A stretch of DNA of 64,000 nt. Origin: Candidatus Latescibacterota bacterium. Its GTDB lineage: Bacteria; Krumholzibacteriota; Krumholzibacteriia; WVZY01; JAKEHA01. This document shows positions 1 through 64,000 of this stretch, in pieces; within the stretch, counting starts at the first letter, position 1; every line of letters starts with the position of its first letter. The stretch spans positions 292,989 to 356,988 of the forward strand of contig CAVTNQ010000002.1 in assembly GCA_963736125.1 (NCBI GenBank), given 5' to 3'. The notes beneath the pieces were generated by a model that had not been told where the DNA came from, did no database searches, and saw nothing but the letters and a program-made list of their open reading frames with translations. A program made the translations under genes and the position numbers.

Positions 1-2
1 GC

Positions 3-1319
3 ATGGCTAAGATCGGCATGATCGGTACGGGTTACGTGGGATTGGTCAGCGGGGCGTGTCTGGCCGACTTCGGCCACGACGTGACGTGCGTCGACATCGA
101 CAAGGCGCGCATCGAGGCGCTCAAGCGCGGCGAGATTCCCATCTACGAGCCCGGCTTGAAGGACGTGGTGGCGAAGAACGTCGAAGGCGAGCGGTTGCAT
201 TTCACTACCGATCTCGCTCCGGTGGTGCGCGAGGCCGAAGTGGTGTTCATTGCGGTCGGCACACCGCCGCAGGAAGACGGCGGCAGCGACCTGCGCTACG
301 TGTTCGAAGCCGCGCGCGAGATCGCGAAGCACCTGCACGGCTACACCGTGGTCGTGCAAAAAAGCACGGCACCGGTGGGCACCGCGCGCGAAGTCGGTCG
401 CATACTCGCCCAAGAAAAACCAGCCGACGCCGAAGTCGACGTCGTCGCCAACCCGGAGTTCTTGCGCGAAGGGTCCGCGGTGGGCGACTTCATGCGCCCC
501 GACCGCGTCGTGGTGGGTGCGGAGAGCGAGCGCTCGCGCCAGCTCATGAAGCAAGTCTACCGTCCGCTGTATCTGCTCGAAACACCCCTCGTGTGGACGT
601 CGTTCGAATCGGCCGAAATGATCAAGTACGCGTCGAACGCATTCCTCGCCACCAAGATTTCGTTTATCAACGAAGTGGCGCGCATCTGCGAACTGGTGGG
701 TGCCGACGTCGACGAGGTGGCGCGCGGGATGGGTCACGACGGCCGCATCGGCAAGAAGTTCCTCCACGCCGGCATCGGCTACGGCGGTTCGTGTCTCCCC
801 AAGGACGTCGCATCGCTCATTCACGTAGCACGCGAGCGCGACTACGACGCGCCGCTGGTCTCCGCCGCGCACGCCGTGAATCGTGACCTCCCCATACGTG
901 CGATCGAGAAGCTCGCGCGCGCGACGGGCGGGTTGAGCGGGAAGTCGATCGCGCTCCTCGGCCTCGCCTTCAAACCCAACACCGACGACCTGCGCGAGGG
1001 ACCCGCGCTGCGCTTGGTGCACGAATTGTTGAAAGCGGGCGCGCGCGTCAAGGTCTTCGACCCCGTCGCGATGGACAACTTCCGCAAGCAGGTGAAAGCA
1101 CCGGTCGAGTACGGCAAGAACGCGTACGAAACCGCCACCGGCGCCGACGCGCTGGTACTCGTCACCGAGTGGAACGAGTTCCGCGAGCTCGACTTCGAGC
1201 GTTTGAAGTCGCTGATGCGCGGGCACGTGTTCCTCGACTGCCGCAACGTGTATTCGCCCGCGCGCGTCGAAGCGGAAGGATTCGTGTACGAGTCGTTCGG
1301 GAGAGGCAAGGCGCGATGA
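3..1319 (+). CDS. ugd: UDP-glucose 6-dehydrogenase family (UDP-glucose/GDP-mannose dehydrogenase)
   Basis: N-terminal GTGYVGL Rossmann motif; the EIPIYEPGL motif and overall similarity to Ugd; 438 aa; ATG at position 3. Confidence 0.8.
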   Translation: MAKIGMIGTGYVGLVSGACLADFGHDVTCVDIDKARIEALKRGEIPIYEPGLKDVVAKNVEGERLHFTTDLAPVVREAEVVFIAVGTPPQEDGGSDLRYVFEAAREIAKHLHGYTVVVQKSTAPVGTAREVGRILAQEKPADAEVDVVANPEFLREGSAVGDFMRPDRVVVGAESERSRQLMKQVYRPLYLLETPLVWTSFESAEMIKYASNAFLATKISFINEVARICELVGADVDEVARGMGHDGRIGKKFLHAGIGYGGSCLPKDVASLIHVARERDYDAPLVSAAHAVNRDLPIRAIEKLARATGGLSGKSIALLGLAFKPNTDDLREGPALRLVHELLKAGARVKVFDPVAMDNFRKQVKAPVEYGKNAYETATGADALVLVTEWNEFRELDFERLKSLMRGHVFLDCRNVYSPARVEAEGFVYESFGRGKAR

Positions 1320-2338
1320 AGTCGCTTCTCATCACCGGTGGCGCGGGCTTCATCGGGTCGAACTTCGTCCGCATGATGGCGAACGAGAATCCCAAGGCCA
1401 CCATCACGGTGCTCGACGCGCTCACCTACGCGGGGAATCTCGAGAATATCGCGGACTTGGTGGACGCGGGGCGCGTGCGCTTCATCAAGGGCGACATCCG
1501 CGACGCGGCCGCGGTGCGCGTGGCCATGGAAGGTGCCGAGGTGGTGTTCAACTTCGCCGCCGAGACCCACGTCGACCGTTCGATCGAAGAGGCGGCGAGC
1601 TTCATCGAGACCGACATCCAGGGCACGTACAACCTCTTGAACTTCGCGCGCGAGTTCAAGGTCAAGCGCTACGTGCAGATTTCGACCGACGAAGTCTACG
1701 GCTCGAGCGACGGCACCGACTTCGACGAAACGTCGCCGCTCAAGCCCGGCAATCCCTATTCGGCCAGCAAGTGCGGCGGCGACCTCATGTGCCTCGCGTT
1801 CGCCAACACCTACAAACTTCCGCTCGTGATCACGCGCAGCTCGAACAACTTCGGGCCCTACCAGCACGTCGAGAAGTTCATCCCGCTCTTCATCACCAAC
1901 GCGATGGAAGGGAAAGACCTCCCGCTCTACGGCGACGGGATGCACCAGCGCGACTGGATTTTCGTCGAAGACAACTGCCGCGGCATCGCGATGGTGGCGG
2001 AGAAGGGCAACGACGGCGAGGTCTACAACATCGCGGTGGGGAATTCGCAGCCCAACCTGCGCGTGGCCGAGTTGATCTTGAAGCACGTGGGCACGACAAA
2101 ATCGCGCATCGTGTTCATCGAGGACCGCAAGGGCCACGACCGCATGTACAAGCTGGCGGCCGAAAAAGTGCGCACGCTGGGCTGGTCGCCGCGCACGGAT
2201 TTTGCTGACGCCATGGAGAAAACCGTGCGATGGTACGTCGATCACCCGGGCTGGTGGGAGCGCGTCAAGTCGGGCGCCTTCCGCGACTACTACGAGAAGC
2301 ACTATAAGGACAAGCTGGCGCGAGGAAAGACGAAGTGA
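1316..2338 (+). CDS. rfbB: dTDP-glucose 4,6-dehydratase (RmlB-like short-chain dehydratase)
   Basis: MKSLLITGGAGFIGSNFV N-terminus; YAGNLENI and ETHVDRSI motifs typical of RfbB; its ATG overlaps the ugd stop as ATGA; the six-frame ORF 1169..2338 has a spurious N-terminal extension. Confidence 0.8.
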   Translation: MKSLLITGGAGFIGSNFVRMMANENPKATITVLDALTYAGNLENIADLVDAGRVRFIKGDIRDAAAVRVAMEGAEVVFNFAAETHVDRSIEEAASFIETDIQGTYNLLNFAREFKVKRYVQISTDEVYGSSDGTDFDETSPLKPGNPYSASKCGGDLMCLAFANTYKLPLVITRSSNNFGPYQHVEKFIPLFITNAMEGKDLPLYGDGMHQRDWIFVEDNCRGIAMVAEKGNDGEVYNIAVGNSQPNLRVAELILKHVGTTKSRIVFIEDRKGHDRMYKLAAEKVRTLGWSPRTDFADAMEKTVRWYVDHPGWWERVKSGAFRDYYEKHYKDKLARGKTK

Positions 2339-3450
2339 CGGCGGCACGAACCCCTCGCATCCTTCTCGTCGCCGCGGCGCGGCCCAACTTCATGAAGGTG
2401 GCACCCGTTTGGCGCGCACTCGACGCCACGAAGAAATTCCACATTACACTCGTCCACACCGGCCAGCACTACGACGACAACATGTCGAAGGTCTTCTTCG
2501 ACGACCTGCGCCTCCCGCGCCCCGACGTCCACATGGGGGTGGGCTCGGGCTCGCACGCCGAACAAACCGCCAAGGTCATGCTCGCCTTCGAGCCCGTGAT
2601 GAAGGACGCCGACCCCGACCTGGTGGTGGTGGTGGGCGACGTCAACTCGACCATGGCGTGCACGCTGGTGTCGATCAAGCTCGACGTCCCGGTGGCGCAC
2701 GTCGAAGCGGGACTGCGCAGCTTCGACCGCAAGATGCCGGAAGAGATCAATCGCATGGTCACCGACATCTTGTGCGACCTGCTCTTCACGACCTCGCCCG
2801 AAGCCAACGACAACCTCATGCGCGAGGGGGTAGACGAGCGGAAGATCCATTTCGTGGGCAATGTGATGATCGACAGCCTGCGTTTCTACGCGGCCGACGC
2901 CGAAAAGTCGACGATCTTGGAGAACCTCGGGCTCCAAAAGAAGAGCTACGGCCTGGTGACCCTGCACCGGCCCTCGAACGTCGACGACGCCTTCCAACTG
3001 GTGCGCCTGGTGAAGGTCCTGACCGAGATCGGCGCCGAATGTCCCCTCATTTTCCCGGTCCATCCGCGCACGCGGCACGTCATGGAGCGGGCCGGAATCG
3101 AGGTTCAGGGCGACCGTATGCGGCTTGTCGACCCTATCGGGTACCTGGACTTCATGCATTTAATGACGTATAGTCAAGTGGTCCTCACCGATTCTGGAGG
3201 TATCCAGGAAGAAACGACTGCTCTCGGAATCCCCTGTCTGACGATCCGCGACAACACGGAACGTCCCGTTACCGTCACTGAAGGAACCAATCGCCTGGTC
3301 GGAACCGATCCGGCGAAGATCGCCGCCGAAGCGCGCGACGTGCTTCGACACGGCGTCCAGAATGCCAAGGTTCCCGAGTTGTGGGACGGTCACGCGGCGC
3401 CGCGGATCGCACAGGTGATCACCCGGTTTATCGAAGAGCAGTCTCAATGA
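2335..3450 (+). CDS. wecB: UDP-N-acetylglucosamine 2-epimerase (non-hydrolysing)
   Basis: HTGQHYD motif and the DSGGIQEE motif of the WecB/MnaA family; GTG start overlaps the rfbB stop. Confidence 0.85.
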   Translation: MTAARTPRILLVAAARPNFMKVAPVWRALDATKKFHITLVHTGQHYDDNMSKVFFDDLRLPRPDVHMGVGSGSHAEQTAKVMLAFEPVMKDADPDLVVVVGDVNSTMACTLVSIKLDVPVAHVEAGLRSFDRKMPEEINRMVTDILCDLLFTTSPEANDNLMREGVDERKIHFVGNVMIDSLRFYAADAEKSTILENLGLQKKSYGLVTLHRPSNVDDAFQLVRLVKVLTEIGAECPLIFPVHPRTRHVMERAGIEVQGDRMRLVDPIGYLDFMHLMTYSQVVLTDSGGIQEETTALGIPCLTIRDNTERPVTVTEGTNRLVGTDPAKIAAEARDVLRHGVQNAKVPELWDGHAAPRIAQVITRFIEEQSQ

Positions 3451-4961
3451 GTAGCCGCAACGATTGGTCATTTCAGCATACCCCGGTGGGCAAGAGCTTC
3501 GTGTGGAGCCTGGCCCTCTCCCTCCTCCCCGTTGTCGCCGCCTTCGCGGTTTCCTGGATCACCGCCCGCTTTTCCGGTCCCACCGTTTGGGGTGCGGTTT
3601 CGTGGGCGATGGCCTTCGCGACCCAGGTCCTCATCGTCGCGAAACTCGGCCTCGACCTGGGCGCGTCGCGCTTGGCGAGTGAATACGGCGTCGACAAGCC
3701 GGGTTCGCTGCGGACACTCGTCACCGTCGGAGCGAACCTCCGGCTCTGGTTCACGCTGCCGACGTCTATTGCCACGTATTTGCTGGCTCCGCAGATCGCG
3801 CATTGGTTCCACGAAGAGAGCATGGTGTGGCTGGTGCGCGTGTCGGCGGGCATCGTCTTTTGCGCCAGCGTCTACGAATTCCAGGAACAGTTCCTGATCG
3901 GCCTGAACCGCCACGCGACGGTGTCGCGCGTGCGCACTCTCATGCTTTCTTCGCGCGTGATCTTCACGGCGATCTTCGTCGCCATGGGGCTGGGCGCTGC
4001 CTGGCTCCTCTTGGGATACGTCGCCGCCTGGTTGATCGGCATGGCGGCGTTCTGGTTTCTCCTGCGCCGCTATCTGCCCGCGCACGCGCCCGAAGAGGGG
4101 GACCACGCCGCGATGCGCAAGCGCTTGCTCATGATGAGCATCCCGCTCGCGATCAGTAGTGCCTCGGTGACGATCTACATGCAGATGGACAAGCTGGTGC
4201 TGGGCTACTTCGACAATTTGCAGGAAGTCGGCCAGTACTCGCTGGCGCGTTCGGTGATGGAGGTCTCGCTGTTTCCCGCCTTCGCGCTGGTGACCACACT
4301 CCGCCCCGCGCTGGCGTCGCGCTTCACGCGCGGCGATCGTGCGTCGTGCGCGCGCTTGATCAAGGGTTCGCTGCGTCTCTCGCTGGTGGCGGGTGTGCTG
4401 TTCGGGTCGGTCTTCGTCGCCATGGCGGTACCGCTGTTGTCGCTCGTGTACTCCGACCAGTACCGGTATGCGGGCCAGCTGATGGTGTGGTTCGCCTGGG
4501 TCGTCATCATTCGCAGCCTGGGTGCGATGGTGCTGCCCGCGCTGCTCGCGGCCGACAAGATTCGGACCTATGCGTGGCTCACGGCGGGGGCCGCGGTGCT
4601 CAATTTCGGGCTGAACTTGGTGTTGATCCCGCGCATGCATTCGCGCGGGGCCATCGTGGCGACGATCATCTCGTACGGGTTGCTGTTGGCGTTCGGGTTG
4701 CGCGAGGTTTTCGAGACATTCGGGGTTCGTGTGAGCCCTCGTGCGGTCGGGGCGGGAATTCGCACGCTTCTTGCAGGCAGTCTGGTGGCCGCGGCGCTGT
4801 GGCTCGTCGTCCGCCGGATCGGAGCACCGTCGGCGGTGTGGACGGTGGCGCTGTCGGCGGCCCACGTCCTCCTGTACGGACTCCTCTTGTGGGCGTTCCG
4901 GATCATGCGCCCCGCCGAGGTTCGCCCCTTGATTGGAAGCTTGTTGACGTTAAAGGGATAG
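3447..4961 (+). CDS. Polysaccharide biosynthesis/export protein, Wzx-like flippase (MOP superfamily), multi-pass membrane
   Basis: About 12 predicted TM helices; ATG overlaps the wecB stop (ATGA); lies inside a sugar-nucleotide locus; the six-frame ORF begins upstream at 3381, but the internal ATG at 3447 gives the 4-nt coupling. Confidence 0.6.
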   Translation: MSSRNDWSFQHTPVGKSFVWSLALSLLPVVAAFAVSWITARFSGPTVWGAVSWAMAFATQVLIVAKLGLDLGASRLASEYGVDKPGSLRTLVTVGANLRLWFTLPTSIATYLLAPQIAHWFHEESMVWLVRVSAGIVFCASVYEFQEQFLIGLNRHATVSRVRTLMLSSRVIFTAIFVAMGLGAAWLLLGYVAAWLIGMAAFWFLLRRYLPAHAPEEGDHAAMRKRLLMMSIPLAISSASVTIYMQMDKLVLGYFDNLQEVGQYSLARSVMEVSLFPAFALVTTLRPALASRFTRGDRASCARLIKGSLRLSLVAGVLFGSVFVAMAVPLLSLVYSDQYRYAGQLMVWFAWVVIIRSLGAMVLPALLAADKIRTYAWLTAGAAVLNFGLNLVLIPRMHSRGAIVATIISYGLLLAFGLREVFETFGVRVSPRAVGAGIRTLLAGSLVAAALWLVVRRIGAPSAVWTVALSAAHVLLYGLLLWAFRIMRPAEVRPLIGSLLTLKG

Positions 4962-5066
4962 CGGGAAACGAATCGACATTGACACGTTTGCAGGACGCGA
5001 CCTACCCTCGAAACGATTTTGGGGAGATGATCACCTGCAACCGGGTTCGCAGCAGGAGGCAGTCCG

Positions 5067-6209
5067 TTGTTTGGAAGCTCCACTTGGCTCGGTGACATGA
5101 CGATATTTTTTACGGCGCTCGCGGTGAGCGTCGTTGCCACCCCCCTGATCCGTAGGTTCGCCGTTCGCTGGCGTCTGGGCGACAAGCCCAACGGCCGCAA
5201 GATCCACCCCGACGTCATCCCGCACCTGGGCGGTATCGCGCTCTTGCTCGGTGTCGTGGCCGGGGTCGCGATCGCGTCGGGCGCTCACCCCAACGTCATC
5301 TTGAGAGCGCTGCCCGCGACGGCACTGGTCGTCGCACTCGGGCTCATCGACGACACGCGCAACTTGGCCGCGCGGCCGAAGCTGGTCGTGCAAATCGTCG
5401 CGGCCGTGGTCATGGTGGCGGTCGGCTTCCGCCTCTTCACCGGCATCGATGCGCTCGATTCGTTCTCGATCGGCGCGGGGCTGGTGTCCTTGTTCTTCAT
5501 CATCGGCATGCTGAGCTCGGTCAATCTGATCGACGGCCATGACGGTCTCGCGGCCGGGGTGGCGTTCATCGCCTCGGCGGCCTTCGCGATCATCGGCTAC
5601 ATGGACGGTGCCGCCGGTGTGTTGGCGGGTTCGCTCGCCATCTGCGGCGCCTGCCTCGGCTTTCTTCTGTTCAATTTCCCGCCCGCGAAGATCTACATGG
5701 GCGATACCGGCAGCATGCTGCTCGGTTGGACGCTGGCCCAGGTCGCGTGCCTGATCACGATGCGCAAGGCGGACCTGAACACCTTCGCGGCCGTGCTTCT
5801 CGTGTTGGGCGTCCCCATTCTCGACACCGTCCTCGCCGTGGCGCGTCGCGTGGCCTTGCGCGCACCGCTCTTCGCGGCCGACCATCTCCACATTCATCAC
5901 GTGCTGCGCGACTCCGGGCTGTCGCCGCGGAAGACTCTGCTCGTGCTGTACGGCCTCCAGGTCGTGCTGGCGGGACTCGGTGTCGCCGCGATGACCGGGC
6001 GCGCGTGGCCGGTGGTCGTCGGGTTGGGTGTCGTGGCGGTGGCGTTCGTCGCCTTCTTGCGCGCGATGGTGGAGACGCGCGCGTCGCGTGTCATCGTCGA
6101 CGACGGAGCCGTTCCGCAGGTCGCGCGCACGGTCGCGTCCGCCCACGCGTTCCAGTCGTCGAACTTCACGACGAGTCTTTCGGAACATCGCTCGTCGGTC
6201 GGTCGCTGA
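5067..6209 (+). CDS. Glycosyltransferase family 4, WecA/MraY-like polyprenyl-phosphate N-acetylhexosamine-1-phosphate transferase
   Basis: Multi-TM protein with RKIHP, IDDxxxL, DGxDGLA(G/A)G and MGDTGS motifs typical of MraY/WecA; the start may instead be the ATG at 5097. Confidence 0.7.
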   Translation: MFGSSTWLGDMTIFFTALAVSVVATPLIRRFAVRWRLGDKPNGRKIHPDVIPHLGGIALLLGVVAGVAIASGAHPNVILRALPATALVVALGLIDDTRNLAARPKLVVQIVAAVVMVAVGFRLFTGIDALDSFSIGAGLVSLFFIIGMLSSVNLIDGHDGLAAGVAFIASAAFAIIGYMDGAAGVLAGSLAICGACLGFLLFNFPPAKIYMGDTGSMLLGWTLAQVACLITMRKADLNTFAAVLLVLGVPILDTVLAVARRVALRAPLFAADHLHIHHVLRDSGLSPRKTLLVLYGLQVVLAGLGVAAMTGRAWPVVVGLGVVAVAFVAFLRAMVETRASRVIVDDGAVPQVARTVASAHAFQSSNFTTSLSEHRSSVGR

Positions 6210-6306
6210 CCCCGCTCCGTTGACCTCCCCATAGCGCTGTGCTATCGTTCGGCCCACTTGCCGACGGGCGCGCAGTGCACCCTCTTCCCCTGCGGACGGA
6301 AACCGT

Positions 6307-7230
6307 TTGACGACGAAAACGACGTGTCGGATCGCGAGTGATGTCGACCTTCTTTCGCGCGTGCAGCTCGAAGAAGTCGTCAAGTCCCTCGACGCGTACG
6401 GTTCCAAGCACGCGATCGACTTCGTGACCCAGGAAGAGCCGGAGTCGCTGAAGCTCCTGCGCGCCGCACCCAGTTCGCCCGAGCGCATGGCGGTCCTGAT
6501 GAGCGTCCTGCTCGACGGCGAGTGCGACGTCCTCGTCCTGGACGCGGCGGCCCTCCCGACCAAGATGCCGGCCGGCCTCACCATCGGGGCCTTGACCCGC
6601 CGCATCACGCCCTACGACGCGCTCATCTCCAACGACGATTGCATCCTCGACGAGCTGCGCGAGAACGCGACCCTCGTGACCAACTCTATGCGCCGCGAGG
6701 CGCAGCTGCGCTACTACCGCCCCGATCTCAAGATCGTGCACATGCAGGGAAGCATCGACGCCGTGCTGCAAAAAGTGAAAAGCGCCAAGGTCGACTGTGC
6801 GGTGGTCGCGGCCGCCGACGTGGAACGACTGAACAAGCAGGAATTCGTCGCGGAACTCTTGACCAACTCGGTGTGCGTGCCGGCCGCGGGGCAGGGCGCA
6901 CTCGCGGTGCTGATTCGTTCCTCGGAAGAGCAGTTCAAGGACACCGTCCAGTCGATCAACGACCCCGCGACGCACGGCATGCTGCGCGCCGAGTGGTCAT
7001 TTTTGGAGTACCTCGAAGTCGACCCCGCCGCACCCGTGGCGGTCCTGGCCAGCATCGAAGGCAAGGCGCTCGAGCTGGAAGGGATGGTCGCGTACCCCGA
7101 CGGCAGCGAGAAGATCCAGTGCATGGTCAAGGGCACCATCGGTAACGAAGAAGACCTCGGTCGCACGCTCGCCGTCGAGATCCTCGAATCGGGCGGGCGC
7201 GAAGTGATCGACGAGTTCCGCCTCTCGTAA
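6307..7230 (+). CDS. hemC: Hydroxymethylbilane synthase (porphobilinogen deaminase), divergent N-terminal half
   Basis: Central and C-terminal similarity to HemC (LVTNSMRREAQL, PDLKIVHMQGSIDAVLQKV, VPAAGQGALAV, C-terminal EILESGG); the N-terminal catalytic motifs are poorly conserved, so the start is uncertain. Confidence 0.55.
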   Translation: MTTKTTCRIASDVDLLSRVQLEEVVKSLDAYGSKHAIDFVTQEEPESLKLLRAAPSSPERMAVLMSVLLDGECDVLVLDAAALPTKMPAGLTIGALTRRITPYDALISNDDCILDELRENATLVTNSMRREAQLRYYRPDLKIVHMQGSIDAVLQKVKSAKVDCAVVAAADVERLNKQEFVAELLTNSVCVPAAGQGALAVLIRSSEEQFKDTVQSINDPATHGMLRAEWSFLEYLEVDPAAPVAVLASIEGKALELEGMVAYPDGSEKIQCMVKGTIGNEEDLGRTLAVEILESGGREVIDEFRLS

Positions 7231-7235
7231 TCCAA

Positions 7236-8504
7236 GTGATAGACCGCCGCCTCATTCGCGAAGATCCCGAGCGCGTTCGTACTGGGTTGTCCCGCCGTCG
7301 CGCGACGGTCGATGTCGAGCACCTCCTTTCGATTGACCGCGAGCACCTCGCCAACATGCAACTCGCGGAGAAGCTCAAACACGAGCGCAATGTCTCGTCG
7401 GAAGAAATCGGCAAGCGCAAGTCCAAGGGCGAAGACATCGCACCTTTGCACGCGGCCATGAAGGAGACGTCGACCAAGATCAAGGAGCTGGAAGGGCGCA
7501 ACAAAGAGATCGAAGAGACGCTCGACAAGCTGCTTCTCATGGTCCCGAATCTCCCGCACGCGAGTGTGCCCGACGGCGCCGACTCGGCCGCGAACGTGGT
7601 CGTGCGCACCGTCGGTGTGGAGAAGAAGCCCTTCGACGACGTGCTGCCGCATTGGGAGATCGGCGAGAAGCTCGGCATCTTGGACTTGGAAGCCGGCCGC
7701 ATGGTGAGCGGGCGCGGCTTCATCGTGTTTCGCGGCGACGGGGCGCTGTTGTGTCGCGCACTGATCAACCTCATGCTCGACATGCACGCTGAACAAGGGT
7801 ACGACGAAGTGCGGGTTCCGTACCTCGTGACGCGCGCGTCGATGACCGGCACGGGGCAACTTCCCAAGTTCGAAGAGGACATGTACCACTGCACCGCCGA
7901 CGACCTGTTCCTGATCCCGACTTCCGAAGTCCCGGTGACCAACATCCATCGCGAGTCAGTCCTTGAAAAGAGCCAGCTGCCCATCAAATACACCGCGTAC
8001 AGCCCGTGCTTCCGTCGCGAAGCGGGGAGCCACGGCGCCGACACGCGCGGCCTCCTGCGCGTGCACCAGTTCGACAAGGTCGAGATCGTGAAGTTCGTCC
8101 ACCCCGATTCGTCGTACGACGAATTGGAGACCTTGACCACCGACGCCACTGCGGTCTTGGAAGCACTCGAGCTACCGTATCGCGTGGTGGCATTGTGCGC
8201 GGGCGACTTGGGCTTCGCGAGTGCCAAGACTTACGACCTCGAGACGTTTGCGCCCGGTGTGGACAAGTGGCTCGAAGTTTCGTCGTGCAGCAACTTCGAA
8301 GACTTCCAGGCGCGGCGCGCCGAAATAAGATTGAAAAAGACCGAAGGGGAGAAGCACAAGTTCGTGCACACGCTGAACGGTTCCGGCTTGGCGCTGCCGC
8401 GCGTGGTGGCGTCGATCCTCGAAGTGCACCAAACCCCGACCGGCCGCGTTCGCATTCCCGCGCGACTGCGGCCGTACATGCGCGGCAAGGAGTTCTTGGG
8501 CTGA
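7236..8504 (+). CDS. serS: Seryl-tRNA synthetase
   Basis: MIDRRLIREDPERV N-terminus with a coiled-coil arm; class II aaRS core (YTAYSPCFRREAGSHG, FDKVE); 422 aa. Confidence 0.85.
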   Translation: MIDRRLIREDPERVRTGLSRRRATVDVEHLLSIDREHLANMQLAEKLKHERNVSSEEIGKRKSKGEDIAPLHAAMKETSTKIKELEGRNKEIEETLDKLLLMVPNLPHASVPDGADSAANVVVRTVGVEKKPFDDVLPHWEIGEKLGILDLEAGRMVSGRGFIVFRGDGALLCRALINLMLDMHAEQGYDEVRVPYLVTRASMTGTGQLPKFEEDMYHCTADDLFLIPTSEVPVTNIHRESVLEKSQLPIKYTAYSPCFRREAGSHGADTRGLLRVHQFDKVEIVKFVHPDSSYDELETLTTDATAVLEALELPYRVVALCAGDLGFASAKTYDLETFAPGVDKWLEVSSCSNFEDFQARRAEIRLKKTEGEKHKFVHTLNGSGLALPRVVASILEVHQTPTGRVRIPARLRPYMRGKEFLG

Positions 8505-8507
8505 CGA

Positions 8508-9762
8508 ATGGCGTCGGCGCCCGGCGGCAGCATTCGATTCTGGCTGAAGGGATACCTGTTCCTCGGCGTGGCCGTGCTCATCCTGGCCATGCTGATCTAC
8601 TCCAATCATCTCATCGAACGCATGCGCGAGAACTCCGAGGCGACCAGCCGCCTGTTCTCGCGCTACATGGAAAACGTCATCTTCGAGGTGACCGACGACG
8701 GCCGCCTGGCCAACCTGCGCACCGTCATTCGCGAGACCGACCTCCCCATCATCATCACCGTGCTCGACGGCGTACCCATTCTGTGGAACCACGTGCCGGT
8801 CGAAGAACGCACGGCGGAAGACTTCAGCCTGATCGAGTCGATCGACGCTCGACGTGGACATCCGCCCAACGAGAAGTTTCGCAAGCTGGTCGACCTGTAT
8901 CGTGAGTTCGACAAGAAGAACGCGCCCATTCCCATTCGCGTGGTCGGTGCCAGCGAACCCTCGGGTTGGGTGCACTACGGACCGTCGCCGCTGCAACGCG
9001 AGTTGCGCTACATGCCGTTCGTGCTGCTCGGCATATTCTTGATCTTCATGGCCGTCGCGATTCAAGGGCTTCGTTATCTCAAGTTGAGCGAGCAACGGTC
9101 CATCTGGGTCGGGCTCGCGAAAGAGACCGCGCATCAACTCGGCACACCACTCTCCGCGATGCTCGGTTGGGTGCAGGTCATCAAAGACAAAGCTGCCGAC
9201 AAGGGTTACGACGACATCCGCGGATCTATCGAAGAGATGGAAGTCGACCTCGGACGTTTGAACAAAGTCACCGATCGTTTCAGCAAAATTGGTTCGACGC
9301 CGGACTTGGTCGAAGTCGACTTGAGGCGCGTGCTCGAGAACACCGTCGCGTATTTCCAGAAACGACTCCCCAGCCTCAAATCCAAGTCGGCCATCTCGCT
9401 CGTGGTGGGCGACATCGCGCGCGTGCGCGGCAACGAAGAGCTGCTCGAGTGGGTGTTCGAGAACTTGATCAAGAACGCCATTGACGCGCTCGGCGAAGCC
9501 GGCGGCCAAATCGAGATTCGCGCCGCCAATGACGCTGGCAGCAAGTTCGTCGACGTCACCGTACACGACACCGGCCGCGGCATTCCCGGGCGCACTGCGC
9601 GACGACGTGTTCCGCCCCGGCTTCACCACCAAACGCCGCGGCTGGGGCCTGGGCCTCGCCCTCGCGCGCCGCATCGTCGAGGAATACCACGGCGGCTCCA
9701 TCAAACTCGTCGAATCACGCCCCGGCAAGACGACGTTCTTGGTGAGACTGCCGGCTGCCTAG
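8508..9762 (+). CDS. Sensor histidine kinase, PorY-like, with a +1 frameshift near 9585-9595 (C/G homopolymer)
   Basis: Two TM helices flank a periplasmic domain; HisKA H-box ETAHQLGTPLSAMLGW; HATPase N-box NLIKNAIDA and G1 HDTGRGIPG in frame 0; the G2 end of the ATPase (GFTTKRRGWGLGLALARRIVEEYHGG) continues in the next frame (ORF 9481..9762). Confidence 0.75.
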
Positions 9763-9856
9763 CGCGCAGCCCTCCCGCCTTGATGCCCGCGTCCGCGGGC
9801 CTTATACTCCCAGCACACCATGACTGCAGTCTCATTCCCGCATTCTTTCTAGTTCT

Positions 9857-11405
9857 ATGGCTAACAAACGCATTCTTTGGGTCGACGACGAGATCGAGCT
9901 GCTGAAGTCGCATGTGATGTTCCTGCGCGACAAGGGCTACGACGTCCAAACCGCCACCAACGGGACGGACGCCGTGAACCTGGTCAAGGAGGGGCGCTTC
10001 GACATCATGCTGCTGGACGAGTCGATGCCGGGGCGCGGCGGGCTGGAGACGTTGGTCGAGATCAAGGAATCCGACCCGGTGCTTCCGATCGTGATGATCA
10101 CGAAGAACGAGGAAGAGCGGCTGATGGACAACGCGATCGGGATGAAGATCGACGACTACTTGCTGAAGCCGGTCTCGCCGCTGCAAATCTACTCGGCCTG
10201 CAAGCGCATCTTGGACGCGCCCAAGATCCAGGAGAACCGGCTCTCGCCGGACTACATCAAAGAGTTCAACGAGATCAATACGCTGGTGCAAGAAGGAACG
10301 TGGGACGCGTGGCTGCGCGTGCACCGGCGCATGTGCGCGTGGGACCGGGAATTCGACCAGTTCCGTAACAGCGGACTGGATTCGACGCACGACGACCAGA
10401 AGCTGAACACGGCGCATCACTTCGGGCTCTTCGTCGAAAAGAATTATCGCGACTGGGTGGCCTCCGACAAACGACCGCCGATGAGCCTCGACGTGTTCCC
10501 GCGTTTCATCGCGCCGCATTTGCTCAAGGGCGAGAGGCTGTGCTTCATCCTGGTCGACTGCGTGCGCTTGGATCAGTGGATCGCGATCGAAGATTTCCTC
10601 TCGGAGCAGTTCGACGTGCAGTGGGACTATCTATTGCTCGATCCTTCCCACCGCCACACCGTACTCGCGCAACGCGATCTTTAGCGGTCTGTTCCCCGAC
10701 GACATCGCGCGCCGCTACCCCGACAAGTGGCTCGAGCGCATCAACGAAGATTCGAGCAAGAACAAGTTCGAATCCTTCTTCATGGGCGAGCAGATGAAGA
10801 AGCTGAAACTCGACGAATCGAAGATGCGCTACATGAAGATTCACACCGCGCAGGAAGCGGGGGACGCGCGCAAGCGGGTGGCCTCGCTCATGACCTCGCC
10901 CTTCGTGTCGCTGGTGTTCAACTTCGTCGACATTCTCACCCACGGTCGCAACCAGTCGGACATCCTGCAGCAGCTCTTGCCGAACGAGAGTGCGTTCCGC
11001 TCGCTCATGCGCTCGTGGTTCTCGCACTCGGTCCTGCGCGATATTCTCTCCGACCTCGCGCGCGCCAAAGTGAAGGTGATTCTCACCACCGACCATGGGT
11101 CGATCCTGGGCCGCAAGGCGGCGCTCGTGTACGGACGCCGCGACACCTCGACCAACCTGCGCTACAAGTTCGGCGACAACCTGAAGTGCGATGAAAAGCA
11201 AGCCATCATCGCCCGCAAGCCGTCGGAGTTTCGTTTGCCGTCGGAGTCGGGGACGAAGAACTACATTTTCGCGAAGGAATATTTCTACTTCGTTTACCCG
11301 ACCAACTTCCGCGACTACGAGAAGGCCTACGAGGGAAGCTTCCAACACGGCGGCGTTTCCCTCGAGGAGATGATCCTCCCCTGCCTCACCTTGACACCGC
11401 GCTAG
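9857..11405 (+). CDS. Response regulator with C-terminal PglZ (alkaline-phosphatase-like) domain, PorX-like; frameshift near 10640-10650
   Basis: N-terminal CheY-like REC (ILWVDDE...IMLLDESMPG...KPV); the PglZ signature TPYSRNAIFSGLFP is readable in the alternate frame just upstream of the ORF-track stop at 10684; the PglZ C-terminal motif HGGVSLEEMILP is present; the two ORFs 9857..10684 and 10782..11405 together give about 516 aa, which is PorX-sized. Confidence 0.7.
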
Positions 11406-11407
11406 CG

Positions 11408-11883
11408 GTGCCTACGCGAGTCATGTCGCGAGAACTCGTCCACACGGTGCGCACGCACGACGCGGCCGAAACCGAACGCTTCGGGGCGGCTGTGGGCGCG
11501 CGCATTCGCGGCGGCGCGTGCGTGTGCTTGACGGGCCCGTTGGGAGCGGGGAAGACGGTGCTGGTGAAAGGGCTGTGCCGCGGGCTCGGTGTCGTCGACG
11601 CGGTGACGAGCCCGACGTTCATTCTGATGGAATCGTTCGCGGGGAGACTTCCCATCGTCCACATCGACTTGTATCGACTCGAGCACGAGCGCGAGGTCGA
11701 AGACATCGGCGTGTTCGACTGCTCGACGGCGACACGGTCGTGATCGCCGAGTGGGGCGAGCGCTCGCCGCTTCTCTACGACGCCGCCGATATCGAAGTGC
11801 GCATCGAGCCGAGCGAGGGAAGACGCGCGCACCTCCATATCCACGCAACACCCGACGTTCGCGCGTGTACTGGGCGATTTGAC
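11408..11883 (+). CDS. tsaE: tRNA threonylcarbamoyladenosine biosynthesis protein TsaE (P-loop ATPase), with a 1-nt deletion near 11718; 3' end uncertain
   Basis: Walker A TGPLGAGKT; the C-terminal TsaE segment LLDGDTVVIAEWGE...HLHIHA continues in the -1 frame; no stop is visible before the tsaB ATG. Confidence 0.6.
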
Positions 11884-12617
11884 ATGGTGACGCTCGCTCT
11901 CGATACCTCGCACGCCGTGGGATCGGTCGCGCTGGCGCGCGACGGCGTGGTGCTGGGCGAGATCGCTTCGACGGCGCCGTCGTCGCACTTGGTCGAGCTC
12001 GCACGCGCGGTGGAACGGTTGCTCGGCGAGCAGCGGACTGACCGCGCGTGACGTCGACTCGCGTCGCGGTGGTGTTGGGGCCGGGGAGTTTCACGGGAGT
12101 GCGCATCGCACTCGCGTTCGCAAAAGGGCTCGTCGCGGCGGGCGCGGAGTTGGTCGGCATGGATTCGTTGTCGGTGCTCGCCCTTCCGTTCTTCGACGAG
12201 AGGCACGAGCGCGTGTGTGCCATGATCGACGCCAAGCGCGGCGAAGTCTACGGTGCCGTGTACGAGCGCGCGCGAGGTGCGAATCCGCCGGGACTGGAAG
12301 CGATCGTGACGCCGCGCGCCGAGGCACCGCGGGCGTTCCTCGATGCGCTCGCGCAGGCGCCCGATCTCTTCGTCGGCACCGGGGCCGTCGCACACCGCGA
12401 CGACATCGAGGCGCGCTTCCGGCGCGCCGAGATCGCGAAGGAAGCGCGCGCGTATCCGTCGATGGCGATCTTCGCCTCGATCGCCCATCTCTTGCCGCCG
12501 TTCACGCGCGACGCGGTGAGCGCGCTCGAGCCCATCTATCTGCGACCGAGTGGAGCCGAGCGCAAGCGGCTGCGCGCCCACGCGCCGGGGAAGGCGGGCG
12601 ACGATGGCCTCATCTGA
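11884..12617 (+). CDS. tsaB: tRNA t6A biosynthesis protein TsaB (inactive Kae1 paralogue), two nearby 1-nt indels around 12030 and 12060
   Basis: MVTLALDTSHAVGSVAL N-terminus; the diagnostic GPGSFTGVRIA motif resumes in a third frame after a short middle-frame piece SGLTARDVDS that fits the TsaB alignment. Confidence 0.65.
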
Positions 12618-13071
12618 ACGGCCGCCGGTCGTCCTCGCAGAGCTTTCCGATGAGCATGTTGCCGACCTGCTCAGGATCGAGGGCGAACTATTTCCGGCAC
12701 CATGGACCGAAGCCATGTTTCGCCAGGAAGTGGAAGAGAAGTGGCTGTCGCGCTCTTTTGTAGCATTGCTCGACGAGAAGATTGTCGGCTATGTCATTGC
12801 TTGGTTCCTGCGCGGCGAAGTACACGTGCTGAACCTCGCCGTGACGACGAAACACCAGCGCAAGGGCATCGCGCGTTTTATGCTCGCGCACATCATCGGA
12901 CTCGCGAACGAAGAAGCGTGCCACCTCGTCACCCTCGAGGTGCGCGTGTCGAACGACCCCGCCAAGCTGCTCTATATGTCGATGGGCTTTGCACCGGTGG
13001 GAATCCGTCGCCGCTACTACCACGACAACAACGAGGACGCGCTGGTCATGACCAAGCGCTTGCGCGGATGA
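12604..13071 (+). CDS. rimI: Ribosomal-protein-alanine N-acetyltransferase (GNAT)
   Basis: GNAT motifs (LAVTTKHQRKGIARFML; YMSMGF) with the canonical tsaE-tsaB-rimI neighbourhood; the ATG at 12604 overlaps the tsaB end. Confidence 0.7.
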   Translation: MASSERPPVVLAELSDEHVADLLRIEGELFPAPWTEAMFRQEVEEKWLSRSFVALLDEKIVGYVIAWFLRGEVHVLNLAVTTKHQRKGIARFMLAHIIGLANEEACHLVTLEVRVSNDPAKLLYMSMGFAPVGIRRRYYHDNNEDALVMTKRLRG

Positions 13072-13817
13072 GCGCGCGGCGGTTCGCCTTCATCGCGGGC
13101 AGCGGCATGGACCCGGTGGCGCGCGCCATGACGATTGGCCGCGAGATTCGCTTCGACGACATCGCCGGCGTGGGTGTGTGCGGGGTCGAAGGCCACACCG
13201 GCCGCGTGCTGGAAGGGACCATCGCGGGGCGTGCGTGCACCCTCGTGATGGGTCGACGCCACGTCTACGAAGGCGACCCGGCCGCCGTCGCGCACCTGGT
13301 CGAATGGCTGGCCGCGAGTGGCGTCACCGACCTCGTCATGGCGTCCGCGGCCGGGGCCCTCCATCGACGCCTCGACGCGGGCGATCTGGTGGTCGCGCGC
13401 GACGTCATTGACCTCCAGAATCGGGAGTATCTCGCGCGGCGCGGAAACACGGGCGGCGCGAGCGTCGGTGAAAGTCTTCGCATCGACCCCGGGCTCGCAT
13501 CCGCCGTGGAGCGTGCCGCTACCGCGGCACGTGTTCCCTGGCAGCGCGGGACGATTGTGTGCGGAGTCGGGCCCGCCTACGAAACCAAAGCCGAGGTTCG
13601 GATGTTACAGGACTGGGGCGACGTCGCCACGATGTCGTCGGCCCCCGAGCTGGCCGCGGCGAGTCGGCTGGGGATTCGAGCCGCCGCGATCGCGTTGGTA
13701 ACGAACCCATGCACCGGCGTCGCGTCGTCGCGGCCCAATCACCAAGAGGTCTTGGAAGTTGGCCGGCGGATGGCGGTCGGGCTGGTCAGTGTTTTTGAGC
13801 AACTGATTGCCCAGTAG
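13068..13817 (+). CDS. Purine nucleoside phosphorylase / MTA phosphorylase family (PNP_UDP_1 fold)
   Basis: GSGMD near the N-terminus; GRRHVYEG motif; C-terminal MSSAPE...VTN motifs of PNP/MTAP-family phosphorylases; its ATG overlaps the rimI stop. Confidence 0.6.
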   Translation: MSARRFAFIAGSGMDPVARAMTIGREIRFDDIAGVGVCGVEGHTGRVLEGTIAGRACTLVMGRRHVYEGDPAAVAHLVEWLAASGVTDLVMASAAGALHRRLDAGDLVVARDVIDLQNREYLARRGNTGGASVGESLRIDPGLASAVERAATAARVPWQRGTIVCGVGPAYETKAEVRMLQDWGDVATMSSAPELAAASRLGIRAAAIALVTNPCTGVASSRPNHQEVLEVGRRMAVGLVSVFEQLIAQ

Positions 13818-13943
13818 TCGATTACGACGCCAAGTCGAGGGCCGCCTATCGGCGGCCGGATTAGGGTTGTGGCCCGCTGTCGCGGGCCCGTATAGTCTCC
13901 CCAACACCCCAAGCACCCGAAGGGAAGGACGGTGCTTTCGTAG

Positions 13944-14843
13944 TTGTCCTGGTTCCGTAGGGAAAAACGGGGCGTCCAGCCCATTCAGAAGAAGGCCATC
14001 CCCGACGGCCTGTGGAAGAAGTGCGACTTCTGCGGGGAAATCCTCTACGTCAAAGAGCTCGAGAAGCGGTTGTGGACGTGCTCGAAGTGCGGCAACCACT
14101 TCATGATCTCGACCCAACAGTACATCGAGATCCTGGCCGACCCGGGGACCTTCCGTGAGACGCACACCGGTTTGATCTCCGGCGACCCGCTCCAGTTCAA
14201 AGACCTCAAGAAGTACAAGGACCGCATTCGCGAGTACCACGAGAAGACCGGCATGGAAGACGCCATGGTGACCGGCTTCGCGTCGATGAACGGCCGCGAC
14301 GTCGTCCTCGCCATCATGGACTTCTCCTACATGGGCGGCAGCATGGGCTCGGTCGTGGGCGAAAAATTCGCGCGCGCCGCCCAGGACGCGATTCTCCGCC
14401 GGCGCCCCTTGATCTCGCTCTCGCGCTCGGGCGGGGCCCGCATGCAGGAGTCGATCTTCTCGCTCATGCAGATGGCGAAGACCAGTGCCATGCTTTCGCG
14501 CCTGTCCGAAGAAGGGCTCCCGTTCATCTCGATCCTGACCAACCCGACCACCGGTGGAGTGACCGCCAGCTTCGCCAGCCTGGGCGATGTCATCATCGCC
14601 GAGCCCAAGGCGCTGATCGGGTTCGCGGGACCGCGCGTCATCCAGCAAACCATCCGGCAAGACCTCCCCGAAGGATTCCAGCGCAGCGAGTTCCTGCTCG
14701 AGCACGGCATGATCGACATGATCGTCCCGCGCGACGAGTTGCGCCACGTGCTCGACGGGCTGCTCGACTTCATGTGCGCCCGCGCTGCGTCCGCCTCGGA
14801 CCAGGAAGTGAAGGATGACTCGCAGTCGCCGGCCGTTTCCTGA
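13944..14843 (+). CDS. accD: Acetyl-CoA carboxylase carboxyltransferase beta subunit
   Basis: MSWFRREK...CDFCGEILY...CSKCGNHF zinc-ribbon N-terminus and a carboxyltransferase core; TTG start. Confidence 0.85.
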   Translation: MSWFRREKRGVQPIQKKAIPDGLWKKCDFCGEILYVKELEKRLWTCSKCGNHFMISTQQYIEILADPGTFRETHTGLISGDPLQFKDLKKYKDRIREYHEKTGMEDAMVTGFASMNGRDVVLAIMDFSYMGGSMGSVVGEKFARAAQDAILRRRPLISLSRSGGARMQESIFSLMQMAKTSAMLSRLSEEGLPFISILTNPTTGGVTASFASLGDVIIAEPKALIGFAGPRVIQQTIRQDLPEGFQRSEFLLEHGMIDMIVPRDELRHVLDGLLDFMCARAASASDQEVKDDSQSPAVS

Positions 14844-16185
14844 CCCCTCCGCACTTCCGCCCAACCTTCAATTCGTCCTAGCGCTCTCGCCGTCGGTGAT
14901 GACGCTGGGGCTCGACCACGTCCGGCTCCTGATGGACCGGCTCGGCCACCCCGAGCAACGTTTCCGTGCGGCCATCGTCGCCGGCACCAACGGCAAAGGG
15001 TCGACCACCACGATGCTGGCGGCGATCCTGGCCGCACACGGGCTGCGCACGGGACGCTACACCTCACCGCACGTGTTCAGTGTCGCCGAGCGCATCATGG
15101 TGGACGGAGCCTTCGTGAGTATCGACGAGATGGAAGCCGCCGCCGCGCGCCTGGTGCCGCTGCGCGCCGAGATTCCGTTCAGCTACTTCGAGGGGCTGAC
15201 GGCGATCGCGTTTCTCATTTTTGCCGCGCGCAAGGTCGACGTGGCCGTGCTCGAAGTCGGCTTGGGCGGCCGCCTCGACGCGACCAACGTCGTCGAGCCG
15301 GAGGTGTCGATCGTGACCAGCATCTCGCTCGACCACCGTCGCATTCTGGGCGACACGGAGGAAGAAATCCTAATCGAGAAGCTCGGCGTCGCGCGGCCGG
15401 GCGTGCCGCTCCTGGTGGGCTCGCTATCGAAGCCGCTGCGCGAAATCGTCGACACGCGCGCGGCGCGCGAGCGCATTCCGGTCTTCGGCCCCGACCAACT
15501 CGGTCGCGTGAGCGACGTCGAGGAGGCCTTCGACGGGATTTCCTTTCGCCTCGTCACACCGCGCGCCGACTATGGCCGCGTCTCCATCCCGTTCGCCGGC
15601 GCGCACCAAGCCACGAATGCTCTCCTCGCCATCGGGGCCGCCGAGCGGATGCTCCCCGTCCTGGACGGACTCCGCGGCGCGCTCGCGAGCGCCTACATCC
15701 CGGGCCGCTTCGAGTGCATCCAGCGGGGACGCCAGACCTATGTGATCGACGTCGCCCACAACGACGCGGCCTTGATCGCGACCGCCGACCACCTGGCCGC
15801 CTTTCGCCGCCGCGACGACTGCGCGCTCGTGTTCGGGCTCCTGCGCCGCAAGGAGCTCTTCGACGCACCCCGGCATCTCCTTCGGTCCGCATCTTGCCTC
15901 TGTTTGATCGAACCGCCCGGCGAACCCGGCAGCGCCGACAATGCCTTCGCGCCGCACGAATTGTGGGCGCACTACTTCGCTCCGCTCTTGCCGAACGCGG
16001 CCACCAACGTCATGCTGTGGAATCCGTCGGGCCCGCGCGACGATCCCATGCGACGTTTGGTCGCCTGGCTGGAGCGCTCGCGCTACACGACGGTGGTCGC
16101 GACGGGGTCGCATCGGGTGGTGGAAGAGTTCGGGCTGTGTCTGCATGCAGCCACCCAAGGTGCCGTGAAGGAGGCTACGGATTGA
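14815..16185 (+). CDS. folC: Dihydrofolate synthase / folylpolyglutamate synthase
   Basis: Mur-ligase-type P-loop VAGTNGKGST; classical accD-folC pairing with overlapping ends. Confidence 0.8.
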   Translation: MTRSRRPFPDPSALPPNLQFVLALSPSVMTLGLDHVRLLMDRLGHPEQRFRAAIVAGTNGKGSTTTMLAAILAAHGLRTGRYTSPHVFSVAERIMVDGAFVSIDEMEAAAARLVPLRAEIPFSYFEGLTAIAFLIFAARKVDVAVLEVGLGGRLDATNVVEPEVSIVTSISLDHRRILGDTEEEILIEKLGVARPGVPLLVGSLSKPLREIVDTRAARERIPVFGPDQLGRVSDVEEAFDGISFRLVTPRADYGRVSIPFAGAHQATNALLAIGAAERMLPVLDGLRGALASAYIPGRFECIQRGRQTYVIDVAHNDAALIATADHLAAFRRRDDCALVFGLLRRKELFDAPRHLLRSASCLCLIEPPGEPGSADNAFAPHELWAHYFAPLLPNAATNVMLWNPSGPRDDPMRRLVAWLERSRYTTVVATGSHRVVEEFGLCLHAATQGAVKEATD

Positions 16186-17147
16186 GCGCGTGGATCGGCG
16201 TCGACATCGGCGGCACCAACATCAAGATCGCGACCGTCTCCGCGACGGGCGCCGTCCTCGCGCGCGGAGTGGTCGAAACACGGGCCGGTGAAGGGCCGGC
16301 GGCCGCCTTCCGTCGCATCCACGAGGCTGCGCGTTACCTGGCCGGTCGGCAGTCGATCGCGGGTGTCGGCATCGGCTGCGCGGGCCTGATCGACGCCCGC
16401 CGCGGCCTCCTGCGCGTGTCACCCAACCTACCCGCGTGGAAGGGCGCACCCCTCGCGCGCCTCGCGCGCGCGCATTTTCGACTGCCCATCGCGATCGAGA
16501 ACGACGCCACCAGTGCCGCCTTCGGCGAGTCCTTCGTGCGCGGCGAACGCGGTCGCCATTTGGTGTTCATTACCTTGGGAACCGGGGTGGGCGGTGGGAT
16601 CGTGGCCGACGGGCGCGTGGTGCGCGGGGTGTCGGGGTTTGGTGGCGAGATCGGCCACATGACCGTCGACCCCAACGGGCCCACGTGTCGATGTGGCTCA
16701 CGCGGTTGTCTGGAGGTGTACGCGGGGTCGTACGGGATCGTGCGCGCGGCTCGTGAGGCCGCGAAGGCGTCCGCTAAGGCGCGGCGCGCCCCGCTGGCGC
16801 GACGACTCGGCGGCCGCTCCGTCAGCGCGCGCGACGTCCTCGACGCCGCTCGCCGCGGCGATGTCGTCGGGCGCGCAGCGGCCCGTGTCGCCGGCGAGCA
16901 CCTCGGCCTTGCGATCGCGTCGATGCTGAACGTCTTGAATCCCTCCGCGGTCGTGATCGGCGGCGGGGTGGCGGGCGGCTTCGACGTCTTGGCGCCCCAC
17001 GTGCGGCGCGCGGTCGCGCGCTTCGCCTTCGCCGACACGGCGCGCGCGGCGCGCATCGAGCCCTCGCGACTGGGCAACGACGCCGCCGTCGTGGGAGCGG
17101 CGATGCTCGCGCGCTTCAACACTCGCCCTGCCAGGAAGACCCGGTGA
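16182..17147 (+). CDS. ROK-family sugar kinase (glucokinase-like)
   Basis: IGVDIGGTNIK N-terminus; the ROK zinc motif CRCGSRGCLE; TTG start overlaps the folC stop; the ORF-track N-terminal extension is spurious. Confidence 0.75.
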   Translation: MSAWIGVDIGGTNIKIATVSATGAVLARGVVETRAGEGPAAAFRRIHEAARYLAGRQSIAGVGIGCAGLIDARRGLLRVSPNLPAWKGAPLARLARAHFRLPIAIENDATSAAFGESFVRGERGRHLVFITLGTGVGGGIVADGRVVRGVSGFGGEIGHMTVDPNGPTCRCGSRGCLEVYAGSYGIVRAAREAAKASAKARRAPLARRLGGRSVSARDVLDAARRGDVVGRAAARVAGEHLGLAIASMLNVLNPSAVVIGGGVAGGFDVLAPHVRRAVARFAFADTARAARIEPSRLGNDAAVVGAAMLARFNTRPARKTR

Positions 17148-20100
17148 GTCGTCCGAAAGTCTTCGGTGTGCTCGCGTGGTTCGCGGCCCTCGCGTGGTGG
17201 GGAACGTTCCCCTTGCGCGCGCAGATTCCGACCATCTCACCCGCGGTGTTCTACGACGTCCGCGCCGACCAAAGCCTCCTGAAGAAAGTCGGCGATGAAA
17301 CCGTGCTCGAGCTCACGGGCAACGTGCGCGTCGTCCACGGCGACGTCACCATCACCGCCGACCGCGGGTTGAACTACGCGACCCAACGCCTCACCCAGCT
17401 CTTCGGACACGTGCGCGCGGTGCAGCAAACGCTGGTCATGACCGGCGACGAGGGCGAGTATCGCCAGCTCGAAGACCTCGCCATCGTGAAGAAGAACGTC
17501 CACATCGTCGACGAAGGCTGGCAAGTGACGTGCGACGAGGTGCGCTATTCGCGCACCCAAGACGAGGCCTGGCTCATCGGTCACGTGGTCGGGAAGGACT
17601 CCACGTCGACCATGCACGCCGACCGCGTCCTCTACCAGCGCACCATCGGGCGGGCCGAAGCGTTCGGCAAGGTCGAGATCACCGACGACAAGCAAAACTT
17701 GATCGTGCGCGGCAAGCACGGGCTGTTCTATCGCGACCGCGGCGAAGGGGTCGTCGACCGCGAGCCCAAGCTCATCTCCGGCCCCGACGACCCCGAGCCG
17801 ATCACCGTCGTGAGCGACACCATGCGCGTGTTTCCCGACTCGTCGCGCGCCACTGCGTACTACCGCGTCAAGATTATCAAGGGCAACACCGTCACACAGT
17901 GCGACTCGGCCATGCTCTACGACGACCGCCATCGCGTCGAGTTGTACGGCCACCCGCTCGCCCAGCAAGACAACGTCGCCATGAAGGGCGACCGCATGGT
18001 GGCGTTCTACAACGAATCGGAAGTCCACCGCATCGACATCCTCGGGAGTGCCTCGATCACCGAGGCGGTGCGCGATTCGATGGTGGTCGGTCGCGACAGT
18101 TGGATCCAGGGCGACTCCATCACACTCTACTTGCACGAAGGCGGCGTCGACTCGGTGCGCGTGCGCGGCAAGGCGAAGAGCGAGTACTTCCCCAAGAATC
18201 CCAACAAGGTGGAGGGCAACTCGATCGAAGGCAACAACATGTTCTTCAAGTTCGGGCCCAAGGAAATCGAGTTCGTCGACGTGAAGGGCGGGGCGTCGGG
18301 CCTTTATCGTTACATCAATCTCAAGCGCGGCGAAACCCCCGACAGCCTGCGCGCGGCCGGCGACACCACGCTCTCCTACGTTGCGTTTCCGCAGAAGGCG
18401 GAGCGCGTCGAATACGCGGCCGAGCGCATTCGCTACTTCGCCGATAAGGAAGACCTTGTCCTGGATCAGAAAGCGCGCGTCGACTACAAGAACAGCCGCC
18501 TCGAAGCGGACAACATCACCTATCACGCCTCGCTGCAGGTGCTCGACGCCAGCGGTTCGCCGACGTTGACCGACGCCGGCCAGGCCATCGTCGGGCACCA
18601 GATGGACTACGACCTCGACAGCGGGACCGGGCTGGTTACCGAAGGGTCGACGTCGTACGGCCCGGGCTTCTACAGCGGCCAGGACATGGCCAAGGTGGGG
18701 GAGAACGAGCTCAAGGTGTGGAACTCGGTGTACACGACGTGCGACTTGAAAGAGCCGCACTATCACTTCGCCGCCAAGCACATGAAGGTATATCCGGACG
18801 ACAAGGCCTTCACCGGACCCATTTGGTTGTACATCGGCAAGACGCCCATCTTCGCGCTCCCCTTCATGGCCAACAGCATCGCGCGCGGACGGCATTCGGG
18901 ATTCTTGCGCCCCAACTTCGAATTCGGTATCACGAGCGCCAACGGGCGCTACTTGAGCAATCTCGGTTACTACTGGGCCACCAACGACTACACCGATTTT
19001 ACCTTTGCCGGCGACTTCTACGAAGACTCGCGCTGGCGACTGTACGTCGGGAATCGTTACGCCTTGCGCTACAAGTTCAGCGGGGGTGTCAACTACAACT
19101 ACGTGCGCGACATCGGCGACAATACGACCGAGTGGACGCTCGACGGCATCCACGACCAGACCCTCGGCGAACGCTTCACGTTGAATGCGAGCCTGCGCTT
19201 CGTCTCGAGCGACGCCGCCCCGCAGAGTGTCAATCGCATCGACGACGTCCAGCGCTACATCGACCGGTCCATTCGCTCGACGGTGGCCTTGCGCAAGAGT
19301 TGGAACACGGTGGGATTCAGCGCGTCGGCCAGCCGCACGCAGAACCTCAACATCGTCGACCCGACCGCGATCGTGCAGACCTCGACCTTGCCGAGCGTCC
19401 AACTCTCGATCCCGTCGTGGAACCTCTACTTCGGCGACGAGTCGAAGCCGACCGAAGGCTTGTGGCAGAGCCTGGGGCGCAACACGCGCGTATCGCCCTC
19501 GCTGTCGTTCAATCGGACGGTGCGGGAGAAATTGTTCGAGAACGACGACGTTTCGGCGGCACTCGCGCAGGCCTCGATGCAGAGCCCGCAGAAGATCGGG
19601 TTCGTTACCATATCGCCGTCGATATCGGCCAACCTGACGTCGACGTATGTCGACTACTCGCGCGAGGCGTACCAGTACTATCGAGGTTCGGGCAGCACGA
19701 TCGACACGGTCTCGGTGACAGCACTCGATTCCACTCTCACCGAAAACGTCTTCACGTGGCGCACGGGTGTGGGCGCCAACACGAACATCTTCGGCACCTT
19801 CTATCCCAACCTCGGCCGCTTGCACGGTATTCGTCACACCCTCACACCGTCGGTGAATTACTCGTACACGCCCTCGCAGGACGGACGGCCGCGCTCGCAG
19901 GCGGTGGGTTTGAATCTGCGCAACGCGATCGACTTGAAGATCGCCGGCAACGAAGCGGACACCACGGCCACCGACCAGGAGAAAATGAAACGGCTGTCGG
20001 GTGTCGTGATTTGGAACCTGTCGAGTGCCTACCGGCCGGACACGCCGCTGGCGCGCGCGTGGAGCCCGATCTCGAGCGCGCTCAATTTCGTCTTGTTCGG

Positions 20101-20707
20101 AACCAACTTCTCCATCAATCACACCATCGACCCGTACCATTTCGACGTCACCTCCACGAGTGCCACGTCGACCATCCGCATCGGCGGCACGCACCCGTTC
20201 GGGTCCTCGTCGAAGGTCGAGGTCAAGGAGCTGAACGTGACCGCGTCGCGCGACACCGCGAACGCGGACAACAAGAAGAACGGGGACTTCGCCTCGGGCG
20301 GGGTCGAATTTCGGCAGATCAACCAGGAAGGCGTCGAGGAACCGGTGGAACAGCAGGATCTCCAGCTCGAAGAGAAGCGCCAGCCGTGGAACGTCGTGCT
20401 GGGGCTGTCCTACTCGAGCAACGCGTCGGGTGCCACCAGCTCGACCTTGCGCGTGGGATGGGACGTCAAACTCACCGACAACTGGCGCATCGACTATTCG
20501 ACCATCTACGACGTCGAGGCGCGCGAGCGGTCGGGGCAGCACATCGGCGTCACGCGCGACCTCCATTGCTGGGAGATCGGGTTCTCGCGCCAGCAGCTCG
20601 GCACCGAGTGGCAGTATTACTTCCGCATCGCGCTCAAGGCCCACCCCGAGTTGTATGGCGAATCCGGCAACCGCGGCGTGGGGAGCGGTCTTATGGGGCA
20701 ATTCTAG
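17144..20707 (+). CDS. LptD-like outer-membrane protein (OstA family: N-terminal repeated OstA/LptA-like jellyroll plus large beta-barrel)
   Basis: Signal peptide; repeated OstA-type motifs (LTGNVRVVHGDVTITAD, VVGKDS...ADRVLY, LIVRGKHGLFY); long aromatic-rich C-terminal barrel ending in F; 1187 aa. Confidence 0.5.
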   Translation: MSRPKVFGVLAWFAALAWWGTFPLRAQIPTISPAVFYDVRADQSLLKKVGDETVLELTGNVRVVHGDVTITADRGLNYATQRLTQLFGHVRAVQQTLVMTGDEGEYRQLEDLAIVKKNVHIVDEGWQVTCDEVRYSRTQDEAWLIGHVVGKDSTSTMHADRVLYQRTIGRAEAFGKVEITDDKQNLIVRGKHGLFYRDRGEGVVDREPKLISGPDDPEPITVVSDTMRVFPDSSRATAYYRVKIIKGNTVTQCDSAMLYDDRHRVELYGHPLAQQDNVAMKGDRMVAFYNESEVHRIDILGSASITEAVRDSMVVGRDSWIQGDSITLYLHEGGVDSVRVRGKAKSEYFPKNPNKVEGNSIEGNNMFFKFGPKEIEFVDVKGGASGLYRYINLKRGETPDSLRAAGDTTLSYVAFPQKAERVEYAAERIRYFADKEDLVLDQKARVDYKNSRLEADNITYHASLQVLDASGSPTLTDAGQAIVGHQMDYDLDSGTGLVTEGSTSYGPGFYSGQDMAKVGENELKVWNSVYTTCDLKEPHYHFAAKHMKVYPDDKAFTGPIWLYIGKTPIFALPFMANSIARGRHSGFLRPNFEFGITSANGRYLSNLGYYWATNDYTDFTFAGDFYEDSRWRLYVGNRYALRYKFSGGVNYNYVRDIGDNTTEWTLDGIHDQTLGERFTLNASLRFVSSDAAPQSVNRIDDVQRYIDRSIRSTVALRKSWNTVGFSASASRTQNLNIVDPTAIVQTSTLPSVQLSIPSWNLYFGDESKPTEGLWQSLGRNTRVSPSLSFNRTVREKLFENDDVSAALAQASMQSPQKIGFVTISPSISANLTSTYVDYSREAYQYYRGSGSTIDTVSVTALDSTLTENVFTWRTGVGANTNIFGTFYPNLGRLHGIRHTLTPSVNYSYTPSQDGRPRSQAVGLNLRNAIDLKIAGNEADTTATDQEKMKRLSGVVIWNLSSAYRPDTPLARAWSPISSALNFVLFGTNFSINHTIDPYHFDVTSTSATSTIRIGGTHPFGSSSKVEVKELNVTASRDTANADNKKNGDFASGGVEFRQINQEGVEEPVEQQDLQLEEKRQPWNVVLGLSYSSNASGATSSTLRVGWDVKLTDNWRIDYSTIYDVEARERSGQHIGVTRDLHCWEIGFSRQQLGTEWQYYFRIALKAHPELYGESGNRGVGSGLMGQF

Positions 20708-20780
20708 GGTAGGGCGCGAGCCCCGCCGGGAGATATCCCCCGAAACCCGCGTGGGCACGCCACGAACATCGGAATATGTG

Positions 20781-20809
20781 TTGACACGTTTTTTTCGAGG
20801 TCGATAAAG
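20781..20809 (+). promoter_or_regulatory. Putative sigma-70-type promoter for the HU gene (TTGACA, 17-nt spacer, ATAAAG), followed by a strong SD GGAGG at about 20826
   Basis: A perfect TTGACA at 20781-20786 and an A/T-rich hexamer 17 nt downstream; the spacing fits, but the match to the -10 consensus is only partial. Confidence 0.35.
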
Positions 20810-20839
20810 TGCGCGTGAGAATGGGAAGGAGGTGACAGA

Positions 20840-21133
20840 ATGAACAAAACCGAATTGATCGAACGCGTAGCTCAGAAGACAGGGCTCACGATGAAAGATG
20901 CCAAGAACGTCGTCGACGCGATTTTCAGCACGCAGCCCAAGAACGGCATCATCGCCAACGAGCTCAAGTCGGGTCGCAAGGTTCAGATCACCGGCTTCGG
21001 GACATTCGTGATCCGTCGGCGCAAGAAGCGCGAGGGCAGGAACCCGCAGACGGGCGCGACCATCGAGATTCCAGCGACCAAGTTCCCAGCCTTCTCCGCG
21101 GGCCGTGCTCTGAAGGACCGCGTCAAGGTGTAG
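20840..21133 (+). CDS. hup: DNA-binding protein HU
   Basis: [12 protein letters not shown]...GFGTF...RNPQTG...IPA, the canonical HU/IHF fold; 97 aa. Confidence 0.9.
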
Positions 21134-21158
21134 GGACCCGGCAGTTAGAGAACTGCTC

Positions 21159-21198
21159 GGCAGGCGGAGCGCGAAACAGCGCCCCGCCTGCTTTTTTG
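21159..21198 (+). terminator. Rho-independent terminator after the HU gene
   Basis: GCAGGCGG ... CCGCCTGC GC-rich hairpin followed by TTTTTTG. Confidence 0.7.
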
Positions 21199-21365
21199 TT
21201 GCCCGTCCGCGGGGCGTCGCATCGGGGTCTCCGTCCACCACTCTGCGCGCAATGGTGAATTCCTACGCGCTTTCCGAGTGAGTTCCCGTCGACCCCCGAT
21301 GCAACGCCCATCGCGGCAAGCTGCCGGGACGGGCTTCGACGGAATGGTGTATATTCAACCTCGTT

Positions 21366-22826
21366 ATGCGCCTACGGAACGGCATCGCAATCGGGTTGGC
21401 GGCCCTCTTCGGGCTGGGAGCCGCCCAGGCCCCCCCGTCGGGCGAGGCGCCCAAGCCCGCCACCTCCGTCGTCATCCCCAACGCCCCCTGGAATCCCGAC
21501 CTTCGCCTGCTCTACGAGAGCGACACCCGCGCCTACTACCGTCCTTGCGGATGCAGTGCCAACTCGGCGGGCGGTCTTTCGCGACGCGCGGCGCTTTTGA
21601 ATGATTTGCGCGCGCAATCGGCGCCGGTCGTCTTGTGCACCGCGGGCGATTTCTACGGCACCGCCGACATCTACAACGAGGCCAAGTCGCACTTCGTCGC
21701 GCGCATGATGGACGTGCTCGACTACGACGCCGTCGGGGTGGGCGAGATGGACTTGAACTTCGGCCTGGCGGCACTGGTTGCCGACGTGCGTGCGCTTCGA
21801 CTTCCGGTCGTGTGCGCCAACTTGAACGTCAAGGCCGATTCGCTGCGCGTGCGCAGCGGCGGCCCGGCCGCGGCCGCGGCCGATCGACTCGGCTCGGCTT
21901 TTCCTCCCTACGTCGTCGTCACCAAGGCCGGCTCGCGCTTCGGCTTCTTGGGGTTGATATCGCCGGCCACGCGCGTGAAACCGGTCGCGAAGAAGAACGC
22001 CCCCGTCGAAGCCGTCACGTTTTCATTCGCCGACCCGATCGAAGTCGCGAAGGCGGTGGTTCCCGAGTTGCGCAAGTCGTGCGACGTGCTCGTCGTCCTG
22101 GCGCACATGGGCGAGGACGAAGCGACCGCACTCGTGCAGGCGGTGCCGGGCATCGACCTGGTGGTTCTCGGACACGACCCGCAGGGACGGCCCCTGGGCC
22201 AGCCGGAGAAGGTCGGCACGGCGTCGCTGCTTCGCGGTACCGCGCAGGGCCAGAACATCGGCGAGCTCAACGTCAAGCTGGGCGCCGACCACCGCATCGC
22301 CGACTCGTTCAATGTCATTCATATCATGGACGAGTCGTACCGCGACGATCCCGAGATGACCAAGCGCGTGCAGGGCTTCGACGAAGAGAACCGCAAGAAC
22401 CAGAAGGCGCTCTTCGCGCGTCAGGAAATGCAGAACGACGAAGCGGGCCGGCCCTTCGCCGGGAATTACCTCGGCGTCGGCGCGTGCCAGTCGTGTCACG
22501 CGGAAGCGTTCAATGTCTACACGCATACGCGCCATGCGCACGCCTACTCGACCTTGGCGTCGCAGTTCGTCCATCGCGACACCAACTGTGTCGGCTGCCA
22601 CGTGACCGGCTACGGCGAGGCGGGCGGTTTCGAGGGTGTCCGCTTGCGCGGTGCCAGCGTCGACTTGATCGACGTCCAGTGCGAAGCCTGCCACGGCCCC
22701 GGCGCCAACCACGCGCGCGACGGCTCCTACAAGGCGGCGGCACTCCAGAGTTGTGTCAAGTGCCACACGTCCAACGACGACCCCGATTTCGATTTTGCAA
22801 CCGACTGGCCCAAGATTGCGCACTAG
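21366..22826 (+). CDS. Secreted fusion protein: degenerate metallophosphatase/5'-nucleotidase-like N-domain plus C-terminal tetraheme cytochrome c (cytochrome c554-like)
   Basis: Signal peptide; the N-domain resembles the calcineurin-like phosphoesterase fold but has substituted metal ligands (AGDFYG, GEMDLNFG); the C-terminus carries four CxxCH heme-binding motifs (CQSCH, CVGCH, CEACH, CVKCH). Confidence 0.65.
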   Translation: MRLRNGIAIGLAALFGLGAAQAPPSGEAPKPATSVVIPNAPWNPDLRLLYESDTRAYYRPCGCSANSAGGLSRRAALLNDLRAQSAPVVLCTAGDFYGTADIYNEAKSHFVARMMDVLDYDAVGVGEMDLNFGLAALVADVRALRLPVVCANLNVKADSLRVRSGGPAAAAADRLGSAFPPYVVVTKAGSRFGFLGLISPATRVKPVAKKNAPVEAVTFSFADPIEVAKAVVPELRKSCDVLVVLAHMGEDEATALVQAVPGIDLVVLGHDPQGRPLGQPEKVGTASLLRGTAQGQNIGELNVKLGADHRIADSFNVIHIMDESYRDDPEMTKRVQGFDEENRKNQKALFARQEMQNDEAGRPFAGNYLGVGACQSCHAEAFNVYTHTRHAHAYSTLASQFVHRDTNCVGCHVTGYGEAGGFEGVRLRGASVDLIDVQCEACHGPGANHARDGSYKAAALQSCVKCHTSNDDPDFDFATDWPKIAH

Positions 22827-23595
22827 GCTCGTCCTCGGCGTTCTCGCCGCGCTATCGATGGGGTCGACCCAAGCGCGCGGCGCCGACGCCGGGTCGGTAC
22901 TCCTACCCGGCATCGACATCCGCACCATCGACTTCAAGGTGGGGGCGTGGTGCCGGTATGTCGTCGTCGACGAGGCGATGGACGTCGTCGACTCGAGCGG
23001 GGTCTACATCGCCGTGGTCGGCAAGGAGAAGACGCCGCGCGGGACCGCCTACTGGCTGGAGATCGAGAGCGGGCCGTTGTCGTCCGCCCCGGCCGACCGC
23101 GACGTGGCCCGGACCCTGGTCGACGAGGGGGTCCGGACCATGGCCGACGGCGACTCGCTTTACCGGTATGTGAGTCGGTATTACATTAGGAGGGGCCGCG
23201 AACCGGTCGAACCCGGCGACGTCCACGACTTGATGCGGCTTACGATCGTTTCCCCCACTTCCGATCGCGATTGGGTCGTCACCCCACGGACCACCGTCTC
23301 GACTCCGGCCGGCAAGCTTCTATGCGAGTCGCGCCGCTTCGAGAAGACCGAGAGCAACGAAATCCCGTCGGGGCGCGTAAAGATCGTGCAACGACGGACC
23401 GACCGCGTCGAAGTATGGACCTCGAGCGCGGTCCCCGTTTTCCACCTGGCCCGATGCGTGGTGGAACGCGAGCGCGAGTCCAAGACGGTACCGGCCGTGC
23501 GCGGCATCCCCGACTCGGGCTCGCGGCGGTCACGGACGACTAGCGTCGTCGTCGCCTACGGTATGGGCGCGAAGTCGCTCGTCTCGTCCCCCTGA
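22816..23595 (+). CDS. Hypothetical secreted protein (signal peptide), overlapping the end of the cytochrome gene
   Basis: TTG start inside the cytochrome stop region; N-terminal LVLGVLAALSMGSTQA signal peptide; no recognisable domain. Confidence 0.4.
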   Translation: MRTRLVLGVLAALSMGSTQARGADAGSVLLPGIDIRTIDFKVGAWCRYVVVDEAMDVVDSSGVYIAVVGKEKTPRGTAYWLEIESGPLSSAPADRDVARTLVDEGVRTMADGDSLYRYVSRYYIRRGREPVEPGDVHDLMRLTIVSPTSDRDWVVTPRTTVSTPAGKLLCESRRFEKTESNEIPSGRVKIVQRRTDRVEVWTSSAVPVFHLARCVVERERESKTVPAVRGIPDSGSRRSRTTSVVVAYGMGAKSLVSSP

Positions 23596-23633
23596 ATCTA
23601 GACGGCGAGCTTCTCCAACGCGGAGTTCTATCG

Positions 23634-26003
23634 ATGCGCCTCTCCTCGCGATGGCTTTCCGGCGTGGTCGTGGTAGCGAGCCTGTGCGTCGGTGCCGCCG
23701 AACGCGCCGCCGCGGACGACGTGCAGCTCTTTTCGATGCGGCCGGCGGTGTCCTTGGCCGGTGCGGAGCGCACGTACTGGATCGGAAGCGGTGCGTCCGA
23801 CGAAGAAGCGCTGGCCCTGCGCGACGCCTTGGTCGCAGCCGGTGCGCGCAACGTCAACCTCTTCGTGCCCGACATGGTCATCGTGTGCGACGTCCCGCCG
23901 TCGGTGGCGAGCGACGTCGCGCGCGTCGCGACGACGACGGCGTTTCGGTCGTACAGCGAACGCGCCGTGCGGGCCACCAGCGGCGCCGGTGCCTCGTGGG
24001 GATGGATCGTCGACGCCTACGCACTTGCCGAGCTCGACCCGCTCGACGAAGGCGGCGACGCTCCGGCAGCGAGCGGAAACGACGCGGATTCGTTCCACGA
24101 CGTCGTGCTCACCATCGACCCGGATCGCGTCGAGGCGATCCAGCGCGAGATCGAGACCGCTCGCCGTCTCGACGTCAACGCCACGCGCCCGCCCATCACA
24201 CGCCGCATCAATCAGAACTCCGAGTTTCTCGGCGGCTACATCCTGGCCAGCTTCATCTTCCCTGAAAGCAACAGCGCGCGCGAGCTGAGCTACGAGGATT
24301 GGACCGACGACGACCTGACTGCCGCGCGGGCGGGCGGTGCCGCGGCCATGATTTCGTGGCAGCGATTCGCCCAGATGAATATCAACTACGTGCTCAGCTT
24401 CTACCCGCTTATCCCGACCGGCTACGAGCCCATCACGCACGACATGAACAGCGACGAGTTGTGGATCGTCGACACGATGCACGCGATGGGGTGGGGACTG
24501 TTTTCGGACAACTCGCAGGGCATCGTGCACGAATTCAACGAGAGCGAGCGCGCGCACTGGCGCACCCAGTGGGCAGTCACGTCGTTCATCGCGAACAGCC
24601 GCAACACGCAGGACCATCGTTTCAAGAGCGGTTTGGCGAACTACACCGCGTATGCGTTCCTGGGCGGCCCGTACATGGTGGAGCCGTTTCCGGCCGGCAC
24701 CGACCCCAACCTGATCGGCGAGGACCTCGTGTACTCGCAGATCGTGAACCACGAAGTCGGCCACCTGTTCTGGACGCTGGACGAGTATCCGGGCTCCCCG
24801 GGTGTATGTACCAACCACTCCGGCTATCTCAACGTCCCCAATGGTAATCAAACCATGACCGATCCGAGCGGCGCGCAAGGGCGTTGCGAGCCCCTGACCC
24901 CGTGCATCATGCACACGGCCACGCGCTTCAACCAGGCACGCCCGTGGTGCCAGTACTCCAAGATGCACTTGGGTGTGGGCGACGATAACGGCAATGGGCT
25001 GCCCGACATTTTCGAAGCCGAGCCGGAGATCACGTTTTCGCCCGCGGGACCCGAGACGCTCACCACCAACACCTACACGCTCCGCTTCCACGTCAAGGCG
25101 CACGCGGTGCCCAACCAGAATCCCTATCAAGGATCCGATCAACGGGTGAGCTACGCCTTGCCGCTCGACGGGGCCAAGCTGGTGCTGGGCTCGCTCACGA
25201 TCAACCTCGATGCCCTCGACGGGCACTGGGACGGGCTCGAAGAAGACTGCGAGTTCACCGTGGGCTTGTCGCAGGTGGGGCAAGTGGCGTTCATCGTGCA
25301 GGCGTACAACGAGGTCAATTTCAAGTCGACGCCCGCCATCAAGACGGTCTATTTCGCCGGCGTGCGCTACGACCGGGTGGTAGCGCTCCCGAAGTGGAAT
25401 CGCATCGACGTCGCGTGGGAGACCACGGGCGAGACCTTCGGCGCCAAGTTCGACGTGTATCGCCTCGAGCGCGGGCAAGCCATGCCCGGGACGCTGGTGG
25501 CGCAGAACGTCTACCCGTACGCGACGAGCTCGCAAGGTCAGCCGATGTATCAGGTGCACGACTTCAACGTGACGGCGGGGACCGATTATCGCTACTACAT
25601 CGACGGCGTGTTCGATCTCCCCTTCGATGGCGGAACCAAGCAGTACTCGTCGCCATCGGAAATCGTGGGACAAACCGCGATGATCCAAGTGGTCGACGTG
25701 GTGTCCAACTTGGCTCCCAATCCGACGCGAGGGACGGTGACGTTTTCGGTCGCGGTGCCGAAGTCGTTCGACCAAACGCCGCGGGGGCCGTCGCGCATTC
25801 CGACCGACGTCGACATCCGCGTGTACAACGTGCGCGGGCAACTGATGCGCACGTTGAAGCGCTCGGGCGAGTTGAACAGTGTCGTGACGATGCGTTGGGA
25901 CGGCACCACGCAGGACGGCGACCCCGTGCCCTCGGGCGTCTATTTCCTCCGCGTCAAAGCCGGCGACACCGAATCGGTCCGCAAGATCGTGCTGCTGCGC
26001 TGA
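23634..26003 (+). CDS. Secreted zinc metalloprotease (HExxH) with a T9SS/FlgD-like C-terminal sorting domain
   Basis: Signal peptide; HEVGHLFWTLDEY zinc-binding motif; the C-terminal about 80 aa match the Por_Secre_tail/FlgD-Ig pattern (NPTRG..., VYNVRGQLMRTL, WDGTTQDGDPVPSGVYFLRVKAGD...KIVLLR). Confidence 0.65.
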   Translation: MRLSSRWLSGVVVVASLCVGAAERAAADDVQLFSMRPAVSLAGAERTYWIGSGASDEEALALRDALVAAGARNVNLFVPDMVIVCDVPPSVASDVARVATTTAFRSYSERAVRATSGAGASWGWIVDAYALAELDPLDEGGDAPAASGNDADSFHDVVLTIDPDRVEAIQREIETARRLDVNATRPPITRRINQNSEFLGGYILASFIFPESNSARELSYEDWTDDDLTAARAGGAAAMISWQRFAQMNINYVLSFYPLIPTGYEPITHDMNSDELWIVDTMHAMGWGLFSDNSQGIVHEFNESERAHWRTQWAVTSFIANSRNTQDHRFKSGLANYTAYAFLGGPYMVEPFPAGTDPNLIGEDLVYSQIVNHEVGHLFWTLDEYPGSPGVCTNHSGYLNVPNGNQTMTDPSGAQGRCEPLTPCIMHTATRFNQARPWCQYSKMHLGVGDDNGNGLPDIFEAEPEITFSPAGPETLTTNTYTLRFHVKAHAVPNQNPYQGSDQRVSYALPLDGAKLVLGSLTINLDALDGHWDGLEEDCEFTVGLSQVGQVAFIVQAYNEVNFKSTPAIKTVYFAGVRYDRVVALPKWNRIDVAWETTGETFGAKFDVYRLERGQAMPGTLVAQNVYPYATSSQGQPMYQVHDFNVTAGTDYRYYIDGVFDLPFDGGTKQYSSPSEIVGQTAMIQVVDVVSNLAPNPTRGTVTFSVAVPKSFDQTPRGPSRIPTDVDIRVYNVRGQLMRTLKRSGELNSVVTMRWDGTTQDGDPVPSGVYFLRVKAGDTESVRKIVLLR

Positions 26004-26163
26004 CAAGGCGTCGCCGCGCGGTGCGCCGCGTTTGCGTTGGCCCTACCAATGTGATATACCGAAGCCTGCGGACACGCTAGCGACGCGCGTCCCGACACTC
26101 TTCTCGCGAACTACCCGACGATCCAAGGAGGAAGGCGCGACCCGGTTGCGCCAAAACGACCGC

Positions 26164-27162
26164 ATGAGCGACCGACTACGCCGCGTCAAATACGCCGACT
26201 CCGTTCTCGACACCATCGGCAACACGCCACTCGTCAAATTGAACCGCGTCACCGCCGGTGTGAAGTGCACAGTGCTCGCGAAGCTCGAACAATTCAATCC
26301 CGGCGGGAGTGTCAAGGATCGCATCGGGGTCCAGATGATTCGCGCCGAAGAGGCGAAAGGAACGCTCAAACCCGGCGGGACCATCGTCGAGTGCACGTCG
26401 GGCAATACCGGCCTGGGGCTCGCACTGGCGGCGTCGATCCTGGGATACAAATGCGTGTTCACGATGCCCGACAAAGTACCCCTCGAAAAGGAGTACATGC
26501 TCAAGGCATACGGCGCCGAAGTGATTCGTTGCCCGACCAACGTGGCACCGGAGTCGCCGGAAAGCTACTACTCGGTAGCGAAGCGCCTGGTGCAAGAGCG
26601 ACCGGGTGCCGTTCTCGGCAACCAGTACCACAACCCCATGAACCCGGAAGCGCACTACCGGACGACGGGTCCCGAGATCTGGAAGGACACGCAAGGCGAG
26701 ATCGACTATTTCGTCGCGGGTGTGGGAACGGGCGGGACCATCAGCGGCACCGCGCGCTATCTCAAGGAACAGAACCCGAAGGTGAAGGTGGTCGGCGCCG
26801 ACCCCGTCGGCAGTTTGTTGACACATTATTTCTATACCAAGGAACTGATCGAGGCGCACCAGTACCTGGTCGACGGCATCGGCGAAGATTTCGTGCCGAG
26901 CACCTGCCAGTTCCAATACGTCGACGACATGATCCAAGTCGGCGACCGCGATTCGCTCATCATGACGCGGCGGCTCGCGCGCGAGGAAGGTCTCCTGGTG
27001 GGCAGCTCGTCGGGCGCGGCCCTGGTCGCAGCACTGCAGGTAGCGCGCGACCTCGACGCCGACAAGATCATGGTGGTGCTGATCCCCGACACCGGTGAGC
27101 GCTACTTGAGCAAGGTGCATTCGGAGCCGTGGCTCGCGCAGCACGGGCTCGCGGGGATCTAG
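26164..27162 (+). CDS. PLP-dependent cysteine synthase / cystathionine beta-synthase-like enzyme (no CBS-pair domain)
   Basis: TIGNTPLVKLNR and the lysine-loop region; GNTG; GVGTGGTISG motifs of fold-type II PLP enzymes (CysK/CBS); ATG at 26164 within the longer ORF. Confidence 0.75.
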   Translation: MSDRLRRVKYADSVLDTIGNTPLVKLNRVTAGVKCTVLAKLEQFNPGGSVKDRIGVQMIRAEEAKGTLKPGGTIVECTSGNTGLGLALAASILGYKCVFTMPDKVPLEKEYMLKAYGAEVIRCPTNVAPESPESYYSVAKRLVQERPGAVLGNQYHNPMNPEAHYRTTGPEIWKDTQGEIDYFVAGVGTGGTISGTARYLKEQNPKVKVVGADPVGSLLTHYFYTKELIEAHQYLVDGIGEDFVPSTCQFQYVDDMIQVGDRDSLIMTRRLAREEGLLVGSSSGAALVAALQVARDLDADKIMVVLIPDTGERYLSKVHSEPWLAQHGLAGI

Positions 27163-27190
27163 TAACTTCGAGAAAACGCATAGGAGAAAT

Positions 27191-28324
27191 ATGGGCTTCT
27201 ACACGGATTGCATCCACGCCGGACAGTCATCGGACGACAAGACCGGTGCGGTCATCACGCCGATCTTTCAGACCTCGACCTACCAGCAGGACGGCATCGG
27301 CAAGCACCGCGGCTACGAATACGGGCGCACCCAGAATCCCACGCGCGAAGCACTCGAGCGCAACGTCGCCGCCCTCGAAGGCGGCAAGCACGGGCTCGCG
27401 TATTCGTCCGGGATGGCGGCCACCGACACGATTCTGCGCCTGTTCGGTCCGGGCGACGAAATCGTCGTCACCCACAACGTGTACGGCGGTACGTACCGAC
27501 TGTTCGAAATGGTACTGAAGCAGTACGGGCTCGTGTTTCGGTTCGTCGACACGGCCGAATTGCACGAAGTCGAGCGAGCGCTCTCACCCAAGACCAAGCT
27601 CGTCTATCTCGAATCGCCCACCAACCCGATGCTGCGTGTCACCGACATTCGCAAGGTGGCGGATAGAGCGCACGCGGTCGGCGCGCGCGTGTGCGTCGAC
27701 AACACCTTCATGAGCCCGTACCTGCAAACGCCGCTCGCACTGGGCGCGGACTTGGTGGTGCACAGCACGACCAAGTTCCTGAACGGGCACAGCGACATGG
27801 TGGGCGGCATCGTCATCGTGAACGACGACGCCACGGCACAGCGCCTGCGCTTCCTGCAGAACGCGGTCGGTGCGGTGCCCGGTCCGATGGACTGCTTCCT
27901 GGCGCTGCGCGGGACCAAGACCCTCGCGGTCCGCATGCGCCAGCACGAGGAGAATGCGCGCGTCTTGGCGCAGTTTCTCGCGGGTCACAAGGGTGCGAAG
28001 ACCGTCAACTATCCGGGTCTACCCGATCATCCGCAGCACGAGCTCGCGACGCGACAGGCGCGCGGATTCGGTGCGATCATTTCGTTCGACCTCGGCTCGC
28101 TCGAGCGCGCCGACCACGTGCTGCGTTCCGTGAAGTTGTTTACGCTCGCCGAGAGCTTGGGCGGTGTGGAAAGTTTGATCAGCCATCCGGCGTCGATGAC
28201 GCACGGCAGCGTGCCCGAAGCGGACAAGCTCAAGCTCGGTGTCACACCGGGACTCGTCCGCATCTCCGTCGGCATCGAAGACGTCGAAGATCTGCAATCC
28301 GACCTCGATCGCGCAATGCGTTGA
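27191..28324 (+). CDS. Cystathionine gamma-synthase / gamma-lyase (Cys/Met metabolism PLP-dependent enzyme)
   Basis: IHAGQ...TPIFQTSTY N-terminus, the SxTKFLxGH PLP-lysine motif and the GGVESLI region typical of the MetB/MetC/CGL family. Confidence 0.8.
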   Translation: MGFYTDCIHAGQSSDDKTGAVITPIFQTSTYQQDGIGKHRGYEYGRTQNPTREALERNVAALEGGKHGLAYSSGMAATDTILRLFGPGDEIVVTHNVYGGTYRLFEMVLKQYGLVFRFVDTAELHEVERALSPKTKLVYLESPTNPMLRVTDIRKVADRAHAVGARVCVDNTFMSPYLQTPLALGADLVVHSTTKFLNGHSDMVGGIVIVNDDATAQRLRFLQNAVGAVPGPMDCFLALRGTKTLAVRMRQHEENARVLAQFLAGHKGAKTVNYPGLPDHPQHELATRQARGFGAIISFDLGSLERADHVLRSVKLFTLAESLGGVESLISHPASMTHGSVPEADKLKLGVTPGLVRISVGIEDVEDLQSDLDRAMR

Positions 28325-28325
28325 T

Positions 28326-28365
28326 CGCGTCGCGTCGACGCGCGTCGCATCGTTTCTTCTCGCAT
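28326..28365 (+). terminator. Possible intrinsic terminator after the cystathionine gamma-synthase gene
   Basis: Perfect 12-nt palindrome CGCGTCGACGCG followed by the T-rich stretch GTTTCTTCT. Confidence 0.3.
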
Positions 28366-28615
28366 CTGCACGCGCCGACTTGCGCGATGTGCGCATCGCG
28401 GATATATTCTATGCGTCGATGTTGCCGCACGACGATTCTTGGGCGCATGAGCGCTGACTCTTCCGCAGTTTTTTCTTGACGGCCTCTTGTGGCTTCCTCT
28501 AGGGTGGCCGCAAGATATTGTACCCTGGGCGCGTCAGGACACAGCATCCTGTGTATCCCGGCCATTACGAACGGTTTAGGCGGATGCCTGGTTTTTTCAC
28601 CTCAACGCGGAGGAG

Positions 28616-28801
28616 TTGGGTATGGAAAAGCGGGACAAGAGCGGGGTGCTCATGAAGGACAAAGAGTACGTCAAATACGTACAGCTCCTGCGGAAAGCGG
28701 AACGCGACGGGCGGATAGACGGCTATCCGTGTCCGTTATGCGGATCGCGGTATGTGACGAATGAAGACGCGGAGGATTGCTGCCGCGTCATTATCTCCTG
28801 A
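28616..28801 (+). CDS. Small Cys-rich zinc-ribbon protein (hypothetical), lower GC
   Basis: 61 aa; the CPLCG...EDCC zinc-ribbon-like cysteine pairs; a good SD (GGAGGAG) 9 nt upstream; local GC is clearly lower than the surroundings. Confidence 0.4.
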   Translation: MGMEKRDKSGVLMKDKEYVKYVQLLRKAERDGRIDGYPCPLCGSRYVTNEDAEDCCRVIIS

Positions 28802-29223
28802 TGGACGGTCGCACGGTGATCATGCCTAGCGAGACCACGAGTTCGATTCGACAGCATTGCTCGGTCTGCAAGGCCGACTTCGACATGGACGTCATTAAGC
28901 AGGGGAGCACGGAGGACGTGCTCTGGCTCAAGTGTCCGGGTTGCCAGGGATTCCTTCCCTACATGCCCAAGGAAGACTTGACCGATGTCGAAGATCGCGT
29001 CCCGGACGAGCAGAAGTTCGCGTTGGAGGATCTCGACGTCGAGCACGCGAAGGAATACGCCGAGAACGAGGAGTACCAGATCGGTGAGGTATTGCACCAC
29101 CGGTCGTGGAATGATTTCGGCAAAGTCGTCGCGAAGGACAAGCTTCCAGGCAATCGCCGTACGATCTGGGTCCAGTTCATCCGACAGGGGCGTGTCCAGC
29201 TCCTCGAGGGCGTCGTCCACTAA
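28777..29223 (+). CDS. Small Cys-rich zinc-ribbon protein (hypothetical), overlaps the previous ORF by 25 nt
   Basis: 148 aa; the CSVCK...CPGC motif pair; acidic middle region; might be fused to the previous ORF if another indel is present. Confidence 0.4.
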   Translation: MLPRHYLLMDGRTVIMPSETTSSIRQHCSVCKADFDMDVIKQGSTEDVLWLKCPGCQGFLPYMPKEDLTDVEDRVPDEQKFALEDLDVEHAKEYAENEEYQIGEVLHHRSWNDFGKVVAKDKLPGNRRTIWVQFIRQGRVQLLEGVVH

Positions 29224-29241
29224 CGACGCGCTCCGAGGTTC

Positions 29242-30021
29242 GTGATGCACCGATGCCGTTGGGCGGCGTGCGTATGCGCGATCGCCCTGGCGGTCAATCC
29301 GATTCGGGCCGACGCCGCCGGCGTTTATGAAAACGCCGCCACGGAGTCGGCCCTTCTCGTTTCCCCCCAAAGAATCGTCGCGCGCGGCACGGTCGAAATC
29401 GGCTCCAGCCCGGGCCTCGACGCCACCATGTATCGCCTCCTCGCCGCCTTTCCGGCGCGGTCGTGGTTTCTGTTCTGGGTCGAGATGCCGCTCGTGGCCG
29501 TCTCGGATTCGGACGGCATCGAATCGGGGCCGGGCGACTTCATCCTGCGCGCGCGCGCGCGCACGTGGCACGCGAACGGCCACGCCCTCTCGCTCCTGGC
29601 GACCATCGGGACCAGCACCGGCAATCGCCGCTTCTTTCCGTACTCGTCGCAGACCCTCGACATCGACACCTCGGTCGGCTTCGTGGACTCGATCGGAACG
29701 GTGCAGCCCTTCGCGATCGTGGGCTACGAATGGGTCCATCGCGTCGACGAAGCCCTCTACACCGACGACACCGCACCCGCCAACCACCTCCGCGCCACCG
29801 CCGGCACCGACTTGAAGCTCGACACGAAAAGCAACCTCCGCGGCGGCGTCATGTTTCATTGGTACGACACCGGTGCCGAGCGCACGCTCGTTTTCGCGGG
29901 CGGGAGCTACGACTGGACGCCGTCGTTTCGCCTCCTCGCGGAAGGACAGGTCGAAACCGGGCCGGAAGCGCAGCGCGTCGGCGATTGGTCGCTGACCGCG
30001 GGACTCACGGTGCTGTTCTAA
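29242..30021 (+). CDS. Putative outer-membrane beta-barrel protein (hypothetical)
   Basis: Signal peptide (AIALAVNPIRADA); alternating amphipathic beta-strand pattern; ends in a terminal Phe as many OMPs do. Confidence 0.45.
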   Translation: MMHRCRWAACVCAIALAVNPIRADAAGVYENAATESALLVSPQRIVARGTVEIGSSPGLDATMYRLLAAFPARSWFLFWVEMPLVAVSDSDGIESGPGDFILRARARTWHANGHALSLLATIGTSTGNRRFFPYSSQTLDIDTSVGFVDSIGTVQPFAIVGYEWVHRVDEALYTDDTAPANHLRATAGTDLKLDTKSNLRGGVMFHWYDTGAERTLVFAGGSYDWTPSFRLLAEGQVETGPEAQRVGDWSLTAGLTVLF

Positions 30022-30239
30022 AACACGCGCGGATTACGCTCCCCGTTCGCAAAATCGCCCTTGGGGCGGCGTGCTGTTCCCAAAACGCCCTCGCACGTCT
30101 GTTCCAGTGGCGGTCGACGAGGGGCGAGGGATTCCCATTCTTCCGCATACGGACGCCCCGAAATCCGCTTTCTTGGTGGCACATCGATTGCCAATCAAGC
30201 CCCCGAGTACGGTCGCGAAAACAGCAGCGGAGGAAGACC

Positions 30240-30833
30240 TTGATCCGAATCGTCCTCATCGAAGACGACACCTTGATGCGCGAATGGTTGGGCCGTTCGC
30301 TCACGACGCGCGGCTACAACGTCGAGCGCTACGCCCGCGCCGAGGAAGCCTTGGAGGCACTGTGCTCGGACTCGCCGGACGCCGTCTTGACGGACGTCCG
30401 CATGCCGGGCATGTCGGGGATCGAACTCGGGCGGACACTCCGCGCGCGCGGGATCGACGTGCCCTTGGTCTTCATGAGCGCCGATCCGTCGGAATCCTTG
30501 GGTGTCGACGCCCTCGCCATCGGTGTTCGTCGATTGCTCCGCAAACCCTTCGGTGATCTCTCGGAGTTGTGGGCCGCCGTCGAAGACGCCGTGGCCGAAT
30601 CCATCTCCACCCCCAACGGCGACCTCGCCATGACGTCGCACGCGCTGCGGACACCCTTGACCGCGGTCAAGATGGCGTTCGAAGGCTTGATCGCCGATCG
30701 CGCGCTGGACGCGCGCGAACGCCATTTGGTCGAGATCGCCGCCCGCAATCTCGAACGCCTCACGACCGCCGTCGAAGACCACCTCACGCACTTGGCGTTG
30801 GTGGCCGACACCACGACGACTTCAGTCGACTAA
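30240..30833 (+). CDS. Response-regulator receiver fused to a HisKA-type dimerisation/phosphoacceptor domain, with no ATPase domain
   Basis: TTG start preceded by the SD GGAGGAAG; REC motifs (IVLIEDD...VLTDVRMPGMSG...KPF); an H-box SHALRTPLTAV; the protein ends after the HisKA helices at 198 aa; the ORF-track extension upstream of 30240 is spurious. Confidence 0.6.
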   Translation: MIRIVLIEDDTLMREWLGRSLTTRGYNVERYARAEEALEALCSDSPDAVLTDVRMPGMSGIELGRTLRARGIDVPLVFMSADPSESLGVDALAIGVRRLLRKPFGDLSELWAAVEDAVAESISTPNGDLAMTSHALRTPLTAVKMAFEGLIADRALDARERHLVEIAARNLERLTTAVEDHLTHLALVADTTTTSVD

Positions 30834-32209
30834 TCTCGATCGGATTTGGTTTCGAGGAGCTCGGCCATGCGGGACTTCTTGCGTCCCAATTCGCGCCGGG
30901 CCAGGTTGCGCTTGGCCGCGGCACCGCGTTCCGCCGCGGTGGTGACGCCGTCGGCCAGGATGAGGTCGAGCGGCTGATCGATGCTTCTGTCCGCCTTGAT
31001 GCGCGCGTTCTTCATCTCGAAGGTTCCCTCGTCGACGTGCTTCACGAGATACACCAGCGCCTCGATCCCGTCGCGACCCATGGCCTCGCAATGGACCGGG
31101 TCTCCGGATTCGAAGTAGACGCGGGCGTTTCCTTCCGGTGTGCGCAGCGCCAGGATACCGGTGAGCGCGGCGGCGTTGACCAGGCGCAGCGCTTCGGCGA
31201 CGTCGATCGTGGTCAGGTCGCCCGCGAGCGGCGACGGGTCGTGCACGCGCTTGGCCAAGCCGCGCGTGATCGGCGAGCGGAACACCAAGAAGGCGGCGAT
31301 CAACACGACGATCGCCGTGAGGTGACGCTCCAGCGATCGCGCGACACTGGGGATTACGGCGCGGGCCGCGTCGAGGACCTGGCGCGGCGCGGGCGGAGTC
31401 ACGACGGGCGGCGCCGGCGCGGGACCGCCGGAGAGCGCGCGAAACTGTTCGCGCGCCCATTCATTGGACGGGTCTTGCGCGAGGATCGCCTGCAGCACGT
31501 CGGAGGCTTCGTCGCGCATCCAGTCCTTCGATTCGAGCAAGCGCTTCGCCGACGACTCGAGCTCTTCGACCTGCTTCTGTTCGTGCTGCGTCGAAATCTC
31601 GGAGCGCAGTCGCTGGTATTCTTCCTTCGGATCCTTCGCGAGCGCCAAGTCGACGTTGGAGAGGGCCGCGTCGCTCTGTCCGAGTGCAGCCAAGCAGCGT
31701 GCCTTGGCGGCGTAGAAGCGCGCGTTGTTGGGGTCGATGGTGAGTAAGAGCGACAATCGCGGCAGCGCCGATTCGAACTGCGACGCCGTCATGAGCGAGT
31801 CGACCTGGTGGGCCAGCGACACGCGCAACTCGCGCTCGATTTGGCGCCGGAGCTCCGGGATGTCGTCGCGGCCGGGGACCAGACTGGCGGCGCGGATCAG
31901 GAGCCCGCGCGCATACTCGAGCCGTCCCGTGCGGTGATAGAGCGCCGCCAATTCGCACATTGCCTCCACGTCGCCGGGGTTTCGGAGCAGGACTTCCTGG
32001 TAGTAGACCTCGGCCAGCGCGAAGTGGGACATATTGGCCGCCGCGCGACCCATGCCCATGAGTTCCTCGCGCGTCGTCGTCGAGTCGAATAGTGCCTCGT
32101 TGTTCCATTCCGTGCCCAGTCCCGACGCCTTCTGGGCGCTCGACACGGTGGGGCCGGCGGCGACGACGGCGCTTGCAGCCACTAGGACGATGTAGACGAA
32201 GCGCGGCAT
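30830..32209 (-). CDS. TPR-repeat protein with a C-terminal DUF4388-like domain
   Basis: Signal/TM N-terminus, several TPR-like helical repeats, and a C-terminal segment (GDLTTIDVAEALRLV...VYFESGDPVHCEAMGRDGIEALVYLV) resembling DUF4388; an ATG at 32209 is preferred over the TTG at 32266. Confidence 0.45.
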   Translation of the reverse strand: MPRFVYIVLVAASAVVAAGPTVSSAQKASGLGTEWNNEALFDSTTTREELMGMGRAAANMSHFALAEVYYQEVLLRNPGDVEAMCELAALYHRTGRLEYARGLLIRAASLVPGRDDIPELRRQIERELRVSLAHQVDSLMTASQFESALPRLSLLLTIDPNNARFYAAKARCLAALGQSDAALSNVDLALAKDPKEEYQRLRSEISTQHEQKQVEELESSAKRLLESKDWMRDEASDVLQAILAQDPSNEWAREQFRALSGGPAPAPPVVTPPAPRQVLDAARAVIPSVARSLERHLTAIVVLIAAFLVFRSPITRGLAKRVHDPSPLAGDLTTIDVAEALRLVNAAALTGILALRTPEGNARVYFESGDPVHCEAMGRDGIEALVYLVKHVDEGTFEMKNARIKADRSIDQPLDLILADGVTTAAERGAAAKRNLARRELGRKKSRMAELLETKSDRD

Positions 32210-32279
32210 AACCGGCAGCAAAACGCAACATTCGTACCAGCGGAGAAGGGCGCGGCGAGGCGCCAAAGCGGCGTGGAGG

Positions 32280-33746
32280 CTACTTGCGCACGGTGTCGGC
32301 GAGCGACGACTTCACCCACGTGTCGACGTCGAGGTAACGCGCGGGGTCGCGGAGAATCGAAACACCGTGGCCCGCGGACTGGTAGCGCTTGGTGAGCAGG
32401 AGATCCGACGGCACGGCCGCGCTGAAGACGCCGAGCGAGCGCACCGCGTACGTGTCCTCGTCGCTCGCGACCGCGAGCACCGGTCGCGGCGGACGAAACG
32501 AGATCGCGGAGACGAGGTCCAAGTCCTCGGCGTCGAACACGGGCGAGAGGTGCACCGCGACCGGTGCCAGGTTGTACTCGTGGATCGCGCGTTCGACGAA
32601 CCCGCACGCGTACCCCGCGGCCACGATGGCAATGCGCGTCCGATCGATCTTGCGCGTCTCGACCAGATACGTGAACGCGACCGCGATGTCGCCCGGCAGT
32701 TGGTCGTACTGGTGCGCCGGCAGGTCCGCAATCGACGGCAGCGAATCGCAGCGACTGTCGCCCTGCCCGCGCATGTCGAGGGTGAGTGTCGTGAAGCCGT
32801 CGAGCGTCATGAGCTGCGCGTACGGCGTGTAGGCCGAGCGCCGGCTGCCGACGTCGGCGATGAACAGAATCGCCGACGGCCCCTCGCCCGCGCGCAGGGT
32901 GGCTTCCAGGCGGACGTGGTTCGAGGCTTGCAGCTCGACCAGGGTCGCGTGCTCGTGCGCGAGTGCTTCGGCGCGGCGCTTGCGCGCGTCGGCCACCGCC
33001 TGGTTGACCATGCCGTCGAAGCCGGTCGCGTCGACCGACTTCCGGTCGTGCGCGAGTATTGCCACCAAGGCGCTCTCGTCGTCCGGATTGCTTGCGCCCG
33101 TGTCGCCGATTAGCTCCAGGAGTGTTGCGCGCGCCTCTTGATTCCGGCCGAGTTTCGACAAGCACTGCGACTTCGTGCGACGCGCGTCCTCGGCGGCGTC
33201 GTCTTCGGACAACGCCACGGCTTGATCCGCGACGCGGAGCGCGTCCTCGCACTTGCCCACCTTCGCGAAGGCGCGGGCGCGGATCGCGTAGGTCTGTCCT
33301 ATGTAGGGAGGCGGTGCGGGCGCCGAATTCGCCCACCCGATCGCGTTGTGCGTGACTTCCAGCGCGCGTTCGGGGTCGCCGCGCGTGTCGAGGAGAAACT
33401 CGGCGTACGCATTCGACGCGGCGGCGTCGTACGGAAAGAAGGCGAGGATGCGTTCGTAGGCGGCCTGCGCATCGTCGACGCGGCCGACGGAAACGTAGAG
33501 GTCGGCGAGCCAGCGCAACGCCACCGCCTGGCGCTCGGCGGGGACATCGCCGCTGAGCAATCCTTCCAGCTCGTAGATGCGGCGCTCGGTCGCGGCGCGC
33601 GTGTCGATGGGTCCGCCGACGCCCTGCGCGAGCGCCGGTATCGAAATCGACATGACGAGGAACAATACGGCCGCTGCGATCGATCCCTCGACGCGATTTC
33701 TGGAGCACGAATGAAACACCTTATTATCCGTCTCGTGCGACAGCAT
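32280..33746 (-). CDS. Secreted TPR-repeat protein fused to an alpha/beta-hydrolase (dienelactone-hydrolase-like) domain
   Basis: Signal peptide; TPR region; C-terminal alpha/beta-hydrolase-like region (about 200 aa; no clear GxSxG nucleophile elbow, family unassigned). Confidence 0.45.
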   Translation of the reverse strand: MLSHETDNKVFHSCSRNRVEGSIAAAVLFLVMSISIPALAQGVGGPIDTRAATERRIYELEGLLSGDVPAERQAVALRWLADLYVSVGRVDDAQAAYERILAFFPYDAAASNAYAEFLLDTRGDPERALEVTHNAIGWANSAPAPPPYIGQTYAIRARAFAKVGKCEDALRVADQAVALSEDDAAEDARRTKSQCLSKLGRNQEARATLLELIGDTGASNPDDESALVAILAHDRKSVDATGFDGMVNQAVADARKRRAEALAHEHATLVELQASNHVRLEATLRAGEGPSAILFIADVGSRRSAYTPYAQLMTLDGFTTLTLDMRGQGDSRCDSLPSIADLPAHQYDQLPGDIAVAFTYLVETRKIDRTRIAIVAAGYACGFVERAIHEYNLAPVAVHLSPVFDAEDLDLVSAISFRPPRPVLAVASDEDTYAVRSLGVFSAAVPSDLLLTKRYQSAGHGVSILRDPARYLDVDTWVKSSLADTVRK

Positions 33747-33781
33747 GAGCGGAGAGGGACGATCGCAGCGGCCGGACAGCG

Positions 33782-34342
33782 TCACAACCCCAGCTCCGTC
33801 GCGATACCGCGCAGCGCGGTGATCACGTTCTGGATGTGCGCGTCGAGCGGAATTTCGATCAACTCGGCGCCCCTTGCGATATCCTCGCGCGAGACGTTGC
33901 GCGCGAACGCCTTGTCCTTGAGCTTCTTCTTCACCGACGACGGCTCGACTTCGTCGATCTTCTTGGACGGCCGCACCAGTGTCACCGCGGTGACGAAACC
34001 GCACAACTCGTCGACCGCGAACAGCGTCTTCTGCATGGGCGTCGTGCGCGCGACGCCGGTGTGCTCGGCGTGCGATAGAATCGCGTCGATCAATTCGGCG
34101 TCGTAACCGCGCGCGCGCAGAATTTCGGCGCCCTTGAACGGGTGGTCGTCGAGCGACGGATATTGCTCGTAGTCGAAGTCGTGGAGGAGTCCGGCCGCCC
34201 CCCAGCGCTCGGGGTCTTCGCCGAAGTGGACGGCGTAGAAGCGCATGGCCGCTTCCACCGCGAAGGCGTGCTTCAACAGGCTTTCGCCCCGGGTGTGTTC
34301 CTGGAGCACGACAAGTGCCTCTGCGCGCGATGGAAACGACAC
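33782..34342 (-). CDS. HD/HDIG-domain metal-dependent phosphohydrolase
   Basis: The H...HD...D pattern (LLKHAFAVEAAMRFYA...GLLHDFDYEQ); the long N-terminal part of the ORF-track ORF is antisense noise; a GTG at about 34342 with an AAGGA SD is assumed. Confidence 0.5.
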   Translation of the reverse strand: MSFPSRAEALVVLQEHTRGESLLKHAFAVEAAMRFYAVHFGEDPERWGAAGLLHDFDYEQYPSLDDHPFKGAEILRARGYDAELIDAILSHAEHTGVARTTPMQKTLFAVDELCGFVTAVTLVRPSKKIDEVEPSSVKKKLKDKAFARNVSREDIARGAELIEIPLDAHIQNVITALRGIATELGL

Positions 34343-34429
34343 GTCGACGTCCTTAAGGTTGTTTGCGAGCGGTGGGGGGAATCGTCTATATTGGGGTCTC
34401 AATCGAACGAATGACCACACGATGATAGT

Positions 34430-36217
34430 ATGAACGCACCCGCGAGTTCCAAAGAAAAACGGCGCGCCGCCCTCAAAGTCATCTTCCGCTACCTGGGACG
34501 GTATCGCGGACAAATGGCGCTCGGCGCCCTGAGCCTGGTGGCGGCCGACCTGCTGGTGCTCGCCAATCCGTGGATCTTGAAGACCACCATCGACGCGCTC
34601 TCGCGCGGCATCACCAAGCGCGAGCTGGTGACGTACGCCGGGCTCTTGATCGCCGTGAGCGCGGTCGGCGGTACGTTTCGCTTTTTCATGCGGCGCATCA
34701 TGATCGGCGTCTCGCGGCGCATCGAAGTCGACATGCGCGCCGACTTCTTCGGCCACTTGCAGACCTTGAGTCCCGCCTTCTACCACCGCCACCGCACCGG
34801 CGAATTGATGGCGCTCGCCACCAACGACCTGAACGCGGTGCGCACACTGGTCGGGCCCGCCGTCATGTACTCGATGAATACGATCGTGATTGGAAGCCTC
34901 TCGATCACGTTGATGGCGATTCTGTCATGGAAGCTCACCATCGCGGCCCTGATGCCGATGGTCGTCTTGACGGTCGCGGTCTACTACAGCATTCGCATCA
35001 TCCATCGCTTGTTCGAGATCGTGCAGGCCAAGTTCGCGACCATCAACGCGCGCGCCCAGGAAAACCTGGCCGGCATCCGCGTGGTCAAGGCCTACGCGCG
35101 CGAGCCCTACGAGATCGAACAGTTCGCGGGTGCGAGCGAAGAGTACGTCGAAGCCAACTTGAAGCTGTTTCGCGTGCAGAGCCTGCTGCACCCATTGCTC
35201 GGGACCGTGGCCGGGCTCGGTGTCGTGGCGATTCTCCTCTTCGGCGGTCGCTTGCTCATCGACGGCGAGATCACGCTGGGGACGTTCGTCGCCTTCAACG
35301 GCTATCTCACCATGCTGATCTGGCCCGTCATCGCGCTCGGCTGGGTGATGAACATGACCGAGCAGGGACTGGCGTCGATGCAGCGCATGAACGACGTCAT
35401 GACGGAGCAGTCGGAGATAACCGACGCCGGTGTGAAGGCCGGAGAGGCCGAGGCACCCGGCGGCGCGGCGATCCGCTTCGAGGACGTTTCCTTCTCGTAC
35501 GCCGGCAACGGCGACCGCGGCGACATCTTGAAGAACGTGTCGTTCGAGATTCAGGACGGCGAGACGGTGGCGATCGTCGGTCCCACCGGCTCCGGCAAGA
35601 CCACCGTCATCTCGCTCATCCTGCGCTTGTACGACGTCGGTCGCGGCCGCGTGCTGGTGGGCGGGCGCGACGTGCGCGAGATTCCGCTCTCCGAGCTGCG
35701 CGGCATGGTGGGCTTGGTACCGCAGGACATCTTCCTGTTCTCCGAATCGATTCGCGACAACGTCGCCTTCGGCGTCAAAGAGCTGCACGACCCCGTGCTG
35801 GAAGAAGTGACGCGCACCGCGTCCATCTACGAAGAAGTCGACGAATTCCCCCACCGCTTCGAATCGATGATCGGCGAGCGCGGCATCAATCTATCGGGCG
35901 GACAGAAGCAGCGCGTCGCCATCGCGCGCGCACTAGCCAAGCGGCCGCGCCTGCTCATTCTCGACGACGCCTTGTCCTCGGTCGACGCCACCACGGAAGA
36001 GAAGATCCTGGGGTCGCTCAAGGGTGAGTTCGAGAATCGCACCGCGATCTTGATCTCGCACCGCATCTCGACCGCGCGCGAAGCCGATCGCATCATCGTC
36101 TTGAAGGACGGCGAAGTCGCCGAGCAGGGAACCCACGAAGAGCTGATCGCGCACGGCGGACTCTACGCCGAAATGCACCACAAGCAGATGCTCATGGTGG
36201 CGCTGGAGGGGGCGTAG
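34430..36217 (+). CDS. ABC transporter, fused permease/ATPase (MsbA-like type I exporter half-transporter)
   Basis: Six TM helices, then Walker A GPTGSGKTT, the ABC signature LSGGQKQR and Walker B LILDDALSSVD. Confidence 0.85.
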   Translation: MNAPASSKEKRRAALKVIFRYLGRYRGQMALGALSLVAADLLVLANPWILKTTIDALSRGITKRELVTYAGLLIAVSAVGGTFRFFMRRIMIGVSRRIEVDMRADFFGHLQTLSPAFYHRHRTGELMALATNDLNAVRTLVGPAVMYSMNTIVIGSLSITLMAILSWKLTIAALMPMVVLTVAVYYSIRIIHRLFEIVQAKFATINARAQENLAGIRVVKAYAREPYEIEQFAGASEEYVEANLKLFRVQSLLHPLLGTVAGLGVVAILLFGGRLLIDGEITLGTFVAFNGYLTMLIWPVIALGWVMNMTEQGLASMQRMNDVMTEQSEITDAGVKAGEAEAPGGAAIRFEDVSFSYAGNGDRGDILKNVSFEIQDGETVAIVGPTGSGKTTVISLILRLYDVGRGRVLVGGRDVREIPLSELRGMVGLVPQDIFLFSESIRDNVAFGVKELHDPVLEEVTRTASIYEEVDEFPHRFESMIGERGINLSGGQKQRVAIARALAKRPRLLILDDALSSVDATTEEKILGSLKGEFENRTAILISHRISTAREADRIIVLKDGEVAEQGTHEELIAHGGLYAEMHHKQMLMVALEGA

Positions 36218-36219
36218 GC

Positions 36220-38031
36220 ATGGAGTACATCCAGGCCGACGAGCTGCAGGAAAAACCCTACGACGGCCGCTTGATGAGGCGGCTGCTCACGTACTTGAAG
36301 CCCTACAAGAAGTACGTCGGCGCCAGCATGGTGCTCTTGGCCGTCGAATCGCTGCTCGAGCTGGCCCCGCCGTTCATCACCAAGGTCGCCATCGACCGCT
36401 ACCTCGCGCCGACGGGAGACGTGGCACTCGCCGTACGCCACGCCGGTCTCTATAAGGTGGTCGCGGCCCTCGGCATCGCACTTCTGGCCGGGTTCGTGTC
36501 GAGCTACGCGCACGGCCTCATGATGAGTGTGGTCGGGCAGCGCGTGATGTTCGACATGCGCATGCAGATCTTCAAGCGCCTGCAGAAGCTCGACGTCTCC
36601 TTCTTCGACCGCAATCCGGTGGGGCGCTTGATGACGCGCTTGACCAACGACGTCGAAACGCTGAACGAAATGTTCACCGCGGGCGTGGTGGCGATTTTTC
36701 TGGATATCTTCACGCTGGCGGGAATTGTGGTCGTCCTTATATGGCTCAATTGGAAGCTGGCGCTGATCACGTTCACGGTATTGCCGCTCTTGTATGTGGC
36801 GGCGCATTTGTTTCGTACCAAGGCGCGCGAATCGTATCGCAACGTGCGCGTGCGCCTGGCCGCGCTCAACACGTTCCTGCAGGAAAACGTGACCGGCATG
36901 GCGGTGGTGCAGGTGTTCAATCGCGAACAGGCGCAGTTCGGGCGCTTCACGCGCCTCAATCAGAATCTCTACGACGCGCACATCCAGGGGGTGGTGGCGC
37001 ACTCGGTGTTCTATCCCGCGGTCGAGTTGTTGAGCTCGGTCGCGATCGCGCTGATCATCGCCTTCGGCGGGCTCGACGTGATCGCGGGGGCGATGACGTT
37101 CGGGTCGTTGGTGGCGTTCATCCAGTACGCGCAGCGTTTCTACCGCCCCATCAGCGACCTGTCGGAAAAGTACAACATCCTGCAGTCGGCGATGGCGTCG
37201 TCGGAGCGCATCTTCGGCATCCTCGATCGCGAGCCCACCATCGTCGACCCGGCGCAGCCGGCGTCGATGCCGGACCGGCCTTCCGAAGTGGTGTTCGACC
37301 ACGTGAGCTTTTCGTATAACAAGGACACCGAAGTGCTGCACGACGTGTCGTTCCGCGTGGGCGCGGGCGAGAAGGTGGCCATCGTGGGCTACACGGGCGC
37401 GGGGAAGACCACCATCATCTCGCTGCTCTCGCGCTTCTACGACGTCGAGCAGGGTCGCATCCTGATCGACGGCGTCGACGTGCGCCAATACGCACTGACC
37501 GATCTGCGCCGCCACATCGCGACGGTCCTCCAGGACGTGTTTCTCTTCTCCGGGAGTGTTGCGCACAACATCCATTTGGGCGACCCCTCCATCACCGAAG
37601 AGCGCATACGCGAGGTCGCGCGCTACATCAACGCCGAGCGCTTCATCGAGCGCTTGCCCCACACGTATGACGAAGGCGTGGGCGAGCGCGGGAGTTCGCT
37701 CTCGGTGGGCGAGCGACAATTGCTTTCCTTCGCACGGGCGCTGGTCTACGATCCGAAGATTCTCGTGCTCGACGAAGCCACCTCGAGTGTCGACACCGAG
37801 ACCGAATTCCTGGTGCAAGACGCGCTGCGCAAGTTCATGGCCGGGCGCACGTCGATCGTGATTGCTCACCGCCTCTCCACCATTCGCTACGTCGACCGCA
37901 TCATCGTGTTGCACAAGGGCCGCGTGGTCGAAGAGGGCACCCACGCGGAACTTCTGGCCGAGGGCGGCCACTACGCGAAGCTCTACGAGCTGCAGTTCAA
38001 GGACCAGGAGTCGCGGGAGATGGTGGACTGA
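36220..38031 (+). CDS. ABC transporter, fused permease/ATPase (second half-transporter; likely heterodimer partner)
   Basis: TM domain, then Walker A GYTGAGKTT, signature LSVGERQL and Walker B LVLDEATSSVD; starts 3 nt after the previous gene. Confidence 0.85.
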   Translation: MEYIQADELQEKPYDGRLMRRLLTYLKPYKKYVGASMVLLAVESLLELAPPFITKVAIDRYLAPTGDVALAVRHAGLYKVVAALGIALLAGFVSSYAHGLMMSVVGQRVMFDMRMQIFKRLQKLDVSFFDRNPVGRLMTRLTNDVETLNEMFTAGVVAIFLDIFTLAGIVVVLIWLNWKLALITFTVLPLLYVAAHLFRTKARESYRNVRVRLAALNTFLQENVTGMAVVQVFNREQAQFGRFTRLNQNLYDAHIQGVVAHSVFYPAVELLSSVAIALIIAFGGLDVIAGAMTFGSLVAFIQYAQRFYRPISDLSEKYNILQSAMASSERIFGILDREPTIVDPAQPASMPDRPSEVVFDHVSFSYNKDTEVLHDVSFRVGAGEKVAIVGYTGAGKTTIISLLSRFYDVEQGRILIDGVDVRQYALTDLRRHIATVLQDVFLFSGSVAHNIHLGDPSITEERIREVARYINAERFIERLPHTYDEGVGERGSSLSVGERQLLSFARALVYDPKILVLDEATSSVDTETEFLVQDALRKFMAGRTSIVIAHRLSTIRYVDRIIVLHKGRVVEEGTHAELLAEGGHYAKLYELQFKDQESREMVD

Positions 38032-38040
38032 ACGAGTACG

Positions 38041-39778
38041 GTGATGCGACGATATGCCGCGCTACTTCTCGCCCTGGCGTTGCTGCTCCCGAGCGTCGCG
38101 GGAGCATCGCGCATCGAGTGCCGCCTCGACGGTGTGAAAGACGAGGACGTCCTCAAGAACATCGAAGCCACGCTCTCGATTTTTCGCGACCGCGACCGCG
38201 ACGACCTGACCCCCGCACGTATTCAGCAACTGCACGAGCGCGCACCCATGGAGATTCGTCGCGCGGTGGAGCCGCTCGGCTACTACCACTGCGAGGTCGA
38301 GGGAGCGCTCACGCCCCGCGACGGAGATAAGTTCGACGCGCGCTACGTCATTTCGCTCGGCGAGCCGGTTCGCGTGGGCCGCGTCAACGTGTCGGTGTCC
38401 GGCGACGGGAGCAAGCGCGCACCGTTCCCAGATTTGGTGGCGAAGTTTCCTCTGCAGCCGGGCAGCGTGCTCGACCAGCGGCTGTACACGCGGCAAAAGA
38501 ATGCCTTCGCGGCGGCGGCGATCGACAGCGGCTACCTGGATGCGACCTTCACCACGAGTGCGATCCACCTGAATCGGGACGACAACGTCGCGGACATCGA
38601 TCTCGTGTTCGCGACCGGGCCGCTGTACCGGTTCGGCCCGGTGACGTTCGATTCGACCTCGGTGGACGAACGCGTCCTGCGGTCTTACCTCACGTTCAAG
38701 CGCGGGGATCCCTTTCGTTACCGCAAACTGCTGTCGTTCCAATCCGCGCTGGGGGGTGCCCCGTACTTCAGCCGCGTGGAAGCGGTTCCGCGCCGCGACG
38801 TGGTGGACGACCACGAAGTTCCCATCGAGGTGAAGCTCACGATGCGCCGGCCGCGTCGCTACGAGGTCGGCGTCGGGTATGGCACCGACACCGGGCCGCG
38901 CATTCTTCTCAATGTCGAGTTCCGCCGCTTGAACCGGGCCGGCCATCGCTACACCGGACGCTTGAATCTCTCCGAGATCGAGCTGTCGCTCAACGCGGAG
39001 TACGTGATGCCATCGCGCTATCCCGATGTGCACGCGTACAGCATCGGTGCGGTGGTCGCGCGTCTCGATCCCGTCTCCTACACCACGACACGGCTGGCGG
39101 TGGGACCGACGCGGTCGCAACCCCGCTTCGGCTGGCGCGAGTCGATCACGATGAGCTACGAGCACGAGGACTACACGGTGGGGCCGGACGAAGGCATCAC
39201 GGACTTGGTCATCGCGGGCCTCACCTACCGACTCAAGCGCGCCGACGACGACATCCTGCCCACGCACGGCTACCGGCTGGACGTCGGCGCGCGCGGCGCC
39301 AGCGATGAGTTGCTTTCGTCACAGAGCTTCCTGTCGCTCACGGGCTCCGCGAAAGGGGTACGCTCGCTGAGCGATCGCGTGCGGGTGTTGGCGCGCGTCG
39401 ACGGCGGGTGGACGTCGACGACGTCGGTGCGCGACTTGCCGCCGACGGTCCGCTTCTTCGCCGGAGGCGACAACAGTGTCCGCGGCTACGAATACGAGTC
39501 GCTGGGCCCGGTCGCGGACGACGGACGCGTGGTCGGCGGCGAATTGGTTGCTCGTCACCTCGGCCGAACTCGAAGTCAGGCTGGCGGGCAAGTTCGGGCT
39601 GGCCGCCTTCTACGACGCCGGCAACGCGTTCTCGTCGCCGGGCGAAGGCGTGATCGAGCGGGGCACGGGTTTGGGACTGCGCTGGCGCTCCCCGGTGGGA
39701 CCGATCCGTCTCGACACGGCGTTCGCCGTCGATCACGACGATTGGCGCATTCACTTCACGATGGGACCCGACCTGTGA
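38041..39778 (+). CDS. tamA: TamA (Omp85/BamA-family outer-membrane translocation-assembly protein), with a 1-nt insertion near 39538
   Basis: Signal peptide; POTRA-like repeats; Omp85 motif RFFAGGDNSVRGYEYESLGP; the barrel end (GLAAFYDAGNAF...GLGLRWRSPVGPIRLD...RIHFTMG) continues in the +1 frame (ORF 39476..39778). Confidence 0.7.
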
Positions 39779-42700
39779 CGCGCGCGCGACGCATTCTTCG
39801 CTGGGTCGGTTTCGGCGTGGGAATCCTGCTGGCACTGGTCGTACTCGTGTCGGCCTTCGTTCTCTTCAGCGAGCCGGGTGCGCGGCTGGCGCTGGGATTC
39901 GCGAACCGGAGCGATGTGCCGGTTCGCGCGCGCTCGATCGAGGGGACGTTGGCGGGGCGCTTCGAGTTGCACGGCGTGGAAGTGCGGGTCGGACGGCTCT
40001 CGGCTTCGATCGACACCGTGCGCGTCGCGTGGCGGCCGCTGGCACTGCGCAAGCACCGCGTCGACATCACGGACGCGACGATCGCGGGGGCGCGTGTCGT
40101 GGTCGGACCGGCGGCGCCGGACTCGGTGCGCCAGGAGAAGAGCGCATCCGCCGACTCGACGCGCGAGCGCTGGGTGGTGACCGCCGATCGCGCGCGGGTT
40201 CGCAATGCCACCCTCGACGCACCCGGCGATGTGCACCTCGTCGATGTCGATCTGGTCGGAAGCGGCGGCCCGGACGGCTATCGCGCCGAGATCACGGCGT
40301 CGGGAGCAGCGTGGCGCGTTCCCGAATTGCGAGCGTTTGTGCGCGCGGCCGGCAACACGCGCGCGGTTACCGTCGACTCGCTCGACGTTCGATTGCTGGA
40401 CGGAACGCTCGCCGGCAACGCGTTCGTGCGCTGGAGCCCGGGGTTGTCGTGGCGCGGCCGCCTGCGCGGCGATTCGCTTCAAGTCGGCGAGTTGAGCGAC
40501 ACGCCGCGTGACTGGCTGGGTGCGGTCGCGTTCCGCGCGCAAACGACGGGGACCTTGCGCGAGGATTCCACGCGCATCGGCATCGACCTCGCGTCGCTGG
40601 ACGGTGTGTTGCGCGGTCGCGCGCTATCCGCGGGCGGACGCATCGACGTCGACGGAACGCGCATCGCGTCGCCGGGTGCCTGGGTGCGCTGGGGTCGTGC
40701 CAGTGTGCGCTTCTCCGGCCGCATGGACGAGATCGCGGACGTCACCCTCGACGCCACAGTACCGTCCCTAGCCGAAATTCTGCCCCGCGCGCAAGGGTCG
40801 GCGCGGTTGCGCGGTCGCGTCACCGGCACTTCGTCGAAGTTCGACGTCGACGTCGAGACGAGCGGTCGAGGCGTGCGCGTGGAGCGCCGGAGCATCCCCG
40901 ATTTCGACGCCACGATCGACGCGACGCTCGTCGCGCGCGACTACGTCCCGGAGAGCGCCGACCTGCGCCGCGCCGAGATACGAGTCGGCCGCGGGAAACT
41001 GGAGGTGCGGGGCGGCGCGTCGTGGCACGACGGCATCGCCTGGAAGGTGGCGCTCGCGGCCGACAATTTCGAAACGTCGACGCTGACACCCGCGCGTTGG
41101 AACCTGTACGGACCGCTCTCGCTGCGCGCCACGACTTCGGGAGAGCGACGCAGGCACGTGCGTGGCACCGCGTCGATCGAGACGCTGTCGGGGTCGATTC
41201 GTGGCGCCGCGCTGAGCGGTGCGGGGAGTGTGGTGGTCGACGGCGGCGAAGCGGACTTCTCGGACGTGCACCTCACGTGGGGCGATGCGCACGCGATCGC
41301 CGACGGTCACGTCGGCGCCACCCTCGACCTCGAGTTCGACGTCGTGGCACCCGACTTGGCTCGGCTCGATGCGACGCTGCACGGTGCCTTGTCGATCCAG
41401 GGGAAGGCGCACGGTGCGCGCACCCGACCCGTCGTCACGGCGACCGTCCGCGCCGACAGTCTGCGCACGCGCGGATACGCGGTGGATCACCTGCGAGCGA
41501 GCATCGACGCCGACCTCGCATTCGCGACGCCGGCCGACGTCCGCGTGTCGGCGTTGGGCGCGTCGCGGGGCGAGACCCGCTTCGACAGTGTCAGTGTCAA
41601 TATCGCCGGACCGCGCGATCGACACCACGCGTCGGTCCTGCTGGCGGCGGGTGACCGACGCCTCACGCTGTCGGTGACGGGTGCCTACGCGGATTCGGCG
41701 TGGTCGGGCTGGATCGAAGACGTGCGGCTTCGTCACCCCGTGGCGGGCGCATGGCACTCGCTCGGTCGCGCGTCCGTCGCTGTGTCTCGCTCACACGTGC
41801 AGCTCGATTCGCTCACCCTCGCGTCGGGGAGCGCGCGTCTTTCCGCCGTCGCCGACTGGCGACGCGGTGGTGCCGCGCGCGTCGATCTCGCCGCCGGCCC
41901 GGGGAAGATCGTGCGCGAAGGGAACGCGATCGAGTACAGCGGCCGGCTCTCGGCCCGCGCCGACACGACGGGTATCTTCGCGCGTCTCGATATCGACCTC
42001 GGTCGCGATGGTGCCCTCGCCAAGGTCGACGGAGAGGCGTCGATGCCGCACTTCGTCATCGGGCGCGATTCGCTCGCGACCCAGCCGCTCGAGGGCAAGA
42101 TCGACCTCCACTGCGCCGACATCGGGCCCGTGCTGGCGGTGCTCGCACCCGACCTGCGCAAGTCGTCGGGTAGGCTCACCGCGCAAATATCGCCCAAGGG
42201 AACCGCGGGGAACTTCGCGCTCGTGGGTCGCGTGGCACTCGAGAAGGCGCGCTTCGACCTTGCGTCCGGGCTGCACCTGCGGGACACGGAACTCTTGATG
42301 GTCGCGGACGGGGACGGCCGCGTGTCGTTGAACGGCACCGCGACGTCGGGCGGGGGACGCGTGCGGGTCGAAGCCACGAGCGCGCGGTCGGCGAAAGGCT
42401 GGATCGAGGGAAGTGTTACCGCCAAGGGCGAGCGCTTCCAACTGATCGACCAGCCCGACGCGCAAGTGTTCGTGTCGCCCGACGTGGAGTTGCGGTTGGA
42501 GCCGCATCACGCGGCCGTGACCGGTACCGTGCGCGTGCCATTCGCGCGCATCGAGACGGCACAGGTGCCGGCGTCGGCCGCCGCGACCTCACCCGACGTC
42601 GTGTTCGTCGAAGACACACTGGCGACGAAGGAGGCCACGACGATGACCGCGAAGGTACGCGTGGAACTCGGCGACAGCGTGAGCTTCACAGGCTTCGGGC

Positions 42701-43365
42701 TGCGCGCGCGACTGGCAGGAAGCCTGGACGTCGACGACGAACGCGGTCGTCCGACGCGCGCAACCGGCGAGATTCAGATCGTGGACGGAAAATATCGCGC
42801 GTTCGGCAGCGAGCTCAAGATCGACCCGGGCCGCCTCGTTTTCGGCGGCGGAGCGATCGACAACCCCGGGCTCGACGTGCGCGCATACCGCGGTTTGAGC
42901 ACCCAACAGGTCACGGTGGGCTCGGGCGACATTGTCGGCGTCATCCTGCGCGGCACGCTGCGCCGGCCGGAACTCTCCGTCTTCTCCAATCCAGCCATGT
43001 CGGAGAGCGAGATCATGTCGTATCTCGTGCTGGGCCGGCCCATGTCATCTGGTGATCAATCGGCGCTGGCCAGTGCCGCGTTGCTCATCGGCATGCAGCA
43101 GGGAACGCAGATCGCGGGCGACATCGGCGGACGCTTCGCGCTCGACGAAGCGTATCTCGAGTCCGGGAGCGAGGCCAACGAGACCGCCTTCGTGGCGGGC
43201 AAGTACCTCTCGCCGACACTCTACGTCAGCTATGCGACCGGTCTGTTCGAGAAGACCAACACCTTCCGCGTGCGCTACTCGCTGGCGAAGCGATGGACCC
43301 TGCAAGCGGAAAGCGGAGATGCCAGCAGCACCGATATCCTGTACTGGTTCGAGCGCGGGAAGTAG
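39775..43365 (+). CDS. tamB: TamB (translocation and assembly module subunit, DUF490/AsmA-like)
   Basis: GTG overlapping the tamA stop (GTGA); N-terminal TM anchor; about 1200 aa of beta-rich repeats; C-terminal DUF490-like end (LGRPMSSGD..., YVSYATGLFEKTN, RVRYSL...WTLQAESGD). Confidence 0.7.
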   Translation: MTRARRILRWVGFGVGILLALVVLVSAFVLFSEPGARLALGFANRSDVPVRARSIEGTLAGRFELHGVEVRVGRLSASIDTVRVAWRPLALRKHRVDITDATIAGARVVVGPAAPDSVRQEKSASADSTRERWVVTADRARVRNATLDAPGDVHLVDVDLVGSGGPDGYRAEITASGAAWRVPELRAFVRAAGNTRAVTVDSLDVRLLDGTLAGNAFVRWSPGLSWRGRLRGDSLQVGELSDTPRDWLGAVAFRAQTTGTLREDSTRIGIDLASLDGVLRGRALSAGGRIDVDGTRIASPGAWVRWGRASVRFSGRMDEIADVTLDATVPSLAEILPRAQGSARLRGRVTGTSSKFDVDVETSGRGVRVERRSIPDFDATIDATLVARDYVPESADLRRAEIRVGRGKLEVRGGASWHDGIAWKVALAADNFETSTLTPARWNLYGPLSLRATTSGERRRHVRGTASIETLSGSIRGAALSGAGSVVVDGGEADFSDVHLTWGDAHAIADGHVGATLDLEFDVVAPDLARLDATLHGALSIQGKAHGARTRPVVTATVRADSLRTRGYAVDHLRASIDADLAFATPADVRVSALGASRGETRFDSVSVNIAGPRDRHHASVLLAAGDRRLTLSVTGAYADSAWSGWIEDVRLRHPVAGAWHSLGRASVAVSRSHVQLDSLTLASGSARLSAVADWRRGGAARVDLAAGPGKIVREGNAIEYSGRLSARADTTGIFARLDIDLGRDGALAKVDGEASMPHFVIGRDSLATQPLEGKIDLHCADIGPVLAVLAPDLRKSSGRLTAQISPKGTAGNFALVGRVALEKARFDLASGLHLRDTELLMVADGDGRVSLNGTATSGGGRVRVEATSARSAKGWIEGSVTAKGERFQLIDQPDAQVFVSPDVELRLEPHHAAVTGTVRVPFARIETAQVPASAAATSPDVVFVEDTLATKEATTMTAKVRVELGDSVSFTGFGLRARLAGSLDVDDERGRPTRATGEIQIVDGKYRAFGSELKIDPGRLVFGGGAIDNPGLDVRAYRGLSTQQVTVGSGDIVGVILRGTLRRPELSVFSNPAMSESEIMSYLVLGRPMSSGDQSALASAALLIGMQQGTQIAGDIGGRFALDEAYLESGSEANETAFVAGKYLSPTLYVSYATGLFEKTNTFRVRYSLAKRWTLQAESGDASSTDILYWFERGK

Positions 43366-43388
43366 ACTAGCGGCGTGAGTGTGCCACC

Positions 43389-43825
43389 ATGACCCAACCC
43401 CTCGTCCGCCCCGCCACCGAACGCGACGCCCCCGAGGTCGCGCGCTTGCTGACCGCACTCGGTCATCCGACCGGCGCGGAGTCGATCGTGTCGCGCTGGG
43501 AGGAATGGATCGCGGCGGGGAACGTCGCGTTGGTCGTCGACGGCGACCGCGGGGCACTCTTGGGTGTCGCGACCTTGCACCACATGGTGGTACTGCACCG
43601 CCCGAAGCCGGTCGGACGCATCACGGCCCTCATCGTCGACGAGCGGCACGCGGACGCGGCGTCGGCCGGGCACTGGTGGCCGCCGCGGAAGCGGAGCTCG
43701 CGCGCGTGGGCTGCGGTTTGTTGGAGATCACGAGCAACGCGCGTCTGGTCGACGCGCACGCCTTCTACGAGCACCTCGGGTACGAGCGAACGAGCGCGCG
43801 CTTCGCGAAGATGCTCAACCGTTAG
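43389..43825 (+). CDS. GNAT-family N-acetyltransferase, with a 1-nt deletion near 43648
   Basis: N-terminal RPATERDAPEVARLL; the acetyl-CoA motif RGRGVGRALVAAAEAELARVGC and the C-terminal EHLGYE are readable only after shifting frame (ORF 43379..43825); the 377-aa ORF 43389..44522 is an artefact. Confidence 0.6.
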
Positions 43826-43832
43826 TTCCCAG

Positions 43833-44654
43833 CTAGAAAGCGATCTGCACGCTCACACCCGGGTCCCCCTCGATGGAAACGGGGTGGAGCGACACGCGGT
43901 CGTCCGCGATGGCGTGAAGCTGCGGGACGAAGTAGCCGATGCCGGCGCCGATCAAGTACCCCGCGATGGCGTCGGTGCGAAAGTGGTGGCCGGAGTCGAC
44001 GCGCAGGATGCCCGTGATCGCCGGCAACGTCGCCGCACCGGCCCACATCGCGATCTTGGCCTTCGGACTCTCGACGTACGCCGAAAAGACGCGCGCCATG
44101 AAGAAGCAATTGCACGCGGTCGACGTGGTGTGGCCCGAGTAGAACGACAGCCGCGCGGATTCCGTCGTTTTCTTGTCGAGTGGAGTGTCGGCGTCGTAGA
44201 CGTACGGGCGCGTTCGCAGCACCGTCGTCTTGACGACACCGTTGATCCCCAGATTGAGTGCCGTCGCTTCCAGCCACATGACCCCGATCGTGTGCCAGTC
44301 GCGCTTGGTGTCGTCGCGCACGAAGGTGGTGAGGGGAAGCAGGTACGAGATCGCCGTGAGCACATCGCCCGAATGCGAGCTTTCGTACGGATTGATGGCA
44401 CCGCGATCGAAGCTATTCACGTCGTCGGGATTGAGGGCGTTGATCTCGTCGACCGTGAGTGGGTCGACGTTGCCGAGGAGAACAAGACTCGTGACGCCGA
44501 GTGCGACACCCGAGCCCAATAGGGCGACCTCGCGCGTCTTCTGGAGTCGAAACGGCGACTGCGCCACACTCGTGTGCGCCATGGCCACGATCGTCAAGGC
44601 GACGATTGCAACGCGCACACCTCGGGCTACTCGAATGGGGAACTCGAACCGCAT
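43833..44654 (-). CDS. PAP2-superfamily membrane phosphatase
   Basis: Signal peptide; PAP2 motifs KxxxxxxRP (KTTVLRTRPY), SFYSGHT and RVDSGHHFRTDAIAG. Confidence 0.7.
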   Translation of the reverse strand: MRFEFPIRVARGVRVAIVALTIVAMAHTSVAQSPFRLQKTREVALLGSGVALGVTSLVLLGNVDPLTVDEINALNPDDVNSFDRGAINPYESSHSGDVLTAISYLLPLTTFVRDDTKRDWHTIGVMWLEATALNLGINGVVKTTVLRTRPYVYDADTPLDKKTTESARLSFYSGHTTSTACNCFFMARVFSAYVESPKAKIAMWAGAATLPAITGILRVDSGHHFRTDAIAGYLIGAGIGYFVPQLHAIADDRVSLHPVSIEGDPGVSVQIAF

Positions 44655-44790
44655 GGTGGGGGCCGATCTTACTGCACGCGCGGCAACGGGGCCAGCGCTA
44701 TCGCACCGAACCGTCGTGGACAATCCGCGGCGCGTGCGTTAGCCTGTCCTCCATGAAGGGCTCCTACCGAGCGCTCATGCTTTTGGCGGC

Positions 44791-47458
44791 ATGACGCTCA
44801 ACCCCGGCACCAAACTCGGTCCCTACGAAATCCTCGTCCCCCTGGGCGCGGGCGGCATGGGCGAAGTCTATCGCGCGCGCGACACGCGCCTGGGCCGCGA
44901 CGTGGCCATCAAGGTGCTGCCCCAGCATCTCTCGTCGAATCGCGGAAGTGCGCGCGCGCTTCGAGCGCGAAGCGAAGACGGTCTCCGGCCTCAATCACCC
45001 GCACATCTGCACGCTCTTCGACGTCGGCCGCGAAGGCGAGACGGACTTCTTGGTGATGGAATTGATCGACGGCGAGACGCTGGCGAAGCGCCTCACGAAG
45101 GGCCCGATGGCGGTGTCGGAGGTCGTGAAACTCGGCGTGCAGATCGCCGACGCGCTGGACGGCGCGCACCGCGCCGGCATCGTCCACCGCGACTTGAAAC
45201 CCGGCAACGTGATGCTGACCAAGTCGGGTGCGAAACTCATGGATTTCGGCCTCGCGCGCGCGACCGGCCTGGCCAATCCGTCGGGCAGCGGCGCGTCGAT
45301 GGAATCCCTCACGCAATCGCCCACGATCGCACAACCGCTGACGGCGGAAGGGACGATCGTCGGCACGTTCCAGTACATGTCGCCCGAACAACTCGAGGGC
45401 AGCGAAGCCGACGCGCGCAGCGACCTGTGGGCGCTGGGATGTGTTCTCTACGAAATGACGACGGGCAAACGCGCCTTCGAGGGCAAGAGCCAAGCGTCGT
45501 TGATCGGCGCCATCATGAATTCCCAGCCGGCGCCGATCTCGCAGTTCGCCCCCATGAGCCCGCCCGCCCTCGAACGCCTGGTCAAGCAATGTCTCATTCG
45601 CGACGCCGACGAACGCTGGCAGTCGGCCGGCGATGTGCGCCGCGAGCTGGAGTGGATTGCCGGCAGTTCGTCGCAGAGTGCGGCGCCGCCGATTGCGCAT
45701 CGCCGAAGATTCTCGCGCGGAGCGATCGGCCTTTTCGCCGGCATCCTGATCGCGGCCGTGGCGATCGCGCTCTCGTTCGGTCCGGGAAGGAAACACAGCG
45801 GCGCGGGGCCTCTCATGCGCTTCAGCCTGGAAGCGCCCCGCGGATCGATCCTGACGCAACCCGCCGAACTGGCGTTGTCGCCGGATGGGACCATGCTGGC
45901 GCTGGTCGCGGCCGACAGTGTTGGAAAAGCGTCGATCTACATTCGTCCTCTGGCGAGCGCGGAAGCCCGCGTACTACCGGGGACGGAGTTGGGTTCGCTC
46001 CCGTTCTGGTCGCCCGACAGCCGCACGGTCGCTTTCTTCTCCGGGGGCAAGCTGCGCAAGATTGCCGTCGGTGGTACCGAGCCGGTGGTTCTGTGCGATG
46101 CGCCCGACGCGCGCGGCGGTGACTGGTCCAAGAACGGCGTGATCGTATTCGCCCCCAACAATCAGGGCCCGATCGCGCGCGTGTCCGAAAACGGCGGAGA
46201 TCCGGAGCCGGTGACGACGATCAACGCAGCGCGCCACGAACGCGGCCACCGCTACCCGCAGTTTCTTCCCGATGGAAAACATTTTCTCTACGTGGCGGTC
46301 GGTGCCGACGAGACGGTGGTCACCTACCGCGCGTCGATCGAAGGCGGCGATGCCGAGGAAGTCTGCCAGGGTGGATCCGAGGCACGGTGGGCGGAACCGG
46401 GATATTTGTTGTTTCTAGACAGCGGAGTCAATTCTCCCCGCCGCCGTCTGCTCGCGCAGCGCGTCGATCCGGGCACCCTGCGCGCCACCGGAGATCGGGA
46501 ACTCGTGTTGGACCCGGTCAACGCGACCAACTTTGGCTATGCGAACGTGACCTCGGATGCCCGCAACACGCTCGTGGTGCAGCATTGGAGCGACGCCCAC
46601 CGGAGCCTGGAGTGGGTCGACCGGCGCGGCGTGAAGCTGGGCACCGTAGTCGACGACCTGGCGCTCGGCACGCTGGCACTGAGTCCCGACGGCGAACGAC
46701 TGGCGTATTCCGGCCTGGACCCGCAGGACCTGTTTGTCCTGGATCTCAAGACCGGTGTCTCCACGCGGCTGACCTTCGAGAACAAGAGCATTACGACCAT
46801 CGTGTGGTCGCCCGATGGCCACACCCTCGCGTTCTCACGTCTCTCGAGCGGATGGCAGATGTACATGAAAGCCGCGGACGGCACGGGACCCGATTCACTC
46901 CTGTTTCGCGGCCCCGCGATGTTCAACTTTGCCGACAATTGGTCGGAAGACGGACGCTGGATCGTCGCCGAGTGCGCGGACAGCAGCGGCAATCGCGATC
47001 TCTGGAAGATACCGATGCAGGGTGGCGGACGGCCGTCGGTGTATCAGCGAACGCCCGCGGCGGAACAGGGGGCGTCGTTTTCTCCAGACGGTAAGTGGAT
47101 CCTGTACCAGGTTCCCGAGGGCGACGAGTTCCCGCTCTATGTGCAATCATTCCCGACGCCAGGGTCGAAGTACCAGGTGGCTTTCAAGAATCCGCTGGGC
47201 GCGGGGTGGTCCAAAAAGGGGAATGCGATTTTGGTTGGTGGTGGCGATAACGAGGTGTTTTCCATCGATGTTTCCACTGCGGGCGGTTTCCGCCAGGGCG
47301 CCACACATCGTCTCTTCCGTATGGAAGCGGCCCAAATCTTTTCCGGCATCGCACCCGGCGAGCAGAAATTTCTGATGGCGCGGCTCAAAGACGTCTCGTC
47401 GCTTTCGCGCATCGAAGTCGTCCTCAACTGGCCGTTGCTCCTGAACCACTCGAAATAG
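44791..47458 (+). CDS. Membrane Hanks-type Ser/Thr protein kinase with TolB-like beta-propeller ectodomain (paralogue 1; 1-nt insertion near 44940)
   Basis: Kinase subdomains ([29 protein letters not shown]); a single TM helix; repeated LSPDG/FSPDG/WSPDG beta-propeller blades; the N-terminal 50 aa are in a different frame from the rest (ORFs 44791.. and 44948..). Confidence 0.7.
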
Positions 47459-47466
47459 ATCGAAAG

Positions 47467-50160
47467 ATGTCTCTCGTTCCCGGCACCAGACTCGGCCCCT
47501 ACGAAATCCTCTCGCCCCTCGGCGCGGGTGGCATGGGCGAAGTCTATCGTGCGCGCGACACGCGCCTGGGCCGCGACGTGGCGATCAAGGTGCTGCCGCA
47601 GCATCTCTCGTCGAACGCGGAAGTGCGCGCGCGCTTCGAGCGCGAAGCGAAGACGGTGTCGGGATTGAATCACCCGCACATCTGCACGCTCTTCGACGTC
47701 GGCCGCGAAGGGGAGACGGACTATCTGGTCATGGAACTCATCGACGGTGAAACGCTGGCAACGCGGCTCGCGCGCGGGGCCCTGCCGACCCCCGACGTGC
47801 TTCGCACCGGCACCGAGATCGCGGATGCGCTCGACCGCGCGCACCGCGCCGGTGTCGTCCACCGCGACTTGAAGCCGGGCAACGTCATGTTGACCAAGAG
47901 CGGTGCCAAGCTCATGGACTTCGGGCTCGCGCGCGCGACGGGGCTCGCGGGTTCGCCGGGCAGCGGGGCGTCGATCGCGGCGCTCACGCAATCGCCGACG
48001 GTTGCACACCCTCTCACCGCGGAAGGGACCATCGTCGGGACGTTTCAATACATGTCGCCCGAGCAGCTCGAAGGCGGCGAAGCGGACGCGCGCAGCGACC
48101 TATGGGCGATGGGCTGCGTCTTGTACGAGATGGCGACGGGCAAGCGCGCTTTCGAAGGAAAGAGCCAGGCGTCGTTGATCACGTCGATCATGGGGACGGA
48201 GCCCGCACCGGTTTCGCAGGTGGCGCCGACCGCACCACCCGCGCTCGAGCAACTCGTGCGCGCGTGCTTGGCGAAGGATCCCGCCGACCGCGTGCAGAGC
48301 GCCCACGATGTGAAGCTGCAGCTCTCGTGGATGGCGCAAGCGGGGTCGCAAGCGGGTGCACCGCGGCCCGCAGTCAAGCGGCGTCGAAGCCGCGACGCGC
48401 TGGCGTGGGCCGTCACCGCCGCGGCCGTTGTGGTTGCGATCGGCGCGTTCGTTTTGTCGAAGAAACCCACTGCCGGTTCACCGGCGGTGTATGCGTACTT
48501 GCAACCGCCGCACGGCGTGTTGTTTTCGTCGAGCACGGACCGGCCCTTGCCGCTGGCGATTTCGCGCGACGGTTCGACCATCGCGTTTTGCGCGCGCGAC
48601 GGAGAAGGCCCCGATCTCTTGTGGGTGCGCTCACTCGGCAACGACGACGCGCACCCCATCCCCGGGACCGAGGGAGCACAGGGACCGTTCTTCTCGCCGG
48701 ATGGGCGCTCGCTGGGATTTTTCGCCAACAACGAACTCAAGCGCGTCGACGTGGCCGGCGGTCCGGTGATCTCCCTCGCCAGCGGCATTGATCAACGCGG
48801 CGGGACCTGGAACCGCGACGGCGTCATTCTGTTCACTGGTAACTCGTACGGCCCGGTTTCGACGATCCCGGCGGACGGGGGTAGCGTGACCGCCGCGACG
48901 GCTCTCGACACGACGCGCGCCGAGACCACGCACCGATATCCTCACTTTCTTCCCGACGGACGACATTTTCTTTATTTGGCGCGCCGGGCCGGCGCGGGTG
49001 CGGGCGAAAACCCGACCATCTACGTGGCCGAACTTGGATCCAACACGCGCAAAGCATTGATGGAGGTGGCCTCCAATATTGCGTACGCGTCGGGTCACCT
49101 CATCTATATCCGCGGCGGAGTCTTGGTCGCGCAACGTTTCGATACCGGAAAGCTGGCCGTCGAAGGACCCGCCATCCCGTTGGTCGACGATGCGCGCATC
49201 GACACTCGATTCAGCCGGGGTGTGTTTGCGGTGTCGGAGAACGGCGTTCTCATCTGCATGACGGGGCGTGATCAGACGCGTACGCAGTTGCGCTGGCTGG
49301 ATCGCGCCGGGAAACCGTTGGGCGACGTCGGCGAGCCCGCGGACTACACGTATGGGGGCACACCCTGTATTTCCCCCGACGGAAGGAGCACCGTCATGCC
49401 GATTGCGAACGTCGACCGCGGTGTCTCCGATGTGTGGGTGGTCGATCTCGAATCGGGTCGGCGCCGGAAGCTCACCGTCGACACGCTCGACCATCCCGGC
49501 GCGCAGTGGCAGCCCGGTGGTCGGTCGGCGGTGGTGAGTACGAACACCACGTCGGGGAACGGTTCTCTCGAAGCGATGCAGTTCGATGGGAGACAGGAGA
49601 ACCTCGTCAAGTCGACCGCCGATTTCATGTGGCCCGAGTCGACCTTCGGGGACCGGTTGCTCTACTCGATCGAAACCCCGAAGAATGGGAGCGAGATCTA
49701 CCTCGCGTCGTTGTCGGGCGAAGCCAAGCCGGAAAAGTTTTTCGACACGCCGGCGCGAGTGTCGAGCGCGCAGTTTTCGCCCGACGGACGCTTCGTCGCG
49801 TACGTGTCCGACGAAACCGGACGCCCCGAGGTGTTCGTCGCGGCGTTTCCGCAGCCCGGGGGGCGTTGGCAGGCGTCGCAATCGGGGGGCATCGAGCCGC
49901 GCTGGAATCGAAACGGTCGCGAGCTGTTCTTCGTCGACCCCGAGAATCATGTCGTGTCGCTCGATGTGGAATTCGGTGCGGGTGGGTTCCGGGCCGGAGC
50001 GGCGCGCCCGCTTTTCCAATGGCACGGTTCGGCGGGGCTATGGCGATACGACGTCGCGCCGGACGGAAGTCGATTCCTCGTGGCGGCGGCTCTCGAAGAG
50101 GATCTGGCCCGGCCGGTGACGATTCTCACCGACTGGACGCGAAAGGTCGAAGGGCGCTGA
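47467..50160 (+). CDS. Membrane Ser/Thr protein kinase with TolB-like beta-propeller ectodomain (paralogue 2)
   Basis: Same architecture as paralogue 1; intact 897 aa; the kinase domain is about 90% identical to paralogues 1 and 3. Confidence 0.8.
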   Translation: MSLVPGTRLGPYEILSPLGAGGMGEVYRARDTRLGRDVAIKVLPQHLSSNAEVRARFEREAKTVSGLNHPHICTLFDVGREGETDYLVMELIDGETLATRLARGALPTPDVLRTGTEIADALDRAHRAGVVHRDLKPGNVMLTKSGAKLMDFGLARATGLAGSPGSGASIAALTQSPTVAHPLTAEGTIVGTFQYMSPEQLEGGEADARSDLWAMGCVLYEMATGKRAFEGKSQASLITSIMGTEPAPVSQVAPTAPPALEQLVRACLAKDPADRVQSAHDVKLQLSWMAQAGSQAGAPRPAVKRRRSRDALAWAVTAAAVVVAIGAFVLSKKPTAGSPAVYAYLQPPHGVLFSSSTDRPLPLAISRDGSTIAFCARDGEGPDLLWVRSLGNDDAHPIPGTEGAQGPFFSPDGRSLGFFANNELKRVDVAGGPVISLASGIDQRGGTWNRDGVILFTGNSYGPVSTIPADGGSVTAATALDTTRAETTHRYPHFLPDGRHFLYLARRAGAGAGENPTIYVAELGSNTRKALMEVASNIAYASGHLIYIRGGVLVAQRFDTGKLAVEGPAIPLVDDARIDTRFSRGVFAVSENGVLICMTGRDQTRTQLRWLDRAGKPLGDVGEPADYTYGGTPCISPDGRSTVMPIANVDRGVSDVWVVDLESGRRRKLTVDTLDHPGAQWQPGGRSAVVSTNTTSGNGSLEAMQFDGRQENLVKSTADFMWPESTFGDRLLYSIETPKNGSEIYLASLSGEAKPEKFFDTPARVSSAQFSPDGRFVAYVSDETGRPEVFVAAFPQPGGRWQASQSGGIEPRWNRNGRELFFVDPENHVVSLDVEFGAGGFRAGAARPLFQWHGSAGLWRYDVAPDGSRFLVAAALEEDLARPVTILTDWTRKVEGR

Positions 50161-50169
50161 CCGCGCGCG

Positions 50170-52869
50170 ATGACGTTGAACATCGGCACCAAACTCGGTC
50201 CCTACGAAATCCTCTCGCCATTGGGCGCGGGTGGGATGGGCGAAGTCTATCGCGCGCGCGACACGCGCCTGGGTCGCGACGTGGCGATCAAGGTGCTCCC
50301 GCAGCACCTGTCGTCGAATGCGGAAGTACGCGCGCGCTTCGAGCGCGAAGCGAAGACGGTGTCGGGATTGAATCACCCGCACATCTGCACGCTCTTCGAC
50401 GTCGGTCGCGAAGGCGACACCGACTTCTTGGTGATGGAGTTGATCGAAGGCGAAACGCTGGCGACGCGTCTCTCGCGCGGCGCGCTCCCGACCGCCGACG
50501 TGCTAAGACTCGGCACCGAAATCGCCGACGCACTCGACCGCGCGCACCGCGCCGGCATCGTCCACCGCGACTTGAAACCGGGCAACGTCATGCTGACCAA
50601 GTCGGGTGCGAAGTTGATGGACTTCGGACTCGCGCGCGCCACCGGGCTCGCCAGCTCGTCGGGCAGCGGCGCGTCGCTCCTCACGCAATCGCCCACCGTC
50701 GCGCATCCGCTCACCGCGGAAGGGACGATCGTCGGCACGTTCCAATACATGTCGCCCGAGCAGCTCGAGGGCAAAGAAGCCGACGTGCGCAGCGACTTGT
50801 GGGCGCTCGGGTGTGTGCTCTACGAAATGGCGACGGGCAAGCGCGCGTTCGACGGTGCCAGCCAGGCGTCTCTGATTTCGTCGATCATGTCGTCGAACCC
50901 GGCGCCGATTTCGCAGGTATCGTCGATGGCGCCGCCGGCGCTCGATCGCCTGGTGCAAGCGTGCTTGGTAAAGGATCCCGCCGACCGCATCCAGAGCGCG
51001 CACGACGTGAAGCTGCAATTGGGTTGGATCTCCGACGGCGGTTCGCAAGCGGGAGTCCCGAAAGTTGTCGCGAAGAAGCGCCGCGGTCGCGAACGCCTGG
51101 GCTGGTCGATCGCGGTCGGGCTCGCACTCTTGAGCGGCGCGTTGGGTCGTCAGCTCACGATGAAGTCCAGGGGACACGACCTCGTCACGCGCACGACCAT
51201 CGCGGCGCCGTCGGGGACGCACCTCGAGATTTCGGGCGACGACGCGGGTCCGCCCGCCATCTCACCCGACGGGACGATGTTGGTGTTCTCCGCCGTGGGC
51301 GCGGGCGCGGGCAAGCGTCTCTGGCTCCGGCGTCTCGACGAAATGACCGCGCGACCGTTGCAGGGCACCGACGAAGCGAGCTATCCGTTCTGGTCGCCGG
51401 ACAGCAAGTCGATCGGCTTCTTCAGTCCGACCAAACTCAAGCGACTCGATCTCGCGCAAGGTTCCGTCATCGCGCTGTCGGATTCGGTGGACGCGGCACG
51501 CGGAGGCACGTGGTCGTCGACCGGCGTCATTCTCTTTACGCCCAAGTTCGGCGCCGGTCTTTACCAGGTGCCGGCTTCCGGCGGTTCGCTGCGTGCGGTG
51601 ACAACACTCGACACCACGCTCGAAACGACGCACCGCTTTCCGCAGTTCTTGCCCGACGGACGCCACTTCATCTACTTGTCGGCCAACCACGAAGACCCCG
51701 ACGGCAACTCGTCGGCCATCTACTACGCCTCCCTCGACGGCGGCGACCGGCGTCGCTTGATCACGTCGAAGAGCAACGCCGTCTACGCGCAGGGTTTTCT
51801 CCTGTTCGTGCGCGACAGCACCTTGATGGCGCAGGAATTCGACGCGTCCAAGGGACAGTTGAAAGGCGCGCCGCGCGCGACGCGCGAAGTCGTCCAGCTC
51901 GATCGCTCGACGTGGAACGCAACCATTACAGCGGCGGAGAACGGTGTGTTGGTCTACGGCCTCGGCGGATGGGCGGGCAACAACCGCATCGTGATGGTCG
52001 ATCGCTCGGGGGTCCGGGTGCGCGACTTGGTTGCGTCCGGCAATTTCCTCAACATCGATCTGGCACCGGATGAACACCGGTTGGTGTACGAATGGCAGCA
52101 AACACCGCTGGCCGACGACTGGATCCTCGATCTCACGACGGGAACGCGGTCGCGCATCACCACCAATCCCGACGACGAGTCGTATCCGATCTGGCTCTCC
52201 GACGGAAAGCGGATCGCGTACGGCGGACGGCGTTCGAGCCGCTACCGCATCTTTTTGAAGCGTGCGGACGGTGCTGGTGACGAAACTCAATTCCTCGAGG
52301 ACCCGAACGTCGACGTGTGGCCGGTCGACGCGTCGGCGGACGGAAGATGGCTGGTGTTCGGTAAGGGCCAGGCGTCGGGAACGGCGCACGGCTCGTTATG
52401 GATGGCGTCGCTCACGGGTGGTTCGCCGCCGCGACAATTGCTCGCGGCCGCCGACGACTTCCAAGGCGCGCAGTTCTCGCGCGACGGAAAGTGGCTTGCG
52501 TTTTCCGCCAACGTGTCGGGTCGAACGGAAGTCTACGTGTCGCCGGTTCCGTCCGGTGACGAAGGACTCCAAGCCCGCTGGCAGGTGTCGGGAAACGGCG
52601 GCGACCGCCCCCGCTGGCGCGCGGATAGTCGCGAGCTCTTCTACGTGCGGGCCGACGGCATGATCATGGCCGTCTCGGTGGACGGAACCGGGGCGGAGTT
52701 TCGCGTGGTCGGCGAAAAAGCGCTGTTTCAAGTATTCCAGCGCATCCTGTTGCAGACCATCTGTGTGACCGGCGACGGCGAGCGCTTCGTCGTCAATACG
52801 CTCGGCGGCGACGAAGACGAACCGCTGGCGGTCGTCACCAACTGGCTCCAGACGCTCCCGCAGCAGTAG
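50170..52869 (+). CDS. Membrane Ser/Thr protein kinase with TolB-like beta-propeller ectodomain (paralogue 3)
   Basis: Same architecture; intact 899 aa. Confidence 0.8.
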   Translation: MTLNIGTKLGPYEILSPLGAGGMGEVYRARDTRLGRDVAIKVLPQHLSSNAEVRARFEREAKTVSGLNHPHICTLFDVGREGDTDFLVMELIEGETLATRLSRGALPTADVLRLGTEIADALDRAHRAGIVHRDLKPGNVMLTKSGAKLMDFGLARATGLASSSGSGASLLTQSPTVAHPLTAEGTIVGTFQYMSPEQLEGKEADVRSDLWALGCVLYEMATGKRAFDGASQASLISSIMSSNPAPISQVSSMAPPALDRLVQACLVKDPADRIQSAHDVKLQLGWISDGGSQAGVPKVVAKKRRGRERLGWSIAVGLALLSGALGRQLTMKSRGHDLVTRTTIAAPSGTHLEISGDDAGPPAISPDGTMLVFSAVGAGAGKRLWLRRLDEMTARPLQGTDEASYPFWSPDSKSIGFFSPTKLKRLDLAQGSVIALSDSVDAARGGTWSSTGVILFTPKFGAGLYQVPASGGSLRAVTTLDTTLETTHRFPQFLPDGRHFIYLSANHEDPDGNSSAIYYASLDGGDRRRLITSKSNAVYAQGFLLFVRDSTLMAQEFDASKGQLKGAPRATREVVQLDRSTWNATITAAENGVLVYGLGGWAGNNRIVMVDRSGVRVRDLVASGNFLNIDLAPDEHRLVYEWQQTPLADDWILDLTTGTRSRITTNPDDESYPIWLSDGKRIAYGGRRSSRYRIFLKRADGAGDETQFLEDPNVDVWPVDASADGRWLVFGKGQASGTAHGSLWMASLTGGSPPRQLLAAADDFQGAQFSRDGKWLAFSANVSGRTEVYVSPVPSGDEGLQARWQVSGNGGDRPRWRADSRELFYVRADGMIMAVSVDGTGAEFRVVGEKALFQVFQRILLQTICVTGDGERFVVNTLGGDEDEPLAVVTNWLQTLPQQ

Positions 52870-52895
52870 CACGCATCCTCTAGGGCGCAGCACCG

Positions 52896-52917
52896 CGTTT
52901 GCGCTACAATCCGGCGA
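52896..52917 (+). promoter_or_regulatory. Conserved kinase-gene leader motif CGTTTG(C/G)GCTACAATCC(G/C)GCGA immediately upstream of the ATG (possible -10 TACAAT driving a leaderless mRNA)
   Basis: The 25-nt block including the ATG is 23/25 identical to 56645..56669; TACAAT sits 7 nt before the ATG with no SD. Confidence 0.3.
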
Positions 52918-55890
52918 ATGCTTTCCCCCGGCACCCAACTCGGTCCCTACGAAATCGCGACACCGCTCGGAGCGGGCGGCATGGGCGAAGTGTATCGCGC
53001 GCGCGACACGCGCCTGGGCCGCGAAGTTGCCATCAAGGTTCTCCCGCGTCATCTCGCATCGAATCCGGAAATGCGCGCGCGCTTCGAGCGCGAAGCGTCC
53101 GCCATCGCGACACTCAAGCACCCGAGCATCGTCACCATTCATTCCATCGAGGAAGCGGCCGGCGTCCATTTCATGGTGATGGAGTTGGTGGAAGGCCGAA
53201 CCCTCGCCGACATCATCGCGGACGGCGAAATGTCACTCGAGCGATTCCTCGCGATCGCGGAGCCGCTCGCCGACGGCGTGGCGGCCGCGCACGCGAAGGG
53301 CATCATCCATCGCGACCTCAAACCCGCCAATATTCTCGTCGACGCCAACGGGCGCGTGAAGATTCTCGATTTCGGATTGGCGAAGCTCGCCGAGAAGACG
53401 TTTTCCGATTCGGACCAGACGGTCGGTTCGGAATCGCACACGCGCGACGGCCAGATTCTCGGCACGGTGGCGTACATGTCGCCCGAGCAAGCGGAGGGAC
53501 TCCCGGTCGACCTGCGATCGGACGTCTTTTCGCTGGGCATCGTCTTCTACGAGATGGCGACGGGGAAGAATCCTTTCCAGCGCGCGACCGTGGTCTCGAC
53601 GCTGTCGGCCATCTTGAAAGACACGCCCCCGTCGATCGTGGACCTGCGACCGTTGCCGGCGGCGCTCAACGACATCGTCGCGCACTGCCTCGAGAAGTCG
53701 CCCGCGCAGCGCTATCCGTCGGCGGCCGCGCTGCGCGACGACCTTCGCGTCTTGCAGACGAACACGACGGCGGAGAAGTTGGTGGCGGCGAAACGCGTGT
53801 CGCTGCTCGCAACACTGCGCAAGCCCCGTGTCGCCGTACCCGTGGCGGCGTTGGTGATCGCGCTGGGCGGGGTCGCCGCGTGGGTTCACCATCGCTCGAC
53901 GCGAACGCGCTGGGCGCGACAAGTGGCGCTGCCGGAAATCGAGCGCTTGCTCGACGCGACACCGTGGACCGGCGGTGCGGGGATGTGGAAAGCCTACGAA
54001 CTCGGTAACGAGGCCGCGCGCTTCCTCCCCGACGATCCCGTCCTGCTCGCTCTCGAAGAACGGTACTCCGAGCCGATGACCCTTCACACCGAGCCATCCG
54101 ATGCGCGCGTCTATGCCCGGCCGTTTGCGGCGGCGGATACCGCGTGGACGCTCGTCGGCAAGACTCCCATCGACACGCTGCGCTTCGTGCGCGGCGTTTT
54201 CCGAATCAAGATCGAGAAGAACGGCTACCTGACGGCCAACGACCTGTTCTGGAACGGCTTCTACGACGAGAATGATCGTGTCTACGAATTGAAACGTTCC
54301 GACCAAGTCCCGCGCGGGATGGTGTTCGTTTCGGGTCAAGCGCCGCTCGTGCGATCGGACGGAGTCACCGAGGGCGTGCACATGCCGGGCATCGAGCACT
54401 TGGCACCGCAGAAACTGGGTGATTTCTTCGTCGATCGTTTCGAAGTGACCAACCGCGTCTACAAGCAATTCGTCGACGCGGGCGGTTATGGCGATCCGTC
54501 GTTCTGGAAGGAGCCGTTCATCGAGAACGGACGCACCGTGAAATGGAAGGACGCCATGGCGCGCTTCGTCGACTCGACGCAACGCCCCGGGCCGGCCGGT
54601 TGGGAAGTGGGGGATTATCCGGACGGAAACGACCGCTTTCCCGTCACGGGCATCAGCTGGTATGAAGCGGCGGCCTTCGCCGAGTTCGCCGGTAAGCAAC
54701 TTCCCACCATCTATCACTGGGACCGCGTGGCGCTCACGTGGGCGAGCGGCGACATCGTGCCGCTGAGTAACCTGACCACCAATGGGCTCGTGAACGTGGG
54801 CAGCACGGAGGGAATGAATCGCTACGGTGCCTTCGACCTCGCCGGTAATGCACGCGAGTGGTGCGCCAACGCCACCAGCCGGGGCGATCGTTTCATCTTG
54901 GGCGGCGGTTGGAACGATCCCGCGTATGCATTCAACGACGCCTACGCGCAGTCGCCGTGGGATCGTTCGGAGACCAACGGCTTTCGGTGCATTCGATATA
55001 TCGGGGCCGACGTCGACCGCGTGGCCTTGTCGGACACCGTCGAGGTTCCATTTCGCGATTTTCTAAACGAACCGGCCGTGTCGGACGAGACGTTCGCGCT
55101 GTACACCAACCAATTCCGCTACGACAAGACTCCGCTCGACGCGGACATCGAAGGGACCTCGGAAACCGACGACTACGTGCGCCAGAAGATTGCGTTCGAC
55201 GCGGCGTACGGCGGCGAGCGCATGACGGCGTATCTGTTTCTGCCGAAGAAGAGCACGCCTCCCTATCAAACGGTCGTATACTTTCCGGGATCGGGGTCGA
55301 TCCACACGCGATCGAGCGCGGACCTCTCTCCGGGCACGAGCGATTTCTTCCTGAAGAGCGGACGCGCGTTCTTGTGGCCGGTGTTGAAGAGTACCTACGA
55401 ACGCGGCGACGACCAGACCTCCGACTACGCGGACGAAAGCAATCGCTACAAGGACCACGTGGTGATGTGGACGAAGGACATCATGCGGTCGATCGACTAC
55501 TTGGAGACGCGCGCGGACATCGACGCGAGCCGGCTCGCCTTCCTGGGCCAAAGTTGGGGAGCCGAGTTGGCGCCGGTCGTGCTCGCGGTCGAGCCGCGAC
55601 TCAAGGCGGGCATCCTGGTGGTGGCCGGACTGGGCTTTCAGCGCTCGCAGCCGGAGGCCGATCCGATGAGCTACATTCGCCACGTGCTCGCACCCGTCGT
55701 CATGCTCAATGGGAAGTACGACTTCTTCTTTCCGTACGAGACGTCGCAGGTTCCCTTCTACGAGCTTCTTGGAACTCCAAGAGATCACAAGAAGCTTGTC
55801 GTGTACGAATTCGGCCACGCCATTCCCGCGACGGATCGCGCGCGCGAATCACTGGCGTGGCTGGATCGCTATCTAGGCCCGGTTCGATGA
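52918..55890 (+). CDS. Membrane Ser/Thr protein kinase fused to an FGE-sulfatase (SUMF1-like) domain and a C-terminal alpha/beta-hydrolase domain
   Basis: Kinase motifs ([18 protein letters not shown]); a TM helix; FGE-sulfatase-like region ([36 protein letters not shown]); then an alpha/beta-hydrolase with the nucleophile elbow GQSWGA. Confidence 0.7.
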
Positions 55891-55987
55891 GTCGCGTCGC
55901 GGTTCCACATGGATAGAAGAAACGGCCATCCCGGATTTCCGGGGTGGCCGTTCTCGTGACTCGGTCGAAGCGGTGTCTACCGGGTGA

Positions 55988-56545
55988 CTACCGATAGAGC
56001 GCCTTGATACTCCCCCACGTGGACGAGTTGGTGGGGAGCGGGTTGCTCTCGACCGTGAGTTCGATCGTCCAGGTGGCGGCAACGACGGCGAATCCCGTTG
56101 TGACCTCGCACTTGTACTGCCCGTCGACGATGATCGGAATGATCGGGTTCACCAGGCTGAACGGGGCATTCGTGATGTTGTCGCCGGCCTTCGCCACCGC
56201 ATGGGACACGACGGTTCCAAACGGCGGGGCCGCGGCGACCGGGCCGGACATGTCGAAGCTTGAAATGTCGCGGGGGTTGCTCGCAGAATACACCCAATGG
56301 ATGCTCACGATCGAAAGACCGGCGGGCAGGTTGGCGAAGAATGAGTCCTGCGTATTCGACGTCGGCGTGGGTCCAATGGTGCCCGTCCATACGTTGACGC
56401 CGATATCGAGCACGAACGTGGGCGGGTTGGATTGGTCGAGATCGCCATCGACCGCTTCGTTATAGCTGACGGGCGCGGCCACGCCTGCCCCGACGAGGGC
56501 CAGCGATACCAAAGCGCACAGGAAGCCGACTCTTGCAGTTGTCAT
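55988..56545 (-). CDS. Hypothetical secreted protein
   Basis: ATG at 56545 preceded by a GGAGG SD; signal peptide MTTARVGFLCALVSLALVGAGVAAP; about 185 aa; no confident domain assignment. Confidence 0.5.
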   Translation of the reverse strand: MTTARVGFLCALVSLALVGAGVAAPVSYNEAVDGDLDQSNPPTFVLDIGVNVWTGTIGPTPTSNTQDSFFANLPAGLSIVSIHWVYSASNPRDISSFDMSGPVAAAPPFGTVVSHAVAKAGDNITNAPFSLVNPIIPIIVDGQYKCEVTTGFAVVAATWTIELTVESNPLPTNSSTWGSIKALYR

Positions 56546-56644
56546 GGGGAAACCTCCGATTGAGTTGTTGTGATTACGTAATGGCTCCGTCCGGTCTCCC
56601 ACTTTCGTTCTCGGACACTTAACAGCGTACACGACTTGGTTCCC

Positions 56645-56720
56645 CGTTTGGGCTACAATCCCGCGAATGCGAATCATCGGAAAAAACATCTCGCATTACG
56701 AGATCGTCGAGAGGAGGTGA
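56645..56720 (+). other. Relic 5' end of a Ser/Thr kinase paralogue: the conserved leader motif plus a 17-codon ORF (MRIIGKNISHYEIVERR) that ends in the selD ribosome-binding site
   Basis: Leader motif 23/25 identical to the one upstream of kinase 4; the peptide keeps the G5 and YEI(V/A) register of the kinase N-termini, then stops; its final codons (AGG AGG TGA) form the SD for selD. Confidence 0.45.
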
Positions 56721-56727
56721 CAATCCC

Positions 56728-57777
56728 ATGGCCGAGAAAGATCGCTTGTTTCGCCTGACCGAATTCGCGTCATGCGCCGGTTGAGCCTCTAAATTCAGCG
56801 CGGCGGGGCTGCGCGAAATACTCGGCAAGTTGCCGGTTCCGGCCGATCCGAATGTATTGGTGGGTCACGCCGGGAGCGACGACGCCGGGGTCTATCGACT
56901 CTCGGACGACTCCGCGATGGTAGTCACGGTGGATTTCTTTACACCCATCGTCGACGACGCGTACGACTACGGCCGTGTTGCGGCGACCAACTCGCTCTCC
57001 GACGTGTACGCGATGGGCGGGCGCCCGATCGTGGCACTCAACATTGCGGGCTTTCCGGAGAACACGATTCCACCCGACGTGCTGGGCGAGATCATCCGCG
57101 GAGGCGCCGACGTCGCGCGCGCGGCGGGGGTTTCGATCCTGGGCGGTCACACCGTCAACGACGCCGAAGTGAAATACGGGCTCGCAGTGATCGGTATGAT
57201 CGACCCGCGTCGCATCGTGCGCAACGCCGGTGCGCGCGCGGGAGACGTCTTGATATTGACGAAGGCGATCGGAACCGGCGTGCTCGCGACGGCCTTGAAG
57301 CAGCGCACGCTTTCTCCCGAGCGAACGCGCGCGTTGGTCGCGTCGATGACGCAGCTCAATCGTGACGCCGCGGAGGCGATGCTTCGCCACGACCCGCACG
57401 CGTGCACGGACATCACCGGCTACGGGCTCGTCGGTCACGCCAACGAAATGGCGGAGGGAGGCAATGTCACCATCGTGCTGCGCGCGGCCGGCGTTCCGGT
57501 GCTCGAAGGCGCCCGCGAAGCAGTAGAGCAAGGCCACCTCACCGGCGGCGGCAAGGCGACGCGTCGTTTCATGCAGGACAAGGCGCGCGTCTCATCGGCA
57601 ATCGACGAGACGACGACGTCTCTGCTCTTCGACCCGCAGACGTCGGGCGGCTTGTTGATCGCGGTCGCACCCGAGCGCGCGCCCGCGTTGCTGGCCGAAC
57701 TCAAGCCGATGCATCCGCACGCCGCGATTGTCGGCGAGTGCATCGCGCGTCGCGACGTCTCCATCATCGTCGAATGA
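56728..57777 (+). CDS. selD: Selenide, water dikinase (selenophosphate synthetase), a selenoprotein with an in-frame UGA (Sec) at 56782-56784
   Basis: ATG at 56728 preceded by GGAGG; the N-terminus MAEKDRLFRLTEFASCAG-U-ASKFS aligns with the SelD motif RLTQYSHGAGCGCK with TGA at the Cys/Sec position; the rest (NVLVG..DDAGVY, TVDFFTPIVDD, RVAATNSLSDVYAMGG) is canonical SelD; the ORF track only reports the part after the TGA (56830..57777). Confidence 0.8.
56794..56817 (+). promoter_or_regulatory. Candidate bacterial SECIS hairpin downstream of the selD UGA
   Basis: UUC-A-GCGCGG / CGGGG loop / CUGCGC-GAA: a 9-bp stem with one bulged A and an apical loop about 22 nt after the UGA. Confidence 0.35.
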
Positions 57778-58160
57778 GGCTCTCGCTCGCGTCTACATTC
57801 CTCGTCATGATCGTGGTGCAGGCCGTGCACGCGATCGAAGAATTCCTCTTCGACTTCTGGAACGTGTTTCCGCCCATGCGCGCAGTGTACGGCGGCGTGC
57901 CCCGACTGGGCGAGCGCGTGTTCATCGCGTTTCATGCGCTTCTGATCGGAATCGGGCTGTGGAGCTACCGTCGCTGGGTGCGCGGTGGCGGGGCGAGTGC
58001 TCGCACGGTCATGCGTTGGGGAATTCTTGTGCAATCCTTCACCGTGCTGCTGCACGCGGCGTGGTTTCTCGCCGGGCTGCGATACCAACCTGGGCTGGCG
58101 ACCACACCGCTGTTCGTGCCGGCGATCGCACTGGCGATCGCGGCGTTGAAGCGCTCGTAG
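57774..58160 (+). CDS. Small integral membrane protein with an HXXEE motif (HAIEE), hypothetical
   Basis: ATG overlaps the selD stop (ATGA); four predicted TM helices; HXXEE-family signature. Confidence 0.45.
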   Translation: MRLSLASTFLVMIVVQAVHAIEEFLFDFWNVFPPMRAVYGGVPRLGERVFIAFHALLIGIGLWSYRRWVRGGGASARTVMRWGILVQSFTVLLHAAWFLAGLRYQPGLATTPLFVPAIALAIAALKRS

Positions 58161-58180
58161 CGATGGAGGGGGAAACGAGC

Positions 58181-59542
58181 CTAGAACATCGCGGCGCTCA
58201 AACCGGACGAGACCGCGGGCGCCGGGGCTTGCACCACCGTCGTGCGATCCAATCCTTCGTTCAGCGCCTCGTACATGCGGGAGAGATAGGCGTCGCGCAT
58301 CGCGTTGAAAGCGGCGATGTCGCGGGGAGTAATCGGATCCTTGGACGGCAAGTCGAGCATACGCGGGTTGACCCACTGGCCGTTCTTCTTCATGCGGTAG
58401 CACAGGTGTGGCCCCGTCGCGCAGCCCGTCGACCCAACGTAACCGATCAACTGCCCCTGCGTCACGCGGGCACCGGGGTGCACGCCCTTGCCGTATCCGG
58501 ACAAGTGCAGGTAATACGTCTCGTACGCCTTGCTGTGCCGGATGTGGACGAAGTTGCCGTTTCCGCTCTGATAATTCGCCGCCATCACGACACCGTCGCC
58601 GGTGGCGTACACCGGTGTGCCGCGCGCGGCCGCGTAGTCGACGCCGAAGTGCGGCTTGAAGCGGTGCTCGACGGGGTGGAAGCGGCGCATCGAGTAGTTC
58701 GACGAGATGCGCGAGAACTTGAGCGGCGCGCGGCGCATCGACTTCTGCATCGAGGTGCCGTCGAGCGCGTAGTAGCCCGCCGAGCGTCCCTCGGGCTGGT
58801 AGCGAATCGCGTTCACTTCCTTGCCCAGGTTGACGATGCGCGCGGCCAACACGTTTCCAACGGTCGAATAGCCCGTTTCGTACTCGCGGCGTTCGTAGAG
58901 CAGCGCGTACTGGTCGCCCTGGCGAAGGTCCTTCGCCAAGTCGATGGTCCAGCCGAAGATCTCGTCGATCGAGTTGGCCAACTCGACTTCGACGCCTTGC
59001 GTCTCGAGCGAAGCGGCGATCGAGTCGTAGATAGTTCCGTGAGTGACGTGGTAGGTGATTTCGTAGGGCACCTGCTCGAGAGCGACCGTGAAGGACTCGG
59101 CGCCGCGGCGCACGCACACGAAGTCCGCGGGGCTGGTATAGAGGACGAGGCTGTCGATCTCGCCCGCTTCATTGGTATAGAGGTCGAAGCTCTGCCCGTG
59201 GCGAACGCGACGCCAGTCGAAGGTCTTCTTGGTGTCGCGCGTCATGGCGTCGATCTCGTAGGCGGAGATACCGAGCGCGCGCAGCTCGTCGTACATGGTG
59301 CCATTCTTGTCGATGGTGCCGTGCACCGGCGCAGCCTTGACGGGTGCGGCGACGAACGCCGGGCCGTCGCCCTCGATCGAGGGCGCGTCCATCGCGAGGC
59401 CGTCTTCGGTATAGAGACACCCGACCGGCTCGTCGGCAGGGGCCGTGAGATGGTCCCAGATGGAATAGACGACGGGCTCCTGGCCAGTGAAAGCCAGGAC
59501 CGCGATGATTCCCGTTATCAACGGTGTCGTGCGTCTCTGCAT
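58181..59542 (-). CDS. M23-family metallopeptidase (LytM/lysostaphin-like), secreted
   Basis: Signal peptide; M23 motifs HFGVDYAA..G and GNGNFVHIRH...YLHLS; an internal ATG at 59542 is used; the ORF-track N-terminal extension is not credible. Confidence 0.7.
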   Translation of the reverse strand: MQRRTTPLITGIIAVLAFTGQEPVVYSIWDHLTAPADEPVGCLYTEDGLAMDAPSIEGDGPAFVAAPVKAAPVHGTIDKNGTMYDELRALGISAYEIDAMTRDTKKTFDWRRVRHGQSFDLYTNEAGEIDSLVLYTSPADFVCVRRGAESFTVALEQVPYEITYHVTHGTIYDSIAASLETQGVEVELANSIDEIFGWTIDLAKDLRQGDQYALLYERREYETGYSTVGNVLAARIVNLGKEVNAIRYQPEGRSAGYYALDGTSMQKSMRRAPLKFSRISSNYSMRRFHPVEHRFKPHFGVDYAAARGTPVYATGDGVVMAANYQSGNGNFVHIRHSKAYETYYLHLSGYGKGVHPGARVTQGQLIGYVGSTGCATGPHLCYRMKKNGQWVNPRMLDLPSKDPITPRDIAAFNAMRDAYLSRMYEALNEGLDRTTVVQAPAPAVSSGLSAAMF

Positions 59543-59740
59543 GTAATCTAACTTACGCTCATGTTTAAAGTTACTGCCGCAAAACGCGGCCCGGTGCAGG
59601 CTATCTTGAGCGTTCCGGGGTCGCCGGTTCAAGCCCTTTTTCGGCCGCCCGGGGTGGTAGCTGCAACTTCCATTCCGTGAAAGGGGGTTCCGCATCGTGT
59701 CCGATGGCGGATCGATAGGGAGGAAGGGACCGAGGCCGTT

Positions 59741-59788
59741 GGGCAACAAAACCGAATCCGCCGGCTGGGAACGCAAACCGGCGGATTC
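59741..59788 (-). terminator. Rho-independent terminator of the M14 peptidase gene (minus strand)
   Basis: Perfect 11-bp stem GAATCCGCCGG/CCGGCGGATTC with a 13-nt loop, followed on the minus strand by GGTTTTGTTG. Confidence 0.6.
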
Positions 59789-59842
59789 GTCAGGGGCGGC
59801 GAAGACGGACTCACCGCCGAAATAAATTGTGCACGCGAAGGG

Positions 59843-62128
59843 CTACTTGAGCAAGACCAACTTGCGCGCGACGGTCGTGTTGCCGACTTCGAGGCGAGCG
59901 AAGTAGATTCCGGACGCCGCGGTGCCGCCCGCGTCGTCGAGGCCGTTCCAATACGCAACATATGTTCCGGGTCGACGCGCTTCGCGCACCAGTGTCGCGA
60001 CGCGCGCGCCCGTCACCGAGTACACCGCCAGCACGACGTTCGTCGCTCCTGCGCCGGCCGAGCCGCCCACGACGAACGGAATGCGCGTCGAGGGATTGAA
60101 CGGATTGGGATAATTGGCGCCGACGTTGGTCTTGTACACGCGCGGTTCGTCGACCGCGGTCAGTGTTTCGATCGTGCGATCGCGACTGTTGCTCCACGCG
60201 CTGGACTGATTCTCGGCGTCGATCGCGCGCACGCGGAAGCGCCACAGTCCCGTCGACGGCGGCAGGAAATCGAACTCGTTGCCCGTGACACCGGTGGCGA
60301 CGGTGAAATTGCTCCCGCACGACGGCACCGGGAAGATGTTGTCGACGCGCACACCCGCGCCCAGCACGCCGCCGTCGGTGATGTACGAGATACGCACGAA
60401 GATATCCTCTCCGAGGTACGCGGTGAGCGGGAAGATGGCGTCGACCCAACCGGGACTGACACCGGTGAAGCCGTTGCCGCGATTGGAGCCGAAGGGATTG
60501 AAGTTGGTCGTGATGTTGCCCGGAATCGGCGTCCACGACGAGCCGCCGTCGGTGCTTACGTCCACGTAACCGTAGTCGTAGTTCGACTCGGTGTTGTAAT
60601 TCACCTTGAAGCGCAGCGTGTCCGCCGCCGCGTCGATCATGAGCGGCAGCGCCATGGTGAGCGTGCTGACCAGATTGTTGGAATTCCCGGAGAAGTATCC
60701 GGGGCCCGAGAAGCCGGTCGCGTTGTAGGTGAAGCCGCCGCCCACCCATCCGGTGAGGGCCGGTGTCGCCGGGTCGGTGAACGTGGTCGGATTCAAGCAG
60801 CCTTCGATGCTGTACGAGACGGCCGGATTGGGGTCGCCGGGATCCTGCGTCGCCCATGAGATGCGCGTGATCGCGTTGTTGTACGGGTCCGTCGTGGGAT
60901 CCTGATCGGGGGCCCACGGGCCCACGACACGGTACGGATTGTCGGCGAATTTGAGCAGCTTCATGTTCATGGGGAGCAGTAGATTGAACGTCGGCGTGAT
61001 CAATGCCTCGGCCGGACCGAAGCCGCCCTGCGCGGCACTGTTGATCTCCGGCGTATACGCGAAGATCTTGTTCTTCTCCACTTGCTCGCCGTAACCCCAG
61101 TCGTCGGAGTCGCCGTTGGTGATGTAGATCGCTCCACTCGCGGGATTGCCGGCCAAGTAGCCGTTCTCGAGCACGAGCGAATCGGCCAAGGCCGACATGG
61201 CGGGATGGTCGGGGGTGTTGCCGTAGATGTAGCCCCAGCTGTACAGCAACAGTTCGCCGTAGCTGTGGTACGAGAGCCAGGTCGTGAAGTGGCGCGAGTC
61301 GACGAAATTGCGAATCGCCTGCGTCTCCGGTTCGGAAAACTCGTAGGGCCCGCGATAGACGTCGCTCGACGTTTGCGGCGACGACCCGATGTCATCGTAG
61401 CCCCATTGGTAGCTGTAATTGCGATTCAGGTCGACGCCGAAGAACCCGTCGAGGTTGTCGCGACGGTTCTTTCGCCACCACGAATTGGGCGAGCCGGCGT
61501 GGTTCTGCTGCACGTAGAAATGCCCGTCGGGGTTGACCATCGGGATCACGTAGATCTCGCGCGTGTCGACGTAATTCGTGACGGTTGGATTGACGCCGTA
61601 GTTCTGACACAGGTACTGCGCGAACAAGAGCGGGATCTCCACACTCATCAGCTCGCGCGCGTGGTGGTCGCCCATGTAGAGCACTTCGGGCTCGTCTTCG
61701 TCGACGGCGACGTTGTCGGAGATCTTGAGTGCCGTGATGAAGCGTCCTTGCAGGCTGGTACCGACGATGGACTTCTTCGCGATGGCGGGGTACGTCGACA
61801 CGAGTGTCCCGAGGAGTGCCTCGGTTTCGGCGTAGGTGTGGTACTGGCCCAGGTTCGCGTCCAGCGCTTCCTGCGTCCGATCCGGCTTCTCGACTTGAAT
61901 CGAAATCGGGTAGGGGCGCGTGCGCAAGTACTCGAGGGCAGCGCCTTCGGCGAGGACGTCGATACCGTACTTTGTGCGGGCCAGGATTTCGATGCCGCGC
62001 GCTTGGAAATCGGCGATCTGCGCCGACCCCTTGTACGGAACGGTGACGACTTCGGAACGAACGTAAGACGGGAAGACGACGGCGGCGATCAGGAAGACCG
62101 CCCAGGGGTACCGGAGTCTCGATCTCAT
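59843..62128 (-). CDS. M14-family zinc carboxypeptidase with a T9SS/FlgD-like C-terminal sorting domain
   Basis: Signal peptide; M14 motifs (HHARELMSVE, NPDGH, YHSYGELLLY); C-terminal NPFNPSTRIPF...VYSVTGARVATLV...WNGLDDAGGTAASGIYFARLEVGN...KLVLLK. Confidence 0.75.
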   Translation of the reverse strand: MRSRLRYPWAVFLIAAVVFPSYVRSEVVTVPYKGSAQIADFQARGIEILARTKYGIDVLAEGAALEYLRTRPYPISIQVEKPDRTQEALDANLGQYHTYAETEALLGTLVSTYPAIAKKSIVGTSLQGRFITALKISDNVAVDEDEPEVLYMGDHHARELMSVEIPLLFAQYLCQNYGVNPTVTNYVDTREIYVIPMVNPDGHFYVQQNHAGSPNSWWRKNRRDNLDGFFGVDLNRNYSYQWGYDDIGSSPQTSSDVYRGPYEFSEPETQAIRNFVDSRHFTTWLSYHSYGELLLYSWGYIYGNTPDHPAMSALADSLVLENGYLAGNPASGAIYITNGDSDDWGYGEQVEKNKIFAYTPEINSAAQGGFGPAEALITPTFNLLLPMNMKLLKFADNPYRVVGPWAPDQDPTTDPYNNAITRISWATQDPGDPNPAVSYSIEGCLNPTTFTDPATPALTGWVGGGFTYNATGFSGPGYFSGNSNNLVSTLTMALPLMIDAAADTLRFKVNYNTESNYDYGYVDVSTDGGSSWTPIPGNITTNFNPFGSNRGNGFTGVSPGWVDAIFPLTAYLGEDIFVRISYITDGGVLGAGVRVDNIFPVPSCGSNFTVATGVTGNEFDFLPPSTGLWRFRVRAIDAENQSSAWSNSRDRTIETLTAVDEPRVYKTNVGANYPNPFNPSTRIPFVVGGSAGAGATNVVLAVYSVTGARVATLVREARRPGTYVAYWNGLDDAGGTAASGIYFARLEVGNTTVARKLVLLK

Positions 62129-62188
62129 GAAGATTCCCTTCCTTTAGTGGGCCGAGTTCGCTCATTATAATGCAAAAGCAGGGCGGGG

Positions 62189-63484
62189 ATGGAGAACCGA
62201 CTGAAAAAGCAACTGGCGCTGATCAAGGCGCGGGCGATGACCATCGCCCGGCGCAGCGAGAGCCATTGCGAACCTCCCTTCGAAACGCCTGCGAACGAAT
62301 CCGGTGACACGGCCGGGCCCTCCGCTAACCCCAACTCCGGCAACGCCTCTTCCAACCCGATCGTCGACGAGCTGATTCGGGCCGGGGCAGTGGGACGCGC
62401 CTCCGAGCTCGACCCCGACCGCTTCGAGCTGTCGCGCCGACTCCGACGCGGGCCGTGGTGGTGGCGACGCCGTCTGGGTCGCCCGTCCTCGGCGCTCGAT
62501 TCGATCGCGCGCAGCGAGCGCCAGTCGGGCTACGAAATCGAATTCCAGCGCGTGTTCGAGGGGCTGACGTCCGGCGAAGCGTTGGCTATCGATGGGGCGG
62601 TGCCGGGTGAGGGGCGCTCGCTCGACGGGTCGTCGTATTATCTCGTGCGATCGATGGGGTCCGACATCGACCCGATCGCCCCCACCGAAGCCGAACGCTT
62701 CGCGTCGTTGGGCGCCTGGCCGGAGACGGTGTCGCGCACGATGGTAGGACGTTTCGTGCGTCGCGGGTACGCAGCGCAGGGCTACGGCACTGCGACCGAT
62801 TTCGGCGAGACCATCCCGCTGTTTCGCAAGGCCGACCCGGCCTCGATTCTCTTCTTGGACATCGAGACGGCGGGGTTGTCGGCCAACACCTACGTGTTCC
62901 TGTGCGGGCTCATGCGCTTCGTGCCGGAATCGGGCGCGTTCGACGTCGAGCAGGTGTTCGCGCGCGACTATGCCGAGGAGGAGGGACTGCTCCTGCACGT
63001 GCGCGCGGCTCTCGAGCGCTTCGATACGGTGGTGACGTACAACGGGGCCAGCTTCGACATGCCGTTCCTGCGTACGCGCATGGCGGTGCACCGCATTCCC
63101 GACATCGTCCCGATGGGCTCGGTCGATCTATTGCACGCGACTCGGCGGGTGTTCAAGCCGGCGTTGCCCAACGTCCGGCTGGTCACGGTCGAAGAGCACC
63201 TGCGCGGTGTCACGCGCGTCGACGACATCCCCAGCCGCTTCATCCCCCGCGCCTACCACGAGTATGTTCGGACCCAGGACGCTCGCATCATGCGCAATGT
63301 CGTTTATCACAATCGCATGGACATCTTCACCATGGCCGTGATCTTGAACCACCTGGCCAGTCGGTCCGCCGATGCCGCCAAGGCCAGCGTGGACGCGGCG
63401 TTCCTGGGGGTTGAAAAGCCGTTTGCGCCCGCCCCTCCCGGTGATACCATCGCCCCGCCGAACCCGCCTCACGTGCCTTTCTAG
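62189..63484 (+). CDS. YprB-like RNase H-fold (DnaQ-like exonuclease superfamily) protein
   Basis: ILFLDIETAGLS and VTYNGASFDMPFL motifs of the RNase_H_2/YprB family; paired with the downstream helicase. Confidence 0.55.
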   Translation: MENRLKKQLALIKARAMTIARRSESHCEPPFETPANESGDTAGPSANPNSGNASSNPIVDELIRAGAVGRASELDPDRFELSRRLRRGPWWWRRRLGRPSSALDSIARSERQSGYEIEFQRVFEGLTSGEALAIDGAVPGEGRSLDGSSYYLVRSMGSDIDPIAPTEAERFASLGAWPETVSRTMVGRFVRRGYAAQGYGTATDFGETIPLFRKADPASILFLDIETAGLSANTYVFLCGLMRFVPESGAFDVEQVFARDYAEEEGLLLHVRAALERFDTVVTYNGASFDMPFLRTRMAVHRIPDIVPMGSVDLLHATRRVFKPALPNVRLVTVEEHLRGVTRVDDIPSRFIPRAYHEYVRTQDARIMRNVVYHNRMDIFTMAVILNHLASRSADAAKASVDAAFLGVEKPFAPAPPGDTIAPPNPPHVPF

Positions 63485-63543
63485 CCGCGTGTCGTCCGCG
63501 ATCTCGTCGCGTGCGCGACGCGCACCACGAGGAATCGCGAGCC

Positions 63544-64000
63544 ATGAACGTCGACAAGTTTCTCCGCCATATTCAGTCCGCCGAGTGGTACGACGGCCAA
63601 GTCGTCCGTGTCGAAGCACTCCCCGAACGACCGGCGCGCTTCGCCGCGTTGGAGCCGCCGGTCGACCCGCGCGTGGCGTCGGTGATCGGCCACGACGGCA
63701 TCGCGCGGCTCTACACGCACCAAGCGGAGGCGATCGCGCACGCGCGCAACGGCGAACACGTCGTCGTCGTCACGGGGACGGCGAGCGGTAAGACGCTGTG
63801 CTACAACGTGCCGGTCCTGGAGTCGATCCTCGCCGACCCGTCGTCGTGCGCGCTCTATTTGTATCCGACGAAAGCACTCGCACAGGACCAGCTGCGCACG
63901 CTGACGCGCTACTTGGAAGCGGATCCGACGCTCCCACTGGTGGCCGGCACGTACGACGGCGACACACCGCCGAACGCGCGCAGGAAGCTCAAGAACGAAG
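63544..64000 (+). CDS. DEAD/DEAH-box helicase, YprA-like (partial, runs off the window end)
   Basis: N-terminus with the Q-motif-like LYTHQAEA and Walker A TGTASGKT, the usual partner of YprB; there is no stop within the window. Confidence 0.6.
   Translation, partial: MNVDKFLRHIQSAEWYDGQVVRVEALPERPARFAALEPPVDPRVASVIGHDGIARLYTHQAEAIAHARNGEHVVVVTGTASGKTLCYNVPVLESILADPSSCALYLYPTKALAQDQLRTLTRYLEADPTLPLVAGTYDGDTPPNARRKLKNE

Follow-up and report, generated by a model that had tools for sequence, protein, structure and literature searches.

The selD reading frame

In the window, by which we mean the whole 64 kb stretch of DNA that was analysed, a reading frame of the plus strand begins with the ATG codon at 56728-56730, runs through MAEKDRLFRLTEFASCAG to an in-frame TGA at 56782-56784, continues with ASKFSAAGLREILGKL and reaches its next stop only at 57775-57777. 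The features of this frame and of its leader are given below.

56711..56717, plus strand: Shine-Dalgarno-like GAGGAGG, 10 nt upstream of the ATG, read from the sequence
56728..57777, plus strand: full-length selD coding sequence, 349 codons including the candidate Sec19, plus the terminal TGA at 57775-57777
56728..56781, plus strand: N-terminal 18 codons (MAEKDRLFRLTEFASCAG), absent from gene calls; the match to the SelD profile starts here from profile position 1
56782..56784, plus strand: in-frame UGA, candidate Sec residue 19, corresponding to Cys17 of E. coli SelD by alignment
56791..56793, plus strand: AAA codon of Lys22, corresponding to the catalytic Lys20 of E. coli SelD (alignment to 3U0O)
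56794..56817, plus strand: candidate bacterial SECIS hairpin, UUC-A-GCGCGGC-GGG-GCUGCGC-GAA, from the minimum free energy (MFE) fold of the region

An earlier note on this DNA, made from the letters alone, had proposed that selD is encoded here as a selenoprotein and had read the ATG at 56728, the UGA and the open reading frame (ORF) annotated from 56830 as one frame. The sequence confirms that they are in frame at these positions. The note had also stated that the ORF track misses the N-terminus, and indeed the six-frame ORF listing contains selD only as an ORF of 315 amino acids which starts from the TTG at 56830. The Lys22 codon lies three codons past the UGA and ahead of the first possible restart codon.

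The Shine-Dalgarno region GGAGGTGACAATCCCATG shows no difference between the window, a near-identical strain (L001) and the relative L002. In three other relatives (L085, L086 and L090) in-frame stops are found shortly upstream of the selD ATG. Just upstream of the Shine-Dalgarno sequence the selD leader contains a perfect 7 bp palindrome, ATCTCGTAATGCGAGAT (56688-56704), which is flanked by an A/T run and has a terminator-like score on the minus strand. The palindrome is present in L001 and not in L002.

On the minus strand an ORF of 255 amino acids (56770-57537) lies antisense to selD, and a further ORF of 69 amino acids also spans the UGA region. The sequence is explained by the SelD frame, so both look spurious, of a type which is common in GC-rich genes.

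Assignment to the SelD family

Profile comparisons were made with the 349-residue product in which Cys was put in for the UGA. This product scores 384.6 bits against TIGR00476, the selD equivalog (cutoff 125), and covers positions 1-310 of the 311 positions of the profile. The match begins at residue 9, which corresponds to profile position 1 and lies upstream of the UGA. NF002098 is matched with 352.7 bits (cutoff 299). The Pfam domains AIRS (PF00586) and AIRS_C (PF02769), which make up the two-domain PurM-like architecture, were found on the truncated public entry P0001, which is identical to the window protein, and on the gene of L001. Judged by these matches, 56728-57777 encodes SelD, the selenide, water dikinase (selenophosphate synthetase).

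The best match among solved structures, as found by phmmer, is E. coli SelD 3U0O (E = 4e-71). Residues 6-343 align with 243 bits, residue 19 (the UGA) falls on Cys17 and Lys22 on Lys20, and this Lys is conserved together with the rest of the N-terminal loop. The two proteins differ within the loop itself, where E. coli has Cys17 and Cys19 (G-C-G-C-K) whereas the window protein would have Sec19 and Ser21 (G-U-A-S-K) and carries an extra Cys at -3. In the comparison with Aquifex aeolicus SelD (2YYE/2ZOD; E = 8e-60 to 2YYE) the UGA falls on the Cys of SSGCAAK, and both proteins have G-[U]-A-[A/S]-K as local motif. The Cys of the crystallised Aquifex protein is an engineered replacement of the natural Sec13. 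The differences from Sec-type SelD of the Aquifex kind are confined to lineage-level details, and in the comparison with Sec-type SelD the Cys three residues before the Sec (C-A-G-U) belongs to them.

Two predictions that had been made from the letters can be judged here. The equation of the UGA with Cys17 of E. coli SelD holds residue for residue in the alignment to 3U0O and agrees with the Cys found in the nearest full-length homologues. The extended N-terminus, for which an alignment with Sec-containing SelD proteins had been suggested, belongs to SelD, as the profile is matched from its first position.

The Cys three residues before the Sec ([A/S/T]-C-A-G-U or C-x-x-U; 56773-56784 in the window) occurs in 100 of 145 Sec-type and in 3 of 17 Cys-type loci, a sample which is not phylogenetically independent. 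It is shared by every Sec-type member of the clade described below, and its position is taken by R or S in the Cys-type relatives.

Conservation of the UGA in related genes

The search of the protein collection returned SelD matches with 59-100% identity among the 120 listed, most of which are called as proteins of 286-319 amino acids and cover 82-91% of the query; one of them, P0102 with 72% identity, is labelled Candidatus Krumholzibacteria, a group to which the organism of the window may thus have ties. Such lengths are the signature of gene callers that halt at the UGA. The loss of the N-terminus to a standard gene caller, as foreseen in the earlier note, is thus found in the public entries for this gene and for most of its close relatives. 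The few relatives called at full length (P0017, P0021, P0022, P0024, P0040 and P0045; 66-73% identity) read RAGCAAKFS or SAGCAAKFS and have Cys at the position of the UGA.

For the comparison at the DNA level a clade set of 12 non-identical Sec-type members with 61-100% identity was used, which consists of the window and L002, L083-L087, L089, L090, L163, L164 and L166. The near-identical strain L001 stands outside these 12. A scan of the genome collection with a SelD alignment listed further relatives at 44-52% identity, which served as outgroup. All 12 members of the clade set have an ATG, 18 codons, a TGA and then an open frame, with a total of 349 codons (347 in L166). In the 17 codons upstream of the UGA the substitutions at codon positions 1, 2 and 3 are 0.17, 0.10 and 0.47, and in the rest of selD they are 0.21, 0.13 and 0.46. 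The patterns are alike on both sides of the UGA, so the upstream segment is translated in the selD frame. The UGA and its intact coding flanks are kept throughout the Sec-type members of the clade, as a reading of the UGA as Sec would demand.

Beyond the clade, the SelD loci collected from genomes and metagenomes have TGA at this position in 142 of 158 cases and TGC or TGT in the remaining 16, and they come from many phyla. That many bacteria have Sec here, as stated in the earlier note, agrees well with this count. A Lys at +3 from the UGA or Cys codon is present in each of the 162 SelD loci examined.

The hairpin downstream of the UGA

A bulged hairpin had been pointed out at 56794-56817 as a candidate SECIS element; it is present there and is the MFE structure. 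Its lower stem has 3 bp (56794-56796 with 56815-56817) and is followed by a bulged A at 56797, an upper stem of 7 bp (56798-56804 with 56808-56814) and the apical loop GGG (56805-56807).

We coded the criteria for bacterial SECIS elements (bSECIS) from the legend of Fig. 2A of PMC13188914 and applied them to the loci. The consensus asks for an apical loop of 3-9 nt with a G in the first two loop positions, an upper stem of 4-16 bp, a spacing of 16-37 nt from UGA to loop, and an MFE of -7.5 kcal/mol or below (PMC13188914). The window hairpin has a loop of 3 nt that starts with G, an upper stem of 7 bp, a spacing of 20 nt and a free energy of -12.1 kcal/mol, so that on all four points the candidate stands within the model.

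In this genome of 65% GC, 8.9% of 2,500 random in-frame coding positions of the window also pass, and 4.4% of random coding positions do so at equal or better energy (-12 kcal/mol). The criteria are necessary here, but they are not specific. The hairpin has z = -1.25 relative to dinucleotide shuffles and z = -1.67 (p = 0.06) relative to sequences that encode its peptide with synonymous codons. On its own the hairpin is mildly unusual at most, and the weight beyond chance comes from the position of the TGA and from the comparative data.

Over the 12 sequences of the clade, standard pairing is found in 99.1% of the base-pair cells; five pairs never vary, and in three one partner changes without loss of pairing. 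Covariation consists of a single double change, in which L166 has A-U for G-C and one of the two substitutions is a synonymous Leu change (CUG to UUG); the observed score was reached by 40 of 500 shuffles. At codons with a conserved amino acid, synonymous variation is 0.22 within the hairpin versus 0.44 elsewhere in selD (P ~0.008), and 0.16 versus 0.50 if the four- and six-fold degenerate codons are taken by themselves. Within the clade the recoding test has low power and gave z ~0 for most relatives, since most of the stem is already dictated by the encoded peptide F-S-A-A-G-L-R-E.

Over the whole family the bSECIS criteria are passed by 94 of 128 distinct Sec-type SelD genes versus none of 17 Cys-type genes. 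The folding relative to synonymous recodings has a mean z of -1.46 for the Sec-type and of +0.05 for the Cys-type (Mann-Whitney p = 1.4e-5). Of the two Cys-type relatives of the clade for which DNA is available, L088 is without the hairpin and L167 keeps the upper stem only. Remnant SECIS-like structures after Sec-to-Cys conversions have been described (PMC1794560).

The hairpin resembles the SECIS element of E. coli fdhF in that it lies within the coding sequence directly downstream of the UGA and has a small G-G/G-U loop about 20 nt past it. It differs in its stem sequence, which is unrelated, and in the unpaired A that separates the lower from the upper stem in the window. With Rfam no family was found at gathering thresholds in the whole window, and a permissive search of 56700-56900 gave chance-level matches to unrelated families only (E >= 0.05, well under gathering scores).

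Proximal and distal hairpins in SelD genes

Among the 94 Sec-type SelD loci which pass the criteria, 65 have their best hairpin at 33 nt from the UGA, with the loop GUU, GUG, GUC or GUA. This distal hairpin is formed by the codons for (L)AQVLR. Compared with this commoner arrangement, the candidate SECIS of the window is placed at 19-20 nt and has a GGG loop. A hairpin at 19-20 nt is found in the clade of the window and in an Acidobacteria-type group, and some sequences have both hairpins. Five clade members (L083, L002, L085, L164 and L087) can form a distal CGCGAG-NUN-CUYGCG that reaches into the proximal hairpin at its 3' arm, and in several relatives the overlapping hairpin at 33 nt is the preferred fold.

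Over the loci L003-L162 the hairpin centres, at offsets from +16 to +50, fall into three registers. A count of pairs in one fixed register over all Sec-type SelD was dropped for this reason. A wider covariation alignment, anchored on the peptide motif U-A-[S/A]-K-[L/F]-S, mixes the hairpin registers and was likewise not counted.

Interpretation of the UGA

With a probability of about 0.88, we consider selD (56728-57777) to be a Sec-type SelD gene in which Sec19 is inserted at the UGA at 56782 via the hairpin 56794-56817. Translation would start at the ATG at 56728, and at UGA 56782 the ribosome would meet SelB·GTP·Sec-tRNA(Sec), which, bound to the hairpin 56794-56817, would deliver Sec in place of termination. 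The full enzyme of 349 residues would thereby be made, with the catalytic Sec19 in the N-terminal glycine-rich loop, where the motif of the window protein is C-A-G-U-A-S-K. From the established bacterial Sec pathway one would expect binding of SelB to this hairpin, actual insertion of Sec, and the presence of selA, selB and selC elsewhere in the genome.

A first departure from this reading leaves the Sec in place and changes the signal: the functional SECIS could be an element other than the proximal hairpin, for instance one related to the distal GUN hairpin. The 65 loci with their best hairpin at 33 nt speak for it, as do the five clade members in which the distal hairpin can form. In the window itself, however, 3 of the 6 pairs of the distal helix are broken so that it is unformable, and the clade-wide pairing is 73.6% for the distal versus 99.1% for the proximal helix, which makes the proximal hairpin the best SECIS candidate. 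The other downstream hairpin of the window (-6.3 kcal/mol, AGU loop, spacing of 43 nt) falls outside the bSECIS criteria and is not conserved. We therefore regard a different SECIS as unlikely and infer that the proximal hairpin 56794-56817 serves the window selD.

Much less probable still are the readings in which no Sec is inserted. If the UGA were a true stop, selD would be a pseudogene or a split gene, or its real start would be the TTG at 56830 or the ATG at 56917. The ORF listing and the public gene calls do start downstream of the UGA, and the window showed no Sec machinery. A downstream start, however, would drop the equivalents of both Cys17 (Sec) and Lys20, which lie ahead of any restart codon, and the 17 upstream codons with their coding-type substitutions, the properly placed Shine-Dalgarno sequence and ATG, and the recurrence of the TGA in an intact frame in the 12 clade members and in SelD loci of many phyla make this account very hard to maintain. 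Equally improbable is a read-through of the UGA by other means, be it a reassigned code (Trp or Gly), near-cognate or Cys insertion, or a TGC misread as TGA; nothing turned up that speaks directly for any of these. TGA is the ordinary stop of 16 of the 33 Pfam-supported genes of the window, selD included, which excludes a reassignment of the code, and the homologues have Cys at this position and not Trp or Gly. The same TGA is found in independent assemblies (L001, L002, L083-L087, L089, L090, L163, L164 and L166), which excludes a sequencing error, and a hairpin of bSECIS consensus follows it.

Taken as a Sec-type enzyme, the window SelD is an ordinary one with the common G-U-A-S-K motif, which is known biology and nothing new. 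SelD is ranked in reviews as the second most widespread family of bacterial or prokaryotic selenoproteins (PMC1794560, PMC9312934, PMC13188914). The main value of the result lies in the correction of the annotation, as the public entries lack the catalytic Sec and Lys. A pipeline fed with the truncated entries would draw a wrong picture of the enzyme and overlook that the organism uses selenocysteine. The gene indicates that the organism probably is such a user and predicts selA, selB and selC, and possibly other selenoprotein genes, elsewhere in the genome.

Two minor points of possible interest are the proximal versus distal placement of the SECIS and the more frequent occurrence of a Cys at -3 (C-x-x-U) among Sec-type than among Cys-type SelD. 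One may speculate that in this lineage the SECIS of SelD moved from the distal (33 nt, GUN) to the proximal position (19-20 nt, GGG), or, as a related option, that the conserved Cys of C-x-x-U protects Sec-type SelD in particular through a selenenylsulfide, although we consider this rather improbable. If the move did take place, the relatives in which the two hairpins overlap and exclude each other would show in nature how a SECIS changes its place in a single orthologous gene.

Selenocysteine machinery and genomic surroundings

Over the 64 kb window ARAGORN reported not a single tRNA and hence no tRNA-Sec, in line with what had been read from the letters. Pfam scans of about 40 ORFs of the window gave no SelA, SelB or SelU domains. 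Neither selB nor tRNA-Sec was found near selD in any locus of the clade, and selA was found neither in the window nor in the clade loci. More distant lineages include 10 loci with tRNA-Sec, and 15 with selB, no further than 10 kb from selD. To our knowledge a Sec-type SelD cannot be made without selA, selB and tRNA-Sec. As the Sec-type SelD is under purifying selection throughout the clade, established knowledge of the pathway lets us infer that selA, selB and selC are located elsewhere in the genome.

Among the distant loci, a metagenome-assembled genome (MAG) of Vicinamibacterales (L028) has selB, tRNA-Sec and selD clustered at 7585-9816. In a Gemmatimonadaceae MAG (L053, 11029-11127) and an Eisenbacteria MAG (L077, 11039-11136) tRNA-Sec lies directly downstream of selD. 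The Eisenbacteria SelD with the adjoining tRNA-Sec is of the Cys-type.

A scan of the window for other in-frame TGA codons between coding-like stretches returned gene boundaries only, such as the stop of serS at 8502. With the thresholds used the scan also missed the UGA of selD, and is thus insensitive to selenoprotein genes in which the UGA comes after only a short stretch of codons. The gene serS itself (7146-8504) encodes seryl-tRNA synthetase, a housekeeping enzyme which also charges tRNA-Sec with serine, and shows no sign of a dedicated role in Sec synthesis.

The order of the genes around selD is conserved throughout the clade. Upstream of selD four tandem Ser/Thr kinase genes (44795-55890) are followed by a divergent ORF of 233 amino acids, and downstream a gene for a small HXXEE-like membrane protein is followed by genes for M23 and M14 peptidases, which lie on the other strand. 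The kinases have about 890-1000 amino acids and carry C-terminal PD40/Tricorn beta-propeller or FGE-sulfatase-type domains, an arrangement which is conserved in the clade relatives. In L166, the most divergent Sec-type member of the clade, the kinase array is replaced by a TusA-family gene (7231-7464) located 2.5 kb upstream of selD, whose product is a small protein resembling sulfur or selenium carriers.

Further upstream in the window, 38032-43365 forms a single stop-free frame of 1777 codons with a TamA-like N-terminal part (POTRA, Omp85) and a C-terminal TamB part. L002 has a separate TamB call of 1236 amino acids, so that the frame probably comprises two neighbouring genes rather than a fusion.
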